From Kiritimatiellia bacterium (lineage in GTDB: Bacteria > Verrucomicrobiota > Kiritimatiellia > CAIKKV01 > CAITUY01), in assembly GCA_038330175.1 (NCBI GenBank), contig JBBQNS010000004.1, forward strand, positions 67 through 64,066: DNA of 64,000 nucleotides. The letters run 5' to 3'. The translations under genes and the position numbers were made by a program. The notes below the pieces were generated by a model that saw only the letters and a list, made by a program, of their open reading frames with translations, was not told the DNA's origin and searched no databases. Position 1 is the first letter of the stretch. Every line of letters begins with the position of its first letter. Below are positions 1 to 64,000 of this stretch, in pieces.

Positions 1-38
1 AGCAGTGGCTATCGCAAGCATCGTCCGCCCATCGCTCC

Positions 39-410
39 CTACAACTGCTTTGGCTGTTTTGACTTTGAGAGCATCTTCTGCCCATCGTCCTGAGGCAGAA
101 GTACCAGAGTACTCCTGCTGACCCAGAATCCCATCTTCAGCCCGTGTTTAATGTAGTAGGTTTCGCCTTTTTCGCACTTGATCGACAGAGCGCCCTGAAT
201 GGGGGCCGATGGCCATTGAACGCGAATGGATGCATCTCCAGGTGATCTTTCCCAGCAAAGGAATCCATTAGGGCCTGTACTACCGATTTTCTCTGTACCA
301 TCCCAGACGGTTGCCGGCATGGCACCCCCAATGATCCCAGTATGACGCAGAACATAGATCCTCGCCTTGTCCGGGTCCGGGGCAGTGTTGGCCTGACTCG
401 GCAATGGCAC
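39..410 (-). CDS. hypothetical protein, possibly DUF2846-like; N-terminus uncertain
   Basis: 123-aa ORF with no recognisable catalytic motif. No clear signal peptide in the called frame. Confidence 0.3.
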   Translation of the reverse strand: MPLPSQANTAPDPDKARIYVLRHTGIIGGAMPATVWDGTEKIGSTGPNGFLCWERSPGDASIRVQWPSAPIQGALSIKCEKGETYYIKHGLKMGFWVSRSTLVLLPQDDGQKMLSKSKQPKQL

Positions 411-558
411 AATTTATTTTGTTGTCGCACAGCCTGTAACGAGAACTACCAGTACACTTAGAGACAACAACCATTTCACTGTTTCATACGATCTTTCTTT
501 TAGGGGTTATACAACACACTGATAAACAATCATTTTTATGGTTTGAGCACGTGGGGTT

Positions 559-1566
559 TTAGGACTGAGTCTTAATGACAAGGGCTTCAAGCGTCTTTAA
601 GGCGGCACCACTATCGAGGGTCTTTTCGGCTAACAAGAAACCCTCCTTGAAGTCCATGGCCTTGCCGCCCGCAATCAACCCAGCCGCAGCATTCAGGCAG
701 ACGATATCGCGCCGTGGTCCGCGCTCGCCTTCCAGAATGGCTCTCGTGATCATGGCGTTCTGTTTAGGGTCTCCCCCCGCCAATGTTGAAATGTCGGCAT
801 AGTCTTCCATGACCGACAGCGGATCAAAATTGTAGGTGCGAATCGTACCATCCCGTAGCTCACTAATTCGGGTCGTACCTGTTACGGTAATCTCGTCCAT
901 CCCATCCTGTCCATGAACTACAAATACTCGCTGACTTCCCAGCTGCCTCAACACTTCGGCAAACATCTCAGTTAATTCCGGGGAAAATACGCCCAACACC
1001 TGACAGCGGGCTCCGGCAGGATTTGCCAGCGGTCCCAACAGATTGAATATCGTTTTAAATCCCAACTCCCTGCGTGGACCCATGGCGTGCTTCATGGCGG
1101 GATGCAACTTTGTAGCAAACAAGAAGCCAATCCCCACCTCACGAATACATTCCTCAATCACGTCCGGCGACACCTCAAGATTAACACCCAATTCAGCTAA
1201 CACGTCCGCCGAACCACACTTACTGGTGACCGAGCGGTTGCCATGTTTAGCAACAGGGACACCGGCCCCCGCCACAACAAAGGCGGCGGTAGTCGAAATA
1301 TTAAAGGTGCCCAAGCTGTCGCCACCCGTGCCGCAGGTGTCCACCACCTGCTTGCCACACGGATCTATGAACACCGCATGGCGACGCATGGAAGAGCACG
1401 CGCCCGTTAGCTCATCGATGGTTTCGCCCTTGATCCGTAAGGCGGCCAGAAAGGCACCCATCTGGGCCGGCGTTGCGTCTCCATCCATAATCCGGTCAAA
1501 GGCCGCCGTGGCTTCGGGCGTACTCAGACTCTGGCCCGCGATCAGTTTCTGCAGGTACTCTTTCAT
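559..1566 (-). CDS. trpD: anthranilate phosphoribosyltransferase
   Basis: 335 aa with TrpD hallmarks (GTGGD motif region ...DTCGTGGDSLGTFNISTTAAFVVAGAGVPVAKHGNRSV...). Lies directly downstream of trpG and trpE on the same strand. Confidence 0.9.
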   Translation of the reverse strand: MKEYLQKLIAGQSLSTPEATAAFDRIMDGDATPAQMGAFLAALRIKGETIDELTGACSSMRRHAVFIDPCGKQVVDTCGTGGDSLGTFNISTTAAFVVAGAGVPVAKHGNRSVTSKCGSADVLAELGVNLEVSPDVIEECIREVGIGFLFATKLHPAMKHAMGPRRELGFKTIFNLLGPLANPAGARCQVLGVFSPELTEMFAEVLRQLGSQRVFVVHGQDGMDEITVTGTTRISELRDGTIRTYNFDPLSVMEDYADISTLAGGDPKQNAMITRAILEGERGPRRDIVCLNAAAGLIAGGKAMDFKEGFLLAEKTLDSGAALKTLEALVIKTQS

Positions 1567-2150
1567 AGGGCGAACTTCTTTTCCGCCACAATATCGAGGA
1601 AGTTGCGCATCAACCGTTTTCCCGTGGGAGTTAACACAGACTCAGGATGGAACTGGACGCCATAGGTCGGGTGTGTGAGATGGTGTATCCCCATGATTTC
1701 ATCATCTTCACTAAAGGCATTCGCGATCAGTTCCGAGGGAAGCGTCTCCTTTAAAATGGCCAACGAATGATATCGCCCCGCCTGAAAAGGATTGCCCATC
1801 CCTTTGAAAATACCCTGTCCATCGTGCCGAACCTGCGACACCTTGCCATGCATAATGCGCTTGGCATTCGAAACGGTGGCACCAAAGGCGACGCCCAATG
1901 ATTGATGTCCTAAACAGACACCCAAAACTGGAATCCGACCGGTCATCCGCTTAATCAATTCAACCGAGATTCCAGCCTCTTTAGGCGTACAAGGGCCGGG
2001 CGAAACAACCACCGCTTCGGGTTTCAGCGCTTCAACCGCTTCCACCGTAATGGCGTCATTCCGGAAGACCTTAATGTCCGTGCCAATCGCGGACATCATC
2101 TGCACCAGGTTGTAGGTGAACGAATCGTAATTATCGATTAGGACAATCAT
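1563..2150 (-). CDS. trpG: anthranilate synthase component II (glutamine amidotransferase)
   Basis: Class-I GATase with N-terminus MIVLIDNYDSFTYNLVQ and catalytic Cys context GVCLGHQ. I trimmed the start to the internal Met at 2150 so that it overlaps the trpE stop by 4 nt (ATGA coupling); the ORF track's upstream extension is antisense to trpE. Confidence 0.85.
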   Translation of the reverse strand: MIVLIDNYDSFTYNLVQMMSAIGTDIKVFRNDAITVEAVEALKPEAVVVSPGPCTPKEAGISVELIKRMTGRIPVLGVCLGHQSLGVAFGATVSNAKRIMHGKVSQVRHDGQGIFKGMGNPFQAGRYHSLAILKETLPSELIANAFSEDDEIMGIHHLTHPTYGVQFHPESVLTPTGKRLMRNFLDIVAEKKFAL

Positions 2151-3601
2151 ACCCCATCTCCATCCAACTCGAGTGCCCGAGCGGCCAGTTGCACGGCCTT
2201 CTGCATGCCGCGAGCCTTTTGACATGTTTCCTGGAATTCCTTCACCGGGTCGGAGTCGTAAACAATTCCGGCACCCGCCTGGATCGCCACGGTACCATTC
2301 GCCACTTCCAGAGTGCGAATCGTGATCGCCAAATCCATATTGCCATCATAGCCAACATATCCAACAGCTCCCCCATACACGCCGCGGGGTTCGGGCTCCA
2401 ATTCATGGATAATCTCCATGGCACGAATCTTGGGCGCACCCGAAAGAGTTCCGGCCGGGAACGTCGCTCGAATGACATCGTAGGCATCAAATTCTTTCCG
2501 CAATACGCCTTGCACATGGGACACCAAGTGCATTACGTGACTATAGCGTTCAATAACCATATAGTCAGTCACCTGCACGCTCCCCATCTCCGAGAGCCGC
2601 CCAATATCGTTGCGGCCCAGGTCTACCAACATCACATGCTCAGCACGCTCCTTCTCATCCGAAAGCAATTCATCCGCCAGCGTCCGGTCCTCCACGTCAT
2701 CCTTCCCGCGCGGTCGTGTTCCGGCAATGGGGCGTAATTCGACTTTGTTACCGGTCAGACGGACCATGACTTCAGGCGATGACCCTACGAGGATCTGCCC
2801 CCCCATTTTCAAAATGAAAGTATAGGGAGACGGATTCAGCAGCCGCAAGGCGCGATAGAGGTCTAGCGGCGGGATATCGGCTTTGGCACTGAACCGCTGG
2901 CTCAAAACAACCTGAATAATATCACCTGAATAAATATATCTCTTGGCCTTTTCGACCATTGCGCAAAATTGCTCCTGAGTTTGATTCGATTCAAACGTCA
3001 CCTCGCCCAAACTGCGGTGGCTCACTGGCCGATCCATGGTTTGATTCAGGGTATGTTCGACCCCTTCAATCTCCGCCACCGCGCGCCGATAGGCCGCCTC
3101 CGGTGAGGGTGATTCAGAGGGGCGGGTGCACACCACAATCTTGATGGTATGGCGGATATTGTCGAAAACAATCATACGATCGGCTTGCACGAACCGACTG
3201 CGCAGCCGCATTCCCGGCCGGCCGGCTTTAGGTTCAGGCATGCGCTCAAATTCGCCCGTCGCCTCATAGCCAATAAACCCTACAGCCCCGCCGATAAAAC
3301 GCGGAAGCCCGGGTACTACAGCAACCCGAACGCCTTTAAAAATACCACGGAGTTCCTCAAGCCCTTTTCCCGGTTTGCGGTGATCTACTTCCAGGAACGG
3401 ACGCGGGTCGATACCGACAAAAGAGTAGCGCCCCCATTTTTCGCCCCCCTCCATGCTTTCCAAAAGAAAGGCATTCTCCCGGTTCATGAAACGCTGCAAA
3501 ACAGAGACCGGCGTCTCGGTGTCAGCCAGAATCTCCTTGTACACTGGCACGATGTCATAGGCCCGTGCCAGTCCGGCATAATCTTTTTCGTTTGGAAACA
3601 T
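2147..3601 (-). CDS. trpE: anthranilate synthase component I
   Basis: 484 aa. Chorismate-binding enzyme motifs are present (..GAVGYVGYDGNMD.., LVDLGRNDIGR). Confidence 0.9.
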   Translation of the reverse strand: MFPNEKDYAGLARAYDIVPVYKEILADTETPVSVLQRFMNRENAFLLESMEGGEKWGRYSFVGIDPRPFLEVDHRKPGKGLEELRGIFKGVRVAVVPGLPRFIGGAVGFIGYEATGEFERMPEPKAGRPGMRLRSRFVQADRMIVFDNIRHTIKIVVCTRPSESPSPEAAYRRAVAEIEGVEHTLNQTMDRPVSHRSLGEVTFESNQTQEQFCAMVEKAKRYIYSGDIIQVVLSQRFSAKADIPPLDLYRALRLLNPSPYTFILKMGGQILVGSSPEVMVRLTGNKVELRPIAGTRPRGKDDVEDRTLADELLSDEKERAEHVMLVDLGRNDIGRLSEMGSVQVTDYMVIERYSHVMHLVSHVQGVLRKEFDAYDVIRATFPAGTLSGAPKIRAMEIIHELEPEPRGVYGGAVGYVGYDGNMDLAITIRTLEVANGTVAIQAGAGIVYDSDPVKEFQETCQKARGMQKAVQLAARALELDGDGV

Positions 3602-3650
3602 AATGTTTCTATGTATAGAAACAGCGGTTTAAAAAGTCAATAGGGATTTC

Positions 3651-4070
3651 TCAGGGTTCTTTTGACGTAAGGACGCGGCCGGGGAAATTCTGTGACAAAG
3701 CGGCCACAAGGCTGGCATGAAACTGTTGATAGTATTCGCGTCGTTCAAACCCACGACTGAGCGGCAATAAATGGACGGCAATGTTTCCGTTAGCCCTTTT
3801 GGCATAAAAGGCAACCGTCAGGCTTGAGGTCGGTTGATAATACCGAATGATGTCCTCATCGCTGGGTTTGGTCTTTGGCATCTGATACGCCGCCGCGACC
3901 TTGTCTAGTACGGCACGGAGGCGATCCTCGTCCGCTTCAGTCACTTTCTCCTGCCCGGCTAGCGGCTGAACCATATAAAAGGCAATCTGTGGGCGTTCGC
4001 CGCATCCTGCAACCAAAAACAACCCTAAAACCACCATACTCAGAGTAACGAACCTAGTTGATAGTTGCAT
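3651..4070 (-). CDS. lipoprotein of unknown function
   Basis: Internal Met start gives MQLSTRFVTLSMVVLGLFLVAGC, a lipobox signal peptide. A GGGAG Shine-Dalgarno lies upstream of 4070. Confidence 0.5.
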   Translation of the reverse strand: MQLSTRFVTLSMVVLGLFLVAGCGERPQIAFYMVQPLAGQEKVTEADEDRLRAVLDKVAAAYQMPKTKPSDEDIIRYYQPTSSLTVAFYAKRANGNIAVHLLPLSRGFERREYYQQFHASLVAALSQNFPGRVLTSKEP

Positions 4071-4252
4071 TTTCAATCTCCCGTGTTTATCCGAACCCGT
4101 CCACCGCACCATGCGGCGAGACGACCAATACTGCTTTCGTTAAGCTAACAACCCTACGGGAAGAAAGAAACGTGATTTTAAAAGAGGACAATATTTGTCG
4201 TGCGGAGAAAAGAAATTAGCATTAAACTTCTAACAAATTGGGAGACGATAAC

Positions 4253-6328
4253 ATGACGCAACAAACAAGCCATAAGCCACGAAAAGCCAACCGGCTGGCG
4301 GGAGAAAAGTCGCCCTACCTCCTACAGCATCAATATAACCCAGTGGACTGGTTTCCTTGGGGTGACGAGGCCTTTGCCAAGGCGCAGTTCGAGAAAAAGC
4401 CGATTTTCCTGAGTATCGGCTACTCAACGTGCCATTGGTGCCACGTCATGGAACGTGAGTCCTTTGAGAACGAAGAGACCGCTCACTATCTCAACGAACA
4501 CTTCGTGAGCATCAAAATCGATCGTGAAGAACGGCCGGATCTTGACCGAATCTATATGACGTTTGTGCAAGCGACCACCGGCCAAGGCGGCTGGCCTATG
4601 AGCCTTTTCTTGACGCCCGACTTGAAACCCTTTTTTGGGGGCACCTATTTTCCACCCACGAGCCGCTCCGGCCTCCCCGCATTTACAGATTTGTTAAAGC
4701 AAATTCAACAGGTGTGGACGACGCGTCGAGACGACTTACAACGTTCAGCAGAGACCATCGTCCAACAGCTTCAAGAAGCCGCCCAGCAACAGGCAACTGA
4801 CGAAAGCCCCCTCTCGCAGGCGCTCCTTGGTGTAGCCGCCAACGGGCTAAAACGCGCTTACGATTCGCAAAACGGCGGATTCGGTCAGGCTCCTAAATTC
4901 CCGCATCCAAGCCAATTACTCTTTCTCCTGGGCTATGGTGCGGAACAGGGTGATGAAGAGGCCCTACAAATAGTTCTGAACACCTGTGACAAAATGGCGA
5001 ATGGAGGGATATTCGATCAGCTTGGCGGCGGGTTTTCCCGGTACGCAACAGATGAAAAGTGGCTGGTTCCCCACTTCGAGAAAATGCTTTATGACAATGC
5101 CCTTCTCACCCACGTCTATCTGGAGGCCTTTCAAGCAAGTGGTAATTCGCGATACGCCGAAATCGTCCGAGCAACCTTAAACTACCTTCTCCGAGATATG
5201 ACCGCCCCCGCAGGAGGCTTCTATTCAGCTGAAGATGCTGATAGTGAAGGCAAGGAGGGAAAGTTTTACTGTTGGACCCTTGCGGAAATGAGTGATCTCC
5301 TTTCCCCGGCAGAACTCAAGGTGGCCGTACGCTATTTTGGAGTGACCTCTGAAGGCAACTTCATAGACCATAGCGATCCCGATCCCCTGCCAGGACAGAA
5401 TGTACTCAGCGTTGTTTCCCCCTTCTTAACGGAGGCGGACGGGAAGCTCTTGGCCTCGGCAAAGGAGAAAATGTTCGACGCGCGAACGCACCGAACGCGA
5501 CCACACCGTGACGACAAAATCCTGTCCTCATGGAACGGCTTGATGCTGGGTGCACTAGCGCAAGCCTACGGGGTGTTAGGCGACAAAATCTATCTGGATG
5601 CGGCCCAAAACAATCTGGCTTTTTTGCGTCATCATCTTTGGGATTCGTCGAGCCAGACACTCTATCATCGCTGGCGGGAAGGAGCCCGGGATTCCGTCCA
5701 GTTGCTTAGTGCCTATGCTTTTTTGCTTTCCGGAGTGATTAACCTATATGAAGTCACGCTAGAGCCCGATACCCTCAACTTTGCGGTAGAACTAGCCGAT
5801 GCCATGCTGGATAAGTTTTTCGATCCAGAAAACGGTGGGTTCTGGCAAAGCGGAAAAGAAAGCCGCAATCTCATACTGCGAACCAAAGACGATTACGATG
5901 GAGCGGAACCCTCCGGAAACTCCGTAGCCACAATCGGGCTGCTCAAGTTGGCAGAAATTACCGGACGCGATGATTTGATGAAGGCTGCTGAGAAAACCCT
6001 GCGCCTCTACGCTAAGCGCCTGCAGGAGCAGCCCGAGGCACTGCCACATCTGCTTATTGCTGCAATGAGGGCGCTGGGAAAGCGCCACAGGATCGTGATC
6101 GCGGGAGATGTCAAGTCGGGCGTGGGTCTCGAACTCCTTCGTGCCGCACATGCGGTATACCACCCCTCCCAGGTCATGCTCGGAACTGCAGGGCCAGTCG
6201 ACTCCTTTGCGCGCAGCCTTTCCGCAAGGGATGGGAACCCTGCTACCTACGTCTGCGAGGGAACTACCTGCCGTCTCCCTGTAACTTCGGCAGCAGCACT
6301 CCGTAGCAGCTTGATGGCAGGCGCATGA
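4253..6328 (+). CDS. thioredoxin-domain protein, YyaL/DUF255 family (N-acylglucosamine 2-epimerase-like C-terminal (alpha/alpha)6 domain)
   Basis: N-terminal thioredoxin-like region (..[20 protein letters not shown]..) followed by a long alpha/alpha-barrel region. An ATG at 4253 has a GGAGA SD; the ORF-track start at 4238 is a TTG. Confidence 0.8.
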
Positions 6329-6363
6329 CAAATTTCTTCGATCACTTTACTAACGACGTTTAC

Positions 6364-6639
6364 CCTCCTCCTCGCTGCGCGTGAGGACACGCGCAGCTAC
6401 ACCAATGCAATACGCACCTTTCGTTTGGCCCCTTGTAGCGGCGCATGTCCCCATGCGCCGAATTCTCTAGCAGCGTGTCGAACTTGCACAGCCTTCGGAC
6501 TCAAAAGTCACCACCGGCGGAGACCGCCGGCTCCAAAAATTTAAAGCGCGGGCTATGCTAGGTGAATTAAGCAATGGGCAACATGTGACGCTTGATTGCT
6601 GGCGCAATTTTATTCTGGAGCCGGCGGTCTCCGCCGGTA
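6364..6639 (+). repeat. structured ~280-nt repeat, copy 1 of 2 (direct repeat with 10419-10697)
   Basis: About 90% identical to copy 2. It contains the hairpin gctgcgcgtg-agga-cacgcgcagc, the hairpin cggcgcatg-tcccc-atgcgccg, and two self-palindromic arms accggcggagaccgccggctcca / tggagccggcggtctccgccggt about 80 nt apart. Confidence 0.85.
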
Positions 6640-6799
6640 GTCCTCCCCAGGGCTTGGACAGCCTCAGCCTCAACTGATTGACGGTCACCATCGACTCTGC
6701 CGCCCCAGTCCGCTCGTCGTGATGCGGTACCAACCACCCTCGATATTATGCCTGATCGATCTAACCATGCCAGTTTCACTCGACCCACTGAGGCTCCGA

Positions 6800-8086
6800 T
6801 CAGGGAGCGCAAAAGCGGTAGAAACGGACCGGAGCGTTTGTCCACTGTGTGTCGCTGAAATAGGATAAACCGGCGGTCAGAGTGTTGGTGCTCAACGGGA
6901 ACCAAGCTGGTGTTGCGAGATTGGAACAAGCCTGAACAACGATATTCACGTTGGTGGGACCGCTGATGGTGAAGCCGAAGCCATTTTGACCCGCACCGAA
7001 GAAACCATCGTTCTCCGCATGCGGGTTCCATAGGATGGTCTGACGATCACAGAACGTCACGTTCCACCCCATGGTTTCCGACATGTAATAGACTGTCGCA
7101 TTTTCAGAACTCGAAAAGACCGAAAGACCTGGATTCGGGGCATCCCCTTTGAAATAGACTTCCTTCATGTTGCCACATGCTTCGAATGCAAAGTCCCCAA
7201 TGCTGGAGACGCTGTTGCCCATCGTGACGCTGGTCAGTTCGTAACAACATCGAAACGTATTCACCCCTATACGTTTGACGGAATCAGGAATCGTGATGCG
7301 AGTTAGGCCGGTGCATGCGGAAAAAGCTTCGTCACTAATATTGGTGACGCTCGAAGGGATGACGATACTGGCGAGGCTAGAACACATAGAGAACGCGAAG
7401 TCCCCAATATTAACAACGCTATCGGGAATAGTGACGTTGTTTAGACTGGCGCATCCTTCAAAGAGATAGTTTCCAAGATTTGTGATGCCGAAGGATATTG
7501 TGACGCTGGTCAGGTTGGGGCAACGAGAAAACACGGCGATCCCAATGGACTTAACGTTCGAAGGAATCATCATGGTGGACATGCCGCAGTAAGAGAAAGC
7601 ACCATCCCCAATACTAACGACACTCTCGGGAATTGTGATAGCAGGCAGATTGATGCAGCAGAAAAACGTATTTTCACCAATGCTGGTCAAGTTGTTGGGA
7701 AGCATCACGTTGGTCAGGCTGATACACTGATAAAATGCAGAACCCCCAATGGTGGAAACGTTCGAGGAAATCGTAACATCTGTCAGATTGGCACAATCAA
7801 AGAAAGCACCACTTCCAATATTGGTGACACCGGCTGGAGTTGTGTAGCTGCCCGCTTTGCCTCCAGAACATTGGATTAATGTTGTTTGGTTTTGATTGAA
7901 CAGAACCCCATCCACGCTGCTATATGTAGAGTTCAGAGCATCCACTGTTATCGCATTGAGGGTGCTACACGAACGGAACGCGCCGCCCCCGATACTGCTG
8001 ACGGTTTCGGGGATCGTGACATTGATCAGGCTGGCGCATCCAAGAAACGCGCCACTCCCGATGCTGGTTATGCCGTTAATGACGAT
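6800..8086 (-). pseudogene. BspA-family leucine-rich-repeat surface protein, 5'-truncated (no signal peptide)
   Basis: Repeated ~23-aa LRR units (..ITSIGDGAFSYC..LTSVTI..) typical of BspA-like LRR proteins. The N-terminal ~85 codons of the called ORF are antisense to the methyltransferase fragment and do not look like a leader. Confidence 0.55.
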
Positions 8087-8095
8087 TTCGTCGAC

Positions 8096-8866
8096 CGCGA
8101 AGACGCCTGGCGCCATTCCAAGTCGTGCGACTTCATGTTCCGCCTCCTCCAATTGGCCAAACGCCTCCTCGCCCCCGATGGCGCCATCTTTGTCTCGATT
8201 GATGATAACGAGGGATTTACTCTCGGTATGCTCATGAACCGGGTGTTCGGGGAGGCTGCTCATGTGGCGACCTGCGTCTGGCAGAAACGCTACTCGCGCG
8301 AAAACCGCGGGGCCATTGGCGATGCGCACGAATATCTATTGGTCTATTCGCCGCAACCAGACGCATTCCAGGAGAGACGGGGCAGAATCCCCCTTACAGA
8401 TAAGCAGCGAGCGGTTTACAAGAATCCCAACGATGACCCGCGTGGACTATGGCAAAGCGTTTCACTAACCGCACAAGGGTTTCGGCCTAACCAAATGTAT
8501 GAGATTGTAGCGCCAAATGGCAGAAAACACCGACCTCCTGAAGGAACTTGTTGGAAGGTTATCGAAAGCGAGTATCACAAGCTCGTTTCTGCGAATCGAA
8601 TATATTTTGCCAAGAATGGTGACGGCGTTCCCAGACGTATGCATTTTCTATCCGATGCAGAGGGTCTCGTTCCGTGGACGTGGTGGCCACATGAAGAGGT
8701 GGGACATACTGACGAGGCACGGAAAGAAATACGTGAATGGCTGGAGACCCAGACCGCCTTTGAGACCCCTAAACCGGTGCGGCTACTAGAACGAGTGTTG
8801 CAGATTGGTGCGCCAGATAAGGATGACCTTGTCCTCCTGGACCGCCCTGCAGTTGATCCATCGTGA
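8096..8866 (+). pseudogene. type III R-M Mod-like (beta-class N6-adenine DNA methyltransferase) fragment lacking DPPY and FxGxG motifs
   Basis: It matches the Mod region immediately after motif IV (..LLAPDGAIFVSIDDNEGF..FGEAAHVATCVWQKRY..) and the region just before motif I (..ETPKPVRLLERVLQIGAPDKDDLVLLD). It terminates before any F-x-G-x-G. Confidence 0.6.
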
Positions 8867-9450
8867 GCAGGTGGCTCCTTATGACGCAAGTGGCGCGGTT
8901 CCTTGATACGCTTTTGGCACGGCATCCCGAGATGCTGCGTGCGGCGCAACGTGCCGCTCTGGCGACGACGCAGGAGGTCAGCCTTGCGAGTGCCTTGCCC
9001 GCCGAGCTTATTTCAGACACCGGCCTCACCTCCTCCGCAAGGAATATCTACGGCGTCTATCCGGATGGGTTGAATAGTTGGGAACGCGCCTTCGCGAACT
9101 GGCTCGATGGCGATGACCTCGGGATCGTGCAGTGGTGGCATCGGAATTTGCCGCGGTTACCGTGGTCAGTGAACGTGCCACGACCTGATGGGCGGGGCTT
9201 TTATCCCGATTCCATCGTCGGCATTAACGGCCGCAAGACCGAAGAGCACGCCTTGCTGGCCGATCCCAAGTGGGGGTTCGACCGTCAGGACGAAGCACAA
9301 AAGGCAGGTGCCCGCCATCCTGCTTACGGGAACGTCCTGGTTATGTTCCGTGACCGGGAGATTCGCTGGCAGGTGGTTCGCTATGATGCGGCACAGGATC
9401 GCGCTTACGCTGACCGCGAGTTTTTCCTGAGCGACGCGGCAGGGGTCTAG
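8863..9450 (+). pseudogene. restriction endonuclease (Res-like) C-terminal PD-(D/E)xK nuclease-domain fragment
   Basis: Motif series S.E..FA.WLD.., ..V.WWHRN.., GFYPDSIV, ..DPK. resembles the C-terminal nuclease domain of type III/I restriction subunits. There is no helicase region upstream. Confidence 0.45.
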
Positions 9451-9563
9451 CGGGCATTGCTCCACGTATTTTTCGTTGCCAGTCAAAGAGCGTTCATCAA
9501 TAACGATTGCTTGCGCGGGTCCATTTTGCTTCACTGTATACAAATCAGGAGATCGTATACAAC

Positions 9564-9860
9564 ATGAAAACATTGACCATATCCCTTCGCCTTAGCTCCG
9601 ATGAAGTCGCGCTATTGGATCAGGCGGCTAAACACGACGGCCTGGACCGGTCTTCCCTGCTAAAACGCTTCCTTAGGCGCGGTCATGCTGATTATCGATA
9701 TGAAACGGCATGTACAGCCTATCGACGGGGCGAAGTCACCCTGTCCCGTGCGGCCGAAATCGCGGGCATGAGCGTCTACGACCTGTTGATCCGGTTCCCG
9801 GAGTCGGGGCTCCAACTCAATCTCACAGCCGACGATCTCCGCCGGGAATTGGCCTCATGA
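9564..9860 (+). CDS. antitoxin, UPF0175-family (RHH-like N-terminus)
   Basis: MKTLTISLRLSSDEVALLDQAAK.. plus a C-terminal UPF0175-like segment (TLSRAAEIAGMSVYDLL). There is an AGGAG SD at 9547. Its stop overlaps the start of the downstream PIN-like gene (ATGA). Confidence 0.7.
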   Translation: MKTLTISLRLSSDEVALLDQAAKHDGLDRSSLLKRFLRRGHADYRYETACTAYRRGEVTLSRAAEIAGMSVYDLLIRFPESGLQLNLTADDLRRELAS

Positions 9861-10351
9861 ATGTCGTTGTATCGGATGCCTGCCCGATCATCTTTCTGGC
9901 TAAACTGGATCGACTGGCCTTGATCCAAGCCGTATTCCCCGGAACGATACTGTTGCCGGCAAGCGTTCAGCGCGAACTCACACAGAAGACCATTCCCTCC
10001 GCTGAACAACGCCGTATCCGGGACTGGCTCATGCACTGCCGCGTGGAGACGGTTCGGAGTTCCCTGTTTCCTGCCTTGGCACTGAGCCTGGCGGACCGGC
10101 ATGTCCTGACCTTGGCAGCGAAACACCCGAACGCGATCATTCTGACGGACGACAGCCTCATGTGGCGTATCGCCTTAGCGGAAGGGTTGCCCGTCGCAGG
10201 TACACTCGGCCTCATGATCCGTGCCGTGCGCGCCAAGCTTGTCACCCAGCCAGACGCCCTCCACGCCATTGACGAACTGGTCACGCAACATCAGCTCCGG
10301 GTTTCCGTCGACCTCTACCAGGAAGCCCTTCGCCAGATCCGACAAGGATGA
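9857..10351 (+). CDS. PIN-like toxin, DUF3368 family
   Basis: Internal Met MNVVVSDACPIIFLAKLDRL... is coupled to the upstream antitoxin. UPF0175/DUF3368 is a recognised antitoxin/toxin pairing. Confidence 0.65.
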   Translation: MNVVVSDACPIIFLAKLDRLALIQAVFPGTILLPASVQRELTQKTIPSAEQRRIRDWLMHCRVETVRSSLFPALALSLADRHVLTLAAKHPNAIILTDDSLMWRIALAEGLPVAGTLGLMIRAVRAKLVTQPDALHAIDELVTQHQLRVSVDLYQEALRQIRQG

Positions 10352-10418
10352 ACGGCTCGAAGAAGCACATCGTAACGTATTACGCATGTTTGCCCTGTTG
10401 CGCAAAAGACTGAGGATC

Positions 10419-10697
10419 CCCTCCTCCTCCCTGCGCGTGAGGACACGCGCAGCTACACCAATGCAACACGCACCTCTCGTTCGGCCCCTTGTAGCGGCGC
10501 ATGTCCCCATGCGCCGAACCCTCTAGCAGCGTGTCGGACTTGCACAGCCTTCGGACTCAACAGTCACCACCGGCGGAGACTGCCGACTCCAATGATTGAA
10601 AGCGCAGGCTATCCTCAGTGAATTAAGCAATGGGCAACACGTGACACTTGATTGCTGACGCAAATTTTCTTCTGGAGCCGGCGGTCTCCGCCGGTAA
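10419..10697 (+). repeat. structured ~280-nt repeat, copy 2 of 2
   Basis: Direct repeat of 6364-6639 with the same internal hairpins and inverted arms. Confidence 0.85.
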
Positions 10698-10773
10698 CAC
10701 CTTTTTCAAGCGATTCGTTGCGCATAACGCATTTGCAGTTATGCGCAGAGAATAATAGGCCGCGCATTTAGGG

Positions 10774-12066
10774 CTAATAAAGCTCTTGAGCTTTAGCCAC
10801 CGTGGCTTTGATGCTTCCACGCTTATTGGCGACGAAGGTAGCGGCCCGACTCCCCAATGCATTTCGCATGGGTTCATCTGCAAGTAACTGGTCCAGCTTC
10901 TCATGAAGTTCTGCCTCCGACCCAACCTGAAGCAAGGCATCGGACTCCTTAAATTCGCGAACAATATCGGCGAAGTTCTCCATATTGGGGCCGACCACTA
11001 CGGGACGTCCACACACCGCAGGTTCAATAATGTTCTGCCCACCATGCTGTGTCAGGCTTTTTCCAATAAAAATGACCGTAACCGCCGTGTATAGATGCTT
11101 CAATTCGCCCGTGGTATCAACCAACAGCACACCGGGTGTGTCGCCCGCTGACAAAGAGCCGCCTTTACTCCGCTGAACGAACATAAGGTTGCGCCGTTCA
11201 ATTAAAGCGACCACCTCATCCCGACGCTCAGCGTGGCGCGGGACCAATATCAATTTTAGATTAGGGAACTTTGTCTTTGACTGAAGATAATAATCGAGCA
11301 AGACGTCTTCTTCACCCGGCCAGGTAGACCCGCCCAACAAGATCAAATCACCGGGCACCATGTGTGCAGCTGCAAGAATCGCTGTGGCGGCTTCCAGACT
11401 GCCAGGATCCTTGAGCGCCACATCATACTTAGCGCTTCCGGTCTCCTGAACGCAGCCTGACCTCGCTCCAAGCGTCAGATAGCGGGCTTGATCCTGCGGC
11501 CCTTGAACACACAGATGATCCACCATCCGTAGCAATGGCGTGAATAACCAGCGATAGCGATAATAGCCCTTGAAAGATCGATCCGACATACGCCCATTAA
11601 TTAACAGTACCGGAATGGCTCGGTCCTTGCTGAGTCGGATCAAATTTGGCCAGAACTCACATTCCGTCAAGACCAGCATCCGGGGCTTCAATAATCCCAA
11701 AACCCGCTTGATAACCCAGGGAAAATCGACGGGGAAATAGATCAGCACGTCATCCTTATTTAAAGCCTTGGCCGCAAGGGTATGCGCCGTGGACGTGTTA
11801 ACACTCAGCACGAAAGCCATATCAGGCTGGAGTTGGCGCCATTCCTCCATGAAGCGAAGCGCTACATAGGTTTCACCTACACTTACCGCATGAACCCAAA
11901 CGCGGGAGCGTTCATTGATATGCGCCTTCAGAGCATCATCATAGTTCCCTAACCGCTGCATGAAGCCTTTGGCATAGCCGCCCCGTCGGCACATCCGCAG
12001 CAAGAAATAAGGCAACATCGCCAAGAACAAAATTGGAAATAATAAATTATAAATCAGCCAAATCAT
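10774..12066 (-). CDS. waaA: 3-deoxy-D-manno-octulosonic acid (Kdo) transferase
   Basis: 430 aa with an N-terminal membrane anchor and WVHAVSVGE motif, and GT30/KdtA-like overall. Confidence 0.85.
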   Translation of the reverse strand: MIWLIYNLLFPILFLAMLPYFLLRMCRRGGYAKGFMQRLGNYDDALKAHINERSRVWVHAVSVGETYVALRFMEEWRQLQPDMAFVLSVNTSTAHTLAAKALNKDDVLIYFPVDFPWVIKRVLGLLKPRMLVLTECEFWPNLIRLSKDRAIPVLLINGRMSDRSFKGYYRYRWLFTPLLRMVDHLCVQGPQDQARYLTLGARSGCVQETGSAKYDVALKDPGSLEAATAILAAAHMVPGDLILLGGSTWPGEEDVLLDYYLQSKTKFPNLKLILVPRHAERRDEVVALIERRNLMFVQRSKGGSLSAGDTPGVLLVDTTGELKHLYTAVTVIFIGKSLTQHGGQNIIEPAVCGRPVVVGPNMENFADIVREFKESDALLQVGSEAELHEKLDQLLADEPMRNALGSRAATFVANKRGSIKATVAKAQELY

Positions 12067-12081
12067 AATATCACACGCTCC

Positions 12082-13047
12082 CTACGCTCTCGGGTGGGCA
12101 TCATCGTATACTTTCTTCAATTTTTCCACAGTTACATGTGTATAGATCTGGGTAGTGGACAAGCTGGCATGGCCCAGCAACTCCTGCACACTCCGTAAAT
12201 CGGCGCCTGCATCCAACATGTGGGTGGCAAAAGAATGCCGCAACGAATGCGGCGAAATGTCCGGGTTAAGATTGGCACCCAACAGGTATTTCTTCAGCAA
12301 CCGCTCAACCGACCGGCTCGTCAATTTGCCACCATGGACATTCAAAAATAGCGGACGGTCATTCGGACGCCGGCGCTCTATCTCTGGCCAGAGTTCATTC
12401 CGCAGCACAAGGGAGACTCGCAGGGCTTTGGCCGCTGGGCGTCCCAATGCGCACAGACGCTCTTTTTTACCTTTACCGCGCACCTGCACCACCCCGCTCA
12501 GGGAGTCCACCTGGGGCTCCAAAAGTCCGACGATCTCGGTAATACGGCCTCCGGTACTATATAGCACCTCGAGAATAGCTTGATCACGCAACGCGCAGTA
12601 TTCCACCAGCTTACGTTCACGCAACTGTTTCGGCTTTTTCGCATCTGCCCATAACTTCAGGGGCATTTCCAGCAAGCGGTTAATTTCATCGCGTGACAGG
12701 AAATTAGGCAGTTTCTTGGCGCGTTTTGGAGCCTTCAATCCCGAGAATGGATTCAGTGTTACCATCGCCTCACGCTCCATAAATTTATAAAACGCGCGCA
12801 GGCTGGACAATTTCCGAGACGTGGTCGTGGCCTCACTCCCGCGCTTCTGGAAATCAACTAAAAAGGCACGTGCCTTAAATCGATCAACGGTCTCCCATTC
12901 ATAGGGAGGCAAGGCATCTCCAGTCCAGGTGAAGCGGATAAACTGGGCGATATCCATCAGATAGTTAGCTATGGTGTGCCGTGACGCATTTCGTTCATGC
13001 TCCAGATGGGCGGCATACTGGGATACGCAAGGGTCATCCGTCATCAT
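12082..13047 (-). CDS. xerC: tyrosine recombinase XerC/XerD family
   Basis: C-terminal catalytic region ..HSLRHSFATHMLDAGADLRSVQELLGHASLSTTQIYTHV.. with the nucleophilic Tyr. An N-terminal SAM-like domain is present. The start is uncertain; the ORF extends to 13143. Confidence 0.85.
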   Translation of the reverse strand: MMTDDPCVSQYAAHLEHERNASRHTIANYLMDIAQFIRFTWTGDALPPYEWETVDRFKARAFLVDFQKRGSEATTTSRKLSSLRAFYKFMEREAMVTLNPFSGLKAPKRAKKLPNFLSRDEINRLLEMPLKLWADAKKPKQLRERKLVEYCALRDQAILEVLYSTGGRITEIVGLLEPQVDSLSGVVQVRGKGKKERLCALGRPAAKALRVSLVLRNELWPEIERRRPNDRPLFLNVHGGKLTSRSVERLLKKYLLGANLNPDISPHSLRHSFATHMLDAGADLRSVQELLGHASLSTTQIYTHVTVEKLKKVYDDAHPRA

Positions 13048-13654
13048 GGCCCCACCCTGCCCGGCTCCACCGAGGGCCGGCACATTGGAAGCCGAGGGGA
13101 GATGCGCAGGTTTGCGCTTCAGATAGGGCTCGTCAAGGTTCATAAGGTTGATTTCGTCATCAGAGAAAAATAGTCGGGGTATACAAGCAAATCAATTTTT
13201 TTCTCAGTCATCTCGCCAGGGCAAACGCCTCGAAGCGCTATCCGGGTAGTTCGCGCGCTATGAGCGCGACATTCTCTCCGCATGCAGGATGCCAATGGCG
13301 GGCTCGTAACGCCCAACACCATTAACTCTTCAAAGGCTATTGAAATAAAAATGATGCACCACCCGCTTTGCTTGAGGCACGGAGACACAGAGAACTCACA
13401 CATCGGTAGCGGCAAGTCCAAATGTGGCGTGTATTTCGTCCACGGGGGTACCCATTTAATATTTCACAGGTCTTCTCTGTGTCTCTGTGTCTCCGTGCCT
13501 CTAGCGCTAGCGAGTGGTATATCTTTTTCTGAAATAGACTTCGAAATGTTAGTGGCATTGGGCTCGTAGCGCCCGCCCTCCCCGCATAAATTAGATGCGT
13601 ATACTTTAGTCATCTCGCTTGACCTAAGGCTCTTTTTCCTTCACCCTTCCCAAC

Positions 13655-14770
13655 ATGAAAATTTTACAGCCTCGCCAACGGCCCTTATTGTTGCTTGCAC
13701 TTGCCTTTTTGATTCCCCTGCCCTTCTGTTTGGGTGCCTATCTGGTTAATATCGAAGTAGCCCTGCGGATATTTTACCCGACTCTTCATGTGCTAGACCG
13801 AATTTTGCCAGTCGGCCTCTATCACCTCTGGGCCGCCTTATCTGCCGACCTCAGTACCGTTAGCACGTTGATTCCATTAATGATTCTGGCGATACCGCTC
13901 GGACAGATATTCCGCATCTTGCGACGGCAGGAGTCTGACCCCACGTTTGCCCAGCGTTTAGGGCCTGACCCCTATCCCTCACATTTCGGTTTTTTCCAGG
14001 TCATGCTGGGACTTACCGGTACACTTTACGGCATGTTCATCGGTTTGGATGTGAGCGGCGTCAGTGAATTAGCCGGCCATGCCCCCTCCGCTGATTCCAT
14101 TCGTCAATCGCTGGACCGGCTACTCGGCGGAACAGCCACAGCCTTGTTGAGCTCACTGGTGGGCTTGATCGGTGCCTTTGTCACCGCCCGCCCCATTCCC
14201 TGGATTTTCGGACGAGTCACTGGCGTCAAAGCTGATGAAACCCGCCAAACGCTCACCGCCACCATCGAACGCTTAACTGAAGATCTGCGTGGTTTAAGCC
14301 AGGCAAGCCGCACGTTTACTGATTATCTGAATCCGGATACCGCCAACACCATCCTCCAGCGCATGGACCGACAGGAGGCCGCTACACGCGAAGCTTGCTC
14401 TAAACTGGAAACGATTGGCCAACTTCTGGATACCCTGAACCAAAAACAGGCCGTGCAAGACCGCCAGCTCATCGCCCTCGAAAAACTGACCGACGTGGCG
14501 ACCGCTTCGCGGGATAATCAAGAGAAGACCAATGTGGCGCTTGCCGCCATCGCCCAAAGTCAAGCCATCGCCACAGAACGCCTCACTCGTCTTGACTCGG
14601 TAAATGAGCTTATACTCCGCCTTGTCGAAGGCCAGGAAACAAGACATCAGGATGAACTGAAGGCGCTATCGGGAATGACCGCCGTTGCCAATGCACAACG
14701 GGAACAGGTCCAGCGGGATCATGACGCCCTTCGTAGCGCGCTAGCCGCCTACCTTAACCCGAGCCGGTAA
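13655..14770 (+). CDS. MotA/TolQ/ExbB-family proton-channel protein with C-terminal coiled-coil extension
   Basis: Four TM segments. TM3 reads MLGLTGTLYGMFIGL (compare the G-L-x-G-T-V-x-G-I/M signature of ExbB/TolQ/MotA). TM4 reads ALLSSLVGLIGAFVTARPIPWIF (compare ALIATAIGLFAAIPAV). Then come ~170 aa of heptad-rich, Q/E/L/A/R-rich sequence. Confidence 0.7.
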   Translation: MKILQPRQRPLLLLALAFLIPLPFCLGAYLVNIEVALRIFYPTLHVLDRILPVGLYHLWAALSADLSTVSTLIPLMILAIPLGQIFRILRRQESDPTFAQRLGPDPYPSHFGFFQVMLGLTGTLYGMFIGLDVSGVSELAGHAPSADSIRQSLDRLLGGTATALLSSLVGLIGAFVTARPIPWIFGRVTGVKADETRQTLTATIERLTEDLRGLSQASRTFTDYLNPDTANTILQRMDRQEAATREACSKLETIGQLLDTLNQKQAVQDRQLIALEKLTDVATASRDNQEKTNVALAAIAQSQAIATERLTRLDSVNELILRLVEGQETRHQDELKALSGMTAVANAQREQVQRDHDALRSALAAYLNPSR

Positions 14771-14775
14771 TCCCT

Positions 14776-15549
14776 ATGAGCTCACAACACGACGAACATA
14801 AGGACTATGAGCAGTTGGATGAAGCCATCGGCCACTCCACGCACAAGCTCTTTAACATGAGTCCTAACGATGTCCTGGTGCAGATTGCTCTTCCCGTCGT
14901 ACTGATTCTTGCCATTGCCACCCGCCTAATCACCATCGGCCAGGGTATGTCTAATCAAAGCCAGAATCCCGCGATCCTCGATTTATGGAAACAACATCTC
15001 ATCTTGCGAGTCGACCGCACGCTTGACCACTGGGAGAAGGAGTCTGGGTTAGCCCAATTCTCGGATTTCAACCGGGTTTACTGGTCCAATCATTGGCCGG
15101 ATGACGATCGGTTCCGCCAACTCTGCAAAAAAGCGGCCGAGTTGGCCGATATGGAGAAGCTTAAGGAAACGCTCTATCGGGAAGCCCTCAATGGAGCCCT
15201 TTCCGTTCAACCAGGTGATGCAAACCCTGGGCAATTTGTGAGCCTCTATGATCCCCGCTATGCGGCTCCCGGGGTCATTTCAAATTCCGTTCCCCCGGAG
15301 TTCCAGATAGATGATACCCGCCGTCAATTTGCGTTTCAGTATATTGAAGAACGTTGCAAGCGATGGAATCGGGAAATTGAAGATTTACAATGGAAACTGG
15401 TCGACCACCTTGCAGCGGAACTTCCCGCCGGGGATCCGCTCACGGATGCACGACTCGAAACCCAAATGAAAAAAATCGCATCAGCTCTCGAAGCACGTGG
15501 CTATCCTTTATTACCCGGCCTCACCCACGAATACCGAAAGGCACCCTGA
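14776..15549 (+). CDS. single-pass membrane protein with MotB/TolR/ExbD-like N-terminus (Asp at TM start) and unrecognised C-terminal domain
   Basis: ..MSPNDVLVQIALPVVLILAIATRL.. places an Asp immediately before a single TM, as in ExbD/TolR/MotB. The ~200-aa C-terminal domain has no obvious OmpA-like or ExbD-like motifs. It starts 6 nt after the upstream stop. Confidence 0.55.
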   Translation: MSSQHDEHKDYEQLDEAIGHSTHKLFNMSPNDVLVQIALPVVLILAIATRLITIGQGMSNQSQNPAILDLWKQHLILRVDRTLDHWEKESGLAQFSDFNRVYWSNHWPDDDRFRQLCKKAAELADMEKLKETLYREALNGALSVQPGDANPGQFVSLYDPRYAAPGVISNSVPPEFQIDDTRRQFAFQYIEERCKRWNREIEDLQWKLVDHLAAELPAGDPLTDARLETQMKKIASALEARGYPLLPGLTHEYRKAP

Positions 15550-15552
15550 CCC

Positions 15553-17961
15553 ATGAAATACACACCCTTTGCAGTATTCGGTCTTGGAATGCTTGCCGTT
15601 TTTGGAACGTTGACCGCCAATTACGGTGAAACCACCAATGCCTTACCCAGCCAGGCCGATTCAGCCAAAGACCGCGCGAAATGGCGACTAGCCACGATTT
15701 CGGCCGCCCGTGAAATCCTGGATGAACTGAACCATCCTCAGCCCCTTGGGTCTGATGATCGGGCGGTTCTAGTCGATAAGTTAAATAACGCCATGCAAAA
15801 GGATTTGCAGGCACACGCCTCACGCTCCGCTAGCCAGAATTTGTGCGCCGAAATTGCGATCAAAATGCGACGGGAAAATCTCGAGCGCAGATTTAAGGAG
15901 GTGACAGCCCATGCGAATGAGCAGTCGCTACTCTCTGTCACTTGGGCAGACGTTGAATCCCATCTGGGCGGCGGCTGGAGCAATACCGTCGAGCAAGCCA
16001 TGCAGTCTTTCGCCAATACCGAACTGGCTCCTTTATTCAAGGATTCCCGCGCTCGGGCAGTTGGCCTGCTACGACAGGAATTGGAACAACAATTCCGATT
16101 CCCCACGGAGAACGAAGTCAACGGAATGCTGGGAGAACTCGTTGCCCGGCATTCAAATTCGCCAGCCTTAACGGCAAACGATGAAGCCGTGCTTCAACAA
16201 CAGATTATGGATTTGGCCAATCCCGAGCATAAGGTCTATTTTGAAGAGCTCGCGCAAGTCCTAAGGGAACCCACGCTCCGAATATCCGGAGAAACCCGAA
16301 AGCAATATGAGCGACAACTAAGTTTGCTGGATACAGCGGCAAGTCAGAGGGTCCCTAATGACCGTCGTCAGGCCTCAACCATCGGGACGGCACTCGTCAA
16401 AGCCATCGAAAATGATCTTGAGATTGAACGCGCAAAGCCACCTATCACAGATGTCGGTGGAAAGATTATCCCCGTTTACCCGCTTCTGGCACCTGTCCTC
16501 AGTTTCGTTCCCGTCATTGCAACGAAACTGGAATCCGAACGCCTGATCACTTTTCTTGCCCAGTGCCCCGTCTTGGCCCTTCAGTCCGATTCTCTTGCCA
16601 AGGTCATCCGCGCAGCGCCAGAAAAACATCACACGTTAGCATTGAGTGAAAACGAATTCATGACTTCACTACAGCCCGACCTTCTGGCAAAAGCAACCAC
16701 CGCTTATGCCGCTGAAGCAAACCCCGTAGGCGAAACCCATTATTTCGAAACGTTGCTGACAACAAATCCAGCCCTCACAACTGCTTTTAAAGCACGGGTA
16801 TCCATCGAACTCCACGCCCAATTGCCAGAGGCGCGACGCGCTGTCAGCGAAGAACAGTTCAACAAAGCCTTTTCTTCGCTGGAACGTCAGGTCGTACTGT
16901 CTTCTGAGGCACTTGCCCTCTTGCAGGATTCCGGAGGTGCGGCCCTGACATCACTATCGGAGGCTGCAAAACTATTCGGAATCTCGGTTCGCAATAATAA
17001 TTCCCTTTTGGAAGAAACGGTCAATCGAGTTCTGACCCTTTCCAATCAGAAGGCGCGGGAAGGCTATGACGTACTCACTTCACAATTGACCCTCGTCCGT
17101 AAACTCGAACAGGATCGCCTTGCCAAGCTTCGTGACGACGTTGCAGCCCGCCGTCCCTACAAAGCCATACGTGCAGAGTGGCAAGCTGCTCTTGAGGCCG
17201 CATGGAGCGCCGATTCCCGCTCCCAGTCAACTCCCTATAAAGAAATCTTGGATCTGACACTGGCGAGTTTGAATAAGGCGGTTCGACAGCTCTATGACTC
17301 GGTTCAGGAAAGTCCCACTACCGCAACGGCAGCCACACCGTCCGAGGCGAGGCCGACCACTGAAACCGAACAGGGAAAGGTCAAGGAATTGCTCCAAGTC
17401 CCAGCCAAACCGGAAGACCAGAACCCTGAGCCACAAAAAGAGGTTAAACCCCCTGCCCCCAAGACAAGCGACAAGGGTGCAGGTAGCGAGGGGGCGGCAG
17501 ACGTCGTGCTTAGCCGTACCCGCGTGGATCGCCGGAATGAACCTGACGGGATCCTGCTCCTTACCGGAGCGGCCACCGGTCCCGCCACGGCGCGTTTACT
17601 CAATCAGGCGGGTATGGCTATTTTCAGCATCTCATTCGATCCCGGGAAGCCCCAGGAGGCGGCTACGGTTATTTTTGAGGCCATGAAACCGCAGCTGAAG
17701 ACCATCTGGGCCAACACGGTTCTCGAGTGGCAAAAGGAACATAGCGGATTGGGCATCTTGAAACGGCGTACCCCGCCCAAGCTCAAACTTTTCATTGTCA
17801 TCGAAAGCGAAGATGTCCGCCATCGCATGAGCCTGCTGCTACGGCAGCACATCGACGAGCTCCTCACCGAATGGGATAAGGCGGCTGAAAAAGGCACCCC
17901 AGCAGTTGAATTAGACTGGAAAGTTGGCCTGACCTTTGAGCAGATCACTCAAGGCCCTTGA
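15553..17961 (+). CDS. large membrane-anchored helical protein with Pro/Glu/Lys-rich linker (TolA/TonB-like architecture), function unknown
   Basis: N-terminal hydrophobic anchor FAVFGLGMLAVFGTL, about 550 aa of A/E/L/Q/R-rich sequence, a PEDQNPEPQKEVKPPAPK linker, and a ~170-aa C-terminal domain. It starts 4 nt after the upstream stop. Confidence 0.5.
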   Translation: MKYTPFAVFGLGMLAVFGTLTANYGETTNALPSQADSAKDRAKWRLATISAAREILDELNHPQPLGSDDRAVLVDKLNNAMQKDLQAHASRSASQNLCAEIAIKMRRENLERRFKEVTAHANEQSLLSVTWADVESHLGGGWSNTVEQAMQSFANTELAPLFKDSRARAVGLLRQELEQQFRFPTENEVNGMLGELVARHSNSPALTANDEAVLQQQIMDLANPEHKVYFEELAQVLREPTLRISGETRKQYERQLSLLDTAASQRVPNDRRQASTIGTALVKAIENDLEIERAKPPITDVGGKIIPVYPLLAPVLSFVPVIATKLESERLITFLAQCPVLALQSDSLAKVIRAAPEKHHTLALSENEFMTSLQPDLLAKATTAYAAEANPVGETHYFETLLTTNPALTTAFKARVSIELHAQLPEARRAVSEEQFNKAFSSLERQVVLSSEALALLQDSGGAALTSLSEAAKLFGISVRNNNSLLEETVNRVLTLSNQKAREGYDVLTSQLTLVRKLEQDRLAKLRDDVAARRPYKAIRAEWQAALEAAWSADSRSQSTPYKEILDLTLASLNKAVRQLYDSVQESPTTATAATPSEARPTTETEQGKVKELLQVPAKPEDQNPEPQKEVKPPAPKTSDKGAGSEGAADVVLSRTRVDRRNEPDGILLLTGAATGPATARLLNQAGMAIFSISFDPGKPQEAATVIFEAMKPQLKTIWANTVLEWQKEHSGLGILKRRTPPKLKLFIVIESEDVRHRMSLLLRQHIDELLTEWDKAAEKGTPAVELDWKVGLTFEQITQGP

Positions 17962-17982
17962 CCAGAAGACTCGCATAATTCG

Positions 17983-18113
17983 CCCTGCCCACGCGGCTCA
18001 GCCTCTTCGACAAGCTCAGGGCAGGCAAGCTTCGCCCTCCAGAAGAACATGATAGACAGAGATGAGATGTTTCTTTTGGAGGGCGATGCTTGCCGGGCCG
18101 CGTGAATAAAAGG
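17983..18113 (+). repeat. long-hairpin palindromic element, copy A of 3
   Basis: ccctgccc-acgcggctcag..gcttcgccctccagaaga-[loop]-tcttttggagggcga..gccgcg-tgaataaaagg. Shared with 21373-21486 and 50568-50686 (inverted). Confidence 0.8.
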
Positions 18114-18166
18114 TGTTGACTGCATTTCAGCTTTACTGATTTCCAGTATATGTTTATCCTGCTCTT

Positions 18167-18400
18167 ATGAATGCTATTTTGGAACTTAATTCACGAGGGA
18201 CGCTAACGCTTCCAAAGGCCATGCGACGCCTTCTGGGGCTGGATCATGGGGGACGGATCATTGCGGAGACTTCGGAACAGGGAATATTGTTGCGCCCTGG
18301 CGTGGCTTTCCCTATCGAAATCTACTCCGATGCCCGGGTATCCGAGTTTGACTCCGCCGAGGAGGAACTTGGGAAACATCTGAAGCGTCGTTCAAAATGA
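18167..18400 (+). CDS. vapB: antitoxin, AbrB/MazE/SpoVT-fold (VapB-like)
   Basis: 77 aa, ..GTLTLPKAMRRLLGLDHGGRII.. swapped-hairpin-type antitoxin. It overlaps the downstream PIN gene by 4 nt. Confidence 0.7.
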   Translation: MNAILELNSRGTLTLPKAMRRLLGLDHGGRIIAETSEQGILLRPGVAFPIEIYSDARVSEFDSAEEELGKHLKRRSK

Positions 18401-18813
18401 GGGTGTTCGCTGACGCCAATGTCCTATTCTCCGCGGCCGATCCCAAAAGCGCCACACGAATACTATTGGAGGCTCTCTTCCAACATGCTGCCGTTGTGAT
18501 CAATGAGCATGTTTGGGAGGAAGTTAGGCGAAATGTTGACTTGAAACGTCCAAGCCTGATTTCCAGTCTCGAGAAGCTCAAACCTCGCTTTCACATGAGC
18601 GCAAAGATGACAGTCTTGAAAGACGTTGCACTTCCCGATAAGGATCAACCTGTTTTGGGAGGAGCCGTAGCAGACCAATGTTCACATCTTTGGACTGGCG
18701 ATAAGCGTCATTTTGGGCATTTGTATGGGAAAACTATAGGCGGCACTCTTGTTGTTTCCGCAACGATGCTGGCCGATGAACTGCAGCGCAAAGACTGGAT
18801 CATATTTAGATAA
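18397..18813 (+). CDS. vapC: PIN-domain toxin (VapC-like)
   Basis: MRVFADANVLFSA... with an N-terminal acidic residue pattern and ..TGDKRHF.. C-terminal motif, paired with the upstream antitoxin. Confidence 0.7.
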   Translation: MRVFADANVLFSAADPKSATRILLEALFQHAAVVINEHVWEEVRRNVDLKRPSLISSLEKLKPRFHMSAKMTVLKDVALPDKDQPVLGGAVADQCSHLWTGDKRHFGHLYGKTIGGTLVVSATMLADELQRKDWIIFR

Positions 18814-18834
18814 ACCGCGCCAATTACCAGACCT

Positions 18835-19704
18835 TTAACGGCAAGGCGGCAACACTGCCGGAATAAATCCGTTTTCTTTTAACCAGAAAACTAGATCGTT
18901 CGCCCAGGGATGTGGGCGTTCAAAAGGCCATTTGGCGACCAAGCCAATGCCATGACAGCCCTTGGTGTAGATGTGTAAATCAAAGGGAATGTTGTTACGC
19001 CGTAAAGCAGCAGCAAACTGCAGGCTGTTTTCGACCTTCACCGCATTGTCCTCCCAGGTATGCCATATAAAACAAGGGGGCGTTTGGGACGTCACATTCA
19101 GCTCCGCCGAAAGATGCTGAATCAGCTCAGGAGTCGGATTGTCACCCAATAAATTCGAGCGTGACCCTAAATGGGTAACATCATCATCCTGCATGGAAAG
19201 AACCGCATAGCAAAGCACCCCGAAATCGGGTCGTGAACTCACGCGCTCAATCGGGTCAGAATTATGAGCCTGACCGGCATCAAAATGTGTGATCAACGAG
19301 GAAGCCAAATGTCCGCCAGCGGAGGACCCCATGATGCCGATCCGGTCCGGCCGGACGCCCCAACGAACGGCCCCGCACCGAACCACTCGCAAGGCGCGCG
19401 CCGCGTCCTGTATCATCACCGGGTGGCGGTAGTTAGAGGAACCTAGTCGATATTTCAAGACAAAGGCCGCCAGTCCTTGTTGATTCAGAAACAAGGCATA
19501 ATCCCGACCCTCGTGTTCCGCCAGTCCCCAATAACCGCCCCCAGGACAAATTACCATAGCGGCCCCAGAGGACTTCCCCTCCTCCGGCAGATAGATTTCA
19601 AGGGAAGGCCTGTCTGCATCGCCCTGCCCCAAGGCGCCAGGTGCGCCGGCCGGCCATAATTCGATTCTTTCGCAAGGTACTCCTGAGGATAAAGATGTTG
19701 TCAT
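18835..19704 (-). CDS. alpha/beta-hydrolase fold esterase (acetyl-esterase/lipase-like)
   Basis: HGGG-type oxyanion motif (VICPGGGYW) and nucleophile elbow GSSAGG. Confidence 0.7.
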   Translation of the reverse strand: MTTSLSSGVPCERIELWPAGAPGALGQGDADRPSLEIYLPEEGKSSGAAMVICPGGGYWGLAEHEGRDYALFLNQQGLAAFVLKYRLGSSNYRHPVMIQDAARALRVVRCGAVRWGVRPDRIGIMGSSAGGHLASSLITHFDAGQAHNSDPIERVSSRPDFGVLCYAVLSMQDDDVTHLGSRSNLLGDNPTPELIQHLSAELNVTSQTPPCFIWHTWEDNAVKVENSLQFAAALRRNNIPFDLHIYTKGCHGIGLVAKWPFERPHPWANDLVFWLKENGFIPAVLPPCR

Positions 19705-19718
19705 TAGCTAAACTCCGA

Positions 19719-20798
19719 TTACCGCTGAACGCGGGCATTGCCCTTCCAAATACTCCACACCTGATCTTCGTCCGCTGGCTGACCATAATCAGTCAACAGT
19801 GTGGTCGCCAGAGCGCCTGTCGCCCAGCCAAATTGGACCCATTTTTTCGGTTCCCAGCCTTTTAAGATGGCATAAAGCATGCCACCCACAAACCCGTCGC
19901 CACCGCCAATGCGGTCTAACACGGTGATTTCGCGCGGTTCCACCACGTACCACTCATTGCCTGCGGCCATCAGCGCACCCCATAAATGGTGATTCGCATC
20001 TTCGACTTCCCGAAGCGTCGTGCCATACGTCTGGGCATTCGGGTACGCCTTCTTAACACGCTCAATCATGCCTTTGAAGCCGTCAATTTTCGCTTTGATA
20101 TCCTTACCGCCGGCCTCAGGACCTTGAACCCCCAGACAGAGCTGGAAGTCCTCTTCATTACCCACAAGAATATCGGCCACACTTGCGATTTCAGCAAAAA
20201 TGGCTGAAAGTTCCTTTTCACGTCCCTTCCAAAACGATGCGCGGTAATTCAAATCGAATGAAATCTTTGTGCCATATTTTTTTGCGGCGCGCGCCAACTC
20301 CAGACAGAACACACTTGTTTCCGGCGAAAGTGCACCAATCAGGCCTGAGAGATGGACAATCTGAACCCCCTCCTTACCAAAAATACGATCCAAGTCGAAA
20401 TCCTTCACATTCAAGGTGCGGCCAACCTCACCCGCACGGTCGTTCCACACCCGGGGCCCACGCGAGCCAAAACCACTATCCGCGATGTTGATCTGATGGC
20501 GATATCCCCAAGGTCCACCTTGAGCAACCTCAACCCCTTCAAAATCCATATTGCGACTGCGCAAATTATCCTTAATGAGTTGTGCGATAGGACTCCCCTG
20601 CACGAAGGTGGTTAACACTTTAACCGGTAAGCCGAGATACGAAACGACGCTGGCAACATTCGTTTCGGCACTCGTGGCCTGCATTGAAAAATTGCCCCCG
20701 GTATGCACCGGCTGCCCATTCATCGGCGTAATCCGAATCCCCATACTCGTAGGAACCAAAAGTGAATACTTACAGTTTTTCTTAAACTCAATTTTCAT
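19719..20798 (-). CDS. PfkB-family sugar kinase (2-dehydro-3-deoxygluconokinase-like)
   Basis: Ribokinase/pfkB fold motifs (..GGDGFVGG.. near the C-terminus). The start is trimmed to MKIEFKK, which has an AAGGAAAA SD. Confidence 0.7.
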   Translation of the reverse strand: MKIEFKKNCKYSLLVPTSMGIRITPMNGQPVHTGGNFSMQATSAETNVASVVSYLGLPVKVLTTFVQGSPIAQLIKDNLRSRNMDFEGVEVAQGGPWGYRHQINIADSGFGSRGPRVWNDRAGEVGRTLNVKDFDLDRIFGKEGVQIVHLSGLIGALSPETSVFCLELARAAKKYGTKISFDLNYRASFWKGREKELSAIFAEIASVADILVGNEEDFQLCLGVQGPEAGGKDIKAKIDGFKGMIERVKKAYPNAQTYGTTLREVEDANHHLWGALMAAGNEWYVVEPREITVLDRIGGGDGFVGGMLYAILKGWEPKKWVQFGWATGALATTLLTDYGQPADEDQVWSIWKGNARVQR

Positions 20799-20976
20799 GC
20801 TATTTTCCTTCAGATGAATCGCGAATATCTCACAGCCTCTAACTATCGGCAAATGCAATGTGTAATTTTATTGAGTGCTCCTATATCAGGGTGATATCTT
20901 TGCCGCTTCGTCACTCCCAGGGCGGGAGTGAGCAATCGAGTGAATTTTGATTTATATTTTATGCAGGAATATCAAC

Positions 20977-21297
20977 ATGAGTAATGAGACGTTCGACAAT
21001 GTTTCCGTAACGGCCAAGGCCAACATCTATTTTGACGGCAAAGTGGTAAGCCATACCTTCATGCTACCTGACGGCGAAAAAAAGACCTTGGGCCTAATCT
21101 ATCCCGGGATCTTCACATTTAATACCGACGCACCCGAAGAAATGAAGATCATCGCGGGCACCTGCAAGGCACGACAAGAGGGCCAAAAAGACTGGATCCC
21201 CTACCCCGCAGGGACTCTGTTTAATGTCCCGGGAAAGTCCAAATTCGATATTTCTGTGGAGTCAGGCATCGCCGAATATATTTGTTCATTCAAATGA
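20977..21297 (+). CDS. ppnP: pyrimidine/purine nucleoside phosphorylase PpnP (DUF1255/YaiE family)
   Basis: ..YFDGKVVSHTF..GEKKTLGLIYPGIFTFNTDAPEEMKIIAGTC..GTLFNVPGKSKFDISV.. aligns with E. coli YaiE. Confidence 0.8.
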   Translation: MSNETFDNVSVTAKANIYFDGKVVSHTFMLPDGEKKTLGLIYPGIFTFNTDAPEEMKIIAGTCKARQEGQKDWIPYPAGTLFNVPGKSKFDISVESGIAEYICSFK

Positions 21298-21372
21298 GGC
21301 GCGTTTAGGCGCCCAGTGCTCGGTATGGATCCAAGTCCTCGCCTAAGGACGTTCCGACCACGGTGAACTCAC

Positions 21373-21486
21373 ATGATTCACCCTGCCCACGCGGCTCAGC
21401 AAGCTTCGCCCTCCAGAAGATATGATCTATAAGGGCAAGATTATTCTTCTGGAGGGCGAAGCTTGCTGAGCCGCGTGAATAAAAGG
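21373..21486 (+). repeat. long-hairpin palindromic element, copy B of 3
   Basis: Near-perfect ~30-bp stem cacgcggctcagcaagcttcgccctccagaaga / tcttctggagggcgaagcttgctgagccgcgtg with a ~25-nt loop. Confidence 0.85.
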
Positions 21487-21496
21487 CGCTGTAGTT

Positions 21497-21561
21497 CCTT
21501 TGTGTGCTTCGTGAGCTTCTGTTAAATTTCTTCTTCTTGGTTCCGGTTATGCCGGGTTAGG
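21497..21561 (+). repeat. conserved intergenic motif family 3, copy i of 4 (cctttgtgtgcttcgtgagcttctgttaaatttcttc..ttggttccggttatgccgggttagg)
   Basis: Shared core gcttcgtgagcttctgttcaaatttcttc with 45330-45385, 53610-53655 and 59088-59130. Confidence 0.75.
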
Positions 21562-21643
21562 CGAGAATTTGAGACCTCTTTTCTTGAACATACTCTAAAC
21601 CGTGCTATTGTGTGCGTCAGTTTGACACTGCGACATAAAGACC

Positions 21644-22837
21644 ATGAAAGCCGGATTTCTAGAAAAATTAATTTCGCGCCTTGACCGCTTGGATCCTGAA
21701 AGCGTTCAGACTCATTTCCTGCGATTAGCGAAGGAAAAGGGACTGTTGGAAACAATTTTCCAGTCTATTCAGGAAGGGGTCGTGGTGCTGGATGGTAAGG
21801 GCATCATTACCTATACCAATCGTGCAGCGGGCGAATTGATCGGGTTTAATCCAGCCATGGCGATCAACAAACCCATGAGTCGATTTTTACGCGAAATCGA
21901 TTGGAATCGCATTTTAAATCTGGATACCGGTGAATGGACCAAGCTCAGTAGTCATCAAATCGAAGTCCGCTACCCCGAGCCCCGCGTCCTGAATTTCTAT
22001 GTCGTTCCCCTATCCGCCGTTGAAAACACCGAAAAAGGAGCGGTCATTATCTTGCGTGATGTGACTCGCGACCGAGCTCAGGAAGCGTCATTAGTTGAGT
22101 CGGAACGGATAAATGCCGTGCGCCTGCTTGCCGCCGGGGTTGCACATGAAATTGGGAACCCTCTGAACGCCTTGAATATCCATCTTCAACTGCTAGATCG
22201 TGAACTTAAAAAAGCGAACCATAATACTCGGCCCGACTTGGCTGAACTCGTAGATATCGCGCGGACTGAAGTCACGCGCTTAGACCTCATTATCACTCAG
22301 TTTCTGAAAGCCATTCGGCCGGCCAAGCCCAATCTAGTGAAAAACCAGGTGGGCTTGATCATCAAAGAGACCTTAGCCCTTCTGAAGCAGGAAATTGACA
22401 ACTGCGAAACCCATGTTGAATTGGAATGTTCCTCTAATCTGCCCACTATCCGCGTGGATAAAGATCAAATCAAACAGGCCTTCTTCAATATCATCAAGAA
22501 CGCACTTCAAGCGATGCCGGATGGCGGGCTCTTGCGCATAACTGCCGCTGCCTCAGATCGGTTCCTGGCCATTGCCTTCAGGGACAATGGGTCAGGGATT
22601 TCACCAGAGGATATCGGCCATATTTTTGAGCCCTATTACACAACCAAATCCAAAGGATCCGGCATCGGCTTGATGATCGTTCAGCGCATCATCCAAGATC
22701 ATGGTGGCCGTATGGATGTCCATAGCGAGCCCGGCCTCGGCACCACATTCACTCTATTTCTCCCTCTGGACGAACGGCGCGTCCACTTGCTCAAAGCGCA
22801 CGGTCGATCCAAATCATCCTCCGAGGACTCTCCATGA
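21644..22837 (+). CDS. PAS-domain sensor histidine kinase (NtrB/AtoS-like)
   Basis: PAS region, H-box ..AAGVAHEIGNPLNAL.. and HATPase N/G boxes (..FRDNGSGI.., GSGIGLMIVQRI). Confidence 0.85.
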   Translation: MKAGFLEKLISRLDRLDPESVQTHFLRLAKEKGLLETIFQSIQEGVVVLDGKGIITYTNRAAGELIGFNPAMAINKPMSRFLREIDWNRILNLDTGEWTKLSSHQIEVRYPEPRVLNFYVVPLSAVENTEKGAVIILRDVTRDRAQEASLVESERINAVRLLAAGVAHEIGNPLNALNIHLQLLDRELKKANHNTRPDLAELVDIARTEVTRLDLIITQFLKAIRPAKPNLVKNQVGLIIKETLALLKQEIDNCETHVELECSSNLPTIRVDKDQIKQAFFNIIKNALQAMPDGGLLRITAAASDRFLAIAFRDNGSGISPEDIGHIFEPYYTTKSKGSGIGLMIVQRIIQDHGGRMDVHSEPGLGTTFTLFLPLDERRVHLLKAHGRSKSSSEDSP

Positions 22838-24228
22838 GTTCACGCCGCACCATTTTGATTGTCGAAGACGATAAGAACACCCGTGAAGGGCTGAGACGAG
22901 CGCTGCACGGGCTTTATGAAGTGGTCATGACCGACAGTGCCGAAAAAGCCCTTCCGATTCTGGATGAGCGCAACATCGACATCGTCTTGAGCGATATTCG
23001 CATGTCCGGCATGGATGGTATGTCGCTTCTCCAGCGAATTTCGACCCGTAGTAATCCGCCCATCGTCATCATGCTTACCGCCTACGGCAGCGTGGAGACC
23101 GCCGTTGAAGCGATTAAGCGTGGGGCGTATGATTTCTTGACCAAGCCTGTGAACCTTGACCATCTCGATCTGCTCATCAAACGCGCCCTTCATACACATG
23201 AAATGGAAAGCGAAAACCTGAATCTACGCGCCCAGCTTGATAGCCGCTTCGGCCTTGAAAATATTGTGGGGCAGTCTGCAAATATCCAAGAGGTGTTTGA
23301 CATCATCAAGCAAGCGGCTCCGTCCCAAGCCACGATTCTTATTCATGGCGAAAGCGGAACCGGCAAGGAGCTAGTCGCGCACGCCATCCATCAATTAAGT
23401 ACCCGGTCCAAAGGCCCCTTTGTCCCGGTTCATTGCGCCGCATTAAGCCCTACCCTGCTGGAAAGCGAGTTATTCGGGCATGAAAAAGGCGCTTTTACCG
23501 GCGCGGCGGAACGAAGTCGTGGCCGCTTTGAGATGGCTGATGGGGGCACCTTGTTCCTCGACGAAATTTCAGAAATTCCAACCTCGGTTCAAGTCAAATT
23601 GCTACGCGTCCTTGAAGAGCGCCAATTTGAGCGGGTCGGAGGTCACCAGACACTGGATGTTGATATCCGCCTGATAGCGGCCACCAATGCAGACCTCGTA
23701 GCCATGGTCAAAGCAGGAACCTTCAGGAACGACTTGTTTTTTAGGTTGGATGTCATTTCCGTGATGCTGCCCCCCCTGCGAAATCGGGCGGATGATATCC
23801 CCCTGCTTTTCAGCCATTTCTTAAAGGAATTCAATGCCCGGAATAACAAGCAAATCCAGGACATCACCCTAGAGGCCATGGAAATCCTCGCATCCTATCC
23901 CTGGCCTGGGAATGTGCGCGAATTCCGCAATGTCATTGAACGCATGGTCGTCCTGTCTCGAACCCCACGCTTAACCGTACGGGATCTTCCCGTCGTCATC
24001 AAAAATTCTGTCCAAAACGAACATCCTCATTTGACAACCGTGGGCGGCAAAGGCGATTCAGCTCAGCCTGAACCGGCGTCCATGGCTGAAAGTGAGCGCA
24101 TGATGATCTATACGGCGCTCAAGAAAAACGAAGGAAATCGCACGCTTGCGGCAGCGCAATTGGGCATCAGTCGACGTACTCTCCAGCGCAAACTCAAGGA
24201 GTACCGGTCTTTGCCCCAGAGTTCCTGA
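22834..24228 (+). CDS. sigma-54-dependent response regulator (NtrC family)
   Basis: Receiver domain, AAA+ sigma-54 activation domain ([14 protein letters not shown]) and C-terminal Fis-type HTH. It overlaps the kinase stop. Confidence 0.9.
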
Positions 24229-25360
24229 TTTCAGAATTCATCTTACGGGGACTTGACCGCTTTTCAGTTGCGGAATGTTTCTTCATCCGTGTGATGATCA
24301 TCGACGTCCTCAGGGCATTCTCGAAGTCAAGATCAACAGGGGCGCCCAACTCCACCGCCCGCTGATAATGCTCCTGCGCATTCGGGACATCCGGGGGATT
24401 GATAGTGATTAGTATTTGCGCCAAATTGTAATGAGCTTCGGCAGAGTTCGGCGCGATGGCTAATGATTTGTCCATGGCATCGCGTGCTTTGCCAATTTCG
24501 CCCAGGCCCATATAGGCCGTACCCAACGTCAAGAGCGCATCCGCATTTTTAGCACGCCAGACATCGAATGGAGACATTAACTTAACGGCATCATTAAACC
24601 GACTATCGCGGCAATCAGCCACTGCGAGAAGTATGACCAAATCGGTTTCCGACGGCATCAGCTCGACCGCCTCGGTCAGCAATTCAATGGCCGGGATCAA
24701 ATCGTTCACCTTCATCATGCGGTTAGCCTCGGACTTCACCGCAGACACCACCGCTCGATAAAGAACATTGGACTCATTGCCGAGACTTCCTCCGGCTTTG
24801 CGTAACTTGGACTCCAACTTGACCATCTTGCGCTGCAGGGCTTGATGGTCTTTAGTGGACTCATTCAACGCTTCTTTAAGGCGAGTCACTTCATCTGCCA
24901 TTTGCTTTGCCGGCGTATCATCCCCGGCCATTTTTATAAGCGCTAGTTCCGCCTTCATATCACGAAGTTCACTCAATAAACCTTGAAGGCGCGCGACATG
25001 ATTCGTTGTTCCAGCGTCCTTATTCGCACCAACTTCTGCATCGGGCACCTGCGGCTTTTCCAGCAACACCAGCGCGTTCTGGCACTCTGCGACACGATAG
25101 TCGATCATGGTGGTCTGCCAACCGGGATACTCCGCTTTGAGTTTCGCATACGCCCCAAGTGCTTCCCGATAGGCTTTCTCCGCATCGACATTATGATGTT
25201 CCGCACGCGCCATTTCTGCGTCAACAACTGACATATAGGCCTTTTTGAGCCATTCCCCGGCCTGAGGCATCACATTGGTTACAGACTCTGCTCCCGCACA
25301 GTGAAGCCCCCAACCCAGCATCAGACCCAGAACCAAAAGTAGTTTAACTATCTGTTTCAT
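24194..25360 (-). CDS. TPR-repeat secreted/lipoprotein
   Basis: Signal peptide MKQIVKLLLVLGLMLGWGLHCAGA, coiled-coil and TPR-like repeats. Confidence 0.6.
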   Translation of the reverse strand: MKQIVKLLLVLGLMLGWGLHCAGAESVTNVMPQAGEWLKKAYMSVVDAEMARAEHHNVDAEKAYREALGAYAKLKAEYPGWQTTMIDYRVAECQNALVLLEKPQVPDAEVGANKDAGTTNHVARLQGLLSELRDMKAELALIKMAGDDTPAKQMADEVTRLKEALNESTKDHQALQRKMVKLESKLRKAGGSLGNESNVLYRAVVSAVKSEANRMMKVNDLIPAIELLTEAVELMPSETDLVILLAVADCRDSRFNDAVKLMSPFDVWRAKNADALLTLGTAYMGLGEIGKARDAMDKSLAIAPNSAEAHYNLAQILITINPPDVPNAQEHYQRAVELGAPVDLDFENALRTSMIITRMKKHSATEKRSSPRKMNSEIRNSGAKTGTP

Positions 25361-25456
25361 ATTTTTATTTCGTCCTTCACCATATACCTCTGAGCCGCTG
25401 AATCAGTGAGCCCCTAATTTATAAGGTCAATAGTCTTTCATACAACAACTAAAATC

Positions 25457-25607
25457 AGCAGTTCTCATTATGGACCAGTTCGATCAATCATTCTCGGAGC
25501 GGAACGTGTAAACGTTCCGGAAATGCCCGGAATCGTCAACCACCTTCGTCAAGCTTCGGCGTGTCATGCCGATTCCGCTCCAAAAAAAATCATAATGATA
25601 ATTCACT
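25457..25607 (+). repeat. structured intergenic element family 4, copy 1 (carries a 32-nt insertion relative to copy 2)
   Basis: Shares about 110 nt with 31607-31728, including the perfect palindrome CGGAACGT-gtaa-ACGTTCCG (25500-25519) and nested inverted repeats gagcggaa/ttccgctc and ctcattatg/cataatga. Confidence 0.8.
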
Positions 25608-25720
25608 TGCCAATCTACCATCTCGTAGGCTTCGACAGCAGAGCGGACGACACGGAGGTCGTCCCTCCATATTGCAAGACCGTCTGCTCTGGAGGTTTTG
25701 CAAGGGCCTCTAGATCCATC

Positions 25721-26404
25721 TCAGGCCCGTGCGGGCGGAATCAAGCGGTCAAAATGAGCTGGCAGCTCGGCTTCAAAAGACATTCGTTTTCCGCTAAAAG
25801 GATGATCAATGGACAGGGACCGGGCGTGCAAGGCTAACATCCGGTGGGGATCTTTTATATTTCCGTATTTTCGGTCCCCCACAACGGGATGTCCCTGATC
25901 CGCCAAATGAACTCGAATTTGATTTTTACGCCCCGTCAGCAGGGTAATATCCAACAGACTGAATAGCCGGACTTCCTGGTTTACCCGGTAAGAGGTATGC
26001 GACAACAAGCCCTTCGTCGGATTGGGCGTTGAATAAACACGAAAGGCAGAATTCTCTGCCAAATAAGAAGTGATCGTCCCCTCTTTTTTAGCCAATATCC
26101 CATGAACTACGGCCAGATAGTGCTTTTCAGTTTTATCCCAATTCCCCTGAAGCTTCCGCTTGGCTTCTTCGTTTTTGGCAAATACCAGCACTCCGGAAGT
26201 ATCACGATCTAAGCGGTGCACAATAAAAATCCGCTCCCGCGATTTCGCGCACCCTTTGCGAACATAATCGGTCAATAGATGATACGCCGTACGGGTTTGC
26301 TCATCGTCTGTTGCAATCGTCAAAAGCCCTGCGGCTTTGTCGACTACCAAGATGTCGCGATCCTCATAAAGAATCGTTAGGCCTTGAGGTTGATGTCGTT
26401 TCAT
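25721..26404 (-). CDS. RluA-family 23S rRNA/tRNA pseudouridine synthase
   Basis: ..ILVVDKAAGLLT..HRLDRDTSGVLVFAKN.. catalytic Asp motif. Confidence 0.85.
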   Translation of the reverse strand: MKRHQPQGLTILYEDRDILVVDKAAGLLTIATDDEQTRTAYHLLTDYVRKGCAKSRERIFIVHRLDRDTSGVLVFAKNEEAKRKLQGNWDKTEKHYLAVVHGILAKKEGTITSYLAENSAFRVYSTPNPTKGLLSHTSYRVNQEVRLFSLLDITLLTGRKNQIRVHLADQGHPVVGDRKYGNIKDPHRMLALHARSLSIDHPFSGKRMSFEAELPAHFDRLIPPARA

Positions 26405-28857
26405 CGGACTCCCCTTGAATAATTTCCCTCATACCCACCTACTCGATGGCCTTGTCGCAAGGCACGCCAGACCTCACATACTTTGGCCGGTTCGTAGTGG
26501 CGATTGATAAAGTCAGCCCGCACATACCGGACGCCTGCTTTTTGCAATCCGGTCAGCCGCCCTGCCAGTGAAAAAGGGACCTGGTTTATAGCCAGCGTAC
26601 GGCACCCATGCTGAATCATCCGGATCGTTTCGCCACTACCGGAATCCCACTCGCGTTCGGAAGTCCGGCAATTCGGGCTTGCAGGACACCGTTGGGCTTG
26701 TGCCGCCAAAGCACAATTCTCGGAGATAAATAACGGAGTATCTTGATAGACAATCACGGTCGCCTGCTCGCTGAATTGCTTTACCAGCGAAAGCATGTTT
26801 TCACTTCCATCTTCCGGAGAACACGTGAAACGACTGCATCCCATTGCCAATACCTGTTGAGCTGCCGATCGATTGGTAACATAGACCGGCCAATCGGCCG
26901 TAAGGGAGCTATCATCCGTTCCAACACCTACCGGAGCGCATGGCTTATTTAGAAGCGGCCAGGACGAGAGTGAGGCACACTCCCATCGCGCCCACCCGTC
27001 AGCCTGCAAAGCCTTGATTTTCTCCTGAAGCTCTGAACGCTCCCAATCACGCATCAATGCCGGAAGCGCCAAGCGTATTTTACCCGGCCCCACCTGCTCA
27101 CGCCACTTCATCAACCCATCCCGTAATTCAGGCCATGCATCGCGTTGGATTTCCACTACAAGTTCGCATAGGTTCTGTAGATCTTCGGCTTCTAAGGCAG
27201 AAAGATGACTCAACCGATCTGTTTTGATTGACCATAAAAGACCTGATTTTTTTCCTGAAACCGAAGCGATAACCGGCCTTTCAGCGACCTGCACCGCCTG
27301 CAGGGAGCGCTGGCGATGTGCCGCCACCGATTTGGATAGCTGAGACATCACTTCACGGCGTAGTCGATTGAAAACAGAAACAGGAATGAACCGGCTATCC
27401 GGATTGTTAAAAACAAATCCTGCCAATTCAAATTCAGTTTCACCTAATTTTTCGAATGAGGTTTGAGCCGCCTTCAACCCGGCTTCTGCATCACGGCTGG
27501 GATCAAATGGCCCCGGGATGATGGCTTTGACGGAAAGTTCTTCGCAGTCAACCAGACAAGCCATAGCTTCAAGTTCATTCGCAGAAGCGTTGATCACCAC
27601 GTTTACAGCCATCCTGACGCGATATATCCCGGGCTTCGGGCGTGCAAAGCGGTACTGTTGTTTGACGGTCTGGGAGGACGAGCAATACAGGGGTGCCCCT
27701 GGCTGAATCAGCGGATGTTCAGGGGGTAAGCTTACTTCGACCATGCGCTGGGCAGGAACCTCAAAAACATCCTCTTGCGGTTTCCCCTGGGTATTCACCA
27801 ACCTCAGATGGTCGACCGGAAACCCGAAGGGACGTCCCCGTCCGGGAACATCGGTCTGGATCCCATCATGTCGTTCAAGACGCCGTTGCGTCTTGAATTG
27901 GACCCACTCATTAATTCCCCGCCGGACGACACCGGCGACGATCCCGATGGGGGCGCCACGGTGACCAACCACCTCGCTATCCGTCACCTCACGGTTGTGG
28001 GGTGAATTCAAATAGAGATCTGTCCAGGGGCGACTGAAAATGGTTTTAATCTCCTCCTCTGAGGCGCGTTTTTCCAGGACAGAAAGCCGCCCCTCGAGAA
28101 GTTTACGGTAGTACTGAGTTACCGCCGCAACATAGAGCGCACTTTTCTTTCGCCCCTCAATTTTGAAGCTGAAAACCCCCGCCTCACGCAGCTTGATGAC
28201 ATCCCCGGTCAAGGCGAGATCTTTCATCGAGAAAGGATAGGCTTTCGTCTGCCCAAATGTATCACGGCATGGATAGGAACAGCGGCCCCGGTTCCCGCTC
28301 CTCCCGCGCAACATGGATGAATAGAGGCAAAGTCCGCTGTAGGAGTAACACAGTGCCCCATGAATAAAAACTTCTACGTCGAGCCCTCCCTCGCGAACAA
28401 TGTCAGCCATCTCTTTTAGCGTCAATTCGCGCGCCAGGGTAACCCGTTTGAAGCCAAGTTCGCGAGCTGCCTTGGCCCCCGCGATATTGTGAATCGCCAG
28501 CTGTGTGCTGGCGTGCATTTCCAAACAGGGAAAATATTTATTGATTAGCCGGGCAATTCCGAGGTCTTGAACGATAACAGCATCCACTCCGATGGCATTA
28601 AGGAACGCTAGCGTTTCGATAGCCTCATCCAATTCACTATCTTGAATCAGAGTATTGAAGGCCACAAAAACGGAGCGTCGTGGGGTGGAGGAATGTGCAA
28701 ACCCTAAAATTTCACTAAGATTTTCGGGCAAGAAATTGACCGCCTCGGCACGGGCAGAAAACCGTTGCAGGCCCAGATAAACCGCATCGGCGCCATGATA
28801 AAAAGCGGCATAAGCGGCATCCAGATCACCGGCAGGTGCAAGTAGCTCGGTTCGCAT
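26401..28857 (-). CDS. peptidase U32 family protein, long form
   Basis: N-terminal U32 collagenase-like domain (..LELLAPAGD.., ..EVFIHGALCYSYSGLCLYSSMLRGRSGNRGRCSYPCR..) plus a long C-terminal extension. Confidence 0.8.
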   Translation of the reverse strand: MRTELLAPAGDLDAAYAAFYHGADAVYLGLQRFSARAEAVNFLPENLSEILGFAHSSTPRRSVFVAFNTLIQDSELDEAIETLAFLNAIGVDAVIVQDLGIARLINKYFPCLEMHASTQLAIHNIAGAKAARELGFKRVTLARELTLKEMADIVREGGLDVEVFIHGALCYSYSGLCLYSSMLRGRSGNRGRCSYPCRDTFGQTKAYPFSMKDLALTGDVIKLREAGVFSFKIEGRKKSALYVAAVTQYYRKLLEGRLSVLEKRASEEEIKTIFSRPWTDLYLNSPHNREVTDSEVVGHRGAPIGIVAGVVRRGINEWVQFKTQRRLERHDGIQTDVPGRGRPFGFPVDHLRLVNTQGKPQEDVFEVPAQRMVEVSLPPEHPLIQPGAPLYCSSSQTVKQQYRFARPKPGIYRVRMAVNVVINASANELEAMACLVDCEELSVKAIIPGPFDPSRDAEAGLKAAQTSFEKLGETEFELAGFVFNNPDSRFIPVSVFNRLRREVMSQLSKSVAAHRQRSLQAVQVAERPVIASVSGKKSGLLWSIKTDRLSHLSALEAEDLQNLCELVVEIQRDAWPELRDGLMKWREQVGPGKIRLALPALMRDWERSELQEKIKALQADGWARWECASLSSWPLLNKPCAPVGVGTDDSSLTADWPVYVTNRSAAQQVLAMGCSRFTCSPEDGSENMLSLVKQFSEQATVIVYQDTPLFISENCALAAQAQRCPASPNCRTSEREWDSGSGETIRMIQHGCRTLAINQVPFSLAGRLTGLQKAGVRYVRADFINRHYEPAKVCEVWRALRQGHRVGGYEGNYSRGVR

Positions 28858-28873
28858 CAGACGGCCACTCCAC

Positions 28874-29845
28874 TCACCACCAACCCCGGCGTTTCAGATA
28901 AAAAAACAGGCCCCCTGTTGAGAACAAAGTTATGAACCAGACCCAGACCCACCCATATTGGCTTTCCGAACTCGGCCAATGCTTAATGTTCATGCCGTAA
29001 TAGCTGGTCAAGACGAGGGTGGGCATACAAAGGGTGGCCATCACGGTCAATACCTTGATCACATGATTCACCTGCATCTGCTGGAGGTTGAGATGCACCT
29101 GTAAAACGCCCGTGAGCGAATCCCGTGCATTTTCAGCTAATGAGCTGATCCTGACCAATTGATCCAACAAATCGCGATAGTAAGGCAACATGTGGCTGCG
29201 CACAATTTTAAGTTCACCATACGCCAACCGGGCAATTGTTTCGCGTTGTGGCCAGGCGATCTGGCGCAGGCGCTGAACCTCACCCTTCAGCTTCATGACA
29301 TCGTTCAACACATCTTTGGACTGGTTCACCATGATGCTTTTTTCAAGATCAGAGATTTCGACCGAGATCTCCTCGAGTGCGGGGGCATACTCCTCAAGTA
29401 AAAAATCGAGGATCGTGTAAGTCAAGCGATCCGGGGCGCGAGCCACCGTCGGTGCATTTTTTAACACACGTTCCACAGCGGCATTCACACATCTCAGCGG
29501 TTGGCGATGGTAGGTCACTAAAAAGTTTTTACCGATGAACATATCGAGTTCATTAGCCAGAAGTTCACCACCGAAATAAGTCACGGCATGAATGACTAAA
29601 AAGAGATAGCCTTCATATTCCTCAACTTTTGCGCGATCGCTAGGTGTAAAACAGTCCTCAATGGCCAAAGGATGGAATTGGAAAACCCCTTCAAGAACGG
29701 ATTTGGCATCCTCATCTGAGCACTCCCCGACGTCTACCCAGAATTGAACGCCATCATCTTTAAGCACAACCTTGAGTAAATCCAAATCAAGATCCTGACT
29801 GATCAGGCGTCCCTGCGTTTGGTTGAAAACAAATGAACGAATCAT
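28874..29845 (-). CDS. corA: magnesium/cobalt transporter CorA
   Basis: Two C-terminal TMs with the GMN motif (YGMNIKHWP). Confidence 0.85.
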   Translation of the reverse strand: MIRSFVFNQTQGRLISQDLDLDLLKVVLKDDGVQFWVDVGECSDEDAKSVLEGVFQFHPLAIEDCFTPSDRAKVEEYEGYLFLVIHAVTYFGGELLANELDMFIGKNFLVTYHRQPLRCVNAAVERVLKNAPTVARAPDRLTYTILDFLLEEYAPALEEISVEISDLEKSIMVNQSKDVLNDVMKLKGEVQRLRQIAWPQRETIARLAYGELKIVRSHMLPYYRDLLDQLVRISSLAENARDSLTGVLQVHLNLQQMQVNHVIKVLTVMATLCMPTLVLTSYYGMNIKHWPSSESQYGWVWVWFITLFSTGGLFFYLKRRGWW

Positions 29846-30456
29846 AATTCTATTTTCGCTTTCACTTTTCGTCCACGTTTATCAAAAAACTCAAGTTGGG
29901 GGTCTTTGACGATATTATAGACCTTAAGAATACGTAGGATCTGTAATAGGTCGGATTTTTCATAATTCCGGTTACCCCGCACTGACGAGACCAGCTCCTG
30001 TAGCATCGTACGGAAAGGCAGGACGCCATCAACCCCTCGCTCTCTCAAGCCTTCCAATGTTTTCGTCTGCAGCTCCACGGATACCGGTAATTCGGGAATA
30101 CAGAGAATGACGGCTAGCGGCTCACCGCCTAAACGGGCCGCCCCAGCCAAACGCGCCGAGCGCTCAGCATATCTCAGGATTTCAGGAGCTTGCTCATAAG
30201 AGCCAGAATAAAAACGCTCAGAATGCCCACCGCGCACACCCACTAAAGCTCGACGAATGCCTTTTAAATGCGACCCAGACCAAACCATCTCCGTGGGGAC
30301 CACATGCTCAAGGATTTGTGGATGAGTGACTAACAAGTCCAACTCTTCCTCAATCCGCTTATTCCGTTTGGCCGACACGTATTTACAAGGCTGATTAACG
30401 AAATACCCTAAGTGTTCAAAATAGTCCCTGACAATTTGTTCATTTACAGCAGACAT
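29842..30456 (-). CDS. hypothetical protein
   Basis: The internal Met MSAVNEQIVRDYFEHLGYF.. has an AAGGAGG SD and begins just after the aroB stop. The longer ORF-track start would overlap aroB by ~190 nt. Confidence 0.4.
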   Translation of the reverse strand: MSAVNEQIVRDYFEHLGYFVNQPCKYVSAKRNKRIEEELDLLVTHPQILEHVVPTEMVWSGSHLKGIRRALVGVRGGHSERFYSGSYEQAPEILRYAERSARLAGAARLGGEPLAVILCIPELPVSVELQTKTLEGLRERGVDGVLPFRTMLQELVSSVRGNRNYEKSDLLQILRILKVYNIVKDPQLEFFDKRGRKVKAKIEL

Positions 30457-31528
30457 TCCAAACCTCCTTGAGGACGGAATCATCCACCTCACAACCGACC
30501 ACTGCCGCCCCCAGTTTCTGGGACAATACAAAACGCGGGCGCTTTTTAAGGGTCTTCTTGTCAGACAACATCGCTTCGCGAAGATGGGACCATGAGGTTT
30601 GCGCATTCGCCTCCGGCTGGACCGGTAAACCAAGCGCCTGGAGCAAATTCGAGACTCTCACGGCATCAGTGTGGGCAAACCCCGAAACCTTAACGGAAAG
30701 ATGGGCGGCATAATGCATCCCCATGGCCACGGCCTCGCCATGTAACCAACGTCCATACCCACCCGCCTTTTCCAAGGCATGCCCCAGAGTGTGGCCAAAA
30801 TTGAGAATAGCGCGCGGCCCGATTTCCCGCTCATCCATGGCAACCACTTCAGCTTTAATTTCGCAACAGCGCGCTATTACGGATTCCAGCAACCCTGGAT
30901 CACGTCTAAGCAACTCGTTGGTGTTTTTTTCTAACAAATGGAAAAAAGCCGCATCCCAAATCACTCCATATTTGACCACCTCGGCTAGTCCTGAGACATA
31001 TTCGCGTTGGGGGAGCGTTTTAAGCAGATCCAAGTCCGCGTCCACTTCGATGGGCTGATAAAAGGCGCCTACCAGATTCTTGCCTTGCTCTAAGTTAACT
31101 CCGGTTTTGCCGCCAACGGAACTATCCACCAGGGCCAGCAACGAGGTTGGGATCTGAACAAATCGAACACCCCGAAGGTAAGTAGCCGCGACAAATCCAG
31201 CTAAATCACCTACCACTCCACCCCCAAGCGCGACAACGAGGCAATTCCTATCCAAACCTGCAGAAGCCGCCTTGGCGTACAAAAACTCAACCCATTTCAT
31301 GGATTTTGTTTCCTCACCAGCAGGGACTACTGCACTGATACAGGAGATTCCCCTCGCCTCCATCTGCTTGCGAACCGCTTCCCCATGGATTGCATCCACA
31401 TTGGAATCTGAAATGACGAGTGCTTGGATGTTCGACTTATCATCAATGGCCGAAACAAAAGTCATTCCCTTCCCGATATGAATGGGGTACGAACGTTCCG
31501 CAAGTTTTACCTGAATTATTTTTGCCAT
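30440..31528 (-). CDS. aroB: 3-dehydroquinate synthase
   Basis: DHQS motifs (..GGGVVGDLAGFVAATYLRGVRFVQIPTSLLA.., ..LNFGHTLGHALE..). The start is trimmed to MAKIIQVKL. Confidence 0.88.
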   Translation of the reverse strand: MAKIIQVKLAERSYPIHIGKGMTFVSAIDDKSNIQALVISDSNVDAIHGEAVRKQMEARGISCISAVVPAGEETKSMKWVEFLYAKAASAGLDRNCLVVALGGGVVGDLAGFVAATYLRGVRFVQIPTSLLALVDSSVGGKTGVNLEQGKNLVGAFYQPIEVDADLDLLKTLPQREYVSGLAEVVKYGVIWDAAFFHLLEKNTNELLRRDPGLLESVIARCCEIKAEVVAMDEREIGPRAILNFGHTLGHALEKAGGYGRWLHGEAVAMGMHYAAHLSVKVSGFAHTDAVRVSNLLQALGLPVQPEANAQTSWSHLREAMLSDKKTLKKRPRFVLSQKLGAAVVGCEVDDSVLKEVWNVCCK

Positions 31529-31606
31529 ATCAGTCCTTCCACCCTCCGCGAACAGCGGGGTCATGGGGCTTAATCTACCTTACTCCAAGAACAGAGTCAA
31601 CGCGGG

Positions 31607-31728
31607 CAGCAGTTCTCATTATGGCCCTGTTCGATCAATCTTTCTAAGAGCGGAACGTGTAAACGTTCCGGAAATGCCCGGAATCGTCACCGATTCCGCT
31701 CCAAAAAAGTCATAATGACAATTACTGC
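31607..31728 (+). repeat. structured intergenic element family 4, copy 2; flanked by 9-bp direct repeat caacgcggg (MITE-like)
   Basis: Contains the same palindrome CGGAACGTgtaaACGTTCCG (31651-31670). Imperfect terminal inverted repeats cagcagttctcattatg / cataatgacaattactgc. caacgcggg lies on both sides (31598-31606 and 31729-31737). Confidence 0.7.
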
Positions 31729-31763
31729 AACGCGGGAGGAAGCATGTGGACGCAACGCATAGG

Positions 31764-33215
31764 TTATCCATGATCGATTACGGGCAATTCCACATGAAAC
31801 TTTGTTCCTTGCCCGACTTCACTCTGAAACCATAACGCTCCGCCATGATCTTTAATGATACCATGACTTATGGACAAACCTAGCCCAGTTCCTTTGTCAC
31901 GTGACTTAGTGGTAAAAAACGGATCTATAATCCGCTCCCTGAGAGCTACCGGAATGCCGGCTCCATGATCTTCGACCGTCAAACGCAACCAGGAATGCGG
32001 AGCCTCCCCTTCAATCATGGGTATTCGGGCTGCATCACTTCCCGTCGTTTTAGCCACAATAATAATTTTTTTATCTGCATCATATCCGGCATACTTTTCA
32101 TTGAGAGCATCTCGGGCATTAGTGAGCAGATTCATAATCACTTGCTGGATCTGCTGAATGCGACATTTGATTACAGGAAGGTCTTCAGGGACTTCAACTT
32201 CCAAAATAATCTGGTCGTGCCGCAAAACCGTTCTTACCAGTGAAAGAGTACCCTCAACAATCTCGCATAAACGAGCCGGTTCATATTTCTGTTTTTCAAC
32301 CCGTGCGAATGAAAGAAGATTTTTTACGATCGTGGCAATACGCTGGGATGCCTTGCCTATTCCTGTGGCAAATTCGGCAATCGGAGTTTCTGGTCCGACC
32401 GACTCGCTAATCATCTGAGCGTAGCCCATGATGCCCATGATCGGATTGTTGATTTCGTGCGCCACACCACTTGCAATCGTTCCAATGGCTTCCAATTTCT
32501 GGGACTGAATCAGTTGCGCCTGTAGCAAGTCCCTCGACTCCTCAGCACGTTTGTGTTCGGTAATGTCACGTATCACCTCAATTGCACCACAACGCTGACC
32601 ATCACGGTTAAACAACGGCGAAGCCACACCCCAGAGATAAGCGCCTTTGCCGCCATTTAGGAAAGGCACAAAGGATTCGGCAATAACCGTCTCGCCTTTT
32701 CTTTGGACATAACTAAAAGTGGCTTCCACCACCGTCGACGGAGTATCGAGCAAATCAATCAAGGTTGCCCGCCTTTCACCGTGGAACGGTTCGGCATAGG
32801 CGAAATCACCCTGCCCAAGCATGGCCTCCTTCTTAACAGCGGTCATGACTTCGCAAGCGTGATTCCAGGCAATAACCCGTTTATTCTGATCAATTACAAA
32901 AGTGGCATCGGGGAGAAATTCAATCACATCCACAAGCCGTTGTTCCGCCGCCTTCATAGCGGCTTCGCCCCGCTCACGAGCCCACACCTCAATGCGCAAA
33001 AGAGCTGTCAGCAAGAGGGCGGTAACCACTACGAAGGCAAGGCCTTTGTAAATAGACCAATGCATAATGGCAATGGGATCAGTGAACAACACAGCCAAAA
33101 AACGGTCTGACAAGATGATCCATAGCCCGGCAAAAAGGACATAGGGTAGAACTACCCGAAAGATCATTTGCCTCATTAGTCGGTTCATAGGCTCTTTCCC
33201 ATGATGTTTACTCAC
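31764..33215 (-). CDS. membrane-anchored PAS sensor histidine kinase (orphan)
   Basis: N-terminal TMs, PAS, H-box ..GVAHEINNPIMGI.. and HATPase (..DHGAGI.., GTGLGLSI). Confidence 0.85.
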   Translation of the reverse strand: MSKHHGKEPMNRLMRQMIFRVVLPYVLFAGLWIILSDRFLAVLFTDPIAIMHWSIYKGLAFVVVTALLLTALLRIEVWARERGEAAMKAAEQRLVDVIEFLPDATFVIDQNKRVIAWNHACEVMTAVKKEAMLGQGDFAYAEPFHGERRATLIDLLDTPSTVVEATFSYVQRKGETVIAESFVPFLNGGKGAYLWGVASPLFNRDGQRCGAIEVIRDITEHKRAEESRDLLQAQLIQSQKLEAIGTIASGVAHEINNPIMGIMGYAQMISESVGPETPIAEFATGIGKASQRIATIVKNLLSFARVEKQKYEPARLCEIVEGTLSLVRTVLRHDQIILEVEVPEDLPVIKCRIQQIQQVIMNLLTNARDALNEKYAGYDADKKIIIVAKTTGSDAARIPMIEGEAPHSWLRLTVEDHGAGIPVALRERIIDPFFTTKSRDKGTGLGLSISHGIIKDHGGALWFQSEVGQGTKFHVELPVIDHG

Positions 33216-33669
33216 ACCTCTCGTTCACCACTCATCATCATAGCGATGAAAGCGGGATGAGTCCAGCGCTCCATCGCGAAATCACAAGTCCGGTCGTCGC
33301 TGACAAACTCAATAGCAAACGAAGCGTTTCAGGTGGAAGATCTTCCACAATGACTACCTGATGGATCCGCTCGCGCTCTATAATTATTTACGTGGCTGAT
33401 TCTGCGTTGATTATGAAACCTAAATGCTCGGCATCCTGGTCGTCCGCATAGGTGGCATCCGGAGCTTCCTGCGACCGCCGGATCCTAGGCCTATGGCTTT
33501 CCTCGAAGCGATGGGTCTCGATGCTAACGTTTTTCTTGATCCCCAGTGTCAATGCACTCCAATAATTCCCCAATCTTTGATCAAAAAGGGGTGATGTGGG
33601 CCTCAAGGAATGAAATCAGCAAAATAAACGCATATTTCAACCACACTTCCACGTCCGGAAAGATGAATG

Positions 33670-34908
33670 TCACGAGCCCACCCCCTCCCCTTTGACGAGA
33701 CCCAAGGCTTCAATCCTTTCGCAAATCCGCCGGATGTTGTTCTCCCGATTAAAATAACGCTCCGCATAAAGATGCCCTGCACGTCCCCGTCGCTCCCTCT
33801 CCGCAGAATCCCCACATTCACGAAAGGCTTTAACAAGTCCCTCCCGATCCGATTCATCAACCACCCAGCCACCACCGGACTCGCAAATCCATTTTGCCGT
33901 TTCACTATTGGCAGGCCCCACATAGAGCACCGGCTTTCCCACTGCAAAGGCCGCTTGAAATTTGCTGGGCACAATCAGGCCGGCCCAACCGGAGCGGATG
34001 CTGACCAGCTGGACATCAGCACTGCAGAGATGTTCGCGTAACCGCTCGGGCGATGCCGGGGACAACAGTTCCACGGGCAATTCCGGATGTGCCTGTATAA
34101 ACCGCTCCACTTCAACCTGCCGAATCCCCCAGCCTGCAAACACCAGTCGCAGTGAATGGTCTGATCCCAATTTTTGCATCATTTCAAGGAAGACGCCGAT
34201 TTCATGTCCATACCCCATGTTACCTGTATACATCAGAATAGTTTGGTCACGGGGCCATCTGCGTTCTTCGCGTAAGAGATTGACTTGCCCGTCCGGCCAA
34301 GGTAATAACGCATCCAATGACCATAACGGGATCGTTTCAATTTTGGAATCCGCTACGCAAGCTTCCTCCTGTTTCACCCATTGGGTCATGGCTGAACCCA
34401 AGGTGATGATCAAGTCAGACCGCCTCCACTCCCAACGCGTCATCCAAGCCAGGACTCGATGCTGAAGCGATCCCTCGCGTACCAGATTATGCGCCACCAG
34501 AACCTGTGGATAGAGATCCATAATCCAATGAACACGCCGGCATCTTCGTCCTACAGCAAGTGAAGCAACCCAGCCAATCCATGGCGGCGTCGTCAAGGTT
34601 ACAACGACGTCGGGTTTAGGGCGCATCGCAAACAGGGCCCACCAAGCCTGACACATAAATTTCGCATAACCGATGGCCTTCCCTACCAGGGACACCGCTT
34701 CTTGGCCCGAAGCGCCCACCCGAATCTCCTGCACCTGCCCATGAGTAGATATTCTTTCCGGCGCGGCCTTCGAGGAGTACGACAGGCGGGAACTAACTAC
34801 GGAAACCTGATGCCCACGTGCAGCCAAACCCTCGGCCAAATCACGCAGATAACGCCCTGTTGGCGCCAAATCCGGCGGATAAAATTGATTGACTAGGGTT
34901 ATATGCAT
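33670..34908 (-). CDS. glycosyltransferase family 4 (GT1-group)
   Basis: GT-B fold with a C-terminal E-x7-E-like region. The start is trimmed to MHITLVNQFYPPD, overlapping the upstream GT2 stop. Confidence 0.75.
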   Translation of the reverse strand: MHITLVNQFYPPDLAPTGRYLRDLAEGLAARGHQVSVVSSRLSYSSKAAPERISTHGQVQEIRVGASGQEAVSLVGKAIGYAKFMCQAWWALFAMRPKPDVVVTLTTPPWIGWVASLAVGRRCRRVHWIMDLYPQVLVAHNLVREGSLQHRVLAWMTRWEWRRSDLIITLGSAMTQWVKQEEACVADSKIETIPLWSLDALLPWPDGQVNLLREERRWPRDQTILMYTGNMGYGHEIGVFLEMMQKLGSDHSLRLVFAGWGIRQVEVERFIQAHPELPVELLSPASPERLREHLCSADVQLVSIRSGWAGLIVPSKFQAAFAVGKPVLYVGPANSETAKWICESGGGWVVDESDREGLVKAFRECGDSAERERRGRAGHLYAERYFNRENNIRRICERIEALGLVKGEGVGS

Positions 34909-34912
34909 GACT

Positions 34913-35572
34913 TTAAAGTTTGGCTTCATTGACTTTGAGCGTGATCATGGTTTCATACATGGCCTGTAGTTTTGCATAAGTAAGACCGGCACGCCCATCC
35001 AAGAAGCCCGCTCGAACTACATAGACATAAATGAATCTCAATAGTGAACGGGCCGGCAGTCGATAGGACAAACCGCGTAATGCCGTCCGCCGTCGAACGG
35101 GATCCAGACTGCAACAACCAGCCCAATCAAGGCTCGGAAGGGCTTGCAAGATCCGTTCTGCTTCACGCGTTGAATAGCGGTTATGCCGTTCAAACCAATC
35201 GGCCCACCCCTTGGAGAAATTATAATGCAGGAATGGCTCTTTCAGATATTCAAACCGGCCATCCGCTCGTGATACGCATTCTCCATGGCCAGCGGGTGCA
35301 TACTCTACCCGGTCGCGATGAACAAGCCGCTGAAGAATCCAGGAGTGTTTTAAACCGGCCTCCGCCATGGCCCAATTCCGCTGGTCAGCGAACGACTGCA
35401 TTTCGTGAGACACCACTCGGGCTCCGTTCGTCTCCGACACCGCAACCGTGCTGTCCACGCTACGATCATTAACCACGACCACCTCATCAGCGAAGGCAAG
35501 CGCAGGCAGACAACGCCGGAGATTACTTTCTTCATCACACGCCAAAACTACCACTGAGAGAGAAATTTTCAT
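34913..35572 (-). CDS. glycosyltransferase family 2
   Basis: ..LSVVVLACDEESNLRRCL..VVVVNDRSVDST.. GT-A fold with DxD region. Confidence 0.75.
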   Translation of the reverse strand: MKISLSVVVLACDEESNLRRCLPALAFADEVVVVNDRSVDSTVAVSETNGARVVSHEMQSFADQRNWAMAEAGLKHSWILQRLVHRDRVEYAPAGHGECVSRADGRFEYLKEPFLHYNFSKGWADWFERHNRYSTREAERILQALPSLDWAGCCSLDPVRRRTALRGLSYRLPARSLLRFIYVYVVRAGFLDGRAGLTYAKLQAMYETMITLKVNEAKL

Positions 35573-36126
35573 GACGGCTTACCCATCACCCGATTTTTTA
35601 TAAAAAAAACAGGATTTCCCGCTACAATCTCCCACGCGCCAACATCCTTGATCACCACTGCCCGAGCTCCGACAACGGTGCCCTTCCCAACCTGAACGCC
35701 GGGCACTATAAAGGCATCGGCACAAATCCAGGCGTCATCTCCAATCGAAATGGGCGCCCGGACCAATGGCAAACCCGGGTCACAGTAGTCATGGGTACCG
35801 GCACACAAGTGGGCATATTGTGAAATTGTCACGCGCTCGCCCAGCGTCACCTTCCCTAGATCATAAATCCGGGCATACTCACCAATAGAGGACCAATCGC
35901 CCACGGTGAGGTTCCAAGGCTGTTCGATTCGGGCCGTTGGGTACACATTCACCTTTCGTCCGATCCGGGCCCCGTGAAGCCGGAGAAGAAACCGACGCCA
36001 GCCGAACATGGGGCGGAAACTGAACCGAAACAGGATAGCCCCACCACCCCACACTACACGGCGAAACATTTCGCTGCTGGAATATGAAGATACGTGACGA
36101 TTTTTCTCAATATCAGCGTGGATCAT
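35569..36126 (-). CDS. hexapeptide-repeat acetyltransferase (WcaF/WbbJ-like)
   Basis: Left-handed beta-helix repeats ..IGDDAWICADAFIVPGVQVGKGTVVGARAVV.. Confidence 0.75.
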   Translation of the reverse strand: MIHADIEKNRHVSSYSSSEMFRRVVWGGGAILFRFSFRPMFGWRRFLLRLHGARIGRKVNVYPTARIEQPWNLTVGDWSSIGEYARIYDLGKVTLGERVTISQYAHLCAGTHDYCDPGLPLVRAPISIGDDAWICADAFIVPGVQVGKGTVVGARAVVIKDVGAWEIVAGNPVFFIKNRVMGKPS

Positions 36127-36557
36127 GGCTTGACCTTCATTCCCGCTTTCACAGCAAGCGACTTTTGACGAACATCGAAGGTATAGAAATATTTGACGCC
36201 GAGAGCGGCGGCCGCCGCCACGTGCAGAATGTCCGTTGCGAGGGTACCGAGTTTCTCGGTGTGTGCCGCACTGAGCGCTTCCGCCTCAGCGTAGACTTCT
36301 GCCCAGGCAACAGGAGTTTCCACGAGGGCCCCAGCCCTGATGTCATCTTCGATGGCGGCAATAACGCCGTGACATTCTGCAGGGGTGATATCTTTTCGGT
36401 ACAGTGCAAGCCGGACGGCATTTCGCGATTCATGACGAAGCAAGGGCGTGAAAGCGAGAGGAGACTTGAACGTGGAGGCCATTTGTTGTGCTACCCTGCT
36501 GTTCGCATCCTGGCCGTAAAGGGACACAAGAAAACTGGTATCGGCGTAACCTACCAT
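36123..36557 (-). CDS. vapC: PIN-domain toxin (VapC)
   Basis: MVGYADTSFLVSLY.. with acidic residues in PIN positions. It overlaps the upstream antitoxin gene. Confidence 0.7.
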   Translation of the reverse strand: MVGYADTSFLVSLYGQDANSRVAQQMASTFKSPLAFTPLLRHESRNAVRLALYRKDITPAECHGVIAAIEDDIRAGALVETPVAWAEVYAEAEALSAAHTEKLGTLATDILHVAAAAALGVKYFYTFDVRQKSLAVKAGMKVKP

Positions 36558-36799
36558 CGCCGTTCCTCCCGTTCTTTCAAAACTTGCCCTGCAAGATGCG
36601 TGCGCTTTTCACCGAAGGTAGTTTTCGCGCGTGCCGCGAAGTCCGGCATCTTAAAGGTGGCCGGGGCTTGCGCCCGAGCCGGGCAAATCCGCGCGACCGG
36701 CCGAGTCCGATTCAACACGGTCACTTCTTCACCATCGGCAACCCACGCCAGCACGGTACTGAAATCGTGATGAACTTGTCTGATCGTTGCTGTCTTCAT
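36551..36799 (-). CDS. Phd/YefM-type antitoxin
   Basis: MKTATIRQVHHDFSTVLAWVADGEEVTVLNRTRPVARI.. is characteristic Phd/YefM. Confidence 0.7.
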   Translation of the reverse strand: MKTATIRQVHHDFSTVLAWVADGEEVTVLNRTRPVARICPARAQAPATFKMPDFAARAKTTFGEKRTHLAGQVLKEREERRW

Positions 36800-37142
36800 G
36801 TGTCACAGTATGTGATACATCATCCATCAAAGTCAAGTGTCAGCGGGTCCGGGGCGCATCTGCGATCAATGACTTATTCTTTTGGGCAAGTTCTGCCTTT
36901 TCGGCCTCTACAGATTGGACAACATCCTGCATCTTGACGGTCGGAAGTGTGTATTTGCCTCTCGGGAAACATCCGGTGACCGATGCTACATGCCCCCGCA
37001 AAATGCCATATGTGATTGACGAGCCAGCCGATCAAGTAATCCTCTGTCCACGGCACGATCCTGAACGGATGCCATTTCGGAGCACGAAATTGTGCGGTCC
37101 GATATCCCTCAATCAAATCGATCCCAGCGGCTGAATCGTCCA

Positions 37143-37913
37143 TCAGATAATTGCGTTCGATGCGGTATCCCGTTTTTCAAGCACCAGCCCGATCACATCC
37201 GCCGGCCGTCCCTTTGTGTATCCATTCCCGATCCTCTTCCGGGGCCATTGGAGATCCAATCGCCCAACCGGAAACAAACCGGAGTCCCATACCAGTGAAA
37301 ACGGATCTGCTTCACAATAGGTCACAAATATCTCAACATCCATGGTGACGATCAGGCGTCCCCCTGGCTTGAGGACACGCGCCATCTCCTGAATCCCCTT
37401 CCTCGCCGTCGCCTCTTCAACGTGCTCAATATCGCTGAGGCAAAACACACGGTCAAACGAACTATCCTCAGTGGCAAGATGATCCATCCCACTCTTCTGG
37501 ACTTTCAGCCCTGTGCGCCTGAGGAACTCTTCATCCACACCAAACGCCTTATGACGCGTCCCGCAGTCAAACACATCAGGATCAAATCCCGTTACATCGC
37601 AATGAGCCTCCCGCTCCAGATAAATCGTAAAAGGCGTTCGCCCGCAACCGAGGTCCGCGCACGTCATCCCCGCTTCCAGACCCGCAGATAAAATAGCATA
37701 AGGAAACTCCCAGTACCGAGATCCATAAACCTGGGGTTGCGCATAAAGTTTGGCGGACCAAGGGTAGCACTGCTCATTGACATCCTGATGATCCGACAGA
37801 TCAAATTCTCTATTCAGTGCCGACATGATGTCGTTAATTTTTTGAAATCGAGGCGAAAACACTTCACCGGTGGTTGCAAAACGTGAGCCAACATCAAAAG
37901 TGTCATCCTGCAT
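37143..37913 (-). CDS. class I SAM-dependent methyltransferase
   Basis: Motif I ..CADLGCGRTPFTIYL.. and post-I acidic residue. The start is trimmed to MQDDTF, overlapping the wzt stop. Confidence 0.7.
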   Translation of the reverse strand: MQDDTFDVGSRFATTGEVFSPRFQKINDIMSALNREFDLSDHQDVNEQCYPWSAKLYAQPQVYGSRYWEFPYAILSAGLEAGMTCADLGCGRTPFTIYLEREAHCDVTGFDPDVFDCGTRHKAFGVDEEFLRRTGLKVQKSGMDHLATEDSSFDRVFCLSDIEHVEEATARKGIQEMARVLKPGGRLIVTMDVEIFVTYCEADPFSLVWDSGLFPVGRLDLQWPRKRIGNGYTKGRPADVIGLVLEKRDTASNAII

Positions 37914-37914
37914 T

Positions 37915-39228
37915 TTACCCACTCTTTTCCTTCTCCGACAATCCACTCCAGGTTGCCGGAACTGCAACCATTCCCCGCTGGCGCCGGTCAAGAGGTTCAG
38001 CCCGGTCATGCGCAACCGAAAGCACTGAAAATGAAAAGACGTCAGGAATCCAGTCGAGCCCCATCAGGGAGGCATGGCGTGAGGCGCCGACATGGATCTC
38101 AAACCGGCCTGGCAGAAAAGTTTTGCCAGGGATACTGCAGGTGATAAAGCGCTGCTGGCCATCTCCGACCGCAGAAAAGGGAGGGGTCAGAACCGTGCTG
38201 ACGCAACTTCCTCCGGAGTAGATTTCAATTCCCACCTGAACCTCTTGAATGGTCTCCCGGCTTCGAATCCCCATCGTGATCCCGACCAGCTCTCCATAAT
38301 TCAAGGTGCTGGTCTGCCGCCCGTCTTCCCCGCACAACTCAATCGTCTCAATCTGGAAGGGGGAAATCACCCGGTGATTTTCCGGGGCAAGCTCAACGCG
38401 CCCTTCCGAAGTTTGCCCGCTTTGCAGGTATTCAGACACCATATCCCCGGATGTCCCCTCCTTGAAAACGCCACCATCCTTCATCCAGATGACCCTTGAA
38501 CAAAGACTCACAACGGAGCCCATGTTATGGCTGACGAAAAGCACCGTGCGCCCGCCTTTGGCGACATCGCCCATTTTTCCGAGACACTTCTTCTGAAAAG
38601 CGGCATCCCCCACCGCCAAAACCTCATCCACTAGCAGTATCTCCGGCTCAAGATGCGCGGCGATGGCAAACGCGAGGCGCACATACATACCCGACGAATA
38701 CCGCTTCACGGGAGTGTCGATAAACTTGTCCACTTCAGCGAAGGCTACAATCGCATCGAATCGCGATCTGATTTCAGCCCGCGTCATCCCCATGATCGCA
38801 CCGTTCAAAAAGATATTTTCACGCCCGGTCAATTCGGGATGGAACCCCGTTCCCACTTCCAGAAGACTGGCCACGCGACCCCTCATCTTCACCTCGCCCA
38901 CCGTCGGCGCCGTCACGCGGGTCAGAATCTTCAGGAGGGTACTTTTGCCGGCTCCGTTCCGCCCGATAATGCCAAGGATTTCCCCGCGCTTAACTTCGAG
39001 GGAAACATTCTGGAGCGCCCATACATAAGCAGAGTTCTCAAGCGGCGTCGATCCAGTCGCCCTCACGGCTTCAAGCTGTTGCAATTGATCCAATCGCAAT
39101 GAGGGGTCCGGTCGCCCGCGCAACCGTGCCCAGCACCGGGATAGATCTTCGTGCAAACTCGTCCGCCCGACCAGTCCGAGCCGATAACGCTTGCCGAGAT
39201 TTTCGACCTTTATGACGACATTATTCAT
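37915..39228 (-). CDS. wzt: polysaccharide ABC-transporter ATP-binding protein (Wzt/TagH-like) with C-terminal extra domain
   Basis: Walker A GRNGAGKST, signature and Walker B ..ILLVDEVLAVGD.., with a ~180-aa C-terminal domain. The start is trimmed to MNNVVIKVENLGKRY. Confidence 0.85.
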   Translation of the reverse strand: MNNVVIKVENLGKRYRLGLVGRTSLHEDLSRCWARLRGRPDPSLRLDQLQQLEAVRATGSTPLENSAYVWALQNVSLEVKRGEILGIIGRNGAGKSTLLKILTRVTAPTVGEVKMRGRVASLLEVGTGFHPELTGRENIFLNGAIMGMTRAEIRSRFDAIVAFAEVDKFIDTPVKRYSSGMYVRLAFAIAAHLEPEILLVDEVLAVGDAAFQKKCLGKMGDVAKGGRTVLFVSHNMGSVVSLCSRVIWMKDGGVFKEGTSGDMVSEYLQSGQTSEGRVELAPENHRVISPFQIETIELCGEDGRQTSTLNYGELVGITMGIRSRETIQEVQVGIEIYSGGSCVSTVLTPPFSAVGDGQQRFITCSIPGKTFLPGRFEIHVGASRHASLMGLDWIPDVFSFSVLSVAHDRAEPLDRRQRGMVAVPATWSGLSEKEKSG

Positions 39229-39230
39229 GA

Positions 39231-39318
39231 GAGAAAGCTGAAAGCAGAAAGCTGAAAATTGAAATAAGACAGATAGGAGAAAGCAGAAAACAGAAAGCTG
39301 AAAGCTGGAAGCAGACAC
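39231..39318. repeat. low-complexity GAAAGCTGAAAG-type repeat block (left flank of four-helix-bundle cassette)
   Basis: Iterated agctgaaag/cagaaag units. This is the reverse-complement counterpart of the block at 39797-39885. Confidence 0.75.
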
Positions 39319-39372
39319 AAGCCCCTTGGTATGGCCTTAAAATTTATGCAAAAGTCATTCATCATTCCTCTT

Positions 39373-39777
39373 TTACTCTCCCTGAAATTTCTGCTTTCTG
39401 CTTTCAACTTTCAGCTTTCCTCTTGTTTTCTTCACCATGGTGGTGCAAATTGCGATGAGCTCATCAGATTTACGATAAAGATCTGCAAGCAAAATATCGG
39501 AAATTCCGCAATCATCTCGCAACAACTCAAGCCAAAGCTGAGATTCATCCGCTTCCTGCATACCCCCTTCGAGTTCCGAACAGAATTCGGCATCTGATCG
39601 GGCGCGCGATGCCTCCCTGATATGAGCCGCGACTGACGTGCCTGATCTCAACAACTGTGTACCGAGAACCCGCACTTCCTCACGTCCTTTCGGCAACCCA
39701 ACAAACAAACGGATTATCTTAGACGCAAACCCCTTGGCCCGCCCTCGAAATTCCTGCGAAAGTCGCCCCTCATTCAT
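39373..39777 (-). CDS. four-helix-bundle protein (TIGR02436 / 23S rRNA intervening-sequence protein family)
   Basis: ..LGTQLLRSGTSVAAHIREASRARSDAEFCSELEGGMQEADESQLWLELL.. matches the family consensus (..LTSQIRRAA.SI..NIAEG..R.S..EF..FL.IA.GS..E..). Confidence 0.75.
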   Translation of the reverse strand: MNEGRLSQEFRGRAKGFASKIIRLFVGLPKGREEVRVLGTQLLRSGTSVAAHIREASRARSDAEFCSELEGGMQEADESQLWLELLRDDCGISDILLADLYRKSDELIAICTTMVKKTRGKLKVESRKQKFQGE

Positions 39778-39796
39778 CCCCTTTTTCCCTCTCCCA

Positions 39797-39885
39797 AAAG
39801 TTTCAGTTTTTCAGTTCTCAGTTTTTTCAGCTTTCACTCAGCTTTCAGTTTTCTGTTTTCAGCTTTTAATTTTCAGCTTTTCCTC
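39797..39885. repeat. low-complexity CTTTCAGCTTT-type repeat block (right flank of four-helix-bundle cassette)
   Basis: Iterated tttcagctttt/cagtttt units. It ends exactly at the wzm stop codon. Confidence 0.75.
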
Positions 39886-40768
39886 ACACGGTATCCATGA
39901 AATTGCGCTCGACCCGGGTAAACAGGACCACTCCAAGCACCAACACCACCAGGGCAAATCCCGCGCTGTACAAAAGATGAACTGGCGCAAAGGTGCCCGT
40001 CCCCATGAATGCATATCGGAATGACTCAATAACGGAGGTCAGCGGATTGGCCAGCATCAACAGTCGATAGTTCCCATGCAAAGATGAGAGTGGAAAAATC
40101 GCAGGAGTCGTGTACATCAATAATTGCACGCCAAAGGTCAGCAGGAAGCGTAGGTCACGGTATTTGGTCGTTAGGGCAGAGAAAATGATACCTAATCCCA
40201 GCGCCAGACCCGCCATGATGAGCATCATGATCGGCAAAAGCCAAAGTACAGAAGTTGGATGAATGGAAGCGCCTGACAAGAAATACCACACCCAGAAGCA
40301 GGCGAAAAAAGCTAACCGCAGCCCAAATTGAATCAGCTCCGAAATCACAATAGAGACGGGCACAGAAAGCCTGGGGAAATACACCTTTCCGAAAATATGA
40401 GCATTAGACACAAAGGTGCTGGATGTGGAATTCAATACCCCGGCAAAATATCCCCATACAATCTGACCCGACATATAGAATAACAACTTAGGTAGGCCGT
40501 CCGTTGAGAGCCCAGCCATCGTGCCAAAGACCAACGTGAAAACCAACGTTGCCAAAAGGGGCTGAAGCACAAACCAAAGCGGCCCCAAGATCGTCTGTTT
40601 GTATTGAGCTACAAAATCACGTCGAATAAACAAGAGAATCAGATCGCGGTATCGCCATAAATCGCGGAGATGTAAATCAAACCAAGCGGCTTGAGGACGC
40701 AGAACCACATCCCATTTCTCAGGATCATCTGGGATTGGCACGTCTTGAATCTCCGAAGCCGGGCGCAT
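39884..40768 (-). CDS. wzm: ABC-2 type polysaccharide export permease (Wzm/TagG-like)
   Basis: Six TM segments and ABC-2 family organisation. It is adjacent to wzt. Confidence 0.8.
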   Translation of the reverse strand: MRPASEIQDVPIPDDPEKWDVVLRPQAAWFDLHLRDLWRYRDLILLFIRRDFVAQYKQTILGPLWFVLQPLLATLVFTLVFGTMAGLSTDGLPKLLFYMSGQIVWGYFAGVLNSTSSTFVSNAHIFGKVYFPRLSVPVSIVISELIQFGLRLAFFACFWVWYFLSGASIHPTSVLWLLPIMMLIMAGLALGLGIIFSALTTKYRDLRFLLTFGVQLLMYTTPAIFPLSSLHGNYRLLMLANPLTSVIESFRYAFMGTGTFAPVHLLYSAGFALVVLVLGVVLFTRVERNFMDTV

Positions 40769-41217
40769 CAGAAATCACCTCGTGGATAATCAGGCTTATT
40801 TCTCCGCCACCAAGCCCCTTGTCTCCAGAACCTCCATCCTCCTCCAATTCCCATGAAAGAGGCTACTAACATACAAATCACGGGCGCACGGAGCCGAAAG
40901 TCAACAAGTGAATGAAGCGCTACCCCCAGCAAAGCAAGAGACAAACAATAACGTCCCCAACGCCCTAAATCGAAATAGGAACGCCCTCGAACAGCGGGCA
41001 GAAACCACATCATTACCAATGTGCTCCCAAGTAATACGGTGCCCACCAAACCAAATTCCGCAAGAATCTGAAAATACTCATTATGGGCGTGACGGAAAAA
41101 ACCCGGGATATCCGATGGCTGATAGTAGGGAAACACTTCCGAAAAAGTTCCGGCGCCTGAACCAGCCACCCAGCGATCTGAAATCAGACGAATAACTCCG
41201 CTCAAGGGATGTGACAT
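40768..41217 (-). pseudogene. O-antigen ligase (Wzy_C/WaaL-like) C-terminal domain only
   Basis: It contains the Wzy_C signature HAHNEYFQILAEFGLVG. At 149 aa it is much shorter than the ~400 aa of full ligases. Confidence 0.45.
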
Positions 41218-41525
41218 CCTGCATTAAACCTGAAAATAAATACCGCAATTATTCCCCCCTTACTTATTATTCATAACTATATATCATTCCGATATTTGCA
41301 ACAAGGCTAAAAGGGTATGTTTTCTATACATTTTTCAGGGCAGTCATGTCGATGTCGATGTCGAGGAACGAGATGCAAAAGTTCCAGCCACAGATGATGC
41401 AGGGGCGTATAATGTTCTGGTCGGCATACAGCGCATCAAAATGTCACTGATCGAGTGTAATACACGCTTTGTGGACAAGCCTTAGCAGCGAGAGTATTTT
41501 CATACGCAACAACAGGAAAAAAAGC

Positions 41526-42017
41526 ATGCCCCTTACCAACAATGATACATTTAAAAGGCTTCGTTATAATCTAAACCTGAACGATAACAAGCTTGTCGAG
41601 ATTTTCAGGCTGGGCAACTTACCTCTTGATCGCGAGGTGATCCAAAATATGATGAAAAAAGACGGCGAGGAAGGATACATCGCGTGTTCCGATGCGGTGC
41701 TCTCCTCTTTCCGTGACGGTCTAATCATCAAGCGCAGGGGGAAGCGTGAGAATGCGCCACCGGCTGTATATAATTCCGAGTTTTGTCTGAGCAATAATGA
41801 CATCCTTAAAAAGCTGCGTATCGCCCTTGAATTAAAGGAAGATGATGTACTGGCTCTCATGAAAAAGGCAAAAATAGATATTACGCGCTCCGGGCTCAGC
41901 GCTCTGTTTCGTCAGAGAGACCACAAAAACTACAAACCTTGCGGAGATCAGTTCCTGAGAAACTTCATAGCGGGGCTGAAAGATCTGTATAATAATGAAG
42001 TCCCCCTCGTACATTGA
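41526..42017 (+). CDS. DUF1456 (YehS-like) protein
   Basis: Two tandem DUF1456-type repeats (..NDTFKRLRYNLNLNDNKLVEIF.. and ..NNDILKKLRIALELKEDDVLALMKKA..). Confidence 0.65.
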   Translation: MPLTNNDTFKRLRYNLNLNDNKLVEIFRLGNLPLDREVIQNMMKKDGEEGYIACSDAVLSSFRDGLIIKRRGKRENAPPAVYNSEFCLSNNDILKKLRIALELKEDDVLALMKKAKIDITRSGLSALFRQRDHKNYKPCGDQFLRNFIAGLKDLYNNEVPLVH

Positions 42018-42606
42018 TGTCGATGTGAGCGCGATTTCCGGGCTCACACATAACTGCTTCGGATGCCCAAGCACTGACGCCTGCTGTTGCGCCCGATATG
42101 AAGTGTGCGTCAGCAGGAGGGAAATGGAAACCATTACAGGTTTACTCCCGCATGTCGTGAAATTCTGTCCCGGATTGAACGGGAAGAAGGGTTTTGACAA
42201 TGTATTCGATGAGGTTGAGCGTGGCTTGTTTGCCATTGATACGCATGAAAATGGACTTTGTGTGTTTGCTTACAAATACAAGTCGGCCATTCGTTGTTCT
42301 TTGCACAGCGTGGCCGAACAATTAGGCAAATCCGCTCACCTGCTTAAGCCCTATGCCTGTACCCTCTGGCCTCTGGTACTGCGTGAGCCTCCGCATGCGG
42401 CTCTATCTATCTGTGACGATGCCCTGCAACTCCCCTGCAATAAAGCGTGTAAGGAGAAAGGAACCATTTCGCCCGAGATACTTGACTCGATCACGAAGAT
42501 ATTCGGTGTAAAGGCAAGTGATCAGATCAGCAGGGCCGCCCGGAACAAACTACCCACCACCAGAGTACGGTTAAGCGGTCCCGTTGGGCGACCTTCATTG
42601 ACGTAA
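41995..42606 (+). CDS. Cys-rich DUF3109-like protein
   Basis: Multiple CxxC/CC clusters (..HNCFGCPSTDACCCARYEVC.. ..LPCNKACKEK..). The assignment is tentative. Confidence 0.4.
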   Translation: MKSPSYIDVDVSAISGLTHNCFGCPSTDACCCARYEVCVSRREMETITGLLPHVVKFCPGLNGKKGFDNVFDEVERGLFAIDTHENGLCVFAYKYKSAIRCSLHSVAEQLGKSAHLLKPYACTLWPLVLREPPHAALSICDDALQLPCNKACKEKGTISPEILDSITKIFGVKASDQISRAARNKLPTTRVRLSGPVGRPSLT

Positions 42607-42756
42607 AAGAAATTCACCAGCCGCGCTCTTCCCGCTGCGCCTGTGAGGACACAGGTGCCTACACTTGCTTCGCTCTCTCGTTGTCGCACTCTGCTCACTA
42701 CACGTGCTCGCTCTCTCTTGTGTAGTAGCGGCTGTCCCCAGCCGCGCTCTTTCCGC

Positions 42757-43689
42757 TTAGATCAGTCGGGTCCCCTGGGAGTCGACGGTAGTGACCCAGC
42801 TTTTGGAGGCAATTCCCAGGGAATTGAAAGTCAACACCATTTGTTTTTCAATAGCCCGCGCCTTTTGGAGGTTGTCAGTAATGGCAAACACCGTGGGGCC
42901 AGATCCCGAAATGGTAACCCCATCGGCGCCTGCTTTGAGTGCATTTTTCTTTACCAGATCAAAGCCCGGGATCAATTTGGATCGGACGGGTTCAACAATG
43001 ACGTCGTTCAGGCATCTTGAAAACAGGGAATAATCATTTTTGGCAAAAGCGGCCGTGATCAGCGCCGTATTCGCCATATTCGCAATAAAAGACTCCATGG
43101 GAACTTGGCTGGGCAACATCTTGCGCGCTTCACGGGTCAGGACAACAACGTTCGGAGTTACCAGTACGATTTTCAAACTTCGGATGGAGCCAATTCGGGT
43201 AACGTCCAAGGGAACGCAACATCGGGTTAGGGTCGCCCCGCCCATCAGCGCGGGTGCCGTATTGTCCGCAAAAAACCCACCTGAGACAACGGCTTCAGCC
43301 TCTGTAGCTGCCAATATGAGTTGTTCCAGGCTAAGTTGAGCCCCATAAAGGATATTCGCGGCAAAAGCGCCTGCTGCAGCAGAGGCCGCGCTTGAGCCTA
43401 GTCCGGAGCCGATGGGTAATCCCTTGTATAGGGTAATCTCAATTCCGCCCTTGATATTGAGATATTTAAAAACATTTGCCGCGGCCAGGGCGGCGGTATT
43501 TTTCTTGGGGTCTGCAGAAAGCGGAACCGGCGAATGAACCGCCGCAATACGGATTTTGCCGCCCGACAAACGACGCGCCTCGACAACATCCCCGAGATTT
43601 TTAACCGCAAGCCCCAAAACATCGAAGCCAGGCCCGATATTTCCGATCGTTGCAGGAGAAAACACTTTGATCTGTTTCATGGCGCTCAT
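42757..43689 (-). CDS. thrB: homoserine kinase
   Basis: GHMP kinase motif ..LPIGSGLGSSAASAAAGAFA.. The start is ambiguous (43689 or 43680). Confidence 0.85.
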   Translation of the reverse strand: MSAMKQIKVFSPATIGNIGPGFDVLGLAVKNLGDVVEARRLSGGKIRIAAVHSPVPLSADPKKNTAALAAANVFKYLNIKGGIEITLYKGLPIGSGLGSSAASAAAGAFAANILYGAQLSLEQLILAATEAEAVVSGGFFADNTAPALMGGATLTRCCVPLDVTRIGSIRSLKIVLVTPNVVVLTREARKMLPSQVPMESFIANMANTALITAAFAKNDYSLFSRCLNDVIVEPVRSKLIPGFDLVKKNALKAGADGVTISGSGPTVFAITDNLQKARAIEKQMVLTFNSLGIASKSWVTTVDSQGTRLI

Positions 43690-43857
43690 CTTCACAAGGA
43701 GCGCATCACGCCGCAATCAAAAATTTTAGCCTTGTTTGCTGTTGTCTTGAATCATTGGATTCCAGTATATTAGCGGCTCATTTGTCTCAATGAGGAATAT
43801 ATTATTAGCCTGAAAAATAAAGAAATTCTTGATTATCATGTTGGTGGCAAAATCGGC

Positions 43858-44307
43858 ATGCGTGTAACTAAAAAGCTCACCGGCCCGGATGATCTCTCCC
43901 TCGCCTATACCCCCGGAGTAGCTTTACCCGTCAAGGAAATCGCCCACGATCGTGAGGCGCTCTACTGTTGCACGGCAAAAGAAAACCTGGTTGCCGTGGT
44001 GTCCGACGGCACCGCTATTCTTGGACTGGGCGACCTGGGCGCAGAAGCCAGTATCCCGGTAATGGAAGGGAAAGCCGTTCTTTTCAAAGATTTTGGTGAT
44101 GTTGATGGATGGCCCGTTCCGGTCAATCACTGCCGTATGGATGGAAAAAACACTGGTAAAACGGATCCACAACGGGTGATAGATACCGTCATGGCGATTG
44201 CGCCCATGTATGGTGGAATTAATCTGGAAGATATTACTGAATGGGGACAGGCTGCTTACCTTCTTCATGTTCACACCACGCCCGCTCACTCATGCCAGGC
44301 AACGTAG
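43858..44307 (+). pseudogene. NAD(P)-dependent malic enzyme, N-terminal ~135 aa only (3' part replaced by inserted cassette)
   Basis: ..LSLAYTPGVA..ENLVAVVSDGTAILGLGDLGAEASIPVMEGKAVLFKDFGDVD..GGINLEDI matches the MaeB N-terminal domain. Homology stops exactly at the left 23-bp direct repeat (44306). Confidence 0.7.
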
Positions 44308-44341
44308 TGCCTGGCCTACTGTTGAGGGTTGTGGATCCCAG

Positions 44342-44776
44342 CTAGAAGGGGTTCCATACACGCGCAAATCCGCAATCACGAAAATCTGATCCGTTACGGG
44401 TGGCAAACTCAGAAACACCGTGATGTTTCAGAATCATGGCAAGTCGCATGTCAAATAGGCGACGGTAGGCAAATGCCTGCCCTGCAGCATGCTGCCACAC
44501 CTGATCCATGATTCCATGGCCAGGCACGAGGTCGACGATTCGCCAGACGGGATTGGAGCGCAGTCCCCGGATGGTCACCACCGCCTTTTCGGACGAAAGA
44601 GGCGTCTGGCAAACGACCGGATTCCTTAACAGGCAATACAATTCCATGAGCACCTGCTCGCAAAGACAGAAGTCTGCTCGAGTACCGCAGGATTCCAGAA
44701 AACCCCGCGCCCGATCATGGAAAGGCGAATCTTTATTAAATGCCGGGAAGAGAATATTCGTGTCGCACGATATCAT
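44342..44776 (-). CDS. vapC: PIN-domain toxin (VapC-like)
   Basis: MISCDTNILFPAFN.. PIN N-terminal motif. It overlaps the upstream antitoxin gene by 4 nt. Confidence 0.65.
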   Translation of the reverse strand: MISCDTNILFPAFNKDSPFHDRARGFLESCGTRADFCLCEQVLMELYCLLRNPVVCQTPLSSEKAVVTIRGLRSNPVWRIVDLVPGHGIMDQVWQHAAGQAFAYRRLFDMRLAMILKHHGVSEFATRNGSDFRDCGFARVWNPF

Positions 44777-45063
44777 TTCCGGGGCGCCTTAACTTTGTAG
44801 TTCAAACCTGATTCAGCCACTTTGGCATGTTCCATGTGCAGTTGCTCCCGCCAATCAGCGATGACGAAAGGATCCGTGCCTCCCAGACTGTGGGCGGCAG
44901 GCAAATTCCAATCGGAGCGGGACAAGTCTGTTGGGGCGGAAACCGAAACCATGTATTCAAGTCCTCGCCGAACCAGCTCTGTTAACGAAATCTCCATGCG
45001 CGATGCCAGTTGCTTGGCGGAATCGTACAGGGTATCAGGAATCTGAACTTGAGTTCTTATCAT
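44773..45063 (-). CDS. antitoxin (VapB-like, RHH/CopG-type)
   Basis: MIRTQVQIPDTLYDSAKQLASRMEISLTELVRRGLEYM.. ribbon-helix-helix-type antitoxin. Confidence 0.6.
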   Translation of the reverse strand: MIRTQVQIPDTLYDSAKQLASRMEISLTELVRRGLEYMVSVSAPTDLSRSDWNLPAAHSLGGTDPFVIADWREQLHMEHAKVAESGLNYKVKAPRK

Positions 45064-45433
45064 GATTAAAAAATAACATCACATGGATATGATGTAAACT
45101 TAAAAAACGGAATGCTGAAGAGGCACTTGTAAAACCTAGAATCCAGGGAAGCGTAAAGTGCCAAGTTATTTTCCGGCGAGATCAGGAAGTCTGAGGCTGC
45201 GGAGGACAAGAGTGCCTGGCTTACTGTTGAGGGCTCCTCAGTACGGTGGGCACCTACTCACTTACTCACGGCTGCCAGCGGAAGAAGTTGTTCTTGCCGA
45301 TTGCGCCTGCGGCGTACTCGCCGCTGGCGCCTTTGCGTGCTTCTGTTCAAAATCTTCCTCTTGGCTCCGGCTATGCTGGGTTAGGATCATGGGCATGATT
45401 GGTGAGCACCTGCTTCCAGGCCTCCACGAGAAA

Positions 45434-45706
45434 CTACTGCGGGATGCCAGCACCCTGGAGGTTGGTGCCCCGCCCCAATACACAATCGTGGTAGCCGAAC
45501 CCGGCAAAAATCTGGGGCATTTGGGAGGGGTGCTCAAACATATCGCAGATAAAACCAACAGGCATAGGTTCAACGCCCCACTCATTCGAAATACGGCGGC
45601 CCAACAATAGATTGCGAATCAGCGCTTCATCCCCCACACAGAACAGGTCCGGCATGGTGTACCACTGCCCGACCAAAATGCGTCCCGACCGTATCAGTGC
45701 CCCCAA
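45434..45706 (-). pseudogene. glycoside hydrolase family 38 (alpha-mannosidase) N-terminal fragment
   Basis: ..LLLGRRISNEWGVEPMPVGFICDMFEHPSQMPQIFAGFGYHDCVLGRG.. parallels the GH38 consensus ..G..P..GW.PD.FGHS.Q.PQIL...G....F.RG. Confidence 0.5.
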
Positions 45707-45838
45707 GTGGGGTCTAGCTAAAAAATTCAGATCGGATGGCGAAATCCCGCTCTGGACTCAAGAAATACACGGGCAGTGTCACAAACTGATTTCTCAACTC
45801 CGGCCAGAAGGACCGTTTCAGAGCCACGGGGACACAAT

Positions 45839-46640
45839 TCAGGCGTAACTTTGTCGGCGGATTCCCCCCTCCGGCAGGGCGTAATGCGGAAAACAGGCTC
45901 TAAAAGTAGTCCCCTTTCCCAACTCGCTGCTGACGGTTATAAATCCGTTATTCTGCTTTAAAATGCCATTAACAGTAGAAAGCCCCATTCCATAACCTTC
46001 GCCTACATCCTTGGTTGTGAAAAAAGGCTCGAAAATATGATCGATTGTGGCCTGATCCATTCCACACCCGGTGTCGCTCATCGAAAGCATGACATACTGG
46101 CCGGGAATTGCTTCGGCATTGCCACTTATCAAACCATCTGCATTGAGGCTGTGAGGAATAACGTTAATGCGCTCAATCGGAACGCCCTCTTTTTTCAACA
46201 TCGCAAGCAGTTCCTCCGTCTGAGGTTCAAGCATCAAGCGTTTTCCAACCAAATCGTGAAGCGTGCGAATGCCCGGGGCAGCATAAATAGCATAGGGGGA
46301 TTGCTGAAATATCACAGCTAAAACGACGACGGGATTCCCTGCTGCCCGCGCCAAAAGCAATCCACTCGTACCTACCCCGAATTCCGCTTTGCCTGTAACC
46401 ACCTCGCTCACCGGATCGGTATCTGGAGCGGCTTCTTTGATTGTAACATCCAAACCGGCTTCCCGAATAGTAGCCCTGCTCTTTTGTCGCATAATAACCG
46501 GCAAACTGATAAGCATGCGTCCATTTAAGTTGCAAGGTAACAGGTTCAAGCGCCGTAACAGGCAAAGCGAAAAGAAAGGAAGCAATCAGCAGCATGGTGC
46601 CGACCAACCAGATACGGCGTGAAAAATATTCCATTTCTGG
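45839..46640 (-). pseudogene. sensor histidine kinase with NMT1/SsuA-like periplasmic binding domain, frameshifted and lacking HisKA
   Basis: The N-terminus MEYFSRRIWLVGTMLLIASFLFALPVTALEPVTLQLKWTHAYQFAGYYATKEQGYY (ORF 46227-46652) continues in another frame (45839-46585). It runs through the SBP-like segment straight into the HATPase G-boxes (..SDTGCGM..GYGMGLSTV..) with no H-box. Confidence 0.55.
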
Positions 46641-46730
46641 TATCTCCTTCAATGATTTCTAACCGTGATAGTTACACGAAACGGTTAATCTGTCGAGGAT
46701 AGCCTGCAATCTGGGAAGCTATTCGAAGCG

Positions 46731-49262
46731 TTAGGGCCGGACACCTGCCCCCCCGTGAAACCGGAAATCGGGTGGAACGGCCCGAGCACAAACCATAGCG
46801 GCCCGAAGCGGACGCAGGGACCGAACGTGAATGCGCCTGATCTCGCCCGGGAGCAGGTCAAAATAATCATCTGCAGGCATGGCGCCAGCAGGCAACTCCA
46901 GATGCACAGCGTGGGCATAGGTTGCGGATCGCACCTCAACCGTATCGCCACGAATCACACGTACCATTAGTTGTGCCGGACTAATCTGTAACTGCCGGTA
47001 ATCCATCGCCCGCAGACTTGCCGGCAAGATATCGCTCTTCCCCACCGGCTTGGCCACCCACAGGCCCGCAGCGGCGTCATGACGACCGCGCCGGAATCGA
47101 GCCACCTCGGTCCGGGCCGCCGCCCTGGCAGTAACCCGGCGACAGTTCAGATCAGCACTCTTGCCATCAAAGCTAATGTAGCCGCACTCGAGCTCAAGTT
47201 TGACATCATCCCGCGTGTCATTGGCGGCTATGACACGGATATCATTCCCTTCGGCACGCAGGATCAGCCGCACCGGCGCCAGGGCGCGACGCACGAAGTA
47301 GAATGACGGCTTCCGCCGGAGGAGATAGTCAATGATCGTCCAGCCAATCTCGCCCCAGCAATCGTTGTACATCCAGAAGAGTCCGCCGTGACAGTTGGCA
47401 CGGGCCCGGAAGGATTCCAAGGAATACCCGTACATCAGGCCCTGGCAAAGCCCTGAATAGAGGAAATACTCGTCCACCGTCAACCCCTCCAGATCCTTGT
47501 AATGCTTGCGAATACCGGCGTCCACCGTATCTTTCTCGAAGGTGTTGTTATGGTGCTGCCATACCCGGCCATGGCGATCAAAGTCGGCCCCATCCAGATA
47601 CGTTTCAACCGTCTTGCGCACCGGCGCACCGATATAGCCGTACTCTGAAACAAAGAGCGACTGGCATTTGTCGTATTCCTCCGGCGTGATACGCTTCGGC
47701 ATGTCGGGATTCATCATGCAGTCGCCCCAGTGGTGCCGGTCACCCACCCCCTCCTCGTTCGGGGTGGTTTCGCCACCATAGGGCGAACCGTTCCAGTAGG
47801 GAATTTCCGGGCAATTGCGCCTCACCACATCGGGCAGCAGTTCATTGAAAATCCAGGCGCCGCCACGGGTTCGCTCCTGCCACCAATCCTTGAAGCCCCA
47901 GTTGATTTCATTGCTGCCGCTCCACAGCGCCAGGCAGGGATGCTGCCGCAAACGCCGGGTCTGGTAATCGGCCTCCCGCTCCGCCTCCAACCGGAACCAC
48001 TCCAGATGATCGGGATACGGCGCGCAGGCGTACATGAAGTCCTGCCAGATCAGGATGCCATATCGGTCGCAGGCGTCGTAAAAGGCCTCCGACTCATATA
48101 AGCCTCCACCCCAGACCCTTAACATGTTGAAGTTGGCTTCACGCGCCTCACGCACCAGGGTCTCGTATTTGGCCGAAGGGGTTCGGGCATAGATCGAATC
48201 CGCAGGGATCCAATTGGCGCCCTTGCAGAACACTTTGACGCCATTGACGCGGACCGCGAATGTCCCCTTGCTGGTATCCAGTTCGACAAATCGGATTCCG
48301 GTGTTGAAAGCCGGAAAGACCGCAGTTTCGTCCCCTACGCAAACGGTCGCCTCGACGCGATGCAAATGGTGTTCGCCATAGCCATTGGGCCACCAGAGTT
48401 GTGGACGCTCCAATCGGATCATCAAGTCGATGTGGTTGCTCCCCGAGCGTAGGAGTCCGGTCCATTCGGCAACATGCCGGTGGCCGTTCGGCTCGGTGAC
48501 CGCGAGGGTCACCGTACCGTCCAGGGTCTTCCAGTAATGCAATTGATCCACCGTAACCGCCGCTTTCAGCAGGATTTCATTAGCAACGTGGCGGACGGGC
48601 TGGAGGTGAACCTGGCGGATACAGGCCGTCTTAAGCAGCCTCAATTTCACATCCCCGGCGATGGCCGTGGTGGCCAGACGCGGACCCCAGTCCCAGCCAA
48701 ATGAATATTGCGGCTTGCGGACCATGACACGCCTTTGATCGCCACGCTCCGGGCGTCCGTTTCCCGCCTCAGTACCAGCCCGCACCCCGTCCGGCGCATC
48801 CAAGTCCGATTCACAGACAGTTTCGGTTCCGGTGGTCAAGCGTACCAGCAGGCTATTCTTTCCCGCCTGCAGGAACGGTTTAACGTCGAGGATGAAAGGG
48901 CGGAACGTATTGCGGTGCGAGCCGAGCGGCAGGCCATTAAGAAAGATCTCAGCATTGGAATCAAGGCCGTTGAGTTCAAGCTCCACACGATCGGCCTCTT
49001 TCCAACCCGCAGGCGCCTTGAAGGTCCGGCGGTACCACCAGGAACGATCCTCAGTCCACCGGCAATCGAAGCTGTTCAATCCGAGCAGCGGCTCCTTGAT
49101 CCGTCCGGCGGCAATGAGCGCCTGATGGATATCGCCTGGCACCGGCGCGCTCAACCAGCCCTCCGGCGCATGGTTCAACACCAACGCCTTCGAGCCGGTC
49201 TCGCACCCCAGAACGTCGTCTCGCAGTTCCCATTTCCCGTTCAGTGATACTTCATGAAACAT
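46731..49262 (-). CDS. glycoside hydrolase family 2, beta-mannosidase-like
   Basis: 843 aa. N-terminal ..LNGKWEL.. sugar-binding domain start and GH2 catalytic TIM-barrel region (..NEINW.., ..WQDFMYAC..). Confidence 0.8.
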   Translation of the reverse strand: MFHEVSLNGKWELRDDVLGCETGSKALVLNHAPEGWLSAPVPGDIHQALIAAGRIKEPLLGLNSFDCRWTEDRSWWYRRTFKAPAGWKEADRVELELNGLDSNAEIFLNGLPLGSHRNTFRPFILDVKPFLQAGKNSLLVRLTTGTETVCESDLDAPDGVRAGTEAGNGRPERGDQRRVMVRKPQYSFGWDWGPRLATTAIAGDVKLRLLKTACIRQVHLQPVRHVANEILLKAAVTVDQLHYWKTLDGTVTLAVTEPNGHRHVAEWTGLLRSGSNHIDLMIRLERPQLWWPNGYGEHHLHRVEATVCVGDETAVFPAFNTGIRFVELDTSKGTFAVRVNGVKVFCKGANWIPADSIYARTPSAKYETLVREAREANFNMLRVWGGGLYESEAFYDACDRYGILIWQDFMYACAPYPDHLEWFRLEAEREADYQTRRLRQHPCLALWSGSNEINWGFKDWWQERTRGGAWIFNELLPDVVRRNCPEIPYWNGSPYGGETTPNEEGVGDRHHWGDCMMNPDMPKRITPEEYDKCQSLFVSEYGYIGAPVRKTVETYLDGADFDRHGRVWQHHNNTFEKDTVDAGIRKHYKDLEGLTVDEYFLYSGLCQGLMYGYSLESFRARANCHGGLFWMYNDCWGEIGWTIIDYLLRRKPSFYFVRRALAPVRLILRAEGNDIRVIAANDTRDDVKLELECGYISFDGKSADLNCRRVTARAAARTEVARFRRGRHDAAAGLWVAKPVGKSDILPASLRAMDYRQLQISPAQLMVRVIRGDTVEVRSATYAHAVHLELPAGAMPADDYFDLLPGEIRRIHVRSLRPLRAAMVCARAVPPDFRFHGGAGVRP

Positions 49263-49343
49263 ACATCAACTCCTTGCGGCACCTGCAAACCACATGGACG
49301 TCTTCGCCACATCCACTTGCGACATTCCCACAAGCGTGGGCGG

Positions 49344-50396
49344 CTATTCGAAGCGAATGATCTGGCCCGTCTTGTGGGACAGCATGCAAGCTTCCATCAA
49401 CTTCATGACCCGCATGACTTCATCATTCTTGATAGCCGGCTCGCTCTTGCCCTCGATGACCGCCATGACATTACGATAAAAATCGCGTACGTCAGACTTG
49501 ACGCGTGGCAAGGGTTCCTCGGTGGCCGTAGTATCAAACCGGGGCGCCATCGTTTTCGTCAAACCGGCGCCCGCCACAATGGGCTTGGCATCCATGTCCT
49601 CGAACGTCCGGAGTTTCATGATTTTGCCATTCAGTCCCCAGTCCTCAATGATCGCCGTTCCCGTGGTTCCACTGACATACCATAGAGGCAAGCTCAGGAA
49701 ATTGCAGGTCCCGACCTCAACCATGACCGTCTTACCGTGCTCAAAGGTCAAAAAGACATGGAAGCCTTCATCGACTTCTTCGCCAGTGGGAAAGTTAAGT
49801 TTGCAGAATACCTGGGTGATACGACCTTTAATCATGACGCTGATACGGTCGAGCAGGTGAACGCCCCAATCCAGCATCATCCCGCCCCCCTGATCACCCA
49901 GCCGGCGCCAATCTCCCGGGATGCCTCGTGAACCCTGGACTCTGGTTTCGATATGGAACACCTCACCAATCAGGTTCTCGTCATAGATTTTTTTAACAAT
50001 GAGATAATCCTCGTCCCAACGCCGGTTCTGATGCACCTGAAACACCATACCGGTTTCGGAAGCTACGTCCAGGATAGCTTTTAATTCTGTGCTGTTTAAA
50101 CAAACAGGCTTTTCGCAAATCACGTGCTTACCCGCCCGCATGGCTTGGATCGCGATGTCTTTATGAAGATGGTTGGGCGTGGCAATCAAAACGATCTTAA
50201 TCGCCGGGTCAGCCAGAAGTGCCTCCTGGCTGGGATAGGCCTTCAAGCCTTTTTGAGTGGCCGCCAACTGGCGATCCGCCTTGATGTCGTAAACACCAAG
50301 CAACTTGAGCTTAGAAACGCCGACCATCATTTCCGAATGTTGGTTTCCCATGCCGCCAAATCCAATGATGGCGACTCCGAATGTATGACTGCTCAT
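49344..50396 (-). CDS. Gfo/Idh/MocA-family NAD(P)-dependent oxidoreductase
   Basis: N-terminal Rossmann ..VAIIGFGGMGNQH.. and EKP motif (..ICEKPVCL..). Confidence 0.85.
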   Translation of the reverse strand: MSSHTFGVAIIGFGGMGNQHSEMMVGVSKLKLLGVYDIKADRQLAATQKGLKAYPSQEALLADPAIKIVLIATPNHLHKDIAIQAMRAGKHVICEKPVCLNSTELKAILDVASETGMVFQVHQNRRWDEDYLIVKKIYDENLIGEVFHIETRVQGSRGIPGDWRRLGDQGGGMMLDWGVHLLDRISVMIKGRITQVFCKLNFPTGEEVDEGFHVFLTFEHGKTVMVEVGTCNFLSLPLWYVSGTTGTAIIEDWGLNGKIMKLRTFEDMDAKPIVAGAGLTKTMAPRFDTTATEEPLPRVKSDVRDFYRNVMAVIEGKSEPAIKNDEVMRVMKLMEACMLSHKTGQIIRFE

Positions 50397-50567
50397 AAAA
50401 CTCCTCTAATTAACTTATATTGTTTCTGGCACTCGTAAGTTGAGAGTGCCTCTTTCGGACTGAAATTGTGGCGATGTTGCCACAGGGTGGGCAACAAGAG
50501 CAAGGATGAAGGCAGCACCCAAATTCTCGTGCCTAAGGGCTTGGTCTCTCCTGGAAACTTCATCATA

Positions 50568-50686
50568 CACCCTTTATTAGCGCGGCTCAGCAAGCTTCGC
50601 CCTCCAGCAGAAAAATCCTGCCTTTGTAGATCATATTCTTCTGGAGGGCGAAGCTTGCCTGAGCCGCGCGGGCAGGGTGAATCAGG
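50568..50686 (-). repeat. long-hairpin palindromic element, copy C of 3 (inverted orientation)
   Basis: caccctttattag-cgcggctcagcaagcttcgccctccag..ctggagggcgaagcttgcctgagccgcg-cgggcagggtgaatcagg. It is the reverse complement of the A/B consensus, including the terminal tgaataaaagg and ccctgccc blocks. Confidence 0.85.
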
Positions 50687-50919
50687 CGGCCCATCATCAG
50701 ACATTCTTGCGCAGTGGCAGTGAGAGATCATCAATGGATAATAGGGTGTGTTGCATAAGGAATTTCATTAAGGCTTAGTCCGATCGTGATCCACGAGGCG
50801 CGATCAGCCAGCTGCTCGACCTGGTTCATAAGCGCTAGACGGCAGGAGCGTCGGCGCCGGATCGCCCGCCTGTTGCGGTAACATCGCATAGGCAATGCCG
50901 GACAGCGTCTGTGCACAAA

Positions 50920-53223
50920 TCACAAACACTCACCCTGGATCTGAACCGTGAACGTCCGAGTCGCTCCTGCCATCACCTTGAAAATCGGCCACCGCAGAGC
51001 GGCCGCTTGGCCCAGGATGGCTCCGGCCGCAGTGGACGGCTCCGCAAAAACTCGGACTTCGGCGTCAAAGGCGGTGGGATTGTGGCATTCCAAGGTTACG
51101 GTCTTTTTATCACTCTCAACCAACCGGACCTCCACATGATCAAGGACGCATAGCAGACCGCTATCCGGTTGCACATAAATACCGGGTAGCTCCGCAGTAG
51201 TCAGCATCAGCGAGACCTCGGGCCAACAGGAACCGAAAAGACTGCCGCCGATGTTACCGACACCTTCCCAGTCGCTAAAATTGACACGTTCGCACATGTA
51301 GCCGGGCTTCATCTGTGGCGGATCGCCCACAGGCCGATCAAGGCGCGAGAGATACTGTGGCAGATTGTGAGCCGTTTCCTGAATCTGGTCGAGATACAGG
51401 CGGTTACCGGTGTAGCGGAATAGTTTAAATAGGGAATCACCGGACAACGTACAGAACCCCGGTGCACTATGCTTGTTCTGAACATTCGCCCACACTGAGC
51501 CAGCCGCACGCATATCCAGGCGGCCGAACCAGGAGGCGGCTGGAAAGACGTGGTCGTAGGACGCACACCAGGTCAGGCACTGCGAAGCCATCGCTTCGGC
51601 ACGCTCCAGCCAGAGCCGCCGGCCCGTGACTTCATAGAGAACCACAAACGATTCCAACATGGCAAAAGCGGATTCGCTGTCGGCACCTTTGAGGATTTCT
51701 CCGGGTCCGCCAGTAGTGATGCCCGCCTGCACATCACGCGCGTCAAGTTGCTTCGCTAACGCCTCAGCAACCTCGATATATTCAGGTTGGGCAAAGAACT
51801 GCCCGGCCAAAGCCAGTGCGCCGGATCCCATGGCTGAGGCGGTGGAGCCGCCCACCACCATCGCGCCAGTGACGCAATCCAGGTATTGGCCGAGCTGTCC
51901 GTGACGCCGGAATGTTTGCACAAACAGGTCTGCGAGCTGTCGTGCGCCCGCCGCCCATTCCGCTGGCAACCGCCACCCGGCATCCTGCCTCTGCAGGACA
52001 AGAAACGTCTTGATCAGGAAATAAAGGGCATCCGCCTGCCTACGCACCATGGTCCAGTTCTCGGTACCAGGTACGCCGAAGCCATCAGAGTAAGCCACGC
52101 CCAAGTGCTGGATGGGATGGAAAAGGCCATTCGGATACCGGGCGTGGGCAAACATCCACTCAAGGTTAAGCAAGGCGCGCTGGTGCGAAACCGGTGTGCC
52201 GGCGACAAGGAAGGGCGGAATCACCATCCCTCCACCAACCCAGCCCACCTGCCAATCCTGAAACGGGCTCCGGGCGGCTTCTTCATGGGTACCCACCCGA
52301 TAATAGCCACTTTCACACCAATTCTCGTGCTGGTACTTCTCCTCGACAATTCGCCAAGCCGCTGAAAACGGCAGCTCATGCTTGAGCGCCACCGGGCCGG
52401 TGAGATCTTTTCGCACCACGGCGAAACGATCGTAGAGATCCTGCACCGAGCGGGCGGGAAAGCGAAAAAGCCGGAAACGAATCGTGACCGGAACGCCAAC
52501 TATCCAGTTTGCCCCACGATCCCACGACGGCGTCGTCGTATTGGTCATGGTGTAAAGGGTACCCCGTCGAACACCCGGCGCCTCGATGCGTAAAGTTGCC
52601 TGAGAACGATTGAGACTCTCCTCTACGGTCAAACCATGATTCCCAAAGGCGCTGCCCTGCTCGGTAAGCAGGATGGCCGCCATGCCGGTACAGGGATCGT
52701 AAAAGCTGATACAGGGTGTGGTCACATCGCCAGTCAACAACTGCAAACAGGATGGCGCCCCACTTTCAAGGCTCAAGCGCGGCACGTCAGTCACCAGGAT
52801 CGGGGCTTCCGGACCGATATCCGCCGGTTCATGAACCATCGGAGGGTATTGGTAAGGCCGACAGGGATAACGGTTTCCATTGTAGGCGGCGGCGGGGAGC
52901 ATGACGAACGTTTGCTGTGACCAAGGCGTCACAGACCATTCTAGCGCCACGGCCACTTCGCGGGCTGCTCCTTCCGTCACACAGAAGGTAAGCTGTCCGT
53001 CGAAAGCGTCCTCAATGTCCGGAACAGGTGTCAGCGCGGCCGAAATTACCCAGGATGCCTCCGCGAACCTCGCCTTGCTTGTGGTTAGGCCAATGTCTCT
53101 GATCACATGGCATTCATGGGAACGTTCTTGGCAGCCGTCAAACTGCGTCAGGCGAGCGCAGAGTTGAAATGGGGGCAGTATAGGGGCGAGGGTGGATTGG
53201 GTTATGGTCTTCTCTGTCTTCAT
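50920..53223 (-). CDS. large hypothetical protein, possibly an (alpha/alpha)6-barrel glycoside hydrolase
   Basis: 767 aa with no motif I can name. The neighbourhood is glycan-degrading. The call is by context only. Confidence 0.3.
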   Translation of the reverse strand: MKTEKTITQSTLAPILPPFQLCARLTQFDGCQERSHECHVIRDIGLTTSKARFAEASWVISAALTPVPDIEDAFDGQLTFCVTEGAAREVAVALEWSVTPWSQQTFVMLPAAAYNGNRYPCRPYQYPPMVHEPADIGPEAPILVTDVPRLSLESGAPSCLQLLTGDVTTPCISFYDPCTGMAAILLTEQGSAFGNHGLTVEESLNRSQATLRIEAPGVRRGTLYTMTNTTTPSWDRGANWIVGVPVTIRFRLFRFPARSVQDLYDRFAVVRKDLTGPVALKHELPFSAAWRIVEEKYQHENWCESGYYRVGTHEEAARSPFQDWQVGWVGGGMVIPPFLVAGTPVSHQRALLNLEWMFAHARYPNGLFHPIQHLGVAYSDGFGVPGTENWTMVRRQADALYFLIKTFLVLQRQDAGWRLPAEWAAGARQLADLFVQTFRRHGQLGQYLDCVTGAMVVGGSTASAMGSGALALAGQFFAQPEYIEVAEALAKQLDARDVQAGITTGGPGEILKGADSESAFAMLESFVVLYEVTGRRLWLERAEAMASQCLTWCASYDHVFPAASWFGRLDMRAAGSVWANVQNKHSAPGFCTLSGDSLFKLFRYTGNRLYLDQIQETAHNLPQYLSRLDRPVGDPPQMKPGYMCERVNFSDWEGVGNIGGSLFGSCWPEVSLMLTTAELPGIYVQPDSGLLCVLDHVEVRLVESDKKTVTLECHNPTAFDAEVRVFAEPSTAAGAILGQAAALRWPIFKVMAGATRTFTVQIQGECL

Positions 53224-53585
53224 TTAAATTCCCTGAACCTTAATGAAAGCTGCGAAACAAGTTTACGAAAAAAAGCAACCATCCGCCGAGCTCCAAACGA
53301 CCAGGCGGTGCGGGGTGTATGCACATCATCGGGTCGAACCCGGATTGTTGCAAGACGGATTTGCCCGCCGGCAGAGGCAATGCCATGCGCAAAGAAAAGT
53401 CCGGCACACCATAGGGAGGCATGCGAAAGATGCCGAGGTAACAGCAGCCAGGCCACGGGGAGTAACAGATTAACGACCAATGCCGGCATCAGCATCGGGC
53501 GACTGCCCACACGGTTCGCCAGCCAGCCCCACCCCACACTTGACAGCGCGCCGCCCGCCAGCATCACGGCATCCAGACGGACCAC
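53220..53585 (-). pseudogene. MFS transporter C-terminal fragment (about 3 TMs)
   Basis: 121 aa of hydrophobic helices resembling the last helices of an MFS permease. There is no N-terminal half. Its stop overlaps the next gene's start. Confidence 0.3.
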
Positions 53586-53748
53586 GGTTCCTGAGGATGC
53601 TAGTGTTTTCTCTTTGCGTTCTTCACGAGCTTCTGTTCAAATTCTTTCTTCTTCGAATCATGACCAAGATGCGATTGATTCAAGTCGTAAGGCACTAGGA
53701 AACTCTTATGAAACTACCCACCCGTAATCTATTCACTGGTGCAGGTTC

Positions 53749-54891
53749 TTGCCCACGCAAAAGCCATTGGCCTTCCCGCCATCAGTTACGATGATCTTCC
53801 CTGAATTAAAGGACTCTACTGTGACAACATCCATTACCGACATTGATCCGAACTTCCGTGCTTTAACCCTGAATGGCGTCAATCTGGTCTTCCAGCCCGC
53901 CGATATCGCGCCATTTACGTTAACCGGCCTACCTTGGTATGCGCAGGAACGCACCTATTGCCGCCTCCCCCAGGTCTCCCTGCCACTCGCCAATGATGGC
54001 GTGAAACATCTGGCCTGGCATACAGCAGGTGCGACCGTCCGCTTCCGCACGGATTCATCGGCCATCGGCATACAGACCAAACTCCGCTTCGGTAACGATA
54101 TGTCTCACATGCCACGCAGCGGTAGCGGCGGTTTCGATCTCTACGAAGGCAGCGGCTCAGCGAAAGTCTTCCGTTCCAACTTGCGGCACGAAAGCGGCGC
54201 AACCGAAATTAGCGGACTCTTCCGGAGCAATATGCCCAAGGAAATGCGTGAATGGACCCTATACCTGCCACTCTACAATGGCGTGGAATCTCTTTCCATT
54301 GGCCTCGACCCCACAAGCCGGATGGAGCCACCTACCCCGTTTCAAACCAGCAAGCCGGTATGCTTCCATGGCTCATCGATTACCCAAGGGGGCTGCGCCT
54401 CTCGGCCCGGCAACGCCTACTCCGCTATCGTTACACGCCGTCTTAATGTCGACATGATCAACTGGGGCTTCAGCGGGAGTTGCCGCGGTGAATCCCTCAT
54501 GGCGCAACTGATTGCCTCCCTCGATCTCAGCGTTCTGGTTCTGGACTATGACCATAATGCCCCCACAGCCGAACACCTCGCGGTAACCCATGAACCTTTT
54601 TTTCAGCTTATCCGCGCCGCACGCCCCACCTTACCGGTCGTCTTTGTCAGTAAGCCAGACTTCTACGGCACGCCGGACTGCTTCCAACGTAGAGATATCA
54701 TCCGCAGCACCTATGCACACGCCGTGGCACAAGGCGATCATTTCGTATCATTCGTAGATGGCGAAAGCCTCTTCGGGGAAACTGAACGCGATCTCTGTAC
54801 CATCGACGGCTGCCACCCCAACGACATCGGGTTCCTGCGCATGGCCGACGCAATCACTCCTGCTGTAAAAACGGCCCTTCATATCCAATAA
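53749..54891 (+). CDS. SGNH/GDSL-type hydrolase (carbohydrate esterase/sialate O-acetylesterase-like)
   Basis: Block I ..VCFHGSSITQG.. and a C-terminal D-x-x-H block (..TIDGCHPND..). There is an N-terminal beta-sandwich-like extension. Confidence 0.6.
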   Translation: MPTQKPLAFPPSVTMIFPELKDSTVTTSITDIDPNFRALTLNGVNLVFQPADIAPFTLTGLPWYAQERTYCRLPQVSLPLANDGVKHLAWHTAGATVRFRTDSSAIGIQTKLRFGNDMSHMPRSGSGGFDLYEGSGSAKVFRSNLRHESGATEISGLFRSNMPKEMREWTLYLPLYNGVESLSIGLDPTSRMEPPTPFQTSKPVCFHGSSITQGGCASRPGNAYSAIVTRRLNVDMINWGFSGSCRGESLMAQLIASLDLSVLVLDYDHNAPTAEHLAVTHEPFFQLIRAARPTLPVVFVSKPDFYGTPDCFQRRDIIRSTYAHAVAQGDHFVSFVDGESLFGETERDLCTIDGCHPNDIGFLRMADAITPAVKTALHIQ

Positions 54892-55029
54892 TAACGCGCT
54901 GTGGGGCTCATGTAGGAGGAGTGCTTGCGCCCGATTCTTGGGCCATCCATCGCGCCCAAGGGCGCTTCCCAGATGAATCGCGGGCTCCAACATCAGCGCC
55001 GACAGGCCCCCGATTCCAAAACTATGGGT

Positions 55030-56637
55030 TTAAAGCCTGACGGCTTCAAATAAACTCCACCGCCCCTGCTTGATGCACAATGATTGGGGTTGCATCGGTT
55101 GGAATTTCATGTCTGAAGGCAAGTCCTTGCGCTCACGTTCGATTTGTCGCGAGGACAGCATATAGACGACCTGTCGGCCTTGGGCCAATGAATCCCGAAC
55201 ACGCTGCTGTTTCAATTCCAAAAGCCCCTCCGCTGTGCTTGCTTGGTAAAAAGCTTCAATGGCCTGTTGCCGTTTAATTTGAAACTTAGGATTGTAATTC
55301 AAATTCGTCCCCATACCAGTGGCATCATAATGAGTATGGAAGGCCGCCACATTATAAACACGGAATTCCTTACGGCCATCCAGCGCACCTTTCCCTCCCT
55401 CATCGGTAAAGATAACCGCATTGGGCTGAAGTACCGCTTCAACAGGAGTGCGCCAAACGTTTTCACGTGCCAAGGGTTTGCGTAGGGTTGCGACCAGATC
55501 TAATTGCTCCCGATTCAATTGCATTGCCAGCAAAAATGGCAGTACCAACAGAAAAATAAAAACGCCCTGTTTTCCCCAGCGTCCACTCGAACGGTCGACC
55601 CACCCGACCATAGAACCGTAGAACACGGGGAAGGTTACCAGCAAGAACCGTAACAGCCAATGAGACCTGAATGCGTCCCAATAATAACACCCGTAGAACA
55701 AAAGAAAAGGCGCCACCCACAACACACGCAGGAGTCGATCAGCACCCGAGCCAAACAAAAACAAACCTAAACCTCCTAAAACAAAAGGAACTCCAACAAA
55801 ACAGTAAAATGCTTCGATATATTTAGGAAACCGCTGACTTAAGAAAGACCATTCCAAAGCGCGATTTTCTCCTGAAAGGGAATACCCGGAAGTTAAGGGG
55901 TTACCGAATGCGGCCCATTGATAGACGCCTAGCAGGACGAACATCAGCAGATAGCCACTAGCCACCAGGCCCAGCTCCTTCCAGACTTTCCGCCCTGTGT
56001 TACCCCCACGCCACCCAAGCCAAGCATGACGGCACCAAACAAATGTCAGCGGTAACCCCAGCAAAACGTTGGCAGGGCGTACCATTACGGCAAAGCCCAA
56101 TAACACTCCAGCCACCACCCCCCACCCCACATGGCCCCGCTTGAGCCAACGCCATAAACAGGCCATGCCCCACACCACCACACAAAGATCCGCCGAATGG
56201 GATAATTGGTAGTTGGAAAAAAACGTTACAAAACTATCCAAACCCAACACCGCCGTGGCAATTAAAGCGGCACCGTGGGACATCCATTCACGAAACAAGG
56301 CGAAGGCGCCCAGTAGCATCAGGGCACCCAAGAGGGGGCTGACCCAAACCATGCCATCATCCCCCGCCGCCCAATAAAACGGCACCATCAAAAGCGGATA
56401 ACCGGGCGGGAACTTAGGAACCAGCTTTCCATCTGCAGTTTCTACCCAGGCGTGATCTTGATGCAGGAATGGATCCTTATCTTCAACCGCCAAAGGCCCC
56501 CCTGTCGCCAGGCGCTTGGCCAGAAACTGATAGGCTCGCACATCCGGCTCGCTACAAAGGTCACGATGAATGCGAATCTGTACCGCCAAAAATAATCCGA
56601 CAATGACCAGCAATAGCCCCCAACTGACGAACTTCAT
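55030..56637 (-). CDS. polytopic membrane glycosyltransferase of the PMT/ArnT (GT39/GT83-like) type
   Basis: More than 10 predicted TMs with aromatic-rich loops. The assignment is by architecture only. Confidence 0.45.
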   Translation of the reverse strand: MKFVSWGLLLVIVGLFLAVQIRIHRDLCSEPDVRAYQFLAKRLATGGPLAVEDKDPFLHQDHAWVETADGKLVPKFPPGYPLLMVPFYWAAGDDGMVWVSPLLGALMLLGAFALFREWMSHGAALIATAVLGLDSFVTFFSNYQLSHSADLCVVVWGMACLWRWLKRGHVGWGVVAGVLLGFAVMVRPANVLLGLPLTFVWCRHAWLGWRGGNTGRKVWKELGLVASGYLLMFVLLGVYQWAAFGNPLTSGYSLSGENRALEWSFLSQRFPKYIEAFYCFVGVPFVLGGLGLFLFGSGADRLLRVLWVAPFLLFYGCYYWDAFRSHWLLRFLLVTFPVFYGSMVGWVDRSSGRWGKQGVFIFLLVLPFLLAMQLNREQLDLVATLRKPLARENVWRTPVEAVLQPNAVIFTDEGGKGALDGRKEFRVYNVAAFHTHYDATGMGTNLNYNPKFQIKRQQAIEAFYQASTAEGLLELKQQRVRDSLAQGRQVVYMLSSRQIERERKDLPSDMKFQPMQPQSLCIKQGRWSLFEAVRL

Positions 56638-56873
56638 TGTTCTACTGTATTCCTGCATTTTTCACTCCAGTTCACTTGTTGGCGAGCGTTATATCACGTG
56701 TTTCGCAGGTTTTGAAACGGTTTTGATTCGTCAGGCGGATATAGGTAATGGGTCACTCATGGTGGTAAATCTTCTCTTGAATTTCATCCTGGCAGATTTA
56801 CCCCTACGTGAGTGACTGACCCCTTACGGATATAGAAGTTGAGTGATTCCGTGCAAAGTGATACTTTATCACC

Positions 56874-57428
56874 ATGATTTCGCAGGAAAACATTTTAGCC
56901 AAAAGACTAGGCACGACTGTGCACGTATCCCCTCTTCGCATGAAACTCGAACGGCTACGCATACAATTTCCATCCCCCTCGGCAACCTGCCTTGAGGACT
57001 GGCTTGTCGACGTCGCGAACGAACGTGGTGCACGCATTGTTTTTCGGGAAGATAGGGCGGCAGATGTTCTGACTAACGTGCCGCACACCCACCTGACTGA
57101 TGAAGAGTTAATTGTCGGGATCTGCGAGTTGCAGAACTTGGATCGACCACAGATGCTCCGTCTTGCGGCACAGCTGATCTCGCGACAAACGGTTAACCTG
57201 CGACACCTTTGCCATATTGCTGAGCAGGAACGTACAGACATCATCCTTGCTGAACTGGCCCGCCAAGCTTTGAGGGTGGATGAAAAGCATGTAACGTGGA
57301 AAGCCATAGCTAAGCGTTTTTCGCACACGCGGCCGGTACGTGATACGATCCTGCATTGGACTCGGATTTCTGAGCCGGTAATGAAGAATGGCCGCTGTGA
57401 TGCACAAAGATGGGTGCTCGTTGCATGA
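56874..57428 (+). CDS. hypothetical protein (first gene of a two-gene module)
   Basis: 184 aa with no recognisable motif. It overlaps the next ORF by 19 nt. Confidence 0.35.
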   Translation: MISQENILAKRLGTTVHVSPLRMKLERLRIQFPSPSATCLEDWLVDVANERGARIVFREDRAADVLTNVPHTHLTDEELIVGICELQNLDRPQMLRLAAQLISRQTVNLRHLCHIAEQERTDIILAELARQALRVDEKHVTWKAIAKRFSHTRPVRDTILHWTRISEPVMKNGRCDAQRWVLVA

Positions 57429-57733
57429 CCAATGCCCAACGGATTCTCGCGCTTCTGGATGCGAAGCTCACTTCTCCGGTTGAACTGACTCTCTACGGGC
57501 GGGCAGCGCTGCATCTTGGGTTTCCTGATGCACCTATCGATCTGCTCCTGCGCAAGCTTATGCGTGACGATCCCATCGACCGCGCAGACGCACAATTCAT
57601 CGTGAGGGTTTCGAATCTGGGGATTTCTGACATTATCGAGGCAATATCAAGGGCACGTGTGCCCGACTCACCAGAGATCCAGGAACAGCTCGAGCGGGCA
57701 TCCAGCAAGCTACTCAAAACGCTCACAGCCTAA
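57410..57733 (+). CDS. hypothetical protein with degenerate minimal-nucleotidyltransferase-like motif
   Basis: ..VELTLYGRAALHLGFPDAPIDLLL.. loosely resembles the G-S-x9-13-D-x-D NTase core (compare LFGSRARGDARPDSDIDLLV). The resemblance is weak. Confidence 0.3.
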   Translation: MGARCMTNAQRILALLDAKLTSPVELTLYGRAALHLGFPDAPIDLLLRKLMRDDPIDRADAQFIVRVSNLGISDIIEAISRARVPDSPEIQEQLERASSKLLKTLTA

Positions 57734-57921
57734 ATGCGGGAGATGCGACAGCGTAAGCCGTGGTGCTACCAGAAGACCTCATGGCTCGGCTTTAGGCGGC
57801 ACGCCCCAAGGGGCGCCTGTCCGCGATTCACTCCATTTGTCCCAGATGAATAGATTCGCTATTGAGTTGGACACCACCAAAACGATTTGGTTTTCGCCGC
57901 TGCGCAAATGCGGGGCGATGT

Positions 57922-58194
57922 TCAGCCGATATGCTCTTCCACCAACTGCCCATTCACAAAAACCATATATTCACCCGTGACCGGTATCGGATACTTGATA
58001 GCGCACGCCCCAGGCGGCAGTTCTGCACGCAGCAAAACATTATCCGACTTCATCTGCGCTTCTTTCCGCAAGGCCGCCACCGTCGGCCACTCACTGTCAT
58101 CAAATCCCGCTTGTTCCCAGCCGACCACCTTGCTCCAGCCCCGCTCTCGAATTTTCCAAACCGGCAACTCATTCCAGGCCTCATCCAGCGCCAA
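57922..58194 (-). pseudogene. glycoside hydrolase N-terminal sugar-binding domain fragment (GH2-like DDSEW motif)
   Basis: ..GFDDSEWPTVAAL.. resembles the GH2 N-terminal DDS.W..I.VP motif. It is 90 aa only. Confidence 0.3.
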
Positions 58195-58298
58195 CGCGGT
58201 TCATAGTTTAGAGAGTAACAATGATCGCAAAAAAACCATGCGCAACAGTTCTTGTATGAATTCCGACATCGTGGTAACTTCCGCACCTGTTTTTCTTT

Positions 58299-58375
58299 CG
58301 GGGTGTAGCGCAGCCTGGTAGCGCGTCAGCCTTGGGCGCTGAAAGTCGTGGGTTCAAATCCCGCCGCCCCGACCA
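58299..58375 (+). tRNA. tRNA-Pro (anticodon UGG)
   Basis: CGGGGTG-TA-GCGC-AGCCTGGTA-GCGC-G-TCAGC-CTTGGGC-GCTGA-AAGTC-GTGGG-TTCAAAT-CCCGC-CGCCCCG-A-CCA. Cloverleaf with a 7-bp acceptor stem, anticodon loop cuUGGgc and encoded CCA. Confidence 0.9.
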
Positions 58376-58491
58376 TTTTCTGGCTCAGTTCGGTTTGTTG
58401 TGAATAAAAAACCAGTTACTTCCGTCTATACGGGTATAAGCACTCGTGGTATAAAGATAGCAACAAAAAGCTCAATTAAAGGAAGCTCAAC

Positions 58492-58953
58492 ATGAAGAAA
58501 ACACTGATTCTGAAAACTGCAGGAGTAGCCATGGCCGGTCTTTTTATGATGGGCTGCTCGACACCTCAATATCAGGAAAACCAGAGCACTTTCAATCAGG
58601 CTGCCATTGGCGCGGCTTTGGGAGCGCTCGCCGGCGGCATCATCGGCAATAACAGTCACGGCGCATTTGGAAACCGTGAGGGCATGGTCGCTGGAGCCGC
58701 TCTTGGAGGACTACTGGGCGGGACGATGGGCCATCAAACCGATAAGTCTAATGCGCAGATGGGCAACATGAACGCTCAAATCGGTGCTGCCAATGAAGCG
58801 GCCAATACAACCATCATCAATGTGAAAAACTCCAATGGGTCTTATACCCCAGTCACCCTGCGCCGGGTGGGCAATCAATACGCGGGTCCACGAGGCGAGT
58901 ATTACCCCGCACTGCCCACTGAAGATCAGCTGAAAATCGCCTACGGCTTCTAA
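58492..58953 (+). CDS. glycine-zipper outer-membrane lipoprotein (17-kDa antigen/YMGG-like)
   Basis: Lipobox ..LFMMGCSTP.. and glycine zipper ..AAIGAALGALAGGIIGN..VAGAALGGLLGGTMG.. Confidence 0.65.
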   Translation: MKKTLILKTAGVAMAGLFMMGCSTPQYQENQSTFNQAAIGAALGALAGGIIGNNSHGAFGNREGMVAGAALGGLLGGTMGHQTDKSNAQMGNMNAQIGAANEAANTTIINVKNSNGSYTPVTLRRVGNQYAGPRGEYYPALPTEDQLKIAYGF

Positions 58954-59168
58954 TCCTATTTTCACGACTGGACACTGAAAAATATTTTGAACAGAAGCTC
59001 ACCAAGAACGCGAAGTTAAGGATTCATCCCACTGCGGGCATGCCCGCCGGAGTCCGGCATAGGCGGGAGGTGGTAGCAAATCCATTCTCCTTTGTGGGCT
59101 TCGTGAGCTTCTGTTCAAATTTCTTTCCCCGCGAAACGGGTGCTGGCCCCCTAAGTGCCCGATTAGTC

Positions 59169-59582
59169 CTATTTGGCTAGGAGAATTACGATCAGTTTTC
59201 CCTGACCGGATGAAAGCCCGCCAATGATCAATGGGGTTCCATCGCGAAGCTCTACACTAGTTTGCATGATTTTTTTACCCCCGCGCTCCAAAACCACATT
59301 CAGGCTCTCTTGCGTGCCTTCACAACGCGCTACAATTCCCGAGCTTAATGAGGCCACGCCCTTCGCGGGGAGTGGCATGGAACGGCTCGCCAGCAGTTGG
59401 AATGTTTTATAGGGCAGATTGTTTTGAAGCAGGTTCGCAACATCTCCTAGCCCAACACCCATCCCCTGCCCCGCATGGCTCGCCTCAACCAGTCTGACGC
59501 TTAGCGTCGAGCCAGCGATCCCATTCCCTGCGGTGAATATAAGCACCAGAAGCAGGATTATTTTAAAGGGTGCTCTCATCAT
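59169..59582 (-). CDS. secreted hypothetical protein
   Basis: Signal peptide MMRAPFKIILLLVLIFTAGNGIAG. It is co-oriented with the ECF sigma/anti-sigma pair. Confidence 0.45.
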   Translation of the reverse strand: MMRAPFKIILLLVLIFTAGNGIAGSTLSVRLVEASHAGQGMGVGLGDVANLLQNNLPYKTFQLLASRSMPLPAKGVASLSSGIVARCEGTQESLNVVLERGGKKIMQTSVELRDGTPLIIGGLSSGQGKLIVILLAK

Positions 59583-59960
59583 TTACCCCTTGCTCCCGTC
59601 GTCAGCTTCCAAATCGGTCACCCAGACCACTGTTCCAGAATTATCTTCATCGGTCATAATAATCACACCACTATGGGGTGCAAGTATCTGCAATGACTTG
59701 ACTTGGGTAACCAGGGTGGATTGAGCAGGCCAGAAGAAATAACCCAGCATCAGGAGCGCTGCCGCCGTTACTCCAATATAACGCCAGCCTGAAATAAAGA
59801 TTCGCGAAATAGACGGGGCTTCTACAGGAGTTTGGCGCATCAGGGACGCGCGTGCTTTGAAGTCCTGCATGAACGATTCAGAATCGTTATGAGGAGGAGG
59901 AGACTTCCGGCTTCGCAATCCTTCTTCTATTTGTTTCCATGAACTTTTGTTCACAACCAT
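59583..59960 (-). CDS. putative membrane-bound anti-sigma factor
   Basis: Single TM (..IGVTAAALLMLGYFFW..). It sits immediately downstream of, and overlaps, the ECF sigma gene. Confidence 0.4.
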   Translation of the reverse strand: MVVNKSSWKQIEEGLRSRKSPPPHNDSESFMQDFKARASLMRQTPVEAPSISRIFISGWRYIGVTAAALLMLGYFFWPAQSTLVTQVKSLQILAPHSGVIIMTDEDNSGTVVWVTDLEADDGSKG

Positions 59961-60538
59961 CCTCCTGCTGTCTTAATTCCCATTACCGCAAGGGCTTTAA
60001 TCAGTTTGCGCCGGCCGTTAAACAACCGTGACATAACGGTTCCCATCGAAACCCCCGTAGCCGCCGCAATCTCGGAATAACTCAAGCCATCCGAAAACCT
60101 CAACAATAAAACCGCTCGATGTTCAGGGGAGACTGTTGCCAAGGCGGCATCAATTGCCCCCTGTAACTCACTTCCCGCCATCAGTTCCGCCGGGTTCTTT
60201 TGATGAGTATCCTCGAACTGCCCATCATTTCCACTCCCGTCATCCTCGGCATCTGGCGGCTGAACGACATGGCGACGTTTCCTTAACCAATCTACGGCGC
60301 AATTATGAGCGATTCGGCATAACCACGTTCGCACCGAAGCCCTACCGGTAAAGCCGGTTACTGACTTCCAAGCCCGCAAATAGGTATCCATCACCACATC
60401 TTCAGCTTCATCAGGCCCCACCAAGCGCCATGCCACCGAATGAATCGTTGCGCGCGAATCCTCAAACAAGGCCAAAAAAGCATCCATATCACCCTGCCTG
60501 GCACGTTCAAGAAGCAGGGCTGATACAGAGGCCTCCAT
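59951..60538 (-). CDS. RNA polymerase ECF-type sigma-70 factor
   Basis: Region 2 (..DVVMDTYLRAWKS..) and region 4 (..LSYSEIAAATGVSMGTVMSRLFNGRRKL..). Confidence 0.85.
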   Translation of the reverse strand: MEASVSALLLERARQGDMDAFLALFEDSRATIHSVAWRLVGPDEAEDVVMDTYLRAWKSVTGFTGRASVRTWLCRIAHNCAVDWLRKRRHVVQPPDAEDDGSGNDGQFEDTHQKNPAELMAGSELQGAIDAALATVSPEHRAVLLLRFSDGLSYSEIAAATGVSMGTVMSRLFNGRRKLIKALAVMGIKTAGGWL

Positions 60539-60577
60539 ATGTTTAGACGGATGAGATGCGGAATTTATTCAGATCGG

Positions 60578-61114
60578 TTAGTAATTTATCGGCGCAATCT
60601 CGAAAAAGGCCTGAGGGTGATCACAAATCGGGCATTTAGCCAAGGCATTGGTTCCTTCGTAGGCAAAGCCGCACTCCCGGCAACGCCACTTGACCTTCAC
60701 GTCCTTCTTGAACACTTTCCCCTCCTCGACATTTTTCAAAAGGGCTTTGTAGCGCTCTTCGTGTTCTTTTTCGATTTTAGTAATCCCCTCAAAAAGCCGG
60801 GCAATCTCGTCAAATCCCTCTGCACGGGCTTCTTTGGCCATCCGCGGATACATTTCCGTCCACTCCTCGTGCTCTCCACCGGCCGCAGCCTTCAAATTGG
60901 CAAGGGTATCTCCGATCCCGCTCAATGCCTTAAAATGGAGTTTGGCATGGGTTTTTTCCTGCTCAGCGGTTTCAAGGAATAAGGCCGCAATCTGCTCGTA
61001 GCCTTCTTTTTTAGCAACCGAGGCAAAATAAGAATATTTATTACGAGCCTGAGATTCACCCGCAAACGCATCTTGTAAATTCTTTTCAGTCTTTGATCCT
61101 TTGAGTTCAGCCAT
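60578..61114 (-). CDS. rbr: rubrerythrin
   Basis: Ferritin-like diiron domain (E..E..H pairs) plus C-terminal rubredoxin-like CxxC...CxxC (..WRCRECGFAYEG..CPICDHP..). Confidence 0.88.
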   Translation of the reverse strand: MAELKGSKTEKNLQDAFAGESQARNKYSYFASVAKKEGYEQIAALFLETAEQEKTHAKLHFKALSGIGDTLANLKAAAGGEHEEWTEMYPRMAKEARAEGFDEIARLFEGITKIEKEHEERYKALLKNVEEGKVFKKDVKVKWRCRECGFAYEGTNALAKCPICDHPQAFFEIAPINY

Positions 61115-61162
61115 AACATCTCCTTCTTATTGTTAATATTTTTTCCAACACCTTCGAGGCTC

Positions 61163-61183
61163 TTGCAAAACCTCGTTTTGCAA
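61163..61183. promoter_or_regulatory. perfect 9-3-9 palindrome TTGCAAAAC-ctc-GTTTTGCAA upstream of rbr (candidate peroxide/redox-regulator operator)
   Basis: It sits 50-70 bp upstream of the rbr start. A second half-site cttgcaaaacc lies at 61288-61299. Confidence 0.45.
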
Positions 61184-61308
61184 AAGCAGAATCCAGAAGT
61201 CAGAAGTCAGAATGAGAAACACCGTAAGTCTTTCATCATCTGTGTATTGCATTATTCTGGCTCCTAAATACTGAATTCTGAATTCCCTCTTGCAAAACCA
61301 TCGAAATG

Positions 61309-61902
61309 CTACCCTGCTAGGGCTTTACGCACAACATCTTCAACTGTCGCGGCCTTCATATCAGGCTGATTAATTACACGCAACACTAACTCCTGCGCCT
61401 CCATACGTTTGTAACCGAGCGAAATGAGCGCCAGAATCGCGTCGCGCAAGGTGATGTCTGATTCAGAATTAATGATGCCTGAAGCCGCCAGGATCTCTCC
61501 GGCCCCGAATTTGTCGCGCAATTCGATCACCATCCGCTCAGCTGTTTTTTTGCCGATACCGGAAATAGAACTAAGCCGTTTAACGTCTCCATCCTTGATG
61601 GCCACCTTAATCTCACGCACCGTCATCCCGCTGAGTGCAGATAAGGCAATTTTCGGACCGATTCCAGACACGCCCAGCAACAAGGTAAACACGCGTCGCT
61701 CATCAGCGGTCATGAACCCGAACAACCGGTGTTCGTCTTCCCGGATGTGATCATGAGTCAACATACGAACCTTTTCACCTGGCACGGGCAAACGATCATA
61801 ACTGCTCAAGGAAATCACGACCTCATACCCGACCCCACCCACGTTCAGAATCACGTGGGTCGGCTCTTTCTCCTCAAGAATTCCTTCAAGAAATGTGATC
61901 AT
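61309..61902 (-). CDS. ruvA: Holliday junction branch-migration protein RuvA
   Basis: N-terminal OB domain MITFLEGIL.., HhH motifs (..LLGVSGIGPKIAL.., ..ISGIGKKTAERM..) and a C-terminal domain III. Confidence 0.9.
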   Translation of the reverse strand: MITFLEGILEEKEPTHVILNVGGVGYEVVISLSSYDRLPVPGEKVRMLTHDHIREDEHRLFGFMTADERRVFTLLLGVSGIGPKIALSALSGMTVREIKVAIKDGDVKRLSSISGIGKKTAERMVIELRDKFGAGEILAASGIINSESDITLRDAILALISLGYKRMEAQELVLRVINQPDMKAATVEDVVRKALAG

Positions 61903-61928
61903 AAGTCTCTCACTTTTTTCACCAGATT

Positions 61929-62426
61929 CTAGATGGGCTTCGGGGCCAGTTCAGCAATCGGACTGCGGCTATAAAAATGGCACAGGGCAATCGCTAACGC
62001 ATCGCCGGCATCTTCCTGCGGTTCCTCTGTTAGCCCTAGGACAACCATGACCATTTTACGTACCTGTATTTTTTCGGCGGAGCCGATCCCGGTCACAGAC
62101 TGCTTAACCCGGCGTGGCGCATACTCATACACGGGAATCCCGGAGGTTGCGCATACTGCAATCACTACGCCCCGCGCCTCGCCCAAAATCATAGCCGTTT
62201 TAGCGTTCTTAGCAAAAAAGATATCCTCAATCGCTGCCAATTCAGGCTTGGTCCGCTCGATCATCTCGCGAATACCCCCATCAATCCGTCGGAGGCATTC
62301 GGATAAAGGAATACGGTCGGAGTTGTGGATCCGACCGTATTCTATAGCGACCATTTTGCCGGCCAGGGATTCCACCACCCCCACGCCTGTTGAGCGTAAC
62401 GAGGTATCTATCCCGAGAACGCGCAT
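61929..62426 (-). CDS. ruvC: crossover junction endodeoxyribonuclease RuvC
   Basis: MRVLGIDTSLRSTG.. with the catalytic Asp at position 7 and RNase-H-like fold motifs. Confidence 0.88.
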   Translation of the reverse strand: MRVLGIDTSLRSTGVGVVESLAGKMVAIEYGRIHNSDRIPLSECLRRIDGGIREMIERTKPELAAIEDIFFAKNAKTAMILGEARGVVIAVCATSGIPVYEYAPRRVKQSVTGIGSAEKIQVRKMVMVVLGLTEEPQEDAGDALAIALCHFYSRSPIAELAPKPI

Positions 62427-63181
62427 TATTCCTCTGTAATCAAGGCCAGTACGCTGTCATCCAGATCCATGGAGGTGTAAACATCCTGCACATCATCATT
62501 ATCTTCCAGCGTATCAACAAATTTCATAACCGCTTTGGCAACCGTTTTGTCAGTGACCGACACATAAATTTCGGGCACCAACCGGATCGCGGAATCATCA
62601 GTTTTAATGCCCGTTTTTTCGATGGCATCCAAAACGGCCTGGAAGGCATTGGGATCGGTGAGGATCTCGTACTGCTCGCCATCGAGGCTCATATCATCCG
62701 CGCCTGCATTGAGGACTAAGTCCATCAATTTATCTTCTTCAATAGACTTCGCGTCGACAAAGATCTGGCCACGGCGTTTGAAACCACGGGACACTGAGCC
62801 CGGCGCCGCTAAACTAGAACCGTTTTTGGAGAAAATATGGCGCAGTTCCGCCGCCGCTCGGTTTTTATTGTCGGTCAAAACCTTAACAACCACCCCAACG
62901 CCACCTGCGGCAAATCCTTCATAGGTGATGTCTTCCATTATTTCTGCGGCCAACTCACCGGTGCCTTTTTTGATGGCACGGTCGATGTTTTCATTAGGCA
63001 TACTGGACGCCTTACACCGGATGATCAGATTGCGAAGGGCCGTATTGGTATCGGAACTGCCGCCACCCGCTTTGGCCACAACCATCAACTCCTTCGCCAT
63101 TTTGCTGAAAATCTTACCACGCTTGGCATCCGCCGCGCCCTTCTTGTGCTGAATTGTCTTCCATTTACTATGACCGCTCAT
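62426..63181 (-). CDS. YebC/PmpR-family DNA-binding transcriptional regulator
   Basis: MSGHSKWKTIQHKKGAADAKRGKIF.. is diagnostic of YebC/TACO1. Confidence 0.9.
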   Translation of the reverse strand: MSGHSKWKTIQHKKGAADAKRGKIFSKMAKELMVVAKAGGGSSDTNTALRNLIIRCKASSMPNENIDRAIKKGTGELAAEIMEDITYEGFAAGGVGVVVKVLTDNKNRAAAELRHIFSKNGSSLAAPGSVSRGFKRRGQIFVDAKSIEEDKLMDLVLNAGADDMSLDGEQYEILTDPNAFQAVLDAIEKTGIKTDDSAIRLVPEIYVSVTDKTVAKAVMKFVDTLEDNDDVQDVYTSMDLDDSVLALITEE

Positions 63182-63219
63182 CTCGTGCCTCTCTTTCCTG
63201 ATACTTATTTTGAACCCGA

Positions 63220-64000
63220 TTAACTCGGGCTCATTTTGAATCCTAACAAACTGTCTTGTGAAGGGGCTTCATATTCCTGAATCCATCCTTCAGTAAACCC
63301 TAACCGCTCCATCGCATCAACCACCAAACTATACTCAGCTTGCGTGGGCCTTCGATTCCAGGGCGCCGCATTCAGCGCCTTGTAAGCCGGCGTATATTGA
63401 GCCATGACGCTCACGGGGATCTCTGTTCCTATCGCCCCGGCTAGCCACTCTAGATTTGCCACCGCTTCATCGGCGCGTTCCGGCAAAACCAGTAAGCGGC
63501 AAATTGTCCCTTGTCTAGCTAGGCCTTCTCCATCCATTTTAAAAGGCCCGGTCTGGCGCCACATTTCCAGTAGCGCGGCACGTGAAGTCTCAACATAGCC
63601 GGCACAATCAGAACCCTTTCTTGCCGTTTCGTCTTGGGCATATCTCAGATCAGACAGATATACACTGACCCACCCATCCATGGCTTTTAGCTGTTCAACC
63701 CTCTCAAAACCGCTTGTGTTATACACGATTGGCCGTGAGAGTCCATCCGCAACCACAAGGCGCCATGCCTCATAGATCCACGGCAACCACGGCGTAGGGC
63801 TCACTAGATTCCAATTATGGCATCCATCCTGCGCCAAGGCCCTGAACATTTCAGCCAGTTCATCGATCGTGATGACCCGTCCTTGCCCCTCTTGACTCCA
63901 GGGAAAATTCTGGCAATACACACAACTTAACGTACATCTACTGAAGAACACGGTACCAGAGCCCTTTTCCCCAGAAATAGGAGGTTCCTCTCCAGCATGC
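63220..64000 (-). CDS. radical SAM enzyme, AmmeMemoRadiSam-system/PFL-activase-like (5' end outside window)
   Basis: ..SGTVFFSRCTLSCVYCQNFPWSQ.. C-x3-C-x2-C cluster. The reading frame stays open to the window edge upstream of the GTG given by the ORF track. Confidence 0.7.
   Translation of the reverse strand, partial: HAGEEPPISGEKGSGTVFFSRCTLSCVYCQNFPWSQEGQGRVITIDELAEMFRALAQDGCHNWNLVSPTPWLPWIYEAWRLVVADGLSRPIVYNTSGFERVEQLKAMDGWVSVYLSDLRYAQDETARKGSDCAGYVETSRAALLEMWRQTGPFKMDGEGLARQGTICRLLVLPERADEAVANLEWLAGAIGTEIPVSVMAQYTPAYKALNAAPWNRRPTQAEYSLVVDAMERLGFTEGWIQEYEAPSQDSLLGFKMSPS

Follow-up and report, generated by a model that had tools for sequence, protein, structure and literature searches.

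In the DNA analyzed here (64,000 nucleotides, hereafter the window), which belongs to a member of the PVC group, probably of the Kiritimatiellota, a recently scrambled stretch of about 2.5 kb lies between thrB and a GH2 gene. It houses an intact vapBC operon set between two 23-bp direct repeats, with gene remnants on either side. From left to right, the locus is laid out as follows:

43735-43803, + strand: conserved promoter and 5′ leader of a malic-enzyme gene, aligning with DNA upstream of the intact gene of a relative (L014)
43804-44235, + strand: malic-enzyme pseudogene stump, codons 1-144 of 433, from a PF00390 match and the L014 alignment
44236-44305, no strand: 70 bp of unrelated non-coding DNA from the malic-enzyme break to the left repeat, where the alignment to the intact orthologue collapses
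44294-44315, no strand: perfect 8-bp palindrome GCCAGGCA-ACGTAG-TGCCTGGC, the right arm being supplied by the 5′ portion of the left 23-mer
44306-44328, + strand: left 23-bp direct repeat, ending 13 nt short of the vapC stop codon
44342-44776, - strand: vapC, intact PIN-domain toxin of 144 aa, above the TIGR00028 cut-off
44773-45063, - strand: vapB-like antitoxin of 96 aa, the upstream partner, with a 4-nt ATGA overlap onto vapC
45064-45098, - strand: putative vapBC promoter/operator, with -35 TTTACA, extended -10 TATTTT and the inverted repeat ACATCA-n8-TGATGT between them (promoter scan)
45099-45210, no strand: 112-bp spacer, still within the repeat-bounded segment and peculiar to this locus
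45211-45233, + strand: right 23-bp direct repeat, with one mismatch to the left copy
45234-45256, no strand: the 23-mer again, inverted and degenerate, directly adjoining the right repeat and giving an imperfect hairpin of ~43 nt
45325-45390, + strand: shortened dispersed lineage repeat of ~40-65 nt (CTTTGCGTGCTTC..TGTTCAAAATCTTCC..GGGTTAGG)
45390-45800, - strand: internal piece of a GH38 alpha-mannosidase gene, a remnant carrying a frameshift and an in-frame stop (six-frame reading); outer limits approximate
45839-46652, - strand: remains of a sensor histidine kinase, frameshifted and missing a large internal part

The vapBC operon and its relatives

Judged by its coding content and predicted signals, the operon is a toxin-antitoxin (TA) module of the VapBC type with its own putative promoter and with both genes intact. 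The vapC product scores 86.2 bits against NCBIfam TIGR00028 ('Mtu_PIN_fam'; cut-off 73.6), aligning from residue 1 to 144 with profile positions 2-141 of 143. Residues D5, E40, D109 and D131 are invariant in 16 homologues that are 56-100% identical. The Pfam PIN model, precomputed for most homologues, is not reached by this product. VapC has 172 homologues, mostly in Kiritimatiellia/Lentisphaerae MAGs. The antitoxin is weakly RHH-like over residues 3-40, with matches to RHH_1 (E=0.098), RHH_3 (E=0.13) and RelB/DinJ (E=0.005) that all fall below their cut-offs. Its position upstream of vapC is conserved in all related loci, in most of which a 96-97 aa ORF is called, and the promoter/operator block is nearly invariant in three relatives. 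The initial annotation, made from the letters of the window, had named a PIN toxin and an RHH antitoxin sharing a 4-nt overlap; the toxin and the overlap stand, and the RHH assignment is matched only weakly. The operon thus resembles type II VapBC systems in its PIN toxin above cut-off, D-E-D-D tetrad, ATGA overlap, predicted promoter and operator-like inverted repeat. It differs in the weak detection of the RHH fold.

About 754 bp (44345-45098) are common to relatives at ~75% nucleotide identity. The homology stops at the vapC stop codon on one side and ~35 nt upstream of the vapB ATG on the other. Five related vapBC loci lie in five other gene contexts (six contexts in all) and have only the operon in common; none of the five has flanking repeats. 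Comparison of these loci indicates that vapBC behaves as a discrete, horizontally moving unit. An earlier proposal that the TA cassette acts as a small mobile unit is borne out in this sense, the ~754-bp unit recurring in the five other contexts. The 112-bp spacer beyond it has no homology to the relatives or elsewhere in the window. No plasmid relatives of the cassette were found by DNA or by protein, and no phage relatives by DNA; the VapC family as sampled here is confined to PVC-group MAGs, without plasmid relatives. The second TA of the window (36123-36799) is unrelated to vapBC and has no comparable flanking repeats. A 22-nt pair around it (35882 and 37245, 18/22 identical) was set aside, both copies lying inside coding genes and ~0.06 such pairs being expected (estimate).

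A malic-enzyme pseudogene and its decayed surroundings

To the left of the repeats stands the 5′ third of a malic-enzyme gene. Its leader retains a promoter-like TTGTCT/TATATT pair at 43742-43771 (promoter scan). The ATG of the L014 gene aligns to ATT at 43804, and no canonical start occurs between the in-frame stop at 43771 and ATG 43858. The stump matches PF00390 (E=4.7e-23, profile positions 15-171 of 182), lacks PF03949, and is 91% identical in amino acids and 80% in nucleotides to codons 1-145 of L014. A close relative whose ThrB is 95% identical carries at the equivalent place an intact 433-aa malic-enzyme gene with both domains. Homology ends at GGINLEDI, at 44235-44238, in tblastn and tblastx comparisons with six relatives and in the DNA alignment to the intact orthologue, whereas all sequenced homologues continue with AAPACFEIEDRL. 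Short homologues also continue into AAPACFEIEDRL; they are fragments cut off by a contig end or a frameshift. A functional malic enzyme, taken as PF00390 and PF03949 in one frame behind a start codon, is not encoded by the stump, and no 3′ part was found anywhere in the 64 kb. On these alignments, the gene is a truncated pseudogene and not a conserved stand-alone N-domain protein. Its dN/dS of 0.03 (dS 1.5) equals that of the neighboring thrB (0.025), which suggests that the break is recent.

The initial annotation had the malic-enzyme homology end exactly at 44306-44328. The alignment to an intact relative locus that it proposed puts the break at 44235/44236 instead, 70 bp before the left repeat. 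The intervening 70 bp, to which no similar DNA exists in the window or in the fetched loci, supply a 23-codon read-through tail to the 149-aa ORF. The sole contact of the stump with the repeat is the fortuitous stop TAG (44305-44307) of that tail. Past the right repeat the sequence does not resume malic enzyme, as had been noted. 'APQYGG' at 45236-45253 was considered as a remnant and set aside as chance, since it corresponds to a stretch of the protein that would not come next after the break and matches only two homologues, at E=1.4-5.4. In-silico deletion of the insert restores no ORF. With the break outside the left repeat and non-malic DNA past the right one, excising the cassette would not rebuild the gene, as it would after a simple insertion. 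Of the original proposal that the cassette had been inserted into the gene and had truncated it, the truncation therefore holds, there being a syntenic relative with the full gene and no conserved short form, and the insertion into the gene does not.

Decay continues on the right. The GH38 remnant matches PF01074 (E=3e-10) at profile positions 69-146 of 270. In the kinase remnant, an NMT1-like domain (residues 41-166) is joined without intervening sequence to the final ~80 residues of HATPase_c; the N-terminal signal and the start of the binding domain lie in another frame (ORF 46227-46652). The GH38 fragment and frameshifted sensor kinase of the first reading are thereby corroborated. At least four novel junctions fall within the 2.5 kb (44235/6, ~45390, ~45800-45840 and the internal kinase deletion), and synteny with the close relative is lost on either side of the block formed by thrB and the malic-enzyme stump. 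The dispersed repeat at 45325-45390 shares 85% identity with 21515-21561 over 47 nt and has other copies at 53608-53653, 58980-59015 (- strand) and 59085-59127, as well as in a relative (L004/L005).

The 23-bp repeats and the sites they resemble

The 23-mer AGTGCCTGGCCTACTGTTGAGGG at 44306-44328 recurs at 45211-45233 in direct orientation, 22/23 identical with C to T at position 11, as first reported. The 882 bp between the copies consist of 13 bp, vapC, vapB, the promoter and the 112-bp spacer, and the bracketed piece sits within non-coding DNA. Likeness between the copies is confined to the 23 nt, with sharp edges on both sides. These are the only two matches in the window at up to three mismatches; shuffled sequences gave none (0/100) and ~0 are expected by chance, a rough estimate for such pairs in the whole window being (64,000^2/2 pairs) x ~1e-12 = ~2e-3. 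Degenerate copies with up to eight mismatches do not rise above the shuffle background in the window. The search for further copies that had been suggested produced no third copy in the 64 kb and single chance hits only in 185,579 species genomes and the JGI metagenomes. A 32-nt likeness between a coding sequence from a metagenome (L011) and the area of the left repeat is attributed to chance, as it arose only after selection on a 21-mer. Two other local pairs are also at chance level: 44189-44204 with 45292-45307 (14/16; ~0.25 such pairs expected in 1.5 kb by estimate), and an 11-bp inverted pair, 44163-73 with 44328-38.

The contig is metagenome-assembled and Logan contigs break near the region, at the dispersed repeat 45325-45390, which could raise the suspicion that the pair is an assembly artefact or a coincidence. 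Logan, however, has an independently assembled 1124-bp contig (SRR19962012) that is 100% identical to 44205-45328, so that both repeats and the junction of malic and non-malic DNA are not artefacts of the MAG assembly. The exact blocks common to the two copies (10 and 12 nt) are moreover too short to mislead an assembler working at k>=21. Together with the shuffles, this leaves chance or misassembly hardly credible.

The two copies differ in their surroundings. The 23-mer itself is not a palindrome. At the left copy its 5′ part pairs upstream, and the palindrome 44294-44315 forms the core stem of a predicted DNA fold (whole-fold z=-1.7, not significant). At the right copy pairing is with downstream DNA and involves the entire 23-mer, in a predicted fold joining 45212-45254 (z=0.0, not significant). 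The shared sequence is consequently the 3′ arm of one hairpin and the 5′ arm of the other. A complete dyad-symmetric core of arm, spacer and arm occurs at the left copy (GCCAGGCA-6-TGCCTGGC) and not at the right, where the counterpart of the left palindrome arm matches only 4/8. Since each copy lies in a predicted hairpin, 26 nt past the vapC stop for the left copy and 113 nt upstream of the -35 element for the right, the 23-mers might be halves of terminator-like insulators around vapBC, unrelated to mobility and alike through selection or local duplication. No T-tract follows either hairpin, though, and a terminator scan finds neither. The differing use of the 23-mer, folds no better than shuffles and the lack of conservation of the sequence in any related vapBC locus likewise make such a role very unlikely.

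Known mobile systems offer partial parallels. Ordinary transposons duplicate targets far shorter than 23 bp. A transposon or insertion sequence with target-site duplication was rejected: the duplication would be 23 bp against 2-14 bp, no transposase is present, and there are no terminal inverted repeats (TIRs), the insert ends TTGTGGATCCCAGC and GCTGCGGAGGACAA matching 9/14 at best by eye. A GGGG at 44243, also seen by eye, has no inner TAAG and no partner repeat that would make it a Tn3-type end. Neither between the repeats nor nearby nor among the ORFs scanned in the window was a recombinase or transposase linked to the cassette; the only tyrosine recombinase of the window, an Xer-type enzyme at 12082-13143, is 31 kb away. 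The left palindrome has the 8-6-8 layout of an Xer/dif-like site and presumably bears no resemblance to dif; with the right copy incomplete, this candidate was dropped.

Integron cassettes end in an attC hairpin with outer R″ (RYYYAAC) and R′ (GTTRRRY) boxes and L boxes at the 3′ end, and similar sites recur at successive boundaries. The present locus resembles integron TA cassettes in being a small TA unit that bears a promoter and is closely followed by a hairpin at its 3′ end, and GTTGAGG in the 23-mer matches GTTRRRY at 6/7 positions. It differs in having no R″/R′ pair at the hairpin ends, structures of at most 48 nt, no integrase and no array. GTTGAGG sits at the center and not the end of the right hairpin, and the outer stem of the left one reads CC(G)CTCA/TGAGGG. 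Integron-integrase models score far below cut-off in the window, which also lacks an attC array; with boxes and arm positions unfitting and no IntI, the attC model was abandoned. Prophages and integrative elements repeat an identical att core at attL and attR. The 23-bp near-identical direct core at both ends of a foreign segment is similar, whereas the segment measures only 0.9 kb and has neither an integrase nor a tRNA/tmRNA target. A tRNA/tmRNA att site or known RNA was excluded as well: 43600-46800 yields nothing in Rfam at E<=5, and the single tRNA is located at 58299-58375.

Two published cases are comparable. In Photorhabdus laumondii, a ParE/RelE26 operon is flanked by a duplicated 24-bp palindrome like res site I that is single-copy in an empty-site strain; that palindrome shares 90% identity with a known res site I of the Tn3 family, and no mobility genes occur at the locus (Belot et al. 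2026, PMC13617665). Both there and here, a lone chromosomal TA operon with its promoter is flanked by two near-identical sequences of ~24 bp and has no mobility gene. Here, by contrast, the 23-mer is non-palindromic and resembles no compared site, the empty site was not found, and vapBC has no Tn3-like relative in the plasmid collection. In Tn3-family transposons, PIN/RHH-type TA pairs adjoin res site I, where recombination exchanges them (Lima-Mendez et al. 2020, PMC7157771). The likeness consists in a PIN toxin paired with a weakly RHH-like antitoxin next to a candidate crossover sequence; unlike those transposons, the locus has no tnpA, tnpR, tnpI or tnpS/T, no 38-bp GGGG...TAAG terminal repeat and no recognizable three-subsite res.

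The 23-mers could be reusable res-, dif- or att-like sites, in line with the recombination sites proposed in the initial annotation, through which a trans-acting recombinase moves a ~0.9-kb, promoter-bearing TA mini-cassette. The direct repeats do flank a complete TA unit with its own predicted promoter, the left copy has the 8-6-8 layout of tyrosine-recombinase core sites, an Xer-type recombinase is encoded in the window, and TA operons have been described at a duplicated res-I-like palindrome and abutting res site I (PMC13617665, PMC7157771). A reusable site is nonetheless hard to reconcile with only two copies in 64 kb and none beyond chance in two very large collections. The 23-mer is non-palindromic with its right copy short of a partner arm, the second TA and the five related vapBC loci lack such sites, no recombinase is adjacent, and no plasmid or phage relative exists in the searches. 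On balance, this alternative is unlikely.

Origin of the repeat-bounded segment

Lying 70 bp past the malic-enzyme break, the repeats bracket the 882-bp piece and do not mark the break. The leading interpretation, with about an even chance of being right, is that the locus preserves the footprint of a single insertion: an intact vapBC operon in a decaying, repeat-rich spot, and not a reusable cassette system. The two 23-mers would be a target or crossover sequence duplicated when the 882-bp piece entered hairpin-rich non-coding DNA. The piece may have entered by site-specific recombination at a core common to both partners, which would leave attL/attR-like junctions, or equally by fill-in of a long staggered break. 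When one repeat and the insert are removed in silico, the left arm (GCCAGGCA) and the right arm (45234-45256) are rejoined; both are complementary to the 23-mer, so that the rebuilt site is a compound palindrome. The malic-enzyme truncation, the GH38 stump and the gutted kinase would be separate deletion or rearrangement scars of one unstable spot, at which vapBC, an addictive TA, may be the only gene left intact.

Several observations argue for a single insertion. The repeat is non-random and limited to 23 nt, its junctions are reproduced independently, and no further copies occur in the searched collections. The malic-enzyme break is recent and is placed by comparison with an intact syntenic orthologue. 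The operon is discrete in six contexts, the flanking arms are complementary to the repeat in the folds, pseudogene scars and small dispersed repeats abound in the neighborhood, and P. laumondii provides a precedent (PMC13617665). The interpretation is weakened in that an empty site (70-bp spacer, one 23-mer and right flank contiguous) was not found; the closest relative is rearranged at this locus. Also against it are a repeat too long, at 23 bp, for an ordinary target duplication, the absence of TIRs and of a nearby recombinase, a right copy without palindrome arm, folds no better than shuffles and related loci without the footprint.

The same scars could instead reflect one replication-based or end-joining rearrangement, such as microhomology template switching, which left the repeat as a by-product and carried vapBC along. 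A single event of this kind would also break the malic-enzyme gene and create the GH38 and kinase stumps, consistent with the cluster of novel junctions, the recent malic-enzyme break, the loss of synteny on both sides and the dispersed repeat at the GH38 boundary. It explains less readily a near-perfect 23-nt pair placed symmetrically around an intact operon, as against the usual 2-10 nt of junction microhomology, and no copy of the 23-mer is present at the other junctions. Such an origin is rather unlikely.

As observed, the locus is a single, unreplicated footprint beside ordinary pseudogene decay, and no new mechanism is demonstrated by it. How lone chromosomal TA pairs enter and exit genomes is poorly understood, and only recently has a TA operon been reported with a copy of a short site on each side, the site being present once in a strain without the operon. 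The vapBC locus adds a second candidate, phylogenetically distant from the first and sharply delimited, within a very recent gene-breaking rearrangement. A bolder and unlikely proposal is that crossover takes place at the 23-bp repeats and that they belong to a minimal non-autonomous element of the Kiritimatiellota, a ~0.9-kb, promoter-bearing vapBC mini-cassette that a trans-acting, possibly Xer-like recombinase would move into and out of hairpin-type chromosomal sites. Were this true, the pattern of a TA flanked by a duplicated res-like site would reach a new phylum and a new, non-Tn3 type of site. A useful gain in annotation is the malic-enzyme pseudogene and the intact vapBC.

A minor observation concerns the malic-enzyme gene itself. 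An intact allele would run from 44235 into GCGGCCCCGGCCTG... (AAPACFEIE). The end of the Logan contig at 44205 falls exactly one 31-mer before the malic-enzyme break, the other three Logan ends lying in known repeats, and may hint at a branch to an intact malic-enzyme allele or a second copy.

The repeat pair and the operon between its copies

The locus comprises a vapBC operon enclosed by two copies of a 23-bp direct repeat, with the following features in order:

43804 to 44235-44238, malic-enzyme remnant (the stump)
44294-44315, perfect palindrome GCCAGGCA-ACGTAG-TGCCTGGC
44306-44328, left 23-mer, AGTGCCTGGCCTACTGTTGAGGG
44342-44776 (-), vapC, predicted VapC-type PIN toxin
44773-45063 (-), vapB-like antitoxin
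45211-45233, right 23-mer, differing by one C-to-T
45234-45256, degenerate inverted copy of the 23-mer, following the right repeat
45325-45390 (+), shortened copy of the lineage's dispersed repeat

The recurrence of the 23-mer with one mismatch, as described in the initial annotation, was borne out by a scan of the window: at up to three mismatches only these two copies are matched, and 100 shuffles gave none. Alignment of both flanks shows that identity between the copies ends sharply at 23 nt. L002, a 1124-bp contig of the Logan assembly of run SRR19962012, matches 44205-45328 at 100% identity, so a second assembly, independent of the MAG, contains both repeats and the join to malic-enzyme sequence. 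That the repeat is an artefact or a chance resemblance is hardly credible.

The predicted toxin matches NCBIfam TIGR00028 at 86.2 bits (cut-off 73.6), and its residues D5, E40, D109 and D131 show no variation among 16 aligned homologues. In total, 172 homologues were found, the named ones being proteins of Kiritimatiellia or Lentisphaerae MAGs. The PIN toxin and its 4-nt overlap with the antitoxin ORF thus stand as first proposed; the RHH assignment of the antitoxin is less firm, its RHH or RelB-type matches being weak. A promoter-like site (-35 TTTACA at 45098, extended -10 ending at 45070) lies directly upstream of the operon, within a block nearly invariant among related loci.

The malic-enzyme break and the scarred DNA around it

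Malic-enzyme homology had been said to end exactly at the left repeat, a boundary misplaced by 70 bp; the observation is otherwise real. In every search (tblastn with seven homologues, tblastx with the loci of two relatives, and tblastn with an intact orthologue) homology runs from 43804 to 44235-44238, and the left repeat starts at 44306. Pfam finds the N-terminal malic domain alone. All homologues read ...GGINLEDI-AAPACFEIEDRL, and these tblastn and tblastx searches did not find the remaining protein anywhere in the 64 kb, in keeping with the earlier remark that malic enzyme does not resume to the right.

The best comparison is locus L014 of a close relative (MAG GCA_037128595.1; ThrB 95% identical), where the malic-enzyme gene is intact (433 aa, both domains) and stands 1.9 kb from thrB, in the same divergent orientation as in the window. 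The two DNAs remain in register through GAAGATAT(T/C) at 44235 and collapse beyond, which places the break there and agrees with the proposed truncation of the predicted gene. Its promoter region is conserved relative to L014; the orthologue's ATG aligns to ATT at 43804, and after the in-frame stop at 43771 the first canonical start codon is the ATG at 43858. Compared with the orthologue, the stump has a dN/dS matching that of thrB (0.03 and 0.025; dS 1.5), so nearly all of its divergence would have arisen under selection and the break appears recent. Unrelated DNA at 44236-44305 supplies a 23-codon tail and the stop codon that touches the left repeat.

The neighbourhood of thrB also differs. 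In L014, a 1.77-kb segment (8183-9956) separates thrB from the malic promoter and carries a 42-aa ORF and a gene with HPr/CBM48 domains; the window lacks it (43725-43735). The other side of thrB is non-syntenic as well, with a V-type ATPase operon in L014 and DUF3109 and DUF1456 genes in the window.

Both the GH38 fragment and the damaged sensor kinase noted previously are present to the right, after the dispersed repeat. The former contains a stop and a frameshift; in the latter, a periplasmic NMT1-like domain joins directly to what is left of the ATPase domain, its final ~80 residues. The GH2 gene beyond is intact. With remnants on both sides, vapBC is thus the sole intact gene within a scarred stretch of ~2.5 kb. 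In such a setting the repeat could be the by-product of one complex rearrangement, which is considered unlikely. The favored reading would instead treat the break in the malic gene, 70 bp from the left repeat, as one scar of an unstable spot and the stumps of GH38 and the kinase as other, separate ones.

The rest of the window is ordinary chromosome (trpEGD, aroB, ruvA, yebC, thrB, kdtA). A 149-aa ORF at 40768-41217(-) resembles the O-antigen ligase (Wzy_C) profile over its final third and nowhere else, and is probably another gene fragment. A gene for a 23S-rRNA-intervening-sequence-type protein (39373-39777) lies within an ABC-transporter operon, flanked by short repeats (39228-39886).

Operon mobility and the origin of the repeats

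Five related vapBC loci (VapC identity 72-83%) each have a context different from that of the window. The operon adjoins a radical-SAM gene, an NAD-binding dehydrogenase gene, or a Uma2 and a nitroreductase gene; in L020 it lies between sulfatase and glycosidase genes, and in L007, a short metagenome contig, the downstream gene is cut off, so that the context is seen only in part. Nucleotide homology across these loci is restricted to 44345-45098, from ~35 nt 5' of the ATG through the stop codon. As judged from these comparisons, the operon clearly behaves as a horizontally mobile unit, as had been suspected, and no plasmid or phage relatives of it were found. None of the five loci has direct repeats of at least 15 nt around the operon, or the window's hairpin, and the 23-mer pair appears peculiar to the window's locus. 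In L020 (682-2285), gaps of 22 and 27 nt separate vapBC from the sulfatase ORF and the glycosidase gene. That ORF (276 aa) is short for its family and is followed by a 99-aa ORF; here too a TA may have a damaged gene beside it, or low coverage may have produced a frameshift.

The literature holds a direct precedent for the bracketed-TA pattern: a Photorhabdus ParE/RelE operon has on either side a copy of a 24-bp res-I-like palindrome, which is single-copy in a strain without the operon (Belot et al. 2026, PMC13617665). TA pairs also adjoin res site I in Tn3-family transposons (Lima-Mendez et al. 2020, PMC7157771). The present locus shares with Photorhabdus (PMC13617665) a TA enclosed by a repeat pair, but its site is non-palindromic, without likeness to a known site and without an empty-site comparison.

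A reusable recombination site, as this precedent would suggest, is rather improbable for the 23-mer. The window holds no third copy, and degenerate copies at up to eight mismatches do not exceed the shuffle background. A search of 185,579 species (one genome each, other than the source genome) gave one match, in a Granulicella coding region, and JGI metagenomes (likewise other than the source) gave three single, unrelated matches; by our own estimate, about one match is expected by chance for 20 specified bases at such a scale. The window's second TA (36123-36799(-)), an 82-aa Phd/YefM-like antitoxin (by position) with a 144-aa PIN toxin (PF01850, E=2.3e-5), is wedged between acetyltransferase and methyltransferase genes of a polysaccharide cluster, overlapping the former by 4 nt; it is unrelated to vapBC, and no comparable flanking repeat was found around it. 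The proposed causal link is unsupported, because the repeats do not lie at the break in the malic gene and do not emerge as recombination sites of a general kind.

The 5' part of the left 23-mer forms the right arm of the perfect palindrome, and the right 23-mer pairs imperfectly with the next 23 nt. In silico loss of the insert and one repeat leaves left arm, 23-mer and right arm as a compound palindrome. Folds of the sites are no better than shuffled controls (z=-1.7, 0.0, -1.8), and a role of the copies as insulating hairpins is very doubtful. Neither tRNAs nor Rfam families play a part at the sites, and their layout does not fit the definition of an integron attC, an Xer/dif site, a Tn3 terminal repeat or an IS with TSD. 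The window's sole tyrosine recombinase, an Xer-type enzyme, is 31 kb distant. A single insertion has roughly an even chance of being correct: an 882-bp piece bearing vapBC would have entered DNA that is non-coding and rich in hairpins, and a target or crossover sequence of 23 bp would have been duplicated in the process.

Dispersed repeats and Logan contig ends

The dispersed intergenic motif, CTTTGCGTTCTTCGCGAGCTTCTGTTCAAATTCTT, is ~40 nt long, consists of three 9-nt units (CTTYKCGWK) and has no Rfam match. Copies at 21496 and 45325 run ~30 nt further, to ...GGTTCCGGTTATGCCGGGTTAGG. Other repeats include a palindromic MITE-like element of ~95-115 bp (three copies, 80-90% identity, each self-complementary).

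Copies of the dispersed motif and the MITE-like element
21496-21538 (+), dispersed motif
45325-45390 (+), dispersed motif
53608-53653 (+), dispersed motif
58980-59015 (-), dispersed motif
59085-59127 (+), dispersed motif
7192-7231 of L004/L005 (related MAG), dispersed motif
17969-18116, MITE-like element
21367-21486, MITE-like element
50567-50688, MITE-like element

A 278-bp direct repeat (92% identity; 6363-6639 and 10419-10696, ~4 kb apart) flanks an LRR-protein gene and a DUF3368 (PIN-like) gene, and an 83 + 35-bp repeat (91-94% identity) occupies two intergenic regions 6 kb apart (25456-25603 and 31607-31723).

Of the four ends of Logan contigs in the vicinity of the locus, three coincide with dispersed repeats (45328 and 45341 in the short motif, 50664 in the MITE-like element). 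The fourth, 44205, lies exactly one 31-mer ahead of the malic break, as it would if the sample also held sequence that is identical as far as the break and diverges after it, from an unbroken allele or from another copy; this offers a lead.
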